Below, piece after piece: positions 1-64,000 of a stretch of 64,000 nucleotides of DNA. A model generated the notes under the pieces. That model had not been told where the DNA came from, made no database searches, and saw only the letters and a program-made list of their open reading frames with translations. A program made the position numbers and the translations under genes. The stretch comes from Lingula anatina (lineage: Eukaryota > Animalia > Brachiopoda). Location: positions 14,074,001-14,138,000 of the forward strand of contig CM120649.1 of assembly GCA_051362555.1 (NCBI GenBank), written 5' to 3'. Position 1 is the first letter of the stretch; every line of letters begins with the position of its first letter.

Positions 1-104
1 GCACCAATGCTGACAACAGATACAGGTGATGCCTATAGGTGACAAGTATTATTTGTCCATAAAAATATTAAGAATCAGTAAAACTAATAATGACGTCAAC
101 TTAC

Positions 105-289
105 TTCATGTGTGACGTAGGGCTTGCTGGGGGCACAGGAGGGAGGGCATTCAGCAGGTTGATCATGGGAGCACTACTGGATCTCTTCAAGGTACCACCC
201 ACTCCACCAGGGTTGTTGGACTCGTTGGAATTACTGTTACTGCTACTGCTGCTGGTCGGAGGATCAATCTCCATGCTAACACCTGCCAT
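105..289 (-). CDS. FAM122A: First coding exon of FAM122A/PABIR-family PP2A-B55 inhibitor; gene continues off the left edge
   Basis: Translates MAGVSMEIDPP...GGTLKRSSSAPMIN, matching the FAM122 N-terminal pattern (MELD...LRRSNSAPLI). Minus-strand donor GTAAGT at 104-99 and acceptor near 355. Candidate 5'UTR exon donors near 649 and 997. Confidence 0.75.
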
Positions 290-1149
290 GGAAAATGACG
301 GTCACTCCTCCTGCTACACTTATCCTCCTCCTCCTCCTTGATAGCTCTTTTGATCTACATAAAAAATGTCAAGGATTATAGTAAAAATGTTCAAGGTATA
401 ATGTCTCACTGTCTTTGAAAAAATTCATGAGCTGTGTCCATAAGTTGGTTCATTTGCTCCTCAGCACATACACAGTGAAGTTAGTACTGAAGTATACATG
501 TATATTGAAATTAGGCATTGACAACAATAAAATTATTTAATCTATTCATTTAAAGCAGGTTGCTGGTTTGAGATTTTAAGGCACAGTGGACCACAACAGT
601 CACAGACTGCTAAAAGGAAAATTCAAAGATGTGGACTAATTATTCTTACCTTGGATTCATCATTCATATGTGTATAACACACAAAAGCATATCAGGAACA
701 GCAAATGTTATTATTAACGTTTAATTAATTAATTTTTTCACCCTATAAATGCCCGGTAGATTGGTCTAGTAACTTATGCAAAGTTCGTAGTACAAAGTAA
801 CATGCCGATCTTAATTTTCATTAAAAATACATTAGGTAACAGTCATCTAGCTTTCGAGATGCAATGCAAGACCATACACGACAATGGAATTACGCTGCCA
901 GTACTTCACATTTTTCAGAATCATGTTGGACATGCCAAACTTTTTTCATAATCTAAATTTCACATCGCCAAATTTCGGTGATCGTCGTGACTTCACCTTC
1001 CACGAATCACGATACTAGTAATATTTACAATCTGTTTGCCGATCCCTTTGCATTGGAAATGTAGAGATGCCTCTATGCCACAACCCATTTTTACAACAGT
1101 TAGTTTACTACTTACCCAAAAGCTAGTATATAGGGGAGTTGCACAAAAT

Positions 1150-1736
1150 GCTTTTAATAATCCACATCTTCCTGCCGTTCTGTCAGCGGCTCATCTAGGG
1201 GTGCCAAATTTGCTATCAATGGAATTTAACAGTGAATCTTATTGGTTGATCGTCCGTTAACAGACAAGAAGGAAATTATTAAATTTCATGTGTACCTGGC
1301 TAAATAATAACTTTATTTAGAATGTGCATTCATTAAAATCGTCCCAAAATCAAGTAATTAAAATATTGTTTTGCAAAATAGCTTTAAATAACAAAGAGTC
1401 GGTTACAGAAATCAAAATAACCTAAATGCATTGTCCAATAAAAAATGATCTCTTATAAGTCGCTGGGAATGGAGTTTGAGCAAGTACCCACGTAAGCTAG
1501 TTGTTATAAAAAGGACAGTGGATTTTTTCAAAAAGTTGCAAACAATACACTTTCCATGAAATGATATGAAAATTATTGTAAAGAATATTGGGAAATAATA
1601 TGCTATTAATAGAAAAAATATTTTAGACACTGTCGTTGTACCAGTTTACGATACCCATGGCGCTCGTTGGAGTGCGCAAGCGGGGAAATTTTGCGATCAT
1701 ATAGAAGACTTTCACGTTTATCGGAATATCACCACA
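1150..1736. promoter_or_regulatory. Bidirectional promoter between FAM122A-like (-) and RanBP2 (+)
   Basis: Divergent gene starts less than 1.5 kb apart. CpG-enriched patches at about 960-1200 and 1630-1870, with a YY1-type CGCCATCTTG at 1862-1871. Exact TSSs are not determinable. Confidence 0.55.
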
Positions 1737-4700
1737 ATGTCTGTTTACCAGACAAAAAGCCACGTCGACAAGAATGTTTCCATGATACTCAGTAAGCTGA
1801 AAACCGAAAAGGAGGTAAGTTTGACGGACTTTCTTTTTTGTTCATTTGACCCCGTGTAAGTCGCCATCTTGAAATGAACTAACTTAAATGAATAAATGTC
1901 AGTTACCGGCGTTATGTAAATACTGTCCTCTCATTTGTAGTGAGCTGAAAGTAAAGAGGGAGTCACACCTATTTGTGTATGGTACTGGGATGGTATTGCA
2001 GAACTGTCGTTTAGGTCAAATGTCTTTGTTCTTGAGGTTTCATCTCGTACTCGGAGACACATTGGCCATTGTTAAATTCACAGTCACTGTCAATCAGTAG
2101 TAAGGACTCTGCCGTTTGTTGCGTTGGCCAACAGAGTCATACATTGGATTTTAACACATTTTTATGTGACTTATTTTTCAGTTCACCTTCATATTTGGAT
2201 TTATATATATGCAGCTGCATGCCAGAAAATTTAGAAAAAAACATCGAACTTTCACTTTTGAACTTGAATTTTTTTCATTATCCTGTAAATGACATTATGG
2301 GAAATATTCTCATAAAAGACTTATCTTCTTTTTTTTTCTTCTTTACCTTAAAAGAAGATAGTTTTGTTGCCCTGTGGGCAGGTTTGTTTACTTCTTTTGT
2401 CAAATTATACTTGTATCTAATTTAAAAGATTATTGGCTTAAACATATAAATTTGAGGTCAGTATAGTGCGGAGTTATATTTCTAATGTCACTTATTCAGC
2501 AACTTTCTCTTTATTCCAGAGAAACTCCAGAGGTTTGATAATTGCCAGGCAGTATTATGAAGTAAAGGAATATGAGATGGCAAAGAGGTGAGGTTACAGC
2601 CATTTTTTTCATATGAATTGGTTCACATAGAATATGTAACTATTGATTGGCACTGATAGTAGGGTAGACATGATTTTTTAATTGTTAATTAAATTGATAT
2701 TGCAGACATGGTTTTTAAAATAAAAATAATCATTTTTATTTTTTGATTTAAATTGGATATATCGATTTTTTTGGCAGTTTTCTGCCTTAAGTGGTGGCCC
2801 TAGACCTTTAGTCATAAGGCTACTGAGTCATTTCTTCCAACTTTTTTCTTAAGGCCAGTTTTTTACAGCCCCAAACCATGTCTGTGGTAGTAGATAAGCT
2901 GATTTCAGCATATTATCATTATGTCTGTACCCATTGCTATGTATTGCAACCTTATAACATTCAATTGTAAAAAAAAAATTGCAGCAGAATAGATCTATTA
3001 ATGATCACTTATTTTAGAAATGTAAATATTTATTTACAATCATCATTAAAGTAATTTAGCAATGAATTTAAATGAATTTCAGTTTTATCTCATCTAGGTG
3101 GATAATTGTCATCACAAATATATTATTTACATTTGAAGGTATTGTGCTCTCTACCTCACGGTCAAGGAGCAGTATGCCCCAGCTCACAAGTTGATGGGTC
3201 AAATCCATGAAGCTCTAGGACAACTGGACAGGGCAGTGGCTTGTTATAAGAAGTGAGTGATAGTAATTAAGTCTCTAGCCTTAGCTTTGATTAACAATAA
3301 AGGGTATAACAAGGAGGGTTAAAAGTTAATGGTCTGATCTGACTCCAATAAATTGTATCAGTCATAAGTATATATTCAAAATTTTTTTCTTCATCTGTGG
3401 ATTTCTTCTCGAGATAGGCGAGTTTGATTTTGAGGTCTACGGTTAAAATTTCATGGAATTTATTAATTTCAGATGCCTTGAATTGGATGGAGCACAGAAA
3501 GATTTAGTTCTGAAAAGTAAGTGCTTATAATAAAGAATTGATTGATATTGCATTTTGCTGCTTGCATTCATCAGAAATATATAAATTATGCGGGTAATAC
3601 TCCATGATATGCCGTATTTATACATGTTTGTAATATTTTTATTGATGCTATCAAAATGATTTTCTAAAATATATTTTTAATAATTTTCCCTGGATTTAAA
3701 ACGAAGCGGTTACAACAAATTCCTCACTTGTTTTTATTGTTTTTTATTTACTTTTAGTATGCCAGCTATACAGCAAACTGAAGGTAGATCCAGATGTAGC
3801 AAAAGTAAGTAGAAACACTGAAATGTCACCCATTATTGGAATCTATACTGATAAATCGGTTGGTGTTAACATGTTTTCATTTATTAGATAGTTATTTAAA
3901 ACCCTATTATCACATTCTGTTTGATATGCCTTTGGAAAGTACTTGGCAAACAATTACTGACTCCATGGCTGATCTCTCTTTTAAGATCTCTCTTCAGAAC
4001 TTTAATAGCTAACTCGATGGTAGTTCTTATGTCTTTTGCTTGATTGCTTTAAAGATTATTACTATATTGCCAATTTATTTTCTAGTATTGGGCTGAGAGA
4101 GCAGAGAGGCTATTCCCAAACCATGAAGCTATATTTCAACTTAAGGTTAGCATAGTATAAGGAAAAGCATAATTTGTTTGACCACAGTGACTATGGTTTT
4201 TCCATTAAACTCTGTTAATTTTTTATGTATTATTAGCACACAATGTTTCATGTGTGGTAAATTTAAGATTGCTGTATTGTTTGAAATGAGGAAAACTGAA
4301 TAGAATCAGTGTCTGAGGTAGGGGAATGGTGGAACAGTTTATAATACTGGTTTTTATTCAAGCACAGAGTTACTTACTTTTATTTATAATCAAATTCAAT
4401 ATTAGATTGTGGAAAAATAATTCTCTAAATATTTCAATTCTTTAAAACTATTTAGTATATTATATTTGGCAGGTGGTTCGTATTTGGCATGCAAGCGTGA
4501 ACCAAAATCTGGGACAGCGCTAGCAATTTTTTTTGCTTAGCCAAATCACCACTTTTTTGTCAATTTGTTATCAAAATGGATATAATTTGACTAAAACAAG
4601 TCAAATCAAGCCCTTTTTGTTTAGCCAATTTAATTCAGTTTTCAGCTAAATTGGTGAGTGTTAGCGCTACCCCAGAAAATATGGTGTTGTTATTAGAAGT

Positions 4701-5630
4701 TTTGATAAGTCTAACACTGAATTAACTCTTTGTGTTATTTAACAGGAGCAGATCCACATGACAAATGGCAATACAGCACATGACTTGGAAGATTTATTGG
4801 CAGAGGAACTTGTGAGTTTTTTTTTTCCTATAAATGTGACTTGAGAATAGTGCATTCCACTGGATGGCTGACATAAAGCACATTTCAGTTCACTTGATGA
4901 GTTTTTGATAAATAAGCGAGAGTTAGCTTCCAAATTACACAAATTTTGTGGTAAGATGATGCATCTTCTGTATGTGCGAGTGTCTTGTGCTTCTCAAGTT
5001 GAATAAGTCTTACTTTCCCTCAAAATATGTTTTTTGGCTCAAGATTTTTAATTTTGTTGTGATTCTTACCAGTCATATTTGATATTTTACTTGATGCTCC
5101 TTATCACAGGCTAAACGTCCAACAGATGTAAAACTTCGCCTCAAACTTCTGAAGCTGTATCAGGGAAACTGGAGAATCAATGACGCCTACCAACACGCCA
5201 TCTCGGCAGAGAAGACAGGGGCCTACAACAGCAGTTTGGAGTGGTATACTCACCTCGTGAACCTGTTCCAGGTATTTGTTCAGATTCAGTTTGGCAAATA
5301 AAAAATTCATTGGTTAAGATGGAGCAGAATGATTGTTTCATCAATTTATTTGATTGTCACGTTAATTTTTGGTGAACTATAAAAAAAACAGTAAATGTTA
5401 AAGTTTCAAAACATATGAATTTGTTTTCAATATTTTTAGGCCTATAAAGAACAGGCTAATGTGGACGCCATGTTTTACGTCAACTACCTGAGCGCCCTTA
5501 ACAACTTAGTCACCCTCAGCATGGGACACAGAAATGTAGCTGACTGTGCAGAAGCTTTATATAGGTAGGCTATATATATGGAGAGGTGAGAAATCTCCTC
5601 TCCTCCCACTCACTCACTCACACGCGTGCG

Positions 5631-5675
<45 letters not shown>

Positions 5676-8600
5676 CATGCATGCATGCATGCACACACAT
5701 ACACACACACAATTTGGAGTTATTTTACCTGAATAGGATGGATATGATGAAGACCATTCCTCGTGTTTAATGAAGCCATGTATACAATACACAAAACATT
5801 AGATTTAGGTGATTGTAATTAATCCAGTTATTGCTTAAAAGAGGCAAGTTGGATGAGTGGAGAGAAAAATATCACAATATTTAATGCATTCTCTCATTTT
5901 TTATTGAGAGTATTTTGATTATCAACAGTAAATTTTAAACTTGATTTCTTCTCTCGACTCAGGTTTGACCAAGCTCTGTATGAGTGTACTGAAGCCAAAG
6001 TGACCAGCGATGATCTCCCAGTGTTCGAGACCGAGATGGAGGGTCAGTTGTTTTATCATACAGCAACATTGCTCCTGAAAAGATCTCAACAGGTAAGTGT
6101 TTAAGAACTGTACATGGTTCATTGTAGATTCATGATTCCAGATTTTTTTTTCTTTAGTTGGAATGTGAATGCCTTAAGACTAATTAGAATTTTTGCCCAG
6201 ATTCATGATAAATTGAATGAAAATATTTCCTTTAGGCAATGTTTAATATTTGGGTATAGTTTTACTAACTTAAAGCAAAATTTTGCCCAGTTGTACTATG
6301 TAGATCATTTTGCAATATACATATTTAACAAGACTACCCTTGCAAAGATGTTAACTTTGGTTACATGGAATAGTAACTGTTACTTTATGCTATTTTCAAC
6401 ACACACACACACACAAAAAAAAATGAATAGAAAAATAAAAATTGTCAGCTTTAAAATTCATGACTCATTATGTCACATGTACATTCTTTAATTGGGTGAT
6501 TTAATTTTATGATAAAAACTTGTATTTTTAGGGTTACCTGAACTGGAAAGACTCCACCCAATTGGCAACCTCCAGTTTTCTAGTTAGTTACTCCATTGAT
6601 GCACCTAGTGCTCGTGGTTACGCCGTCGTAGGAGGTGACCGTTCTTACCAACGCCTGTATGACGTTGCCTGCTACAGGCTATGTCAAGTTGGTGAGTCCT
6701 TTGTCGGTGAAAGAAATGAATTGTTTTTGAACTAAAATAAACAGCGTAGTTGCTTATAAGTAAAAGTGCATAAAATTTAGTAACAAATATTTATTAACAT
6801 GTGATTTGAAAAAAGTATATGGCCATCTATTACAAATAGAAAAAAATTAAAGTAATGAAGAAGTGTGTTGTGTGTAATAATTGATTTCAAATTGAAGGTT
6901 TAATATATAACTGTCATTCTTTGCTAGTGGTTACAAAATGTTGAATTTGACCGAAAATTTCAAACTTTCTCTGGGAAGCTGTAATTTTGCGATGTGATAG
7001 CTACACCATCACAGTTTATCATTTCATAAAAAGGGAAACAGCAGCTGCCCTTTTTAGGGCACACAGGACAGTTGAACAGCTATACCCACCAAATCCAAGA
7101 CGCGTTACCCTGGGTAATATATTTTGCACAAACTAATGAAAGTCTAATGGAATGTTTTCAGTTTTAGTTTAAATCATAAGGGGGTGTTGTCTCAATGCTT
7201 CAAAACTGGTTTGGAAGAATTTAATCCACATTTCATAATTAATAAAAATGGTGAATATGTGGGTCACGGTAACGTTATTGACGCGGGTACAAAAACTTTT
7301 TATAATCATGTAAATAATAACAATATTTTTGCTATTATCCATACACACTTCATTCATGAGGGGCACACCACTTTCACATGCTTTTAAAATGGAATTGACA
7401 AACACAGAGGAATAATGCACATATTTTATTTACTATAACTCTGTCATATGGGACACACACTGAACAAAGTTGATCTAAAGAATGTTCCAGATTGTAGTTT
7501 TTTATCAGAACTATTATTTTTTTATTATTATTTTAACACAATAAAGTTCAGTTAAATACAAAATTTAACAAAATGAAGTTCAGTGTAACACAAAGTTCAT
7601 AATTATAACATTCTTCCTGACATATGTAGACCAATGGTGATATCTGTTCTGTGCTCACTAAGGCATCCACTCTTGGGATTCTGAAAAAAAATCACACAAA
7701 GAATCTGTTAACTCTGATAACGAACAATGGATAACCTAAGATCACAAATAGTTTATTGCTTATTCAAACAAAGTACAGTGCATTATGAGTGGCAAACACG
7801 CATTACTGAGACACATTTTCTTCACCCATTTTCGGTGCTTCATTGCGTAACGTAAGTGTTGCTAGTAATCCATTATTGCTGTTTTTACAGACGGTTAAAT
7901 TTTAAACGCACGGAATACAGTGTAGCAGCTTAATTTAAGACAAAACTAAAAAAAAGTAATTCAATTTCGATGATTGAGTTTTCGAGAACAAGAGAACATG
8001 AATACGGTATCACCGCGTCACCAAGTTCAATATGACCTTTAGTCCCCCATGTGAAACAGACGCAAAACGAAAGTTCAGACGAAGTCACCCTACTTATAGA
8101 ATGGTAAAAATCAATCGGTACACAAATATGTTGAAACAATTGAAGAAAAATGAAACGAAACTCATTATTTCTCACCTCCATACAAAGAAGATCCCAATAA
8201 ACAATCCTGTGACGGTTAAATCGAGGGAATTACACCTGTGCCCTGCATCCTATCTCGACAGCGTCATTGCGTTATGCGTTATCAGAATGGGCCACCCGCC
8301 AGTTTGAGCTGGTTTTTTTAGTGTGCAAAAGAAGCCATTCGTGTGTAAGACGTCATCAGTTAGTGAGTATGGAAGAAGATCGCTATCGATGTATAATTTT
8401 CACGCGGCATTTTAAAGTCGTCTGATAAAAATCGATCTCTGAAGTTTCAGCGTTGCGAACGTTATATTGGGACGCGGTGAAGAAAAATCGACCTTGCTGA
8501 GCAATAAATGTGAAATTCTTAAGAAAACTGATATTATCTTGGATTTCGTGACACAAACTAACCGACATACTACTTTGGACGATTGAACAGTTTTAATACG

Positions 8601-11600
8601 GAAAGATAGGATTAGATGAAATTTTCATCGGGGTGGGACACCGCATGTATCGTAAGTTAAGCTAATTTTGTGATCATTTTTCAGTGACTTCAAATAAATT
8701 TTTATTTAAATAACAATTTGCACATTCTGTTTATTATATCTTCTTGCAGTAGATGTATTTCCTGCTTCAATAATCCATTCAAACCCTAAACAAACTGTTC
8801 TTAAATAGAGGTAGGGTCAAAATTCCACAAAAAAGGACGCCATTTTGAGGGTTATTTCGATATATTTTCTGCTTTTTCTATTTTTTTGCTTTTATAACAA
8901 CATCCTCCTTGCTCATGCAGCTTCTTTGATTTGTTATTGAAACATACACAACGATGTCATGAGAATTTGGTTGGCTATCTAAATTTAAATAACATTCTTG
9001 TTATGGCCCCCCTGCAGTGCACCACTAGCAAAGAATGACTGATAAATAAGTGAAGTATTAGGAATTTCAAATTGAAATTTTAAAAATAAATTTTAGGTCA
9101 TATGCTGGTTGAACTCAAAAAAGGAAATGCAACAAAATGGCTGCAGAAAGTTAAACAGCAACAGTGCACAGATAAGGCAAGTAGTTGTCTTCATGGAGAA
9201 CTTTTTGCTGTTGTGCAGTTTTCAAATTTTGTGTGAACTGGAATAATTGTAATTTTTTTTCTTTTGATAGGAAAATTAGTGTCTTCAGTGAAACCCAATG
9301 ATATATCTTCTTCTGTTTTATTCTTTGTCACTTTTGCATTGTTAGCACTCATAAAATTTCTATAATGTTAAAGGTGTTTAATTTTTTACGTTTTATATTA
9401 TTTCTTATTGTAAGCACAGTGTGTTTTTGATCTTTCAGGGCCTTGAAAAGTTGTATGACTCAGCATTTTTGATGAAGGACATGAGAGGGCAAAAGGGAAG
9501 CTCCTATATGTGCCAACACAGCTGTTTTACCAACTTTATTGCCAGATTCCCAAATGACGACAGTCTTAGAGAATACGAAATGGGTAAGCAGAATGTTAAG
9601 TTTCATCTGAAATTAATTTCCCAGACATGAGGTTTTCAAATTTCTAAGGGAATTTTGAATTACTTGTATTTTTGATGAAACATCGCAAATTGCAATTATT
9701 AGCTCTCATAATATTTGAAGATCCATTGCTAAAAGTTTTTTTTTAATGTTTGTATTAGTCCTTATCGCAGAATTATATTATATCAATACTACACACAAGG
9801 TTTTCAAACTTTTGGGGAACTGGAACATTTTTGTTCTCTTTATAAAACACTGCAAGTTATATAATGGCTCACTGTATAACTTCACATTTAAGTTCATGAT
9901 TTCAAAAACAGCAGATATTCTCATTCTATATTATTATTCCAGTGGCTCACATGTTACGTCCAGACAGCCTTCACCAGTTGGTGTGGATTGGAATGCAGAG
10001 ATACTCTGAAAAAGACAACACGCAGCCAGCTTGTAAGTCCTTTTCATTGATATATTCATCTGGATTTTTGCTTTAATGATTTATTTTTTCATTCATGCTA
10101 CTTATTTATTTATTTTAATTTTGTTACTCTTTCAATTAATATGATTACTTGAAAGAACAAAAAATCAACTGAAATCGGGTTTACTTAGCAAATAATGTCT
10201 TCTCATATGTTTCAGTTTCCTTTTTAGGATCTTTGCATTTTGGCAGTCAAGTATTTTTGTTTTAAACAATTACTGATTATTACAGGAGGGAAGTCTTAGG
10301 TATTTATAAATTGTAAAAAGATAACTTTCAGAGTTATCAAAGTCATGGGCAATGATGGAAAGTTTTCACAATTTTTAATTGTGACCATCAGTTTTAATAC
10401 TTCCAAAACTTTCAGATAATTTCCGTGTGTTTGATTCCCTCCAGTACAGTACAGGGAACTTGCACACTGGAAGTGCAGAGTCACTTTGTCAGCTGGATAC
10501 AGAGGTAAGGGAAAAGATTAAATACCAAATCTAATATAGGTAATAAAAAGAGATGAAAGGAGTGATGATATTGTCATAGATATAGGGAATTGTTCAATAT
10601 TGTGGTTTAATGGTACATAAAACTGAGGTCATCCTGCACACATTTAACTGATATGTAAAATTTCTAATTTTTATTTATTTTTTCGAACAGATGTTAGATT
10701 TTGGCTTCGCTGAAAAGATTTGAATTAAAAATGTAAGAAATAAAAGCATTTCTTGGATTTCATAAATACACTTTAGTTCTCAGCTTCAGAGCATCAGATG
10801 AGCCTCCAGTCTACTATTGCTCAGTTGATCAACAGAGTAACTTTGATATCTTTTTGTAGGCATTTCTCTATGCAGTCATAAGAACTTGTGTGATGGGTCT
10901 CAAAGAACGCCATAGCCTTATTACCAGTTTTCCCGAGCAGCCATATTTGCTCCCAGCATGCATCTGTGATGGCCTCGTAACCAAGGAGCAATCAGAATGG
11001 TGGCAGGCAGCATACAAGTTGTATATGAATAAAGCAAAGTGTGTTAAACTGTTTTTATGTTTGTTTAAAGAGCAACAGACAATATTTCAGTAAAAGATCT
11101 CCAGTCTTTGATGAAATATATTTCAGTAAGGTTAATATGTTTTATGTCCGCTCAAATCTAGACCTGTATATATTTCATGTTTACCAAGTCACTAGATAAT
11201 AAAAATTAGAAAAACATAAGGTACAAAGAGTCCACTGTAAGTAAATTTTTAAATTATAGTATTTTTCAGTCGGGTTTGAAGTTTGAAAGGTATTAGTCTT
11301 TTACCCACAAAGTAATACACAATTTTATCTCAGAATAAGAAACACAGGCCATGACATAATTTTGAAAATTGACTCGATTTCTTTCCTTCAGGGAAAATTT
11401 TGCCAAGTTACGTCAGACATTACAGCGAGGCCTGGAGGTGATCCGTCTCGTAGGGGCCCATGGTATGGACGTCAGATTAGTGGCACATCTGGCAAGGACC
11501 TTTGAGGAAAGGGTAGGTTGTTTCTGATATTGTTTTTTTCCCTAAATGTTTGGAGTCAATCATGCAATCATGTACCATATCATGATCATTTGAAGAAAGG

Positions 11601-14600
11601 ACAGGCTGTTTGTAATTTATTGAGTTTTTTCTTTTCTGCCTTTCTTTTTTGTTCAATTGATGCATTATGCAGCAAACACTGTCCTTTTTTTCTTTTTTTT
11701 TTTTTTTTAACTTCAGTAATACATGCAGATAATTGTTAATTTCATTGTCCTGTAGCATTCATATCACTGAGAGCAGGACAGTAAAAACAGAACCAATAAT
11801 TTTGTACCATTTTGCAGGTGCTGGAGACCAAGGCCCAGGGCCAGTCGGCCTTAGACAATGCCAAGGACATTGACTGCCTGCGTCAGAGAGCTGCCCACTA
11901 TTGGACTGCAGTCATTGATATGCTGGACAAGATAAAGAGGTGGGTGATAGAGGGAGGAGTGGAGATGAGGCAGTGGAGAGACGTGTGTGTGAGTGTGTGT
12001 GTGTGCATGCATGTGTGTGTGTGTGAGAGAGAGAGAGACAGAGAGAGAGAGTGTGTGTGTGCATGCGTGTGTGTGTGTATGTGTGTGTGTGTATGTGTGT
12101 GTGAGAGAGAGAGAGAGAGGGGAGTGTAGATGAGACAATGAAGATTTCTTTGGACTCTATTTATTTATGTATTTATTTATTTTTTTTACAGCATATGCTT
12201 TATCAAAAGATGCTATGTCATTGAGTTAGGAGATGTCGAATCTGAGATTTTACCTTGACTATGATTAAAAGCAATGTCATTCATTTAAAGAGAAACAATT
12301 TGTGACTTTTAGCAACTATGCTTGCTGCGTAAATGGTACATGTACAAGGTATGTGCCTGGGTAAACCTGTCAACTTAAAATTACCGATGCCAAGGACGTT
12401 ATGTTTTCATCCACGTTTGTCTGTCTGTTTGTGACCTTCCTAACTCGAAAAGCTATGGATAGATTTTGACGAAATTTTCAGGTTGGGTCAGAAACATGCT
12501 AAGTTTAAAAATGATTTTATTTCGGTGGTGATCTGTGATCACCATCTGGATCCAAGGATTTTAAAGGCTTCTCCACCATTGCTAAATATGGCCAATGACC
12601 TTGACCTTGTGCAATGGATGTGCTCTTAACTACCACAATAAATTATTGCAGAGTCCTTGGCGGAGGTCTGCTCTCTCTGAGCTCTTTTTTAGTTGGCTTT
12701 TTGAGTCTAGGGACCAGTTTCATATTAGAACTTTGGACAGAAATTTGGTCTAGACTTTGCCTTTTTCATTTTGAGATCAATCTGCAATAGCCAACCGAAA
12801 AAGTACTTATTAGTTTAAAATTGCAGTCACTTCTTTCTTGTTAGAAAGCAGGTGCAATATTTGTTATGAATACCATGAATCAGCAACAAGGTATATATGA
12901 TGATCAAAGGTGTAAAGTATAAGTGGATGTCACATACTCATTGCTGCCAGCTAGTGGTATATCTGATTTGGGATTCGTTAAAAAGACCAACTGCCAGTCT
13001 AAAGATCTCTTCGGAAACTGGGCTCAACTTGTGTATGTAATAAAAATCTACTCATACTATCAGCTAGATCCATTTCATTCCATTTGCAGTGACATATCTG
13101 AACAGCAATGCATGCAGCTACAACCATATTACTTTATGGATAAATAATATTTAGCACAGCACTGCTACATAACAAAAATCTGCACTATGCTATGCTGTGA
13201 TAAAGGTTTTCAGTGGCCTCTAAATAAGTTGATAAAACAACAATTAATGACTTACAGACTTATAGTGAGAGTCACATGCGGAGCTTCAGTGGAGGAATTT
13301 GGAAACAGTTTTGTTTACTCTCTAATTCAAGAATAATTCTGTTTGAACAATGTCATCTTGTAGGAGGTATAGCAAGGTTATTTTCAAAAAAAAAAAAAAA
13401 AAAATTATGGTTGGACATGAGATTGCATCGTCTTTAAATGCATTATTTTTGTATTTTGTTTAATTCAATATATATTTTTTATTAAATGCACTAGCAGATT
13501 TTCATTATTGCCACCAACTTTGTAGGAATTATGACCAGTGGCAGACATTTTATTATTAGCATACTTACTAAATTAAAGAATGATTACAGATTTGTTCAGA
13601 TCAAATTTTTATTTTCAAAAATTTTTAGTGATCCATAAAAACTTCTTTCAAATTTAGCATTAACAAACAGAGTTAATATTTTGGTTGAAACTTGTCATTC
13701 TCATATCATTGTATCCACTGAAACAATTTGTGTAAATCTTTAGATGCTTATCTTGTCTCTTTTGTAATAAATTTTCTCGTTTTTGCTTGTGTGAAGGCGT
13801 AAGGCTTTTGGCATACTTACAATTCTGTCTCACAGTCATTTCTTCTTGCAGAATTGTGTTGTTTAAAAAAAATTGATGATAATTAAAAAAAAAAACTTAT
13901 GCACTGTTTTATTTAGAACAAAAATACTTAAATTGTAAATGTACTCATTGACAATCCAAAAAGGGTCTGTACATTTGACAGCTACAACTGCCTATTTTTT
14001 TTCATCTTCAGGAACATCCACCCAAAGCAACCCAGACTGGCGCTTTTCCCGCCCCAGGGTGAGGAGCTGACATCAATGGAGATCTCCGCCATGTCGAGAG
14101 AAGCAAAATTCTTCCTGGCTCAGGACGCAATAGAGATGGGAAAATACGAGGAGGCGCTGGAGAGTTTGGAAGCCCTCCCGACACCAGAAGCCTCTCATCT
14201 TCAAGCAAAGGTTTGTTTTGATTGAAACTGAAAGTGATCATTAGTGCCCTGTTCTGTGTATTTCAAGGAAATAATTTGAAAGCAAGTATTTGAGATTGGA
14301 AAGTTCCGATTCAAAATACGGACATCCTTACTTTGTCAAGGGCTTCACATTTTCACACTGTTGTCACATTTTGTGTGTAATGAATACAAAGATTATTATC
14401 AATATATCAGTGGCAATAGTTGTCAGCATGGAAAAATAAAAGATCTGACACATTGTATGGCTTTAAGCCTGTAGATGCTGTAAAGACGAAATACACAGTT
14501 CCACTGTTTTCTTTCAGATCTACCAGCAGCTGGCAGAGGAAGAGAGGGACAACCACCCAGAGATGGAAAACAAGGAAGCAGCACTGCTCACCAAGGCTAG

Positions 14601-14903
14601 GGATTCTCTATACATTACTCTGGACAGAATCCGAACTGACAAAACACATGTGAGTGTCTGTCTGTGATGTTAACTCTGACCCCCTTTGCCAAATCAGAAT
14701 GCAAGTAGCACTGTAGCCCTTCCATAGTGGTTAAGCCAGGATTTGAAATGGGGAGTCCTGAAGTTGTTTTCTTACTGAAGCTGGGCTTTCTCAGTGTCGT
14801 CGTCAAGTTAGACAGCCAAGTCTGAAATTACTGTTGCACCTTATTTATTTGTTGTCAGCAAGTTATCCATTACATTTTGCTTAGAAAAATTAGTTGTTCA
14901 TGT

Positions 14904-14934
<31 letters not shown>

Positions 14935-17900
14935 GAAAGATTCGGCAGTGGGAGGGAAGATACTATTTCTGTTTGTTTCAACTTGTATTCATAATTTTAA
15001 GGCCCTGAATGAAGTGCTGTCATCTGAGATAGAAGAAGTGGAGAGCAAGCTGGGGAGAATTGAGCCAGATATGGGTGAGTAGCAGTGGGTCATAGAAGAT
15101 TCTGTAGATGGAATGTTTTTAGTTTAATAGCCCTTGATATGAAACTGTTACAACTGCTTTTAAATGTATGAAACATTACTGAGCTATAAAACAACAATAG
15201 ATAGCAAAGTACTGCTGTTTTCAATCTTGATTCTGTTCATTTTTCCTAAAACAGGGTTTTGTTTTCTTTTAGTCCCCAATGCTGGCTCCTCTGACCTTTC
15301 AGATCAGGAGGAAGCTCCGTCCCTGGCTCTCCGCGACATCACAAACCGTTCCCGCTCCAAACTCCCAGCTCACAGTACGCCTCACAGGACGCGGCATGGG
15401 GAGTTGGATGCTGACTATACCAACTTAGAGGTACCTAATTTAACTTCTATTAGCTAAACATTGGTGAAAACACCTGAAGATATATCTTCAAGATTTTCAC
15501 TCATAATGCTTCGAGATATTCAAGATATTCACTTGTAATGCTTCATATCATTATTTATTCATTTTTTAACCACTGAATTAAAGAAAAATGAGATGGGGTT
15601 AAACAAGCTTCTTTCCAGACACAAACCTTGATTTTTTCCCCTTCATTTTTATTTTGAACAGAATCATGGCCACCTTCGTCCCAGTCCAGAGCGCCTTGAT
15701 GCTGAAATCCGTTCACTCCGCTATTCCCAGGAGTCCATGGTCCACCTGATGATGCAGCGGAACGAAGAGCTGGTCGAGACAAACAAACGCTTCATGGATC
15801 AGCTGTTAGAGAGTCAGAAACGTCTGGCAGACAGCCAGAAGATCAACAGCGAGCTGATGGTAAACTGAACCTTCTTCTTTAGGTTATATATTTTTTTGTG
15901 TAAAGTCTGTTATTCTTGACTTATTATTTTTTTAATATCCTTAAAACTATTATTCTTTACACCCTTTAATTGTCTTTTTTACTGACTTGCATTTTAGACC
16001 TTAAAACATACCTGAATGGTTTAAAAGTATTTTTATGATCATTTAGCTATTCACTGAAATATTTTATGGACAGTGGTCAATTCTGTAATTAAAAGTTTAA
16101 AAAGATCCTCTTTTTTCTCCCAGGAAAAAATGTCTCTCCAAGACAAGCTGATCAGAGAGCTGGAAGCCAAAGTCGCCGCCAAGCACCAGAGCCGCCCGTC
16201 CCCCATCCCTCCTCAGATGACGAGCAGTGTACCCTCGCCCTACGCTTATCCGCCCCCAATTCCAGGCTACCCAGCTACCCCATCGAGCTCACTTCATTAT
16301 CTGCCGCCCCCACCTCCAGGGCCACCCCCAGGGACTTTGAGGTACCCCCCTCCTCCTGGCCCTCCCCCAGGGCCACCTGCAGACCCTGGGTTTAGAGGAC
16401 TTGGGGCAGGACTTGGAGCAGGTAAACATAAAGATAAATCACTGTCATAATAATTAGATCCCATTTAATATTAACTATTTTGATCAGTACAAATTTTATG
16501 CTGTTTTTTTATATACAGACACTATTTATTATGACCATTAGTGTTATTGTAGATACAGGAAAAGTTGCAACATACTTATATATGAGGAAAAAATTTCCTC
16601 TACAGATCAGTACAAATCAAGTATTACTTGAAATCATGAAAAAAGAAAATAGATCATTCTCATAAAAAATACACACCAGTAGAATATCTTGCATCTTGTG
16701 GAGTCTGTACATGAGTTCGTAAATGTTCTGAGGATGAGCAATTTTCTTCCTTCACTAGTGCCAGTTGTTCCCACAGCCTATGGAGATGATGGGTATGCTG
16801 GAATTGATGGAGAGACTTACGAGGATGACGGAGACTACCTGGATGACTATGGAGAGGAAGATGGTTCTATGAACAGGTGAGAATAGTGCTTTTATCCAGG
16901 GAATGGGAATTCTCCATTGTGTAGTATAATATTGTTTATGATTTTTGTCAGATGTTAGTGATGAACATTTATTCCACTTTATCAGATATTTGTAATGAAA
17001 GTTAGCATTTTGGTGGGGAAATATGCCTTACAAATTTAATTTAAAGATAAAAATATTTAGAAGTTACAATTTTATAGGATTTGTATGATTTTTTTGCATT
17101 TGTTTAATAACTTATAAAAATGTCAATACCCTGTTTTCAGGACATGTATTGTTATGTACTGTTATAGTATATTCAGGACATATATATCTAGAAAAGTAGT
17201 TTCCTCACATATCTTGAGATTATTTCTTTGCTTTTATAGGTACCATATACCAGATTCAGAGTTGGTCCAGGACTGGCCATATGGCAACGTGACCAAACTG
17301 GAGGGGAAATCCACCATCACTTACTCCCCACAACAGCGCCCTCCCTGCCCCACTGCTGCCGTTGCCCCAAACTTACCACCCCCACCCCCTCAGCAGCCTC
17401 AGTTTTACCAAATACCGGCCTACCTGCCACCTGGATTCCCTCAGATGCAGGCCACGCCGCCTGGTGGTATGTATACCACAGGGCTGCCACAGATTGCCCC
17501 TGGGTTCTTCTCCCTGCCATCAGCACCTGGGCAGGTTGGGCTACAGAACACCACCCCTCTGGCTGCAGCCTCCCATGTTAAGTTACCAGCCATGACTGCA
17601 GCTGTGTCTACAGGGGGAGGAGTGGCAAGTCCTGGATTGGCAGGAGTGAGACCGGCTGTTCCACCAGCCACCTCTGCCACCCCCGCTGCAGCTGTGACCA
17701 TGCCACCAAACGTGGTGATGAACTCTAGCATGTCAGAGCAGATGTCCCAGGCTGCAACCTCCCCAGTGAAGATTGGTGGGCACACTCCATACAAAATGGC
17801 CATGCCTGCAGGTGGTGAGGCAAAGGACCCTGCAACAGCAACGACATCTTCAGTTAATGCTCCTGCAATGGCATCCTCACCGAAGGATAGTATTCTGAAA

Positions 17901-20900
17901 AATCTTATAATGGCTGACACAACCAGCTCTTTGGTGTCAAAACCAACATCTGAACCTAGCAGTCCCACAAAAGGTGGCCATGATGATAGTGCAGGTGAAG
18001 GGCATGATGAATCTTACAATGGGGCCGATTTTGAGCCAGTGATTCCTCTACCAGATCTGGTGGAGACACCTACTGGAGAGGAAGATGAGGACATTTTGTT
18101 CGAGAATCGCGGCAAGCTGTACAGGTTTGCTGATGCTCAGTGGAAAGAGCGTGGAACAGGAGTGATCAAGATTTTACATAATACCAAAAACGGAAAGGTG
18201 CGTATTCTGATGCGTCGAGATCAGACCATGAAGGTATGTGCCAATCACTACATCACGCCAGAAATGAAACTCCTGCCAAGTGTGAACAATGATAAAGCAT
18301 GGTCGTGGTTTGGCATGGATTTTGCCGACGAGCAACCAACAAAGGAGAACTTCACCTGTCGGTTCAAAACTACTGAGATTGCCTCACAATTCAAGGAGAA
18401 CTTTGTAAAGGCAATTGAAATAGCCAAGAAAGAGAAGACAAAGTCTGAGAAGAAGACAACAACAGCAGCTTCGACAACAGCAGCAACCACAACAACAACA
18501 GTGACCCCCAAAACTGATGGTACAACTTCCTCTTGGGGGGCAGCGTTGAGGCCTCCAGCTGGAAACTGGGAATGTGGGATGTGTCTGGTGAGCAACCCTG
18601 GTGATAAGACCACATGCATGGCATGCCAGGCTCCCAAACCAGGAAGTAAACCTGTACAGGAGTCCACAGGACAGAAAGTCACAGGGTTCTCGTTTGGGGT
18701 GCCAGGACTCCAGATAAGTAAGAGTGAGACAGGCTCTGCAGTAATTGGAGAAGGAGGATTCAAGTTTGGGGCTACGACCTCTAGTGGCCAGCCTACTGCA
18801 GCACCTAGCGATAGTTCTGCATCTGCTGTGGCAGCAGCAGTACCCAGTGGAGGTTTTAAGTTTGGTTCTTTTGGAATAAGTTCCAGTCAGACGTCTGGTG
18901 GGGAGAGCAGTAATACAACAACAGCAGTGCCACCTACTGGAGGTTTTAAATTTGGAACAGTGCCAGCCCAACCAGCAGCTGCAGCAGCTGAAAGCACTGC
19001 CGTTACTCCACCTACTGGAGGTTTAAAATTTGGTGGTGGTATTACAGGAACTGGGCTCACATTTGGTAAGCCTGCAGCAGCGACAACCAGCAGCTGGGGA
19101 TTCAAGTTCGGGACTTCTGAACAACCAGGGGGCACCACTGCAGCTACTGATGGGACGAAACCGGCCATGACAGTGACCATTCCACCTGCTTCTTCTTCCT
19201 CTGATTCAACAACTGAAAGGAAAGGATTGCTGTCCCCACCGAAATTAAATGTTGACTCAAAATCTCCTGGGGCAGCATCCACCCTATTGTCATTGCTCGC
19301 ACAGAATCATGAGAGTAGCCAAGATAAAGACAAGGCCCAACCCAAGTCGGATGATACAGCCAAGCCACAGTTTGGAGGGTTCACATTCACAAGTCAGCCT
19401 ATTGTGAAGCAGATTGAGGAGACTAGTACTAAGGGACCAATGTCTGCTGATACGAAAGCTGCAGGGGCAGCAGCAGCAGAGAAAAAGAAAGAGGAGCCTA
19501 AACCTTTTGCTGGATTTAGCTTCTCGTCAAATACTGGTAGTGGGTTCACTTTCATGCCACCCTCCACAACAGCTCCTAAGAGCACAACTGCAGTCAAAGC
19601 ACCAGCTCCTGCAAGTGAAGCACCAAAAGAGAAGCCAAAACAGGAACATGTGTTTGGCGAAAACGCATCAGGTGCTTTATCATTCACTAACTTGACAGAT
19701 GCTGTGAAAACGGCCGATGCCTTCAAAGGCAAGGAAAATTTCCAGGGGTTTGCCGGAGCAGGAGAGAAGGTGTTTGGGCATGACACTTCTACCCAGGTTT
19801 CTGGAGGGTCCCCCACAAAGAGTCCAGGCAGAAATAGAACTGAGAGCGAAGGCGCAGCTCCAGAGGAGTTCACTCCTCAAGATGACTTTAAGCCCCTGGT
19901 GTCTCTGCCGGAAGTTGAGGTCAAAACAGGCGAGGAAGAAGAGATTAAAATTTTTGGCGAACGAGCCAAATTGTATAGGTTCGATAAGGATGCCACTCAG
20001 TGGAAAGAGAGAGGAGTTGGTGAAATTAAATTGCTGAAGCAAAAGGGTGGAGTGGCATTCCGTGTCCTCATGCGTAGAGAGCAGGTCCACAAGCTGTGCG
20101 CAAACCACGCCATCACCAAGGACATGGAGCTGAAACCCATGTCTGACAGAGCTTGGATCTGGCTGGCCGCTGATTTTTCAGAGGAGGAAGTGAAACATGA
20201 AAAACTGGCCGTGAAGTTTAAAAATGAGGCCCAGGCCAAAGACTTCAAGGAAAAGTTTGAAGATTGTCAGAAAAAGATAAGAGAGTATGAGCTTTCATCT
20301 GGGAAAGAAACCACGCCTAAAGAAGCAGGAGTCGACTCAACTGCTGCGGCCTCTGCAGGGAAGTCACTTTCAAATCTCTTTAAGCCCAGCCCTGGCAGTT
20401 GGGAGTGCACTGGTTGTTATCTGAGAAACAATGCAGATGTTTTGCAATGCCCAGCATGTAATACACAAAAGCCTGGCACGCCTACAGCACCCAAGCCACT
20501 CTTTACCACAAAACCAAAAGAAACTTCACAGCCTGTAGATAACTCACTGGCTGAGATGTTTAAGCCAAAGGCCGGGAGCTGGGAATGCACTGGTTGCTAC
20601 TGCAGGAACGAAGCATCGGTTTTGAAGTGTCCGGCCTGCAGCACCCTGAAACCAGGGGTAGATCCAGCTAAGGTGGAGAGTCAGGCTGCCCCAGCAGTTA
20701 GCTTTGGTACTCAGGGTATTACCAGTGGCGGGTTTACATTTGGAGCCAAGCTTGGTGCATCTCTCCCCTTCACTGCTGGTAAAGATTCCAGTAAGGATGC
20801 GGTGCCATCTTCGGGACAAGGGTTTGTTTTTACTTCAACACCCGCGATAACACAACCCATCAGTGAAGGTTTTGTATTTGGGAGCGGAACCAAGCCTGCC

Positions 20901-23900
20901 CCTTCCACTACATCCTCCGCTCCTTCAACTGGATTTGTATTTGGAGGTTCTCAGAGTGTTCTGGGGGTGTCCACATCCACAACAAACAGCACACCTTCAC
21001 CTGGCTTTGTATTTGGAAGTGTTCAGAGCCTTCCTTCTGCATCCACATCCACAACCACCATCACCACCAGCACATCTTCAACAGGATTTGTGTTCGGCCA
21101 GCCTCAAGGAAGCACAGGGAGTACATTTGGTATCTCTACGTTCAGTTGGAGTGGAATCCAGCCTTTCACACCCACCAAGGCAGATAAAGGGAAATCCCCT
21201 GTGAAATCCCCCGTGAAAGCGGGTGCCCCGCTGTCCCCTGGCTCACCAGGGGCAGACAGTGACTATTATAATGAGGAAGAAGATGAGCATGAACATTATT
21301 TCGAGCCTGTGATTCCCCTGCCAGATAAGATTGATGTAAAGACTGGAGAGGAGGAGGAAGATGTACTGTTCTGTCAAAGGGCAAAGTTATTTAGGTAAGG
21401 AAAAGTTATTGGTCATATTTTAAAACTGAAAATATGATTGTAACTTTTCTTGAAAGTGCTTAAGGAATAGATTGTTAAGATTTATCTAAGTTATAAGTTT
21501 TTTGTTTTTACATCTGTTTGTAATTAAAGGTCTGTTTTTGTGTGCAAGTTTTGATTGACCAATTGACTAGACATAATTATCTTTTTTTATTGGTAAATTA
21601 AATGCAATACTTTTTGATCAAAAGTTTTTTTTAATGTATGATTTTTCTGTTGTTTTTACATATAATGCTTATAAAAGAATGATTACATTTATACCATGAA
21701 AAGAATGTGCAAACTTAAGAGCATCATAATAAACATCCCTTTTCCATATTGCTGTTCTCTAGGTTCACTGACAACGAGTGGAAGGAGAGAGGTTTGGGAG
21801 ACATGAAGGTTTTGAGGCACAAAGAATCCAAGGCTGTTAGACTCCTCATGAGACGAGAGCAGGTATATATTTATATATTTATTTATTTGTTTGTTTGTTT
21901 GTTTGTTTGTTTATCTGTTTCTTTTTAGTCAGCATTTAATCATCATTTTTTCCAATGTTTACATTTAATTGTTAATATTTAGTAGTTGAGATCTGTAAAA
22001 AAAATAATGTCATGTTAACTCTTTTTTAACATTTTGATTTCATCACAGTTGTTTATACCAATTTCTCCTTTTGATGAAAAGATCCATATTATAATTAATT
22101 CAATAATTTGTTAACTCTGTATGGTATTTGCAGGTGCTCAAATTGTGCTGCAATCACTACATCACACCTGAATTGGACCTTAAACCCATGCCCAGCGCAC
22201 ATGGGAAAGCCTGGATATGGCACGCAATGGATTTCTCTGAAGATTCAGGGAAACATGAGAAGTTGGCCATAAAGTTCAGATCTAAAGAGATCGCTGATGA
22301 ATTCAAGCAGGTCTTTGAAGATGCTAGGGACAAGAAAGACATTCCAGCCTTGCCAGAGTTCTCTGATGGAAATAAATCAGGAACAGGCACTCCTAATCGA
22401 TCCCCGTCCAAATCACAGCAGAGTAGTAGTTTTGTTTTCAAAACGCCCGACCTGGCAACCAGTCCAGGCTTCTCACTGGGTGCCAAGTTTGGATCACCAC
22501 AGGGAACGGGAAGTGGGTCTGTGTTTGGTGGAGGTGTGTCACAGGCAACGGGAAAGAGTCCACTGGCTGGCCTGAGTAGCCATAGTCCATTTGGAGGGAA
22601 AACGAGAGAGGAAGAAGGTAAGGAATTCTTTTATTAACTTCGATGGTGAAGTTCTCTGATAGAAAAGGACATGTTTAAGAACAGTCTGCCAAAAACCATC
22701 AAAGTGCAAGAAAAGGTGACGTATATTTACTCTGTGCCAAAAAAACTTCTTGGCATTCTGTCCCTTTTGGGCAGCATCATCCTAAAATCCACTGGCCCAA
22801 TACAGAAATAGTGACTGTTTTTGCTAGCATTTGGCCTGGAAGCTGTGATTACTTCACATATTAGTTCCTCATTACATAAAATCGGAAGAAATTGATATCA
22901 TTATAATGTCTGTTTCTCAGATGAAGAGGTAGAATTTCTTGGCGAGGAATTACCCAGTAAGGAGAAGATTGAAATGGCCAGGCGCTTCTTGTTACCTGAC
23001 TGTTTCTACAACTATGAGAAGAAACCTCCGTGTCCTGGTTGTATAGGCTGTGAGGATTGGGAAGAAAAGAAGAAACTGATCCCCAAAAGTCCTGCAAAAG
23101 CACAAGGCAAGTAGAAACACAAATCTTTCCATGACTTTGCGACTTTTTAGCCATCCTTCTTTTTCTGAGCGAAAAAAGGGCTTAGAGAGTTGCTGGCCTT
23201 TGTATAAAGTGATAAAAAATGGTAATAATGATAATAATAATAATAAAAAAGAAGACCTATGGAGGAGGGGTTGGTTTTCTTTTTTTTATCCCACTCTGGC
23301 CTCTTCATATTGATATATGTTGTGATTGTTTTGCAGGTGAAGGCTCGCTGCCTCAGTCAGGGAAAGAGAAGGCTGTGGTAGCAGCAGCAGGTAAGTGCTT
23401 TGGTATTTTGAAGCATAACATCAATAGCAAAATTTGAAAACAGAAGTCTTTTTCTTTTTCATTAGTATTATAGAGTTGATGAAATTGATAAGCACATTGT
23501 CTAACTTTAAACCTTGCTTAACTCTTAGGAGTTATGATAGGTATACTTCTCAGAAAATATAGTTTTTATCTCTGTTTTTGTTCATTTTATCATATTTTTT
23601 TCAAACTCCGACATTTTCTCCTCAGATTCCACCAGTGAAGGTGCGGGTATGGGTATCTTTGGCCAGTCGGCCTCTGGTGGGTTTGATTTTGCTGCTTTAG
23701 CGGCCCAGGCAGGAAAGACCGGTGGAGCGTTTGGGAAAACCACAGGTAGTGGATTTTTTTATTTTAATTTTTTATTAATTTATTTTATTTATTTATTTTA
23801 TTTATTTATTTATGCAATAGAAAGAAAAGGAAATTATAATAAGTGAAGTATAGATATACTACTAAGCACCGTTTGACATTTTTGTAAGGCTCAGTGTTTT

Positions 23901-24217
23901 CTCTTATTATAATAAGTTTTCATTTACTGGTTTATCTTATTTGAGACTGTATTTACATTTTGAGTGGTTGTTTACATTGTTGTCACTGAATGCTTCAGAG
24001 TCGTCCAAATCATTCACCTGGGGTGGCACAGCAACGCCATTGTTCCAGACTAAAAAAGCAGACAATGACGGAGAGGGCGATGATGATGATGTGGAAAAGG
24101 CGCCAGATGTCCACTTTGAACCTGTGGTAGAACTGCCTGACCTGGTGGATGTCAAGACTGGTAGGTATCACTTACTGAATTCCCTCCTCTTTTTGACGGA
24201 AGAACACTTCTCCTCTC

Positions 24218-24264
<47 letters not shown>

Positions 24265-27200
24265 TACACACACACACACCTTTGGGTGGATAAGACAACA
24301 TTAGAAATAGTAGAAATCATCTAAATTTCATGTTTAAAATACAAGTCTTAATATGCAAAGACAGAGAAAGTACAATCAAAAATATATGTTAGAGCAGCAA
24401 TACAATACATCTAAATCCAATACAAATGAGTTAGCTTCCACAGACCAAACAAATACAATCAGTGTTAGAAATTAAGGCTGGACCGTCTGCCCAGGGCTGA
24501 CAACTTTCAGAACGGGCTGAGAAGTTATCCCACCCGGCAGACTTTCGAGCCAGCTACTTCTCAAGATGGCTGAACTTTCGGTCCAGCAACTAATTTTCCT
24601 AAGAGGCAAAAACTGAATACAATACTAAGTATTACGCTTTGTGAATATAATAACCAGATGAATTGTGTTATATTATCAGGGGAGGAGGATGAGGAGGTGG
24701 TGTTCTCTCACCGTGCCAAGCTGTACAGGTTTGACAGTAACCAGTGGAAGGAGAGAGGAGTGGGGGAGATGAAGCTACTCTGGCACAGGGAAACAGGTGG
24801 GTTAGGATTCAGTTTATTGTGCTGAACTAATGAAAAACAAGTGCCTCTTCATTAATAGATGATTAGATGTATGAGATGTGCAGCTACTCAGAGAAGTCAA
24901 AGGTTGATATAAAAACCTTGCATAACATTTTTAGTCCAATTTAGAGAGATCTTTCTTTTTCTCTCACATCCAGGCAAGGTGAGAGCCCTGCTGCGTAGAG
25001 AGCAGGTGCTCAAATTAGCATGCAATCATTACATAACTCAGGAAATGGAGCTGAAGCCCATGATGTCCTCAGAGACAGCCTGGTGCTGGCTGGCTGTGGA
25101 TTTCGCTGGGAATGAAGCCAAACATGAGCAGTTTGCTGTGAAATTCAAGGTAAGATTCCCCCATTCCTCATGCCATGCATTACAGTGTGACACTGAATTT
25201 AAAATTCAAGTAGTGTTCTCCCAATCAGAGCTCATCTGGAGGCATGATATGAACTAATATTTGGAGTAAATTTTTCTGTTTTATGTCTTACAGTGCACCA
25301 TAAACCTGAAAATTGTAGAAGGATGGAAGGTAGCTAAAGATAATCCAATGTGTTTTAGTAAACTGGTTTCTGAAAATGTTTTGGATCATTTTATTGTATT
25401 TCTCTCATAAGTGAAAGCTCAACCTTATTGGTTACAATTGAAATTAAATAATGATAATAAGTATTATTATTATTACTATTAGTATTAACTTCTTTCAATT
25501 TAGACTCAAGAAATAGCCAAACAGTTCAAGGCGAAGTTTGAAGAATGTCAGAGGCTGCTGAGTGAACCCAGAGGTAACTTAAGAAAACTATATTAACTCT
25601 GATATATAATTTCTTTTCTTTTTAATCATCTGCTGCATGATTAGAAATCTCCAAACCAACCTGCATGCTCTTTGATATTCTTGGCTTTAGCTTGGTCTCT
25701 TGCATTAACTTTACAGTTTGGCAATTTGATTATTTGCTATTTTAATTGATTTCTATTACTTCTGTGTCCACATTTTGTCCTTGGAAGGCACAGAGATGTG
25801 AAAATGGAATCAAAATTACAAAATTGGGGTTTATAAATTCAGATGAACTAGTTAGTTTCTAACATGAGTATTCTGCACGGTTTACTATTTTTTGTCCATG
25901 GAATATTTTGTGATTTAAAACATTCAATGATTTGAATCATTAGAAGTTTTAATCAGCATGGCATTTCTAGCTTAGAGTCACAGCATGAATTGTAATGGTG
26001 GAAGGTTTTGAAAATAGAATACATATGTCCACAGTAAGTGCTGTACTAAATGGCTGACATGAAAATTGTTTTGATAAGGAATAATATTACCAAATGCAAG
26101 GTTTGAAATAAAGCTTTTTTGGCTGATATTTGTTATATTTCTTGAGTTCAATTTTTTCTGACACTATCGCAATTAAGATACAGTGATTGTTCTAGACCGT
26201 AAAAAGATAAATCAGGCTTGTCGGTAGAAAGGATATAATCAGCAAATTCTCAAATGAGAGGTGGCTTGTTTACCCTAATATATTAATTGGAGATTTGAGA
26301 GTGGTGATCATAATGCATGCTGCACTTGCCATGGCTCAGTTAATGCACTGTGATTAGTTCTTACTATGATTATAACAGTAAGCTAGATTATATGAGATCC
26401 AACAGAATGAGTTAAAAGAATACCAGGAAATATTTTGCTTGAACAGTGATTATTTAATTAAAAATTGATAGCTGTTGTGATATGGAAAATGTATTCATCA
26501 GAGCTAATAAAGTTTTCAGCCACTAGCTAGCACCCTGCATTTCATTAAATATTAAATGAAAACTCAGGTCTATGACCAACTGTTTGCTGGTCAGGAAGAG
26601 TTACTTTCAATACTATGAAACTTGGGGTACAAGCTTGCAGTTTTTCCAAATGCAGTATTGACGAATAAAAAAAAAAAAAAAAAAAAAAAAAATGTTCCAT
26701 TATGTGTTGGAAAAGCCCATTTAAAGAATTATCCAAGTATGCTGTACATTTGGGATAGTTTGTGGCAGTTTTGCAGCAGAAAAATGGGTCTCCTGCCATT
26801 TCTTCATGCCCCTCCATGCATTTTTGACTGCAAAGAACTTGGGCACTAGTTATAACAAATAAGGGCACATTTGTAAAATGCATGGGTCAGTTAAAATATA
26901 TAGAGTCCAAAACCTTGTTTGATTCATAAGTGGGTGGAATAATTTCCTGCATTTCCTACAGCAACAGAGACGTGACAAGGTTAACAATGAGGTTGACATT
27001 TATCATGGCATTTGCCCATTGCCAAATACCTGCCAAATTTGTCATAGTCAGGTAAACCCCTGCTAAAACTTAGTATTAGTACTGTGTTGTCATATGTGGA
27101 TAAGTCCATCAGATGTACTCAAACCTTGTTTTATATTTAAAAAAGTATGTATTTTAAGACTGTATGATATATTTTAGATATAATAATAACTTTTCAAGGA

Positions 27201-30200
27201 ATTTTTTGCATTTGGGAAATTTTAAGTCGAGAGTGGAATAAAGCAATGATTCTGTATCGTGACTATATTATATATCCTTAGTTTAAGAGTAGGAGTAAGG
27301 GAAAAGGCATAATTTTCCTGTTAGCAGGGTTAGGATGTCAATGCTAGCAGTAGCATTACGACCTTGTGCCTGTCACAATTCCTAAATAAATCTAAATGAC
27401 TGCTATTACAAATAACAGCAAATTTTAGCTTCCTGTAAATCTTAATTTGCTGTGAAATATGACTGGCAAACGACAAACACAATTTTTAAAATCTAAAATA
27501 TCTAAATTAAAGTTTCTTCATAATTTCTTCCTTCTTGCACAGGTAGATATACTTGATAACAAGCCAGTCATATTTGACCCTTTGCGTGACGTGAAGCTAC
27601 CTGCATGTACAGTGTTATTAACAGGTCGTTTTCAGCCATAAATTGTATGAAATGAAATCATTATGATAAATCTTACATGCATGCTCCGCTTACAGGTCCA
27701 CCCTCCTTGTGCTTGAAGAGTAGGATTTTTTTTTCTGTCACAAAAAGCACTGCAAAGTGGTGTTTTTGGGTCAAACAGAGAGTCCCATAGAAAAGAAGCC
27801 TATTTCTGATAGATTTGGAAGGCATTTTAATTAGAACAGGGTTGCTTCTCATCTAAAGGGACCTTATCACTTGGAAAGCTGTATGCAGGTTGAAGGCAAA
27901 CATTGGTGATTGAGTCACAAGATTAATGGACGTCTAGACACTGTTTGTTTTTTAGTTGTTGCACAGGTGATTTTAACCTTTGCTGCTGAGGACAGTTATA
28001 ATTTATTCGTGACAAGGTTGCTAGGCCTTGGATGCTGACCAAGATGTTTGCCAGGGAAGTTTACTGAAGCACATTTTTTTTCAGTTACATGTCTCTCTAG
28101 TCAAAATCATAGTAACGACAGTGGATTGCAGCATATTTGCAGACACTTCCTGACTTCGTTCTGCTATATCTGACATAGTATCCTAAGATTTGAAACAGCC
28201 ATCTTCTATTGTTTGATGGTGACGTGTGGATTTAAGTTATATCTTTAATGTAAATTATTGATATGATTTAATACTGTCAGACAATGGGAAACATATTGGG
28301 ATATCTTTACCAGTATGTGGGTAAGTGAGTTCATAAATTGCTTGGAGACTGATCTTGTTAATAATCATGGTAGTTTGCTTTGTGCGCATTTGTTATCAGT
28401 TGTAGTATTGTGGACGTAAGACCCCCTCTGCATCGAGTGGTATACTTTAGTGATATGGTCTGTTGCACTGAAATGTCCGAATCTATATATTACACTACAG
28501 GTTTTATTTCTCGCTTTCACAAATTTGCTTTCTAAATTTTGGGTGGAAGTTTATGGATTGGCTGTGTCTAGTGCAGGTGATCCATTAAGTTGACATTTTT
28601 ACTTTTGGTGATAGCCAGACCACCAACTTGTCAGTCACTCAAATTGTACCAGTTCAGACAGTGTAACTAAAGCATATCACTCAACATGAAAAGGACATTT
28701 GTTGAATACCTGTGACTTGCAATGTATGTATTTGCTATCAGAAGTGGAAGTGTGGATATAAGTAGGATAGCCTGACCCCTCCGTAGCTTGAAGAAAGGGG
28801 ATTCCTCAGCCTCTTATCCCATTTTTTCCATTCTGATAATTAACAAGGTAGGCCTACTAAGTATAGCCAGCACTTTCAAAAGGAAAAGATAACAATGTTG
28901 TCACGCGTCCTACATGTTTGTTTTAAATGGCATAGAACATAGATCAAATTTTAATTTAGAGTGGACCTTTTCCCAGTCAAAATAGAGGTTTGTTCGAACC
29001 CCTTGAATACCATGTCTTTGGACCTTCAGGGGTCAGCTTCAGCAAAGTACTTTAGACTTCTAGACTTCAATTTAGAATAAATGACTATTAGTATGACTAT
29101 TAGTCTAAAACAGAAGCTGTAATTTCTTTTCTTTCTTGCTAGAAAACAGGCACACTATTATATTTAATTGGACAACTTCATATTTATCTTGGGCTCAATT
29201 CCCATAGGCACCACTGGTCTACATAGATGGATCCAGCTCTGCAGGGACTCTCACTGAGTGCAGTCAGCCAGTCAAAGTAAACTAGAATTCAGATTACAGA
29301 GTTTGAACTATCTTTTGGTCGGAAGGTTCTTTGTTAAACAGGCCTCTGGTCTAAATCAATATGTTTCGCTTCTTGTTATCTGATTCAAACCAATCAAGTT
29401 GTGGTTTATAGCGTCAGGCTATTATCACAGTCCAGTTTAGTTGTTTTAGGTGGAAAAAAAGAGGGTCAACTAAAGTTGACCAAGATTTATTTATAGGCTT
29501 GTATATAAATTATTTAAAGTGAGGTATTAACTTTAAATTTATTGCTACGTACACCTATGTGAAGCATGGGTCGGTGTGAGCCTTATTTTAATAAGAGGAA
29601 AAAAGACATCTCCCCACAAAATATTTATCTGTTTTAACAGGACAGGGGCTCTCATAGCATGGGCCACCACAATGTTGTAACATACATATGCAGCAGCAGA
29701 GAAGGATAGATGTTTATCTAATGGGTTTTCCACTGTATGGACACACAGATGTAGGCGTAGCAGTTAAATAACAGCCTACACTGGGCGCGGAGGACTTGGG
29801 GATGATTTTATACATTGAGGGTATTGCTTACGGCTGAATAGAAGTTCAGGGAAGAAATAATGGCTCACTGTGCACAGATATGTGTGTCTATTTGTTGATT
29901 TATTGCACTGTGACACTACATTTGGACACAAATTGTGTACAGGCAAGTGTGAAGAGACAATGTGGCAAGCTCTCGGGGGTGATCGAGTTTATATAGAGCA
30001 TACTTCCTGTGACATGATTTCAGTGAGGATTTAGAGGTCCTGCTGACAGGTAATAGTACTGTAGGCATCTGTTGACAGTCAGTGACCAATTTTTCCACTG
30101 CTTGGTTGCACAGGTTTAAGTATGACATTGCCATATAATGGGACATTAAGCTGACGTTTTTATGTAGAACAAACTGTCTGTGATTCTACATATATGAGGG

Positions 30201-33200
30201 CAAGGAGCATGCATGTTCATTCACTTTAAACAGGATGATGTTACAGTGACTGCAGTATGGTTTAATGATATGGTCTTGTCAACTGCTGCCTGGATACACA
30301 GCTATGTCAAGGTGTGGTAATAACACAAGAAGGAAAAGTTGACCTGGAGGCGTCTGTGGAGTGATACACTATAACACAGGTGTAAATATCACAGTTGACA
30401 AACTTCAAGCTAGGGCAATTTTTTTTTGGAGGTAACTGGAGCCTCCTTTATGTTCCACAGGGAGACACACATGCCCTTTATTTTGATGGGATAATATTGA
30501 TGTAAGAAAAAGGGAAAGCACCTGCAAGGAAGTGATCACAAGGACGTGTAATGCACACATAGGACACGCCCACTGGGATATTTGTAGATGTTATTTTAAA
30601 TCAATGTTTCCCTGATAAAGGATAATGGATTTTCTGGAATGGTCGTACTCCACTAGATGATATAATACTGCCTGTTTAGTAATAAGAAGGAAGGGGAACA
30701 ACATGGTGACGGTGATCCATACAACGATGCACTTCTTGGGGCTGCTGAGGGACTCGTTTAATGCCTTCTGGTATTACCTAGGTGAGGTATCAGAAAAAGA
30801 AGTGTTTATTATGTAGAAACATGTTATAATCCCATTATTGTGGTGAAGTAGGTTTTTCATTGTTGTGTAGCGATGAGAGCTAGCTCATGTCAATAAGATG
30901 AGGTATTTCATTGTCAGTTGAATTTGTAGTGATCATGGTATATAAAAAGTCTGTATGTCACCAAGTCAGTTATAATCAAAGCCTTTGAGGCAGGGTTAAA
31001 AGATCATTTCTCACACTAAGTTGGAAACAAATCTAGTCTCTTTATAATCTATTTACTTTGTTATCAATTCCCATTTTTATATTTTAATTTTTGTTTGACG
31101 TCCAGGTTGTCAAAATCTTAGTTACACTAGGCAAAAAGTCCTTATACTTAAGCTTATACCTCTGTTTACTAGGTCTTTTATTACCTGATTTAATATGATA
31201 TAGCATGAAGTGTAAAGATACAATATAAGGGTGGTGTCCTATAATAATACATTTGGTGCAGCAATGTAATGTAGGTCAGTTAACATGAATTATAAGAACA
31301 TTGTAGCTAAAATGTAGGTCAGGTATGTATAATTAAGGATCTATTATATAATATGGTCAGGTATGTAGTGTTTAGGATATATGAATAATATATTCTAGTC
31401 AGAATGTTTGGCCAGGTTTAAAGCCTCCACGTTACAATATCCCTATGTACTATAGATTGTGATCTTGTGCCCTAGTTCAAAATTTATGTAGTGTTGTTAT
31501 GAAAATGACAACTTAGTACAGATTGTCAGGTAAAATGTTAGTTAGGAAGCACTGGCAGGGGATCCATTTGAATTTCAAGGTCAGTTTTGACATTTGGAAA
31601 ATAGGAATGGATCCCTGGTGTTAAATTTAATGTGTGACCCTCCATGGCTAGGCAGGAGACATCTTCCCAAGTGGGTTTGAATGTGTGTGAGAGACATAAC
31701 ATGAGATTGTGTGCACGTGGTTGCATGCCTGTATGTGTTTTTGCATGTGTACGGGCTGTGTCTGTGTTCAAATATTGTATGAGCCTTCTTAGTTCTTTTA
31801 TTGCTTATATATTTGGGCATACTCTTAAAAAGTGATATGTGGTTTTATCTGAATGGTTAGTTTTTCTGGTTTTTTTTTTCTTCTTTTTTTCTTGTGAAAA
31901 AAACATTAAAACCTGAACAAAAAAATATTCCAATGGAGAGAAACAAAAATTCAATATTTTTCATATTTATTTTCCCTTCCCATGAAATAATAATAAAAAA
32001 TAGAATCGTAAAGTTCAACACATTCCCATTTCCTATATGCATCCCTTTTGTGTGATTTACAGATAATTATGTGCCGTAAAAGAAAAGTGCCCACTTTTCA
32101 TTATGTAGCAAAGCCATTAAACTTCATGGTTGTTCACCAGAAAAGGCAAATGTTAACTTTTTAAAGAATAAAAGGAAAATTTTATACTTGTGAGGCACTG
32201 TGATAGCCATTAGTGTGAGACATGGAGTCTGAAATATCATAAAACAAAATACTCACTCTCTCTTTATTTTATTTTTTAGCTTTAGTCACAAAGTGAATCA
32301 GTGGGAAAGGCAAGCATAGTATAATATCATCATACAAAAAATTCTATGGTAACAGAGAATGACAGCTTTTAGTTTTATTCATTAAAAAAAAAAATCAGTG
32401 CTTCTGTTTTAAGCTTCAAGCAACATACTCTGGATATCTTATATTTGAGTGAAAATTAAAAATTTGAAAAATTAAAAATAAGAAGTATGTTTTAAAATAA
32501 ATATATAAGCATTTTTGACTGAAATTTAAATGTTTGCAAAAGTTAAGAATGAGAAATTTGATTTAAGAATATCAGTAATATACTAAGTAAAAGTTAAATG
32601 TTTGAAAAAAAAAAGTTAATTAAAAGTATGTTTTAAAAGTATCAAAAAAAAATAAGCACATTTTAAGTGCTGGGATGTGTATGTGGGCATGTATGTACGT
32701 TTGTTTTCTTGTCCATCTGTGCAGCTTCAAAGAAATACAGGTCTGTAAAAGATTCAAAAAGATGGACACAGCTTTAGATGTTTCCTGTTATGTAATGATA
32801 TTAATGACCAGTCAAATAAGTTTACACTAACACCCATGGACTTTGTAGAAACAGACATCACTATTTCATTTTTCAGAAAAAGATCAGGATATTTTCCTTA
32901 CTTGACTTCCTAGGAATAATTTCTGTTCCAAACCAATTTTAGAATTTCAGTAATGAATTTTATTTTATTTATTTTATTTTATTTGTTTGTTTTTTAAAGT
33001 GTCTTTTTATGGTTGTGATAAATGTAGGTCAAAAGCACATTAAGGAAACCATGTCAGAATGGACACGGGTCTTGTTAGGGGACATAATTAATGAGGTGTC
33101 CAATTCAACAAGGCGAAAAAGCACTGCCCAACACATTTAAAAAGGGTTTAGTTAGATTTAACAAGGGCAACAGTTGACCATGGTACTGGAAAGTAGGTAT

Positions 33201-36200
33201 TGTGCATGAAGCTGTCTTTTTTCCTTTTTTTTTTTTTTTTTTTTTTAGCATGGAAAATTAGATTTTATTATTTTATTGTAGCATTACAGTGCTTGGATCT
33301 ACTTTTGCTTGAAACTGCAAACCTAATTTTGTTTTTTCTCTAGGCCTTGGTTGGTTGAAAAAAGAATGAGAAGCATTGGCTTTTGTACTCTTGTAGTATA
33401 CTTGGATGCAATTATTGTGGGGGAAAGATATACTTAAAATATGTCACGGTAGGTAGGGGGAAAATGTATATATAACAATAGGCATTTTTTAAAGTGTGTA
33501 ATTCCTTTGTAGCTCCAACACAGGAGAGCTCCACTGGGAAACAAGACACGCCTGTCCCAGAGTCCCCAATAGTTGCCACCACAGCAACTCCCCTGGGAGA
33601 CAAGGGAAACCCTTACTATACAAGAGAACTAGACACAGAAGCTAAAGAGGGAAGTATAGCACCTCGGGTGGCAAGGGAATGTGGCGGAGATCGTGGAAAC
33701 TGGCTTTACACGCGCGAGTTGGATACAGAGGAAGAAGAGGGGGTGATAAAACCCCAAAATGCCTCAGAATGTGGCCCCAGGGAGGTAGAAGAGAATTTAG
33801 AGCCAGAAAAGGCCAGCATGACTGGGGGTGACTTAGGGAATTGGCGATATACAAAAGAGCTCAATGTATCCGCACAAGAAGAAGTGATCAAACCGTCTTC
33901 TGGGTGGGGGACAGGAGGGGGCGAAACTGACTTGATTGAGCCCAAGACAGCCTCAACCACAGGCGGTGCAGGTAACACACTTTACAGCCAAGAGCTAAAT
34001 ACATATGCACAAGAAGAAGTGATTAAACCCTCATCTGGGTGGGGGACAGGAGGGGGCGACACTGATTTGATAGAGCCCAAGACAGCCTCAACCACAGGTG
34101 GTGCAGGTAACACACTTTACAGCCAAGAACTAGATATCACTGAACTGGAAAGTAATATCATACCCACAAGAGGGGTATTAACAGGTGTTGGAGACAGAGG
34201 AGGGGTATTTTTAGGGGGCAGGGGTAGTCCCATGTACTCCCACACTTCTGGAGTCGTTGACGAGGTGATAACAGCCAAACTGGACTTCGCCACCGAGGAA
34301 GATGTGGACAGCGACTCTGCACCTGCGATCCAGGAAGACATCATCTCTTCAACCCAAGGTTCTGTCACTGGAGGGGGCCTTGGTAACACAAAATACACTA
34401 TGGAGCTTAACGCAGCGGCAGCCGAGGGTGTCATCTCACCTGCAACGGCTTGGCAAACTGGTGGAGGTGACACCTATCCCAGGGTTCCAGTGGAGGAAGT
34501 AGTGGAACCGTCGTCAACCACTGGCACTGGGGGAGGAGATGGGAATGCGCTTTACTCTCGAGAGCTTGATGTGGAGGAGGCTATCACACCTGGTCATGCC
34601 TCAATCACAGGGGATAGGGGGAATCCTGAGTATTCTAGAGAGCTGGGAGAAGGTAAGGTGTTAAGGTGTTCTGCAAAATGGTGTATTGAAGGTTAGCAAG
34701 ACAACTTATATGATTATGTAGTATAGATGTGATCTTATTAGTTTGCTTTTGTTATGCAGGCAATTGAGAATTTAAAAAAAGATAACTACTAAAAAGATAA
34801 CTACAGTTGAAATAAAAATCCATGTTTGGTATCCTAAAGTTGTTTATTTTGCATATATGCTGAGTAAGTTAAAAATTTCTAGAGTAAGTAGAAATGTTTT
34901 TTGTTTTTTTTCTTAAAAAAGGGATATTTAAGATAATAAATGAACCAAAACAAAAAGCCAAACTGTAAAGTGAGGAAGCCTACATGAAAAAATACCACTC
35001 CCTTTTTCTTTGCAAAGTTTGGAATTTTCTAACCATGCATTGTAAAACCAGATATTGTGAAAAACATTTAGTAATTTTATTTTAATATTGTTGATTATTG
35101 TCAGTTATGTAGCTATTAAGGTTATTGTCTGAGAGAAGAAATTTAAGTAATTGATTTTAATATTGTTTGAGTAAACAACATGTTACTTCAATATTTCCTG
35201 CCATCCATAACACTCTTTATGTGATGATTTCTGAAGAAATTAAAGAATATTTTTCTGCAGATGTTGATGAGAAGAATGAAGAAGAGGAAGAAGAAGATGA
35301 TGATGAAGATGATGAACAGGTTCTCTTTGAGAAGAGAGGAACTCTTTCTTACAAGGAGGGAGATAAGTGGAAGGTAGGGAATTTTCTCCCTTTCAGTAGA
35401 GCAGTTTGGAATTTGTAAACGATATCTCTGAAGAAATTAAATTAAATGTAACTATTTATCAATATAAATGTAATGGAACGAACCTTGAGTTACATCTCCA
35501 ACATGACTAGATTTGTAGATAGTTTAGTGGTTGCAAATTGATTCTGTCACATTTTCAAACTAAATGCCACTTTGTAGCATTAAAATGGAAGCTAGGTAGA
35601 TAGTACCTCATTTATTTGAAAGTAAATTCTTGCACAGAAATTGTGTTAAATGTGGTGTTTAATATTAGACTGTTGGCATGGGCAACTTCAAAGTGATATA
35701 TGATGACGACGTGAACGGCTCTCGCATCTACATGTGCTCTGATGATGACCAGATGTTATGCAGCCACCTTATTCTGCAGGAGATGAGCATAGAATGGTGA
35801 GTGGTTTCACTTTCATTTTCTGGTTTCACTTTCATTACTTGACAATTTTTTTGTAGTTCATGTTTACAGTATATTCATGAAGGAAATGTTGTTTCAGTGC
35901 TATGTTAAGATGATTCAGATTTTTGTGCCTGTGTTTCGAAATATGGGACTTTTTAAATATTTTTGCTGTATGATATAAAATTTTTTTATTTCAGTAATGA
36001 AAAACTAAAGACCTGCACCTGGGATGCCCATGACTTTGCCACAGATGAAGCTGTGAGGAAGAATTTCAGAATTCAGTTCAGCTCTGCCCAGGCTGTGAAG
36101 GAGTTTAAGGACGTGTTCAATCAGGTGAGGTGCATTATGGGTGCAAAATTATTGCCCTAAGAGTTTGTTTATCTTTAACTGGAATATCTTTTCCCCCTCA

Positions 36201-36978
36201 GTGTGTGAGTACTAGTAGTTTAAGGATGTGTTCAATCAGGTGAGGTGCATTATGGGTGCAGAATTATTGCCCTAAGAGTTTGTTTATCTTTAACTGGAAT
36301 ATCTTTTTCCCCTCTGTGTGTGAGTACTAGTAGTTGGTGCCTGTTTCCATTGTTGAATTTTTTGTCTTTATTTTATTTTCCTCCAGGGTTTAGATCTTGC
36401 CAGAGAGAGCGAGCTCTCAGAGAAGGACATCATCACAGTGCCCTCAGAGATTATGACACCAGAGGTCGCTGGTATTGGAGCGACACCTGGTGAGGAGAAT
36501 GATGTGCCTTTCTACCAGCAGGGGGCGACACTGAAGGACCTAGTGCAAGGTGGGCCCATGTTAGACTAAAGTTTTTATTTATTATTTTTGTTGTTATTTA
36601 TATATTTTTTTAATATATTTATTTTAGCGTAAAGAAAAATCAAAGTATCATAAGCCTGAACCAGTGTTTTTGTTATTTATGAATATTTTGTCAGAAGTTA
36701 ATGTCTGATTATTATGAGCAACCAGTGTAATGGACCATTCACAATGAATTTTGTCAACCTAATGTGCCCCAATATCAGCTAGACTGACAAGATTCATTGT
36801 GAGTAGTCCCTTACATATTTTGATGATGGCATCCAATATTTAAGAAATATTGTCCAAGAATATGATATTTTTATCTTTATGTTGTCATTTCTTTAAAAAA
36901 AATTTTGAAGTTGTTCTTAATTGTTTCCTCATCCTTTTTGCAGGTGCTCTAGATACAAAAGAAGAAAAAGAGGGATAA
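1737..36978 (+). CDS. RANBP2: E3 SUMO-protein ligase RanBP2 / nucleoporin Nup358 (multi-exon)
   Basis: Exon 1 1737-1814 ([12 protein letters not shown]...), exon 2 2520-2587 ([15 protein letters not shown]), exon 3 (YCALYL...[10 protein letters not shown]...AVACYK), then QKDLVLK and [10 protein letters not shown] follow the human RanBP2 TPR N-terminus. Coiled coil at about 15660-16170. Four RanBDs with WKERG, three W-x-C-x2-C-x3-N-x6-C-x2-C fingers, FG repeats and an IR module. Last exon 36944-36978 ends [11 protein letters not shown]. Not every small internal exon was resolved. Confidence 0.95.
4509..4675. mobile_element. MITE in a RanBP2 intron
   Basis: Terminal inverted repeats CTGGGACAGCGCTAGCA and TGTTAGCGCTACCCCAG; AAAAT on both flanks (possible TSD); no ORF. 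Confidence 0.65.
5632..5710. repeat. (CA)n microsatellite
   Basis: Direct reading of the sequence. Confidence 0.95.
6911..9041. mobile_element. 2.1 kb non-autonomous TIR DNA transposon in a RanBP2 intron
   Basis: 21-bp TIRs with one mismatch: CTGTCATTCTTTGCTAGTGGT (6911-6931) and ACCACTAGCAAAGAATGACTG (9021-9041). ATAA on both flanks (4-bp TSD). CpG-richer interior with no transposase ORF. Confidence 0.8.
11983..12120. repeat. Compound (GT)n/(GA)n microsatellite
   Basis: Direct reading of the sequence. Confidence 0.95.
12381..12694 (+). mobile_element. Helentron-associated non-autonomous element (HINE/DINE-like)
   Basis: 5' TTACCGATGCCAAGG..GTTATGTTTTC and subterminal inverted CCTTGGCGGAGGT. 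GTCT/GTTT microsatellite near the 5' end, internal GGTGATC..GATCACC palindrome, short 3' hairpin ending TTTTAGTT. This is the typical HINE layout. Confidence 0.75.
14905..14940. repeat. (GAAA)n microsatellite
   Basis: Direct reading of the sequence. Confidence 0.9.
17240..21394 (+). CDS. RANBP2: RanBP2 giant exon (4155 nt): RBD1, ZnF1, FG repeats, RBD2, ZnF2-3, FG repeats, start of RBD3
   Basis: Inside ORF 17154..21398, bounded by TTTTATAG| and AG|GTAAGG. Contains [18 protein letters not shown] RanBD motifs, GFKFG/GFVFG repeats and WECxxCxxxN fingers. Confidence 0.95.
22921..23106 (+). CDS. RANBP2: RanBP2 IR (SUMO E3 ligase) module exon followed by a GC-AG intron
   Basis: [46 protein letters not shown] resembles RanBP2 IR1 (VLIVYELTP...KLKLPPTFFCY). 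The only phase-compatible donor is AAG|GCAAGT at 23107. Confidence 0.8.
24210..24280. repeat. (CT)n(CA)n microsatellite
   Basis: Direct reading of the sequence. Confidence 0.9.
24460..24602. mobile_element. Small MITE-like inverted-repeat element
   Basis: AATTAAGGCTGGACCG ... CGGTCCAGCAACTAATT inverted repeat around a GC-richer core in an AT-rich intron. Confidence 0.45.
25995..27624 (+). CDS. Candidate three-exon alternative 5' module of RanBP2 (25995-26033, 26962-27051, 27543-27624)
   Basis: ATG in good context, donor ACA|GTAAGT (phase 0). 90-nt exon TTTCCTACAG|...CAG|GTAAAC, open, phase 0-0. 82-nt exon CTTCTTGCACAG|...ACAG|GT, phase 0-1. Joined peptide: [70 protein letters not shown]. 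Confidence 0.55.
28284..28320 (+). CDS. Candidate alternative first coding exon with an N-myristoylation-type peptide [12 protein letters not shown]
   Basis: ACAATGG Kozak context, 12 codons plus 1 nt, then consensus donor G|GTAAGT. Phase 1 matches the acceptors at 33513 and 35261. Confidence 0.6.
30703..30781 (+). CDS. Candidate alternative first coding exon with amphipathic peptide [26 protein letters not shown]
   Basis: AACATGG Kozak context, 26 codons plus 1 nt, donor TAG|GTGAGG (phase 1). TATA-like ATATAATA about 40 nt upstream. Confidence 0.6.
33513..34652 (+). CDS. Symmetric (phase 1-1) 380-codon exon encoding an unrecognised acidic Gly/Thr-rich repeat domain
   Basis: Within ORF 33494..34696, bounded by TTCCTTTGTAG| and GAAG|GTAAGG. 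Eight GNxxY[ST]xEL units and about 12 [IL]xPxxxxx[TC]G units, with a 135-nt internal tandem duplication starting at 33872 and 34007. Confidence 0.85.
35261..36124 (+). CDS. RANBP2: Degenerate fifth Ran-binding (PH-fold) domain; exons 35261-35373, 35669-35796, 35995-36124
   Basis: [65 protein letters not shown] keeps the RanBD pattern but lacks WKERG and RREQ. Confidence 0.8.
36102..36331. repeat. 115-nt tandem duplication spanning an exon end and its donor site
   Basis: AGTTTAAGGA(C/T)GTGTTCAATCAG|GTGAGGTGCATTATGGG... starts at 36102 and again at 36217; the copies are near-identical. Confidence 0.9.
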
Positions 36979-37171
36979 AAAGATTCAATTTAAACACAGA
37001 ATGATAAATATTCACTTGTTAACAACAGCTGTTACAGGAACCCTATCGCCTGTCTACGTTTCAAGCACAGTGCTGTTTACATGCATATTATCTGACAAAA
37101 CTTTATGGAATTCAACAGGCAATTTTGACTTGGATACAAACTCAGTTTTTATCAGTATCACAATTATGGAC

Positions 37172-37758
37172 AATAAAATTCATTAGGACGTTGTGAGGAG
37201 AAGAAATGATTTGAGAGAGCTAGAGGAAGTGCCTTGTGATTATTGAAGTGAACTGGATACTGAATTTCACTGTGTTTTGGAGAGAGATAATTATTTTGGT
37301 TGTTTTATACACTGAGCATGTCTATCCCATCCCCACCCTCTCTTAATTAGCACGTGGTAAACTTTTTGGACTGTTCTCCTGTTTCACTTGTGTAAAATAA
37401 GAATTTAAAAGTGAAGGTGAAAGAAACCATCAGAGAGAGGGATAAACAGGATGAAAGGATGGGATAGTATCGTCATCATTTGAAGTTAAATTTATTCACT
37501 AAAGTTGATATTACTATAAGAAAAATGATAAGTACTGTATTATGCGTACTCGTGTTTAACTATTGTAAATCAAGCTATTTCTGATTAGTTAATATGTTAT
37601 TCTGTTAATCACAATAGAAATACCACAATATATTACACAATAAAAATGCCACAATATATTAGGTTTGTAGACTATAAATATGTATATACATATAATTATA
37701 AAAAATCCTGTATCCATAATATATATTATTATCTTCACTCAGATGTTCCTGTAATAAA
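37172..37758 (+). terminator. Candidate RanBP2 polyadenylation signals
   Basis: AATAAA at about 37172, 37639 and 37753, downstream of the stop at 36978. Confidence 0.45.
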
Positions 37759-39040
37759 ATTTGCTCTGAATTTTCTTCAGAGAACGGCACCAGTCAGTGG
37801 TGGGTGCCTCTAAAAGGACTTAGGATTTTTGAACCAAAAAGAGAATTTCTTTGGAAGATTGACTTTTTTTTAATATAAAAGTCTGTCAAATTTAGCGTAA
37901 GAAAGTATGAAATTTTTTTAAAGATCTTTCGACTATACGTTTTCTAATATGGTCAGTTTTTTGTAGGAGAAATTGTCATTTTTAGTGAAAGAAAAAAAAA
38001 ACGATCTCATTATGAGTTGTGAACAGTAAAAAGTTACAGAAGCAGCTGATGATTTAGTTGTTCCCGTTCCCTTTTATGTTATTTTAAACAAACAAGTCAT
38101 CTCTGTGATGTAGGAATTCACCAATCGTAATCTGATGACAAAATATTAAATACCTTCCTTTTTCCCAAGCCGAACCTCATTTTTTGTAATGTTGAAGAAG
38201 GGATCTGCAGATCTGATCATGGTTCGATTTTCAATTAGTCTGGAAGGGAAACGGACACTACAATAATTTTCAAAAAGAGCCAGTGCGTGATGTAATATGT
38301 TTCTGATATCTTGCAGCTAAGGCATTCTTATACACGTTTCAAAAGTTATATGATCACAAATAACTGTCTCCTCAGTGGAAGTGGATTATCATTTTGTATT
38401 TGCAAGCATTGTCAATAAAGGGAATTATATTGAAGGCTTACTAGTTTTGTAGTTCCTTGATGACGATACTTCACCCTCTTCAGATGAAATGACAACAAAA
38501 CTTCGTTTGAACTGAAATTTCTTGAAAATAACTAAATTTTATAGTCGAAGCGGTGATGTTTTCTCTATGTATACAGAAGGGATCTGTGAAATGCCGACCT
38601 TTTATATTTGTACGCTCTGAAATAGTAAATAAATTTTAAATACAATTTTGTAACAGACTACCAGCGCACCCAGTGGTCAGAGAGTAGTATTGATGACCGC
38701 AGACGCTGACCGGTGCTCAATTTAGCGGGAAGCTACTTGTGTGCCGTAGACACCGATCGGCGTTCTCAGGCTCAATGCAAGGCGAAGAGAGACCGTAACA
38801 CCCAGTTAAATGTTAAAGTTCAATGTTTATAAATGTATATATATTTAGACTTTTTATTGCTGACCGAGAGATAAAGTCATTTTGGCATGTGGGTTTTATT
38901 TGAGTTGAGTGAAACTATTGCTTGTTATATCTCCTTTATGTGAATCTTTAATGCCCTGCAAAATGTTTCGATGCACTTAAAACTGTCCATAAATGTCTCT
39001 GTATTTTACAAGTGCACGAGCCGCTGTCCCTAGAAAAATA

Positions 39041-39483
39041 TTACCTGTCGATTAAGGAATGGCTTCCTCATTCGCAAAAAAAAAAAAAAAAAGCCAATTC
39101 TATTGGTATCTAGTCACCTTTGATCAGCTACCTGTGATCTGATAGCCGTGGTCAGTTATCTGAGATTAATTACCTGTGATCAGCTACCTGTGATCTGATA
39201 GCCGTGAGATTAATTACCCGTGGTTCATTATTGTGATCAGCCAGACATGCTCAATTAACTTTGGTTACATACCTGTTGCCTCACCTCTGTAGATTTGGGT
39301 GATCAAAGGGTGAGCGGGTTTTACAAATTAACTTAAAAAGAATTACCTGAGGCCACTGTACAGGTAATAAAACGGATCATAAGCAGAGAGCTAATTAGCT
39401 GTACTGAGCAAAAGCCTCATTGGTTGTTTAATTGTTTGGGAAAATATTAACATTGACCCCCCCCCCCCCCCCCAGTATATAAG
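39041..39483 (+). promoter_or_regulatory. RTK promoter: TATA box plus a homotypic CAGGTA cluster
   Basis: TATATAAG at 39476-39483, about 200 nt before the ATG at 39681. Seven TACCTG/CAGGTA sites from 39041 to 39367, partly within a 30-bp direct repeat (39121, 39177). Confidence 0.55.
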
Positions 39484-39680
39484 AGGAACACCACTTACGG
39501 ATGTCATTGCCATTTCAATTGGAACTGGAATAAGGCGGAACGTTGTATTAGCTCGAGTAGACGTATTTGTTGAAGACGACATATTACTGTAATTAAGCAT
39601 AAGAACCTCAGTGGTCGAGTTAATTATTTCATTTTGGGCTTTAAATGAGACATCGTCAGTTAACCCTTTAATTCAAAAAG

Positions 39681-40163
39681 ATGGCTGTAGTCAGGATGGT
39701 GGATGTCGTCCTCTTTCTCTTTTTCGTCTGGACGTGGGCCACTGTTAACAGTCAAATGGAGCAGGGCGTGGAGTTAGGAAGATGTCGAACTCGTTGTTTA
39801 GAGGTAAGAAGAGAAATAACATTTTCGTCTGTTACGTGAGTTTATCATTAGTTTTTTTTTTAAGTATTAGATACGTTAGTATAATTCGATAAGTAGGGGT
39901 GCATTTAGGTAAGCGGGTAAGTTAAAAATAATGAGTAAATGAATTAGTTAAATATGTCTTTGCGATGAAAGGGTCATCGGGTCAAATAGGTCTTACCCAC
40001 ACCAGTGCGCGTTTAAATTACTTTATAAGCTTTCTCCCGTAACAGTAAAAAATTACAGAGGTCGGTTGATAAATTTAAGGTTGTCGCTTTCGAAAAGCGG
40101 CTATTTTGACCAGCACCCGTTGTAACTATAGTGGTCGAACCATCTTAAACGGCTCTTAAGTGA

Positions 40164-40208
<45 letters not shown>

Positions 40209-43200
40209 CGCCAAACACATGGAATCGTTATTTAAGAAGCGTTCGGGTTCTATTTGAAATAAACATTCTTTCAAGCATTTTAAAGCTTTCATCCTACATA
40301 TGGTTTCATTCTAGTTTCTCAAGTTGAAAGTGAACGATGAAGAATGTATGAAAGATGGGAACTGTAAAATGGTAAGTATGAATTCAAGGAGTTTTCTACA
40401 CTGATTTAATTCACACAGTTTTGCGTCCAAAAATACATCTTAAGGGAAGCTTAGTGTAGGGATCCCCAAAGAGTAGCTCTGACTTTCAAGGTGCCTCGAA
40501 TCAGTTAAACGGCGATAATATCGAAGCATAGGCTGTGTACATTTTAGTCGTCACAATTACCCTGACGTCCAGGGTGCGGCTGTCGTGTAAACAGTGTGTA
40601 TAGTCTGACCACGGGTATCTTGATTATCAGGGTACTAGTGTCGACAGCGGATCCAGAAATATTTTCTGTCAGTATTCCAAATTATCTTACTTGAACCAAC
40701 CTCCATTTTGGATGGTCTTTCAACAGAAAAAATAGATACCTGTCAATGTAAAATTTAAAATCTAACCTTCTTCCGGAAGACCCAGAAGACGGTCTCTATC
40801 CGCCCCTGACTGTAGTTAGAACAGAAAGTCACCGTGTTTAATTGTTCTCATTTCAGTGCTGGGAGACATGTGAATATCTGCAGTGGGAACCTCACACCTG
40901 GGACTACATGTGCAATGCACCCCATATATGTGTAAGTACCGACGTGGTTTTTAGTAACTGGAAATCCGAAAATTTTGACGCTTTAAAAATGTTACTGCTA
41001 GCAGTAACGATGCCATTCCTCATTGAATACCAAATGGAAATATAATTTTTTTCGGAATTTTCCGATACATACACGTAAAGTGAAAACCTAATTAACCAAA
41101 GACCACAGGTATGCAGTATATTGTTTTATTAGGTCTATGGACTTATTTTAAGATTTTTATTTCCAGTTTCCGGGCTGTAAGAGTTCCTGTGCATTCTGGG
41201 AAAATCACTCAACAGGTAAATTTTACTCAATTTCAAATTAATTATTTTTTGGAATGATTCTTCTTTTTGTTCACTGCCTCTAATCATGTTTGTCAGCATT
41301 AGCGGGGGGGGGGGGGTAAACTTTTAAGTGTGGTCGTTAAGAGTAATAAAAGTAACAAATTTTCTCCACTTGATAATGCGCCTTAATTGATTAAGTACGA
41401 CATTCTTCACACTTCTCGTAGAATCCATATTGTGCAGTTTCTGGCGCTTTTAAAACTCAAGATTTTTCTTCCTTCTGTATTTTAGCAAAAGCTGTGACTG
41501 CCCACCACGAGCTTGTAAAACCTGTACAAGTCACCTATAATAAAGGAACTCTGCGTTTGGAATGGATGCCACCGAATTTGGGACAAACCTCTGGCCATGT
41601 CATCTATATCCTAAATAGCCGAGATGCAGGTCACAACTTTGAGGATTGGTATACAGATATTCAGGTAAGTGGGAATGCACCTCAATAAGGAAAACATAAA
41701 AAAAAACAGGATTATATATTAGTATAGTATTTACTGAGAAGGCTGCACGTTTAGAATTTACATAGTTTAAACCGGACAAAGACAAACTGACGAAAATGTT
41801 CCAAAAAGTGACTGACCGTCTTATATATTTCAAAATGTTGGTTTATTGACCTTGTTATTTTAGTAATTTTGGTGCTTCATAAAGGATACTTGGTGAATAC
41901 ATGCAATAATACTGTTAATAATACATTTTTCTATATTTTATTTCAGACTGCAGACACGTGGGTAGAGTACGAGATGAATTTGTTTCCATATTTCAAGTTC
42001 CAGTTCCAGCTCTTGGTTGTCAATGAAAATGGAATCGTGGCTATTTCAGAAACGAGGATACTTGATATCAGCCAGTTAAATGGTAAGTACTTGTCCAGTG
42101 GAAAGATCACAGTATTACTTTAAAACTCATTATGATGCATATTGTGAATGACTTTAACTTTTTTCATGGGAGTTTCTTAGGCTTGCAAACTAGTTGAATA
42201 CGGAAACTGTTATTAGCCTTTATTATACCAAACGTCATTTTATCTTATGAAATTTAACGGACTAAGCAGTATTTCACTTAATCTAAATACTGACGTTAAG
42301 CTAAATTCAACATCAATGCTACCAAATGATGTCTCTATATAGAAATTTGTGAAAAACACTTAAATTATATCTGCAGCACTTCCAAGTCTACCCAATGTAC
42401 AGGATGTTCCTTCAAGTACCGCATTTACCTCCGCTGACCCTCAACCTACCACGTCAGCACCAACCGGACCTCCAAGTACCACATCAGCACCATCAAGCTC
42501 TCCAAGTACTACAACCAAGCAAACCGACCTCCCAAGTACCACGTCAGCGCCAACTGGTCACCCAAGCACCACAGCACCAACAACTGGCCAGCCAAGTACC
42601 ACGACGGCACCATCTGCCACTCCACGTGTCCCTGCAGCACTTGTTGATCCAATGAACATCTCCGTGACAGCAGGGCGAAACGGCAGCACCATCTATGTTT
42701 TTGTCCACTGGCAGCAGACGTCTGCAGAACCCACTGACTACAGTATCTTCTGGGGCCTGGAGAGCTGCAATGGCTGCACTGCTTCTACGTCTGACTACTA
42801 TGTCACACATGTTACTGATGTCATGGAAGAGGTAAGTTGTACTGTGTAATTTCCATAAAATGGTCAGTTTTTCTTCTCGATACTAAGGTTCTCTTGGAAA
42901 AAATCTATTTACTCAATTATCTGATCTAAAACATATCTTAAAAGATGTGATAGAAACTAGGAGTAGAAATGTATAGGCCTATAAAAGTTGGCCCCACAAT
43001 ATTTGGATATAATATGTTTTGATTGATTGATTAACCTTGACGAACTATGCCTATTGTAAAGCAATAATTCACATTTTAAGCAATACATTTTTTTCTCCAG
43101 CACACTGAGGTCAGGCTGATAGCAGAATGGACATTTAACTCGAAATACTGGTTACAAATTGAACGCAGATCAACCGGATCGTTTTCCCCAAGGATTTCCT

Positions 43201-46200
43201 TTTACACTCCCGAGTGTGAAAATACCGATTCTACCTCCACCGTGTGTCTTCAGTCTAAGGATGAGGATGAGAAAGATTATAATGGTAAGTGTAGCAGTGA
43301 ATACAGTGATGTAATTTATCAAAAATTCATAATAAAAGTGAAATATGTCCAACACATAAAATTTATCAAGATTTGTGGACAAGAAAAAACTCAACGTTTA
43401 ATTACAGTACATGTGAAAAGACATTTCAATAAGTACAACTTAAATACGTCCAACTAACAAAATTTATCTAGAATTATGGACATGATAACCCCCCCCCCCC
43501 CCAAAAAAAAAAAAGTTTCCACGTTTAATTATGTGTGATAATATATTAAAATTTTTTAATCGGACTTAATTGCTTTTCTTGCATGGTGCTCATTTTATTT
43601 TATTTTATTTTATTTTTTCAATTTTAGCTGACCACGTCAGAACAGAGGAAACCAAACCCAGTCACGTGATCGTCGTTATATGCGTGGCGGTCAGTGTTGT
43701 AGTGGTCATCGTCAACGTCATCATTTGTATTAGATGTCACTGGAAACGTACAAGGGTCATCGAGAGAAGAGCCAGGGCTATGGGCAGGAACAACAGTTAC
43801 AACGGTAGGCAGTGTTTCTTATATATATCTGTAACATTCATTATTACTACATATGATGATTATTGGTGTCAATATATGCGAACCATTTATAATTATCATA
43901 AATAATGAAATAAGTTTGGTGTCAATATTTTGATTCTCTGAGTTTACGCACGCTGATTTGCTATGTATCTCCCTTAACATGCATTTAAGTATTATGTATT
44001 TCAGTATATAACGGTTGTCTTTCTAAGTGTCAACTAATTTACAGATGTAGCTTTCATATTTGCTGTAGCAGATGTAGCTTACTATTTGCGTCGACTTTCA
44101 CAAATTCCTATAAATAATATCAATATATCAGCCTTCTGACTCTTTGCTATTCATTTTACTATTTTTAAGTATATCACACAATTTTACCAACGAACACGCA
44201 CGTCTAAACAGCTGTTTTCTCTTATTTCAGGCCCAGGATTGTATTCTGATGACCAGCTGGTTTCTGTGCAGGACAAGTGGGAACTTGACCCCATATGTCT
44301 GACCTTTGGTCACCAGTTGGGACACGGGGCATTTGGCAAGGTGCTCGTTGGGTCGTGTGACGGCAAGAAAGTAGCCATCAAAATGGTGAAAAGTAAGTAT
44401 TCAAGCTTAATTTAGATGCCTTTTATTTATTAATCGTTATCTAGTTGAGATATTTACAAGCTGTTTCACACTGATGTTATTCCAGATTAAATGTTCTTTT
44501 TACTTTATTATTACTTTGTTGTTATTATGAAACTAAACGCATTATATTTTGAAAGGGTGTCGCATGTTTTAGTGCTAAAAAGAACAGAAATATTGTTTTT
44601 TTTGTATTAAAAAATACAGCATTCACTTTATAAAAAGGGGTATTAAAAAGTGATAGCGTTATCAATTATTCATTAAAATACCAATCTAAACAAATATTTT
44701 TTTGTTATTGTAGGTAATGCCCCATCTTCCTACAAAGCAGACCTACTTGCAAAGATCAGCTTGATGAAGAAGATAGGAAACCATCCCAACATCGTCTCTA
44801 TGATCGGTTCCTGTACAGTGAGACAGCCAGTGGCCTTGGTAATGGAGTATATGCCTCATAGAGACCTACAGCACTTTCTAAGGTATAAAATCGTGAAAGC
44901 GATATCTCTTTTGAAAAACAATTTTTGATGATGTTTTTAGAAAAGGAAAGATGTTATGATGAAATAAAACTTGAAATTAATAGTGTTCAAAAAATGGAAA
45001 ATTGTACTGCTTAATTTGATATTATTGGGCCAATGTCATTTACATTGTTCATGGTGATGAAATTTTGTGCAATTGTCGTTATAATATTATTTGTTTATTT
45101 TGTTTCCATTATTCAAAGGTGAAATAGACAATTTTACATCTTTAAAAACTGTCTAATTAATGTCAACTAATTTTTTTCTAATTCTAGACTCTGCCGTTTT
45201 GAAGGTCAACTTACGATGGCAGACCCTAAACACAAAGTCATTGAATACCCAAGGGTGAATGAAGATGGCAGCATTGAACAAGACACTCTCACTGCCAAGC
45301 AGCTTCTCTCATTTGCACATCAGATTGCTCTGGCTATGGTATGTATCATACCGTGTATCTTAATGAACATGATGTGCTTCTAGTTTGGAAGGCTTACAGA
45401 TACTCCAGTATAAATTTTCTGGCATTCGTGTTATACTATACTATATAAGGATATATATATATATAAATGTTTAGGAAGTCATAGTTTTAAGATACATATA
45501 ATTTGCTGTTCAAAAACAGGTTGTGTTTTCATGTCCAGACACTAATCTCTACAATTTATTCCAGGAATATCTGTCCAGCAAAGGATTTGTTCACCGTGAC
45601 CTGGCTGCCCGTAACGTCCTGGTGGGAGTAGATAAAGTGGTCAAGCTCAGCAACTTTGGACTGTTCAGGGATGCCAACAATGACCTCGAGTACAGTAATG
45701 ACCCTGCAAGGAAGTGGATGTCCCCCGAGAGTTTGAAGGACCGCACTCACACCGCACAGAGCGATGTGTGGTCATTTGGAATCCTCCTTTGGGAGATCGT
45801 CACATTTGGTAAGTTGATATGGTTTGATTTTAACTAAGTTGAGTCAAAACTTCATTCATTTGATTGGAAAATACAGTGTTTTGAAAAGTAGGCCTTTATA
45901 AATAGGCCTTCATAAGTTTGGAACGGCGAAAATCTTTATGTGCAGGACCTATTATTTAAGTGCAGGAACAGTAACGTAGACAGATTAATGAGACCAATGC
46001 GGTCCTTTAGACCATGCTTGCCTACAGTTACCATATCAATGTTTAAGAAACCTAAAAATACAAGGCATACGGTGTTATAGAAGTTTACTTATGCACAGAA
46101 CTAAAGTAGTTTTATTACTGACGGGTAGTATTGTCGATTGAGAAGTTTTTTCATAAAGTTAAATTATATAATCTCATTTTTTTGCTTGTATCTTGAATTT

Positions 46201-47307
46201 CAGTGTTATGATTTTTTTTTCAAAAATAGTTATGGCAAATGAACAAAGAAAATCAAACTTAAATACGGACATCTGTATGGTTAATAAAATGTACTTCATT
46301 CTACCGCAGGTGCAACCCCGTACCCAGATATTGCTGTAACAGAGCTAGCCACCAAACTGGATCAGGGCACTAGACTCAAGAACCCCAAGAACTGCTCCAC
46401 GGAACTGTAAGTACCACTTCTATTCTACACCCTTCTTTTATCAGCAAGGAATTTTAAAGTAACTAAATTATTAAGGGTCGCAGGGCTTTTTGAACGATCC
46501 TTATCTAATAAGAAATTATACCTTAACGAGATTTTAACGCGGCCGGTACATCCTTGTTGAATTCCTGTAAAAACTCAACAGACCTCATTTTAACCATTTA
46601 GTGCTTTCGTGAGATACTGATGAGATCCCAAAGTAATGTAAAATTGAAGGGCAAAATTGTATATGTACGCCATTGCGTCAAAATTTATCTGCATATTTTT
46701 GGCATTTATTCATTCATAACCATTTACTGTTCAACCTCATTCTAAATACTGCATTCTTACATTCAGGTATATTCTGATGCTGCAGTGCTGGCACAAACTC
46801 CCCGAGAAGAGACCCAGTTTTACCAGCATCCGGCTTGAATTGGAAGACATGATGAGTCAAAACTGCGACTTCTTAGAACTTGAAAACCTCGTGGAGCCGA
46901 TATCAAAGGAAGAAAGAAGCGGCCCAGTCCATGTCAGCACGTTAGAAAAGACGGAAGTGTTGAAAACAAGGGAGGATGAAGAGACTGAGGAGGTGGACGA
47001 AAGAGAGGAGGAGGATTACGTCCAAGAGCCACCCTTTACTAAAAAGAGAAGCTTAAAGAAAACCCTCTCCCAGTTATCAAACATACTGGATTCGACTAAA
47101 CTGTCCAAGAAGATGAGTGTGAATAGACGTAAATCCGCTGGGTCTAGTGTCAGCTCCAGTAGACTGTCCATGAAAGGCAGTATCCGCCGGAAGTCAGAAA
47201 AACACCAACGTTCTCTGGAGAACCTGATTGTGGATGAAATACTTGAAAGTGGAAGCGAGAGCTGCAGTGAAATACAGCTGGATGTGCTGAATGAAGAGGT
47301 CTTTTGA
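39681..47307 (+). CDS. Receptor tyrosine kinase (torso/FGFR-like kinase class) with anosmin-like Cys-rich N-domain, FN3-like domains, mucin stalk and TM; probable pseudokinase
   Basis: Signal peptide [24 protein letters not shown]. Cys box [32 protein letters not shown]3-like LRLEWMPP and [30 protein letters not shown]. Kinase motifs [57 protein letters not shown]. Stop at 47307. Confidence 0.9.
40164..40204. repeat. (ATT)n microsatellite
   Basis: Direct reading of the sequence. Confidence 0.9.
40650..40809 (+). mobile_element. Short dispersed repeat (MITE-like), copy 1
   Basis: GCGGATCCAG...TATCCGCCCCTG ends. Core ATATTTTCTGTCAGTATTCCAAATTATCTT..TTGAACCAACCTCCATTTT is homologous to 49684-49790. 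Confidence 0.55.
42414..42620 (+). repeat. Coding 30-nt minisatellite encoding a ([10 protein letters not shown])-like mucin stalk of the RTK
   Basis: Repeated CCAAGTACCACRTCAGCACCA units, about 6-7 copies, in the exon starting at 42377. Confidence 0.8.
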
Positions 47308-49389
47308 GCTTTTACGTAATTTTATAAAGTAGGTGATCAACACCCTATATGAAGTTATGCAACTGTATATCTTTATCCCACTATTGCCAATATTCTCAGT
47401 GTCGGTGCTTTACAGTATACGATGTCAATTTTCTAAACGATATATTTCTTTCCTGTCTTTAATGCCAATCTGACATGAAATAATGACAAACGAAAATTCA
47501 AGTTTCATGTACATATTTTATTTCATATTTCGTAATAATTGTGAAATTTTGAACAACGAGGTTGTATCGGCAAATGTATATTTAATTGTGATTTTAAATG
47601 AATTACCAGGATTAAACTTTGACCTAACATTGTAAACTTTAACATTGTTATAGAATTCAAGATGACTAGCTCGAATTTTATCACCTGTAACTTCTGGTGT
47701 AAAAAAAAAACTGCCGATATTTCACTTATATGACCGATGTTTAAAGATGATGGTCGAAATTGTTTTAAAGCTGTAGTTACCTCATAACAGTGCTTTATCA
47801 CTTTGTATTATTGTCATTGCCATTATGCACATCAGAATATTTCAAACCATCTGTAAATAAAGTATATAAAATCATAACATTTTAAAGCTAGTATTGTATT
47901 ATGCATTTGAATTTACTGAAGATTCTTTCTAATTTATTACTTCCCAGTGTTTTATTGCACGATTAAGGGTAACTGTAAGAAAAGTGTATAGATTGAAAAG
48001 AGTGGTGCTTCTGAATAATTCTGCAATATGAACAAAAATGATAAGTAAAACTAACAACAACAACAACTATAATAATAATAATAATAATGTCATAATATGA
48101 GGTAATGTTGTTATCTTGCTGCGTGGTAAGAGTATTCCAGTAATGAAATTCAAAGAGGTTTGCAAATGGTTCTGTCAGCTGTGGATGTATGCGGCGCACT
48201 CAAATCGCGACACGTTGACCGCAGTTTTAACCAAACCCTAGATTCGACCGATATGTAAAGGTTGGGGAAAGAGGGACTTATGTCATTTTTAAAAGTCACC
48301 TTGATAAATTAAACACGAGAATCGGCTGGTATCAGAGCGTTGAATTAATGATTCTTTGTTTGCCTTAAATATTTTAGCATTTAGAACAGCCGTGCCTCGT
48401 GTTTAATTTTGTATAGGAACAATATACAGTTTTGGTATCTAAATAAAATCTATCAAGAAAACAATCTCAATAATAATGATAATAATGAAGTTGGCATTGG
48501 GATCGATTCTCAAACTGGATCTTATTTTTTAAAATCAAGGCCACAACGTTCCGACTTTATTACAAAGTCTTCTTATAGTGAACTGAGGTTGAGTTGTATG
48601 ACAAAATCCAGTTTAAAAATCAAATTCAATTTCATCTTTATCACACTTTAAATTACTTGAAATACTAAACTTAATTGCTTATTATTAACTTTATGATCTT
48701 TCGCAGAGTCTCAGGAATTATTGCTTCCTTGCCTGACTGAACATATACCAGTAATTCAATTCACAAATAATGTTAAAAAAACATACGTATATTCTTTCCT
48801 CGGCGTGTGGATATTACATAAATGTACAATATATGAAAATCACCCCCACAAATGTTTTAAAGTTATTTTTTACGTACATCAAGTAGTTATCAACTAAAGT
48901 AAATATGTAACTGAATTTGATTATCATTCTACAGCAGATCTTACGTTCTGCAAAAATTTTAATTTATAGAAATGTTGACCTCCGCTTTAAAAGATAAAAT
49001 TCTGTGTAAGAATCAAGCTTAATACCATCTTCGTTATTTTAAATTGGCACTGTCCGCCTGTTTGATTTCATTTAGATGCCAAAATCGTCTTTTCTGCTTA
49101 TAAAAATTTAAAAAACGATGCACAGCTGTGATAAATCCTTTCCTGTCCAAGACCCTGCTTCCAACCATTAATTTAATTCACTGAAACCACCCGATATTGA
49201 TAATTTATCAAGGTGACATTGGAAAAATATACATAAGTCACTACTTCCCCAAACTTCGTCATAAGCAATCTCGATCGATTTAGCTCGGGTTTGGTTGAAA
49301 AAGTGATCAATTGGTCGTGATTTCAGAGGCAGAATACATTCCTCACAGCTGACAAACGGTAATTTGTGCGAAGATCTAGATCTGCAATC

Positions 49390-52001
49390 ATGCAAATATC
49401 TCTTATCGCCTCCTTGCTTATGACGCTCCTCACGTTCGAACAGTCGGTGTGTACCATAAAAACCGAGGAGGGGCCTCCCGTGCTGGAAATCAAACTGGAA
49501 GAAATTCCCGAGGGCCGAACATTAATGGGCATGAAGAAGGAAAACCCTGCAGAAATGAAAAAGATGATGAAGGCAAAAGGACTGATAGACATCTCCGAGG
49601 AGGAAGGCTTAGGTAAATTTCAAATATTAAGCTAAAACTTTTGACAAATTTTAAAAATCGAAAGCCCGTACAAGGGCTAATGCAGAGATATTTTCTGACA
49701 GTCTTCCTAATTATCTTTGTTGATCCATCCTCGATTTTTGACCGTCTTCTGACAGTAAAAAATTAAATAGCCGTCGTCAATCCGCCTCTGCCGTAGACCG
49801 TATCATTGTCGTAAATAGCAGTACACAATTCTTAAACGGGCGTTGTTCGGGGTGAACTTGTAGTGGTCGTGATAATGGTTGAACCTGTTGTAAGTCCCGT
49901 ACCCTTCCTCCTTTGGTGGTTTAAGGAGACATTTATAGAATAGATAGGATGTCTTAAACTTAGAGTTATTCACTTGCACAAATCTGAAGTTGTGCTTTTT
50001 CTTACTCTGACCACATTAGTGCTTAAAACGATATTTAAAACCATACATCTATAATATTTTTTATTATCACATTCTAGTGCCGCTGATAACCGCCACAGAT
50101 GGTACGGCCATTCCCAACCAGTACATTGCCCATCTTCTGCCTGATGGAAATAATAAAAGAAGTAGGTGCACCACTTAAAATTATTAAAAAATTGAATGAA
50201 GTACAATTTTGTTTTACTTCTGTTTGATACATAACTGTAAAATGCAACATATGGAAGGTGCAATAAACAATGTACTGTACCCACAAGGGGTGCAGTTAAC
50301 ACGAATTCAATCATACAGCACTCGAAGCTTTTCAAAACGTAAACGTTTTAAAATGAGACAACCAAGAATTTAAAAAAATGAAAAATGAAATGGCAGTTTG
50401 GAAATAAAGGCGATAAGCGGATGAAAAGAGCCTTTTTTATATCCGACTGCAAAGTTTCTTCCTTTACGTATTATGTGGCATTAATGATATATAAGAAAGT
50501 TCTGTATTTTAAAACGTGTGAGAATAGCTCAGAGGAAAAAAAATTAGTGCCAATCCTACATGTAGTTACTGAGAGATTACTGAAAGTTAAACCTAATTAA
50601 CTTAACCTTGGAAAAGAGAAGCTTAAAAAGATATGCGAAAACGCCTAGAATGACCCGTAGACGATTTTCTAACCAAAAAAATTGATTTCTCTCTCAAAAC
50701 AAAGTAATAGCAAAAATGATATGGTATAAAACGACATCCAACTTGCATGCAAATGTGTCCGCTATTCGGGGCAGTGCGTGAGACTGATATCATTTTATAT
50801 GCCAAGAATCAGTGAAAAGGGATCTTATTTCACAAGATATGTATTTTAGATATTCATTTATGATGGCAATTTAAAGCTTCAATTTTACACTCCTTACAGT
50901 TCAACGAATCCTAAAAAAAAGAGGCTTACTACAAATGGCGGAGTTCAATAAGGAAAGTAGCTACGTTATACTTAAGGGTGTAGATAAAAGGTATTTTATT
51001 TTCAACTCATTCCTTTTCGATGAAAAACCTTGGTTCATACTTTAGCGACCATTTAATTTGACATACATGTAATCTTCATTATTAGCTACTCGAGTTTTAT
51101 CTTATATACCATTTTTATGGTATTCTACATGTATAAAAAGTTAAATGCAAAATAATTTCATAGATTTCATAGTTTGAATTCACTTGATGTTAGTTTTTAG
51201 AAGAACGTCCATACATTTCTTTGAAACATGCAAACTTTGTCCGGACTTCTGGCATTTATCAATGTTGCTAAAGTACTTCTCATTTTTTGGTAGAGATCTC
51301 AAAAGGCTTCGCAAGCTTACTGAAGACATTGAAGAAATTGAACAAGATAAAGAGATGATGTTAGATGGTTATCATTGTGAAAAATTCTCGGCCGCTGAAG
51401 CATGGGTAAAAGTCATTGTGTGTTTGCCCATGCTCATGTTTGAGTTTCCATACGTGTATATAATGCTTCATAGCTCTCTATTTGGCTACTATTATGCATA
51501 ACCCTCTCTCTCTCTCTAGTTGTAAGTGTTTATGTCAATTTTATTTGGGTGCAGGTTTGTCTTAATATAAGCGACAAGACCATTGCCCTCCGCCAAGAAA
51601 AAATCTTGTATATCTATATTTTTCAATTTCAGCATTGCCCCAATAATTTTTTAATGATGTTTACTTCAATAATACTGCTGTATCATTTAATTTAAGTAAC
51701 TTTTTTAAACAAATGAGGCTCTCTCTGCTTTAAATGGTTATGTTTGTAAGCGTACGTTTAGTTTGTTATAAATTTCACGTAATCATTCCAACACTTAATG
51801 TACATCTGCGTTTGGCTATCTTCACAATACACTCTTTTTCACTGAAAGTGGTGACACCAACATCATTACATTAAGAGATCCAGATTCAATTAAATTGCAA
51901 ACACTCCCTTGGTTTAACAAAATATAGATTTAAATGAAATTTCATTTAAAATGAAAACGATTTAAATAAAATTTCATTTAAAATAAAGAAATAAATAAAA
52001 A

Positions 52002-52047
<46 letters not shown>

Positions 52048-53100
52048 CTTCAACCTTCAGGTTGCAATATTTCAATAAAGATTATTATTATTATTATTAT
52101 TATATGATATATATTCAGTTCTTTTTTATGTAGAATTTAGACAGAATAGACTACTCTCCGAATGATGACCATTTCGTCACATGGGCAGACGGCACTGGCA
52201 TAGACGCATACGTCATGGACAGTGGAATTAATCCTGATCACAGTGACCTCAAAGGAAGAGTGACATTAGGTTAGTGATATTTAATAAAAATTATATCAGA
52301 GAGAGAGAGAGAAGAGAGAGACTATAAGCACAAGACAATCAGAAGTAATGGTATTCGCTTCAAAGCTTTGCGTTTTATTTCCAGGGTGGCACGCAAGTTC
52401 TTTTTCTAACGGTAGAGACTCCAATGGTCATGGTACCCATGTGGCCAGTACCTTAGGAGGCGCCACCTATGGAGCAGCCAAGAAGGTTAACCTCATCTCC
52501 GTCAAAGTATGCCACTATTCATGTCCAAATTCGGGCATACTGGAAGGTCTAAACTGGATAAAGACACAGGTTCAACGAAACAAGCGTCTGTCAGTCGTTA
52601 ATATGTCCCTGGGTGGTGGGTACTCCTCCTCCATAAATGACGCCGTGCACGCGGTACTGGACGCAGGCATCCCGGTGGTAGTTGCCGCTGGAAATAGCGG
52701 CAAGGCCGATGCGTGTCATTTCTCCCCAGCAAGCGTAAGCGGAGCGCTTACAGTTGGCGCCACCCAGATAGATGATAATTTGGCTTCATTTAGTAACATC
52801 GGATCGTGCGTCGATATTTACGCCCCAGGGAAGAACATCATGGCCGCCAACTATGCAAACAACAACGGTTATAAGTCCTTAAGCGGGACGTCAATGGCGT
52901 CCCCTCTCGTCGCCGGTGCAGCCGCGGGAATGTTGCAGGTTTTACGCGACGCTGGGTACGTCAGCGAACCGTCGGTAAGCGTTGTTGACGACGTCAACTA
53001 TTACATCGTCAAGTTTGCAGAGAAGGACGCAGTGAAGGGGCTCCCGTCAACCAACAACAACAATGCTATGCTTTTCACCACCTGTCTCGTTTCTAGCTAA
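49390..53100 (+). CDS. Secreted subtilisin/proteinase K-like serine protease (S8A with I9-type prodomain), paralog A, 6 exons
   Basis: Signal peptide MQISLIASLLMTLL. Prodomain with AIPNQYIAHL and IEEIEQD. WNLDRID, catalytic D (YVMDSG), H (NGHGTHVA), oxyanion N (AAGN) and S (GTSMASP). Exon phases are consistent. Confidence 0.92.
49684..49790 (+). mobile_element. Short dispersed repeat (MITE-like), copy 2
   Basis: ATATTTTCTGACAGTCTTCCTAATTATCTTTGTTGATCCATCCTCGATTTT...AATCCGCCTCTG is homologous to 40650-40809. Confidence 0.55.
52003..52047. repeat. (TA)n microsatellite
   Basis: Direct reading of the sequence. Confidence 0.95.
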
Positions 53101-54576
53101 GTTTCAAATCACGGTCGAAATTCGAACTTCCAATAGCAGTGAACATGATAGTAAACCGCAGCAACCTATCAAAGTTTTGTCCTTTAAATATCTCTTTAGA
53201 GATAAATTTTGCTTTAGATAGTGTTTGAATATAATTTTTCATTGATAATGTCTTCCTTTTTAAAATTCCACTGTTTTGCTTTAGATGTATCAAATATGTT
53301 AAACTATCAAATATTCTTTTCTTTATAATGTCCTTCAAAAATGTGTAGTTCGGATTAATCTGAGTTAATTAAGAGATAAGAACTTGTACAGTAGCTTCCA
53401 ATATTTATTTTCTAGCAGAATTTTAGGTGGAAACAGTTCTTTCTGTACTGATTGTATCAAACGGCCTTCCAACTGCTTAGAGCGTATGGAACGAGACGAC
53501 AGGGATATGTTTATACTTTCAGATGTAGTTTCAGTGAACTATTGTCTTCACAAGATATTCCACTGCATCATGAATAATACAGCAAATTTGTGGCAGTCTA
53601 CAATATTTATAACTAGATGCTTAAGTTTGAAATCAGGTATTTAAAGGGTGCGGGTTGATATCGATGGTGTTAAAACTTTTGCCTGTCATCTATTATTCAC
53701 GAATATCCACAACCTTTAAGCACAGCAGTCTGTTTGGATTAATCTATCATCACGGGAATAACTACAAGATTGAAGAGCTTCTATCTATCAAAAGCGATTT
53801 CCCACTTGTGAAATTAAATGTGAGTTTAATATAGCACACCATTTTCTCTCTGTCTTGTTATTCAAACGCTAATAAATTAAAGAATGCACGCAAAGGGCTG
53901 TGTGTTTAACTTTTTTTCTTTATAACGACATTGAGTTATGTTTGCAATTGGAAGTCATTAAATGATAATGATATAAACAATGTGTTAAATACATACAAGT
54001 TTGTTATGAAACATCGAAATTTAAAACCACACAAAGGTGCAGTTATTGCAGAAAGCTAGATGACATTGCTTTCGACCACACGTTCATTAAAGAACTACCA
54101 TTATTTGAGATGCATTTGAAGACGAATTTTTGCCATAAAAGAAGATCAGAGGGAATTATTTTCTTTCAAATTGCATAACTTAGAGAAACACCAAACTACA
54201 TCGTTGCATATATTACCCGAAAAATGATATATGGACTATCATTTTCTGCTTACTCCCTGTTCTTTATTTAAGAAGAGCAGATAAGTCAGAAAAGAAAAAA
54301 AAATCAGCAGTTGTTGAAAATGGCTATGCGAGTGATTAAATCTGTTTTCCCTTGGCATGTCAACTAAGTTTGAGTCGTATAAGTAACTGGTAAAAGCGGT
54401 TATATGCGTTACTGGGAATCCAAGCTCCGCCGCTCGTTCCAATGTATCTTTAATGATGATACTAATTAAAATTGTGGGGAAAAAAGAAAAAAAAAGAAAA
54501 GAAAGTGTATTGAAGAATTTGCTTAGATGAAGATTTAGAACTTTACTGCCATCGACGCCAAAGTACGTTTTATGGT

Positions 54577-55898
54577 GCACATTGCTCCAATGATGTTTTT
54601 GATATAAAACAATATAAGTAAACGTCACAAAGCTCTTAAAAGAGTGACAATTGACCTTGTCTCAGTGATAAATGTGCTGATGTAAAAACAATCTGTTTAA
54701 TTTCGAACATTTTAATTTTTCTACAGGAGAAATGCATTGCTCATTGGTGAGAGAATCATGAAGCTAAGGGCAAATCTAGACTGCACTTTAATCTACCACT
54801 TTTTAACGTCTTTGTATTTTACAAGTCCGTAAGCTGTTGTTTACTAGTAACAGTTACTCGTTGCGATTAAAAAATGACTTTGTTGTTTAGTAACAATTAA
54901 TTAATACGATTATAAAATGACTTGGCGTTAGTTTAAGTACATAAACGACTTCACTTAACCATTTATCAATTAGGAGGGAAGATAAATCAAGTGAATTATT
55001 TTTGTTTTTTTCTCTGAAGAAGGACATATTTGATATTTGCTGAAATGAAATGTGCTTGTGTTATTGTTGTAGCTGAGGCATTCTGATGATTTCTGGACAT
55101 TGCTTTTGTTGTGACAAAATGTCCTCTTGAAAATTTCTCAAAATATGATTGTATTAAATGTACAACATTCCTTTATTCGAAATTTCACTGCTTGTATCAG
55201 TAAAGGCCTTGGTGGGTACCCCCCAAATCAATAAACTCGCCTGCGTAATCTGGTTGTATAGTTCTAAAACAGGTATGTAAATGTTACCCAAAATATGCGC
55301 ATGACTGACGTGACCCGGAAAGGAAAAAAGACCTAGTTCCCTGTCTGCGCATGCGTTAATGGAGGCAACGCTAAAGCCTCATTAGGATAAAATACAATCC
55401 GAGTAAAAGCGACCTGAAATGTTATGTCAAACTAAGGATGCATACTCAATGATGTAGACTTTTATCCGCATTTTATGTGTTTTAACACGCGAAAGCGTCA
55501 TTTCCAGTGTTGATCAGTGGTTTGGAACCTTTGCAAGCATAACAAGTGCTGCGAGATATTCCGAGATTTGCAAGGAATGGAATTACAATCTGTCATTGCT
55601 TAAGACTCACAAAGCGGTATTTGTTACCCATGGGTATGAATAGAGAGAACTGCTACATTGACGACGTCAGGTTTGAGTTTATTAACATTTATATTCCAGT
55701 GTCTCACTTTCATACAAATATAAGGGATTTAAACTCTATTTCTCTGAATTGACCACGCGCTTACTTATTTTCTAATCTACTTTGTCATTTACATATTCAA
55801 CATTTCCTTATAAGTAATCTCTTTTCGTTACCTAAATCTAAAGACCTTTATTAAAATATTATTTCCATTGCGTCATATTTGGAACATAAAAGCACACC
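54577..55898. repeat. 1.3 kb duplicated block, copy 1, with a promoter-like core
   Basis: Near-identical to 62681-64000. Contains TGCGCATG (55296), TGACGTGA (55306), CCGGAA (55315) and TGCGCATGCG (55346). Confidence 0.92.
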
Positions 55899-56745
55899 TT
55901 GCAGCTTAAATCCACGACAGAACAGTTCTTTTTGGATTGTAAAATTAACCAATTGACAGAACCCTCGTGTGGGTCGCCATTTTCCACTTTTGCCTAGTGC
56001 AAAAATATTTTTCGCACTAGATGACACTAAACAAAATCATACTTGCACTCAAACACTCTCTACGCTTCCTATCAGTTCGATGGACTTAATTTTTAATGTG
56101 CACTTACAGAAATTGTAACCATTTGATCATACGCTCGTTCTCAAATAGTATATTATTACACAACTGATAAAGTGGAATTTTCATTAAGCATACATTTTAT
56201 TACTCAAAACTCATTTCCTTTCTTTTCTTAGCTTGCTAGGATCTTGTTTCCGGATAGTTCATAAATCTATGAATACTGACATGTGATTAAGTGCCTTCTT
56301 TCTTTTAAAACCCAAAATGCATTTTTGGCTTGCTTCTGCTATTTGTCAACCAAATGTGAAAGTGATATATGTATTTTTATGTCCCCAAGGGCCTCTGTTA
56401 AAACTTGCATATCAAAGGATACTCTGTCATAGCCGGACCTAGACACCAAGGTGTGTTTATACGCAGCTAGGGCGTAAATTCCTGCAGGACATAATTTCTT
56501 TTTACACCGGCATTTTTTGGTGTATATTTACATATATTCACATTCTTTTTGTTGTCTTTTTGTACGCGTTAGCATTCAGCAGATTGTTTTTAAATATGAA
56601 TATTTCCAATAGCCTCGCACGGACACACCTTGGAGACACGCCATGGATTGATTTTCCAAGAAAGTCATTTTAAATGTATGTGCACATTTCGTAACGTTTG
56701 CACCTGGTGGTTCAGGTGAAAATGCAATGATGTAATAAGTGGTGT

Positions 56746-56940
56746 AATGGTGGATGAAAGTAAATCAGTGCAATAGAAGTTACAAAGCTATAACTTGAAT
56801 CCTCATTTGTCATATTTACTTATAAAATGCGGGCAGTCAAGTGAATGCGACTGATGCAATGAGCGGTTCAATGGTGGATGAAAGTAAATCAGTGCAATAG
56901 CAGTTGCATAACTTAAATTCTCATTTGTCATATTTACTTA
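56746..56940. repeat. Local direct duplication of about 70 nt
   Basis: AATGGTGGATGAAAGTAAATCAGTGCAATAG...CTCATTTGTCATATTTACTTA occurs twice, about 124 nt apart. Confidence 0.8.
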
Positions 56941-58307
56941 AGTTCTTCGTGTTTGTTGCTGCAGCCTTTTTTTCCATTTTCGAAAGATACGCAAAGAAAC
57001 AGGCCGTGAGTCACAGTGAATGGCTTTTTAGTGCAAGATACAAATCAATACACCAACTCTGCTCAAGTTTGGGAAGTTTGTCTTCTGTTGTTTGGCTACC
57101 TGTTTGGCTCTTGGCTACATGTTCATTCTGTGTGTGACGCTCTATGTTCTTAGCTGTCTAACTTCCTGTCTATGCGACTTTCCATAATTGGGCTGTACAA
57201 GTATATGTGGAAGCCTCGTATGTATGCATTCTCGGGAATATTTTAATTGGTTTCCCTTTGCCCCTAGCTACCATGATAACGGATATTATAAAACAGTTAA
57301 GGACTAAACCAAGATAAGAGTTCTTACACAGACATATACAAGCACGCACAACACGCACACAATCACATACACAAACACAAACACAAACACACATCTACAC
57401 ACTAAATACATTTAAGTTGAAAACTAATTATGGATTCTATAAAAGAACACGTAAATGAGATTAATAGCAGTCTTCTATCAGCACCATAGCAGAATGTAGT
57501 AAGAAATAATGAAGTAGCTAATTTTTTCGACAGAAAGCCACATTACTTACCCGATCTACCACAGAATTATCCTGAGTAAACACCAGCTATTTTTGAAATC
57601 TAATTTTTCAAGTAAGAACCAAATTCGTTATCAATCGGAAAAGTTCAAATTAATTTGCGTTGTGTAACACGTTTCATAGAGTATACTTAAAACCCACAAG
57701 AACTTCCTTGCCTCAGCGAGTGGATTTTATATACCGGTCCGTGCACAACACTTTTATGACAATCATCAACAAAATTATTTCCAAGTTTTTGTTTTAATTC
57801 TCCCTGTTGATTTAAACTAAGATAAAGATGTAACTAAAATATACTATACCGCATGTAGATCATACGATTTGAAATGGAGTAATCTCAATGTACCAGAAGA
57901 AGGCCTTGTGATAAGGTTAGACCTTTGATGAGGATCAATTATTATTATTATAATTATAATTATTATTGGGGATGTACTTGATTGATTTTACTTTCATACC
58001 AAAATCTTCTTTGCCTATTAATATATTAAACACTGTTAACAGCTGTAACAGAAACTTTCGTGTTTAAGGCCCTGCCTTGCACTATTAAATGGACTGAAAC
58101 CAGACGTTTCGTCCTGTTTAATTTAACAAGGTGACATTTGAGAAATGTATTTAGGTCACAGTTTCTCCAAGCTTTGGCACTAACAGACTCGGTGGTATCT
58201 CGGGTTTGCTTTGTTAAAAGAGGTGACGAACGGTTCGTGATTTGTGAAGTACATAACACTCTACTCAGCCGACAATTGTTAACCAATTTGGTGGAAGAAC
58301 CACAATC

Positions 58308-61051
58308 ATGAAATTTTTGCTTTTTGCCTCCGCGCTTTTCATGCTTCTCGCGTTAGAGCAGGTGCATGCCAGTGAAAGAGAGGAAACACCGCCAGGACTG
58401 AAGTTGAAGAAGGAAAAAATCCCCAAGAACCGAAGACTAAAGAATATGAAAAGGGAAAATCCCGCAGAAATGAAAAAGATGATGAAGGCGAAAGGACTGA
58501 TAGACATCTCCGAGGAGAAAGGTTTAGGTACGTAACGGACGTTTTATTTAAATAAAATATGAAGCGTGCGTAGATTCCCTGTAACGTTACTACTTGTTTA
58601 TTAAATGACTCATATATATAGAGTTCATTTGGCAAATCGATGATATTTATAACATCTGTTTATCAAAGTTGTTGTTATCACTTTGCATTTCTTTTTTTTT
58701 AGTGCCTCTAATTACCCCTACGGATGGTACAGCCGTTCCCAATGAATACATCGCCCGTCTTCTGCCTGGTGGCAAGTACGGAAGAAGTAGGTCCACCGCT
58801 TAAAAATTCAATTCCGTACAATTCAGATTTATTTCCGTACTAATGCACTAGTCCGCAGATCGAATATTTAACTGGCACGTCTTATTATTTAAATTGGCTT
58901 AGACCAAGGAGACATAAACTTACAATTTGGTACCAAACCTACACTGTAATTACTTAGTCAATACGAAAAGGCATATCTGTTTAACTTGCAAAAAATATTT
59001 TAGAAAACAAATAAAAATCCCAAAATAAAAATGTTAACCAACTTTCTTACCAAAATGAAAGGGAATTACATGATAGATAACTTTCAAAACGAAATCAGAA
59101 CAAATTACACTCTAGTATAAAATCAATTATAATCTGTATAAAGACGTGTCTTCTATAAGGTGCAGTAAGCCGTACTTATTAGTCCTATGTCGTTTTCTAT
59201 ACCGAGAATCGGTTATATAATATCTTATTTCGTAATTAATATATTCTACCTACCTGTGTTACACCTAGAATTTTCATTTTCAATTATATTCCATTTACAG
59301 TCCGCCGCATCCTGAAAGGAAGAGGTTCCCAACAAAGCGTGAATTTCAATCGAAAAAGCAGCTTCGTCATTCTTAGGGATATAAATGATAGGTATGGTTT
59401 TTGTCAACTCATTCCTTCTCGATGGAGAGCATTGGTTTAGACCAAAGCGACAGTTTAATTTGGTATAATATTCGTTATTTAATGTTTGATTTATTCTTAA
59501 ATTTCTTACAATATTAATGATATTTTCTTTATTTTTTATTTTTATCCGGTATGATTTTTTAGATATCACAGTTTAACTTTATTTGATACGTATGTTTTGG
59601 GAAGAATTTCCACAAAAAATTACTTTTAAATATACATATTTTTTCCTGATATCTGTAATTTAATTATCATCGTAACTGAAGTACTTCATTTTTTTCTAGT
59701 GACCTCCAACTGCTTCGCCAACTTACTAGCGATATAGAAGAAATCGAACAAGCTAAAGAAATGTCGGTAGATCTGAGTCATTGTACAGGGTATTCCCCGG
59801 CTGCTGAAACATGGGTAAGTATAATCGCATTTGCATGTGTATGCATGCGTAAGTATTGAGTGTCAATATGTGAGTATGTTTAATGGTTAATAATTTCTCT
59901 CTGTGAGTACTCTACTGCATACTGTGTACAGCCTCCCTTCTGAGTTTAAATGGTTTTGCCATGTTATTATAAAAGGAAGAAAACCGCGGACCTCCACCAA
60001 GAGAAAAAATGTATCATGATATAAATTCTGTACTTTTTATGCAGAATTTAGACAGAATAGACTACTACCCGGATGATGACCGTTTCGCCACTTGGGCAGT
60101 CGGCACTGGTATAGACGCATACGTCATGGACACGGGTATAAATCCAGATCACAGTGACTTCGGAGGAAGAGTTTTGCCAGGTAAGTTGCATTATACTGAA
60201 ATTACAGAAGAGAGAGAATGAGAGAAATGTGTTTGTGTGTGTGTGTGTGTTAGAGGAAGAGAGAGAAGTTAGTAAGCACAAAACAAAAATCAGAAGGAGG
60301 ACACTTCTCATCAAAGGTCTGTGTTCTTATTCCAGGGTGGCACGGAAGTCGTTTTCCCAATAGCAGAGACTACGATGGTCATGGTACCCATGTGGCCAGT
60401 ACCTTGGGGGGTAAAACCTATGGAGCAGCCAAGCAGGTCACCCTCATCCCTGTCAAAGTATGCGCTCATAGTAAAAGTTGCTATTTTTCGGACATCCTGG
60501 CAGGACTGAACTGGATAAAGTCACGGGTTCAACAAAACAAGCGTCTGTCAATCATTAACATGTCACTGGGTAGTCCGTATTCCTCTACTTTCAATGACGC
60601 CGTGTACGCGGTATTGGAAGCAGGCATTCCAGTGGTAGTCAGCGCTGGAAATGACGACAAAGCCGATGCATGTTATAAATCCCCGGCAAGCGTACAAGGA
60701 GCCCTCACTGTTGGCGCCACCCAGATGGATGATTACGTGGCTTCATTTAGTAACATCGGAACGTGTGTCGATATTTACGCTCCAGGGTCGAGAATAAGGG
60801 CCGCCGACTACGCGAACAACAACGGTTGGCTTGAGATGGGTGGGACGTCAATGGCGTCCCCTCTCGTCGCCGGTGCAGCCGCGGGAATGTTGCAGGTTTT
60901 ACGCGACGCTGGGTTTCATAGCGTCCCGTCGACTAGACTTGTTGACGACATCAACTCTTTCATCGTCCAGTTTGCCGAGAAGGGCACAGTGAAGGGACTT
61001 CCGTCAACAAACAACAACGTTATGCTTCAGACCAGCTGCCTTACTACCTAA
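58308..61051 (+). CDS. Secreted subtilisin/proteinase K-like serine protease (S8A), paralog B, 6 exons
   Basis: Signal peptide MKFLLFASALFMLLALEQVHA. Same six-exon structure and phases as paralog A. YVMDTG, DGHGTHVA, SAGN and GTSMASP are intact. Confidence 0.92.
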
Positions 61052-62169
61052 AATTAATATCACCCTAAAATGAACTTTTCAAGCTATAAACATACTGATG
61101 AACTACAACAGCCTATCAAAACTCTTAGAAATAACTTTTTGGAAAGGTGTTTTGTTTTTGTTTTCTTTATAAGATCTTCCTGAAAAGATGCTTTGGCTGG
61201 AATATATGTTAACTTTATTAATTTAAGTGGGACTGTAGTCAAATAGGCTTAAAATCACGTTTTTATAGATAAAATCAAACAGAAAGTCTTTTTAAAAATC
61301 ACTGAACCCTTTCTGTATTACTTTATTCAAGTGTTTTAATATCATTAAAATTATGCTTATAGTTGTTTAGGTGCCTAAGAAAATCAAGAAACCGAAAATA
61401 TTTTTTGCCCCAAAAATCCCAATATATTACGTCACACGATGAACTTGGAGCTGTGTTTCAAGCATAATTAGATTTTTGAAGATTTTAGATTTTTGAAGAT
61501 ACATTAAATGAATACAACAGGAAAAGAGCTAAGCCCTTTAATTAGATAAAACCTCCAACCTTCAGTCCTACCTTATTTAAGATATTATTTTTAAAGAAGC
61601 TTTCAACAGAACCTTTTTATTGGAATTATGGGTGGAAACAATTTTCACAGCACTAGCAGTTCAGAAACAAACCAAATGATCTTTTGACTGTTAAGAATAG
61701 GAATAAAGTTGAGAATCAAATGTCAAAGATACTTTTGGACTTGGACTTTCGTCTAAACAATATTTGACAGCAGCAAATTGCAGCTAACTTGTGACACCCT
61801 GCAATCTTTAAAATGCAGGTGTGTTAAAATTTTGACACCAATGTTTTACTATTAGCCTGGTGATATAAATGTTGTAATAGCTTTTACATGTCATCTATTA
61901 TACTCAAATACCAACAACTTATAATTACAGCAGCTTGTGTGCATTAATGTACTTTACAAGGACAGCTCTGGCGTAAAAGTGGTACTCAAGAGCTATAGTA
62001 AATGTGAGCTTTATACTGCACGCGGGATGCCTTCTTATTTCTGTATTTTAATTCAACTACTAATAAATTCAAATGAGCACGCAAATGTTAGCATGTTTAC
62101 AGTCTTCTGTATCAAAACTGAATTTGTCACTGGTAAACTGCTTTGCACTTAAATTAAAATATGCTTTGT

Positions 62170-62480
62170 TTAAATTCAGATGCAGGTATCAGAGAGTAAA
62201 ATGTGGTCAGTGTAAATCTGACTGGGTCCAGCTTAACGGAGGGGTACCTCAGGGGACAAAGTTAGGTCCAATCCTGTTTATAGCAATGATAAATGATCTA
62301 AAAACCTGCTGCCCAGATATAAAATTTGTTGATGACACATCTATTTATGAAATTTGTCAGTTTGGCCAAAAGTCACTACTTCCACAGGCAATAGAGCAAC
62401 TTGAAAATTGGGTTAGAAAAAACAATATGAAATTAAATGTAAAGAAGACAAAATGTATGGATTTTAATTTTACCAAGTAA
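62170..62480 (+). mobile_element. Truncated non-LTR retrotransposon (CR1/L2-group) reverse transcriptase fragment
   Basis: RYQRV..SDW..GGVPQGTKLGPILFIAMINDL..KFVDD..NNMKLNVKKTKCM are LINE RT motifs. The fragment is truncated on both sides. Confidence 0.88.
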
Positions 62481-62680
62481 TCTCACCTAGTAATCTCACC
62501 TCTCTGAGGGAGAGAAGAGACGTTTTACTTAAGAACTTTTTTACAAAAATCAAGAATTTTAATAAGCTACACCATCGGCCAAACTATCGGCCAAACTATC
62601 GGCTTTTTGTTTATTTTATCTGGCTGACCGGTGATGAATTCAGTGGCGTATTGGGGGGGGGGGGGGGGGGGGGGAGGGGG

Positions 62681-64000
62681 GCACATTGCTCCAATGATGT
62701 TTTTGATATAAAACAATATAAGTAAATGTCACAAAGCTCTTAAAAGAGTGACAATTGACCTTGTCTCAGTGATAAATGTGCTGATGTAAAAACAATATTT
62801 TTAATTTAGAACATTTTATTTTTTCTACAAAAGAAATACATTGCTCACTGGTGAGAGAATCATGAAACTAAGGGCAAATCTAGACTGCACTTCAATTTCT
62901 CTTTTTAACGTCTTTGTATTTTACAAGTCCGTAAGCTGTTGTTTACTAGTAACAGTTACTCGTTACGATTAAAAAAATGACTTTGTTGTTTAGTAACAAT
63001 TAATTAATACGATTATAAAATGACCTGGCGTTATATAGTTTAAGTGCATAAACGACTTCACTTAACCATTTATCAATTAGGAGGGAAGATAAATCAACTG
63101 AATAATTTTTTTTTCTGAAGAAGGACATATTTGATATTTGTTGAAATGAAATGTAATTGTGTCATTGTCGTAGCTGAGACATTCTGATGATTTCTTGACA
63201 TTATTTTTGTTGTGACCATATGTCCTCTTGAGAGTTTCTCACAATATGATTGTATTAATTGTACAACATTTCTTTATTCGAAATTTCACTGCTTGTATCA
63301 GTAAAGGCCTTGGTCGGTACCCTCAAAATCAATAAACTCGCCTGTGTAATCTGGTTGTATGGTTCTAAAACAGGTATGTAAATGTTACCTAAAATATGCG
63401 CATGACTGACGTGACCCGGAAAGGAAAAAAGACCTAGTTCCCTGTCTGCGCATGCGTTAATGGAGGCAACGCTAAAGCCTCATTAGGATAAAATACAATC
63501 CGAGTAAAAGCGACCTGAAATGTTATGTCAAACTAAGGATGCATACTCAATGATGTAGACTTTTATCCGCATTTTATGTGTTTTAACACGCGAAAGCGTC
63601 ATTTCCAGTGTTGATCAGTGGTTTGGAACCTTTGCAAGCATAAAAGTGCTGCGAGATATTCCGAGATTTGCAATTTGGAATTACAATCTGTCATTGCTTA
63701 AGACTCACAAAGCGGTATTTGTTACCCATGGGTATGAATAGAGAGAACTGCTACATTGACGACGTCAGGTTTGAGTTTATTAACATTTATATTCCAGTGT
63801 TTCACTTTCATACAAATACAAGGGAATTTAAACTCTATTTCTCTGAATTGACCACGCGTTTACTTATTTTCTAATCTACTTTGTCATTTACATATTCAAC
63901 ATTTCCTTATAAGTAATCTCTTTTCGTCTCCTAAATCTAAAGGCCTTTATTAAAATATCATTTCCATTGCGTCATATTTGGAACATTCAAAAAGGACACC
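62681..64000. repeat. 1.3 kb duplicated block, copy 2 (runs off the right edge)
   Basis: Near-identical to 54577-55898. Its left breakpoint abuts a CAGTGGCGTA-polyG MITE-like end (62641-62680). Confidence 0.92.

Follow-up and report, generated by a model that had tools for sequence, protein, structure and literature searches.

Nup358 (RanBP2) has been treated as one giant pore filament, although a tissue-specific isoform from testis, BS-63, and intranuclear and mitochondrial Ranbp2 isoforms have reportedly been found. Vertebrate Ranbp2/Nup358 variants residing away from the pore are described in two studies (PMC3925691, PMC9067512), and alternative first exons that end in a single phase are described as providing a shared protein body with different N-termini and localisation (PMC13082882). 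For the Ran-binding domain (RanBD) itself, a structural reference assigns Ran contacts to an HFEPVV N-terminal extension and an EWKER motif, and describes a RanBP3-type low-affinity RanBD (PF00638) in which HFEPVV is lost, EWKER is changed and the surface is less basic (PMC3045386).

The window analysed here, a stretch of 64,000 nucleotides from the brachiopod Lingula anatina, holds the species' whole RanBP2/Nup358 gene, whose exons were mapped from 1740 on by tblastn with named RanBP2 proteins and whose tail matches a Lingula anatina record at 170/171 residues (Table 1). The gene displays the N-terminal helical/TPR region, several RanBDs and the RanBP zinc fingers by which RanBP2/Nup358 is recognised; its big exon carries three Pfam Ran_BP1 (PF00638) and three Zn_ribbon_RanBP (PF00641) matches, and the RBD4 exons were recognised by both sequence and RNA reads. 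It thus belongs to the same family as vertebrate RanBP2/Nup358, and off-pore variants, predicted here, have been reported there. Whereas vertebrate Nup358 ends in a cyclophilin domain, a repeat exon and then a degenerate fifth RanBD (RBD5) make up the last part of the Lingula gene: the frame closes at 36978, a 3' UTR follows and no cyclophilin exon was found after it. In a set of 54 long relatives, the C-terminal domain is RBD5 in 21 and a cyclophilin motif in 3, and 0 combine the two. The neighbouring next gene encodes a receptor tyrosine kinase, and Rfam returned 0 matches within 24000-39000.

A preliminary description of the locus had singled out the intron after RBD4 as several times longer than any other in the gene and free of obvious transposable elements. 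At 7939 nt it is indeed the longest, but since the longest 5'-half gaps span about 2.3-2.75 kb and 2.1 kb and the other 3'-half introns are all shorter than 610 nt, it exceeds the next longest about threefold. The statement on transposable elements roughly holds, but two short dispersed-repeat pieces are present (28937-28976 and 29238-29268), on which reads of other loci stack.

Table 1. Features of the Lingula anatina RanBP2/Nup358 locus, in window coordinates.
Feature	Position	Strand	Evidence or remark
RanBP2/Nup358 gene, start codon to stop	1733..36978	+	tblastn with named RanBP2 proteins, Pfam
Last RBD4 exon	25504..25573	+	phase-1 donor, to 33513 or 35261; joint in 4/4 RNA runs
Intron of the full-length gene holding internal exons	25574..33512	+	7939 nt; sequence, RNA joints
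Module A1, proposed first exon, phase-0 donor	25995..26033	+	unsupported
Module A2, proposed second exon	27543..27624	+	unsupported
5' flank of exon B, transcribed	27629..28283	+	read depth; start somewhere in 27629-28075
Exon B coding part, 12-residue peptide, phase-1 donor	28284..28320	+	spliced to 33513
5' flank of exon C, transcribed	30311..30702	+	covered at least from 30446, thin further upstream
Exon C coding part, 26-residue peptide, phase-1 donor	30703..30781	+	spliced to 33513
Module D	33180..33192	+	unsupported
Repeat cassette exon, 380 codons	33513..34652	+	acidic, net -39; RNA joints
Acidic tract and start of RBD5	35261..35373	+	RNA joints, frame
RBD5 exon 2	35669..35796	+	joints in 4/4 runs
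RBD5 exon 3	35995..36124	+	joints in 4/4 runs
RBD5 helix end and tail exon	36387..36549	+	joints in 4/4 runs
Last coding exon	36944..36978	+	3' UTR read-covered to at least 37900

Within this intron, at least three ATG-started modules with good Kozak context and compatible splice phases had been proposed to supply variable N-termini to a body of repeat, acidic tract, RanBD and tail. Inspection of the sequence bears out the context and the phases: all four module ATGs combine a purine at -3 with G at +4, modules B, C, D and A2 as well as RBD4 end in phase-1 donors (the A1 donor itself is phase 0), the acceptors at 33513 and 35261 are also phase 1, and the frames spliced from the modules stay open. 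Judged by sequence alone, the number of modules is no better than chance, as a strict donor rule yields 2 ATG-to-donor modules against a simulated mean of 0.5 (2 are reached in 33/300 simulations) and a loose rule yields 5 against a mean of 4.0 (reached in 106/300). We mapped RNA reads from four of nine same-species raw-read runs (X1, X4, X7 and X9) to the region 24500-37900. Junction reads support the proposed transcripts for B and C and fail to do so for A and D, leaving two modules rather than at least three because A1/A2 and D lack any listed junction in 4/4 runs. The anticipated 27624>33513 junction has no listed reads in 4/4 runs; read depth is 0 for A1 and for the bin of D in all four, and reaches 1.3 in the bin of A2 in X1 only. 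The donors of A1, A2 and D rank 94, 44 and 25 of 521 GT sites, respectively, and the A2 acceptor ranks 6 of 506. Given the missing joints and weak donors, modules A and D are rejected for now as first exons.

B and C, in contrast, are spliced to the repeat exon as anticipated: the 28320>33513 junction is covered by 10 reads with 7 distinct starts in X7 and 9 reads with 8 starts in X9, and the 30781>33513 junction by 6 reads with 5 starts and 10 reads with 8 starts, respectively. Both exons are preceded by transcribed flanks, with X7 and X9 depth across bins 27629-28522 for B (10-11 reads at 28272) following zero coverage in these runs across 25841-27628, and with 11-12 reads at 30446-30490 in X7 for C. 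The full-length 25573>33513 junction is represented by 7, 3, 6 and 4 reads in X1, X4, X7 and X9, so that the combined X7 and X9 totals into the repeat exon are 19 reads from B, 16 from C and 10 from RBD4. B/C-derived reads consequently make up 35/45 of these junctions in X7+X9 vs 0/10 in X1+X4 (Fisher p 6e-6, with reads that are not independent samples). Repeat-exon and RBD4 depths likewise stand at 23-38 vs 7-11 in X7/X9 and at 7-18 vs 7-15 in X1/X4. The latter two runs display RBD4 junctions alone, with the repeat exon either included or skipped; 25573>35261 (9 reads in X1) and 34652>35261 (9 reads in X4) were seen as loose ends. The 380-residue repeat, which had been described as optional, is thus optional in the full-length form, whereas B or C spliced directly to 35261, which would encode forms of 201 and 215 residues, was not seen among the listed junctions of the four runs.

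Internal transcription starts are the simplest reading of the B and C junctions together with their flanks. In-frame stops lie at 28269, 12 nt before the B ATG and with no phase-1 acceptor in between, and at 30658 upstream of the C ATG. Were B and C instead internal exons of non-productive transcripts, either poison exons or upstream read-through RNA, no short protein would be made. Such exons could use the acceptor-like sites, TTGCACAG followed by GT, found upstream of B and C at 27966 and 30113, the former in agreement with B coverage, which a sharp edge at 27967 would fit; for C, a weak phase-1 AG at 30679 would permit an in-frame cassette. Furthermore, no joint into B or C from anywhere in 24500-37900 is among those listed, but many loose ends (93) lie beyond the listing, and the two exons may be joined to something outside this region. 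Nevertheless, no joint from the nearest upstream donor, 25573, into either flank is listed, against an expectation of about 6-10 reads (Poisson P for at most 2 reads: 0.003, 0.006, 0.06 and 0.003); in these poly(A)-type runs 35 reads cross the B/C junctions and 10 the RBD4 junction, which is not the pattern of decay substrates; and the frame is open from each ATG to the normal stop, all of which renders non-productive RNA improbable.

Because B/C splicing is seen solely in X7 and X9, two runs of one study whose diverged reads are for the most part 90-99% similar to the window, the effects of tissue and lineage are confounded. The exons could accordingly be used in a diverged Lingula lineage only, or a duplicate 3' end of the gene could be the source of the reads, with the copy in the window not using the exons, in keeping with a second Lingula record that has the same RBD5-tail and a different N-terminus. 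We consider this very improbable, as the window has intact ATGs, frame and donors, and the full-frequency differences of X7/X9 extend to the RBD4 exons, which points to a diverged whole gene rather than a 3' paralogue.

The modelled RBD5 domain (pLDDT 90.8) folds as a PH-like RanBD, with a Foldseek E of 1e-9 and a TM of about 0.74 to RanBP1/Nup358 RBDs, and Pfam PF00638 matches the Lingula record with an E of 4e-11. Compared with high-affinity Ran-binding domains, RBD5 retains the fold but not the N-terminal extension, the EWKER motif or the basic surface: WKERG is kept in 0/30 RBD5 domains vs 216/237 canonical ones and the FEPV extension in 0/30 vs 161/237, while net charge, a proxy for surface, is -5 in Lingula vs +4 in RBD1 and +6 in RBD2, with means of -7.9 for the RBD5 family and +3.1 for canonical domains. 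RBD5 is thus more altered than the RanBP3-type domain, being devoid of WKERG throughout and net acidic, and in contrast to the latter it is C-terminal in Nup358 and, in both profile and fold, most similar to the domains of RanBP1/RanBP2. We infer that its partner is something other than Ran-GTP. The degenerate RanBD noted in the preliminary description is real but not special to this locus, as it ends full-length Nup358 across protostomes: Patella, Tubulanus, Mytilus, Tegillarca, Limulus, Agrilus and Caerostris likewise carry a degenerate RBD at the C-terminus, preceded by an acidic tract, and this is presumably the domain of the CDD model 'RanBD5_RanBP2_insect-like'. RBD5 makes up a single ancient protostome clade; in the sequence tree, a branch with support 100 separates 13 RBD5 rows from the rest.

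In the repeat exon, a G-D-[KR]-G-N-x-x-[YH]-x-x-[EA]-L-type motif occurs 7 times in strict and up to 11 times in loose form, and 9/9 of the exon's listed read differences fall on third codon positions. It matches 0 Pfam families, and three repeat-only relatives have no consistent family; Atlas clusters contain no usable match, which shows neither absence nor novelty, and P0003 gave only sub-0.9 RanBD leads there.

Translation from the B and C ATGs would yield products of 581 and 595 residues, predicted to be without the TPR anchor, the zinc fingers, the FG region and RBD1-4, although the 400 nt before each start contain 7 and 11 further ATGs, respectively, which could damp it. These short forms would begin in exons that lie within the long intron and would contain no canonical RBD, in which they seem to differ from the vertebrate isoforms. 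They share interchangeable in-phase exons with alternative-first-exon proteoforms but drop about four-fifths of a nucleoporin, and their targeting is predicted. In Arf-family GTPases, a myristoylated amphipathic N-terminal helix consists of Gly2 and a short hydrophobic-faced helix; peptide B resembles this in character only, and the Lingula product has no GTPase domain. By regular expression, its Gly2 and a permissive position-6 residue match the myristoylation pattern used (PROSITE PS00008), which peptide C does not, and its helical moment is reached by 5/2000 shuffles, whereas that of C is unremarkable (226/2000). We infer from this pattern and from helix shape that B may be myristoylated, that B and C may form amphipathic helices predicted to bind membranes, and that the products could, as had been suggested, be addressed to different membranes. 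The short proteins might also be real yet soluble, their N-peptides merely supplying a start codon and the point being tissue-specific repeat and RBD5 expression. The unexceptional moment of C and the permissive nature of the myristoylation pattern would fit such products, as would the outcome of a search of weak sensitivity in which the protein collections gave no homologous peptides beyond Lingula. Yet the two peptides, hydrophobic and rich in aromatic residues, differ in character from the acidic protein body, B combines Gly2 with its rarely matched moment, and all listed changes in C are synonymous (3/3, a small number), which makes purely soluble products rather unlikely.

On balance, we lean slightly towards a model where B and C are transcribed from internal promoters and give rise to two short membrane-binding proteins that lack the pore anchor and exist beside full-length Nup358. 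Transcription would start within the intron after RBD4 in some samples, and either first exon would be spliced onto the repeat exon, followed by the acidic tract, RBD5 and tail. The N-terminal helices, myristoylated in the case of B, would tether the proteins to membranes, the acidic disordered repeat would present a short binding motif some ten times, RBD5 itself being a conceivable ligand, and RBD5 would engage its non-Ran-GTP partner. The likely job would be that of a membrane-tethered multivalent adaptor in particular tissues or stages, apart from nuclear transport. In some samples most repeat-exon transcripts come from the internal exons and would encode proteins with neither pore anchor nor working Ran site, offering a testable origin for off-pore Nup358 products; in invertebrates, probes, antibodies or knockdowns aimed at the 3' part of Nup358 may therefore act on another protein.

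In the literature searched, we found no paper on a nested Nup358 arrangement and none on RanBD5 or the fifth domain, and ligands of the conserved protostome pseudo-RBD and the lophotrochozoan repeat motif are apparently undescribed there. It is possible, though doubtful, that lophotrochozoan Nup358 has a nested second gene as its 3' end, in which tissue-specific intronic promoters and interchangeable first exons would direct a conserved pseudo-RBD and an undescribed motif array to different membranes as a non-transport adaptor, unannotated in repeat-bearing molluscs and annelids. Neither the protein collections nor the literature searched contained a separately started short isoform built on the protostome RBD5. 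Searches of other taxa for annotated short isoforms with their own N-terminus found none among 1, 2, the best 150 of 499 and 73 matches, the last mostly fragments of metagenomic ORFs, and clusters of 30 proteins looked up contained no convincing separate N-terminus; these searches are weak, one having missed the in-range P0040, and clusters conceal short members behind long ones. Although P0100 and P0179 start with MG, they are uncurated ORF calls and were not counted. Gastropods and an annelid also have the repeat motif itself. In most crustacean-like loci the gap between RBD4 and RBD5 is short, and in 15 metagenome loci it is below 700 nt where both domains are present, except in L013 (~2.2 kb).

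The Lingula RanBP2/Nup358 gene has four canonical Ran-binding domains, and its 3' end encodes an acidic tract, a fifth, degenerate domain of this type (RBD5) and a brief tail, with no cyclophilin exon. Its longest intron, as the preliminary description had held, follows RBD4 and measures 7939 nt, roughly threefold the gaps that come next in length (2.3-2.75 kb and 2.1 kb). Sequence inspection also recovers the four ATG-started modules reported there, with their Kozak contexts and phase-1 donors. By sequence alone such modules are not above chance (strict, two versus a simulated mean of 0.5, with at least two in 33 of 300 Markov simulations; loose, five versus 4.0, matched in 106 of 300), so the RNA evidence is decisive.

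Features of the RanBP2/Nup358 gene and its neighbourhood (window positions)
Feature	Position	Strand	Remark
RanBP2/Nup358, complete gene	1733-36978	+	receptor tyrosine kinase gene next downstream
GC-AG intron, probable	23107-23336		follows IR1-like exon
Short dispersed-repeat pieces	24500-24630, 28937-28976, 29238-29268		attract RNA reads from other loci
Module A (A1/A2)	25995-27624
Module B	28284-28320
Module C	30703-30781
Module D	33180-33192
Repeat exon	33513-34652
115-nt tandem duplication	36099-36328		repeats RBD5 exon 3 end including donor; first copy used by listed joints
Receptor tyrosine kinase gene	39670-47307		activation-segment motif NFG where DFG is usual; to judge by this motif, kinase possibly impaired
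Tandem duplication, ~8 kb, two subtilase (Peptidase_S8) genes	49300-64000		exons 52288-53100, 60254-61051

Reads over 24500-37900 were examined in four RNA-seq runs (X1, X4, X7, X9) among nine of the same species, and two of the joints proposed as a check were found, in X7 and X9 only: module B to the repeat exon (28320>33513, donor to acceptor) in 10 reads with 7 starts and 9 reads with 8 starts, respectively, and module C (30781>33513) in 6 reads with 5 starts and 10 reads with 8 starts. The RBD4 joint 25573>33513 is carried by 7, 3, 6 and 4 reads in X1, X4, X7 and X9, and RBD4 also joins 35261 directly (25573>35261; a loose end of 9 reads in X1), so that the repeat exon behaves as a cassette in full-length transcripts; RBD5 and tail joints are present in all four runs. 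Of the junction reads that enter the repeat exon, 35 of 45 come from B or C in X7 and X9, and 0 of 10 in X1 and X4 (Fisher p 6e-6, the units being reads, not independent samples). Neither module was seen spliced straight to 35261 in the four runs, where joints to this low-complexity start are poorly reported. Spliced use is thus supported for B and C; for A1/A2 and D, whose donors had also been thought to be in use, these runs give no joint among those listed, and depth in their bins is zero apart from 1.3 near A2 in X1.

Transcription of B and C likely begins at internal starts. Their 5' flanks are covered by reads (10-11 at 28272 for B; 11-12 at 30446-30490 in X7 for C), depth in X7/X9 is zero across 25841-27628, and no listed joint leads from 25573 into either flank, with 6-10 reads expected for each. 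An in-frame stop lies 12 nt 5' of the B ATG with no phase-1 acceptor in between, and reads in the C flank span an in-frame stop at 30658, a weak phase-1 AG existing at 30679. In X7/X9 the repeat exon is covered about three times as deeply as RBD4, an excess not seen in X1/X4. Against a first-exon reading count 93 loose ends beyond the joints listed, the restriction of the read analysis to exons from 24500 onwards, the compatibility of B coverage with a sharp start at 27967 and the TTGCACAGGT sites as possible acceptors upstream of B and C; that both modules are non-productive internal exons is rather improbable in our estimate.

TTGCACAGGT, readable as acceptor or donor, occurs three times in the window (27535, 27959, 30106) versus 0.15 expected, the motif having been picked by eye and post hoc; all three sites lie in the intron after RBD4, ahead of A2, B and C. 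Four of eight window occurrences of CACAGGT, also post hoc, fall in the same intron (27535, 27959, 30106, 30375), and these sites could represent 5' UTR exon splice sites or a shared promoter motif. TGCATG, the RBFOX site, has 10 of its 25 plus-strand occurrences in 25574-33512, 12% of the window (post hoc), a clustering that could be relevant to cassette control.

The leading explanation, to which we give somewhat better than even credence, is that tissue- or stage-restricted intronic promoters would yield short proteins that N-terminal helices would anchor to membranes, B additionally through a putative myristate, and that the anchored proteins would present a motif array and a pseudo-RBD with a partner other than Ran-GTP. 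With the repeat exon, the predicted products comprise 581 (B) and 595 (C) residues. Among the read differences listed, beyond which there are 444 more, all three in the C coding part are synonymous, and all nine in the repeat exon affect the third base of a codon (seven synonymous, two Glu>Asp). Peptide B matches the myristoylation pattern, and its helical moment is reached by 5 of 2000 shuffles; the best 18-mer of peptide C is reached by 226 of 2000. Short forms that are real but soluble are the most plausible alternative, if an unlikely one. Least probable is restriction of B/C use to one lineage or gene copy, although the B/C joints come only from X7 and X9, a single study whose reads are mostly 90-99% like the window; their differences stand at full frequency in RBD4 exons as well, which identifies a diverged lineage, and tissue and lineage are confounded. 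Taken together, the figures for these readings make the existence of any short transcripts with an internal start highly probable.

The repeat stretch is 379 residues long and acidic (net -39). It contains 7 motif copies by a strict pattern and up to 11 by a loose one, spaced by 29-53 residues with loose copies counted. No Pfam family matches it, and the claim of a novel repeat holds in that it is undescribed in the libraries searched, but not as a Lingula peculiarity: the motif recurs in Batillaria, Elysia, Plakobranchus, Candidula, Bulinus and Haliotis records and loosely in Owenia, after an RBD and, in complete models, before RBD5. Further contigs carry up to ~20 copies.

An RBD5 model from a 20-sequence alignment adopts the RanBD fold (pLDDT 90.8), with a TM of ~0.74 to RanBP1 and Nup358 RBDs by structure comparison; by profile search, too, it is nearest to RanBP1/RanBP2 domains. 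Among 63 proteins, 30 domains exceed 75 bits on the RBD5 profile, weaker copies being tallied as canonical within the 237 others. WKERG is kept in 0/30 versus 216/237, the FEPV extension in 0/30 versus 161/237 and xRR in 2/30 versus 224/237, and mean charge is -7.9 versus +3.1; PMC3045386 assigns Ran contacts to these motifs. A quick tree over 58 domains has a branch, with support 100, that separates the 13 RBD5 rows (brachiopod, molluscs, annelid, nemertean, chelicerates, beetle and a marine metagenome record) from all others. RBD5 is at the C-terminal end of 21 of the 54 long relatives and a cyclophilin motif at that of 3, while no protein ends in the two together. A CDD model presumably exists for an insect-like fifth RanBD, and RBD5 itself is therefore probably already catalogued. 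Tandem RBD5 copies occur in a Limulus isoform X1 (P0153, two), an Owenia model (P0007, three) and a JGI record (P0041, two). Four relatives (P0008, P0013, P0020 and P0145; Owenia, Mytilus and two others) combine RING/B-box N-termini, Pfam-checked for P0008, with RanBP2 C-terminal parts including RBD5, and are either real TRIM-RBD5 chimeras or gene-model fusions.

Protein and cluster searches, whose blanks weigh little, returned no short isoform outside Lingula that convincingly bears a separate N-terminus. To judge from 15 metagenome loci, protostomes do not generally have a long intron between RBD4 and RBD5, since the gap is short in all loci with both domains except one; this sole fetched locus with a longer gap (L013:5446-7688) has ~2.2 kb. 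For vertebrates, PMC3925691, PMC9067512 and works cited in PMC11289042 mention Nup358 variants that are tissue-specific, intranuclear or mitochondrial, and N-terminal proteoforms from alternative promoters are a general theme (PMC13082882). The literature searched, mostly outside subscription journals, yielded no paper on the Lingula arrangement. Finally, a Lingula anatina protein named 'nucleolin-like' (P0040, XP_023931708.1) joins an unrelated basic/acidic N-terminus via the acidic tract to the Nup358 RBD5-tail, shares 170 of the 171 last spliced residues of RanBP2/Nup358 and has the appearance of a chimeric gene model from a second copy or haplotype.
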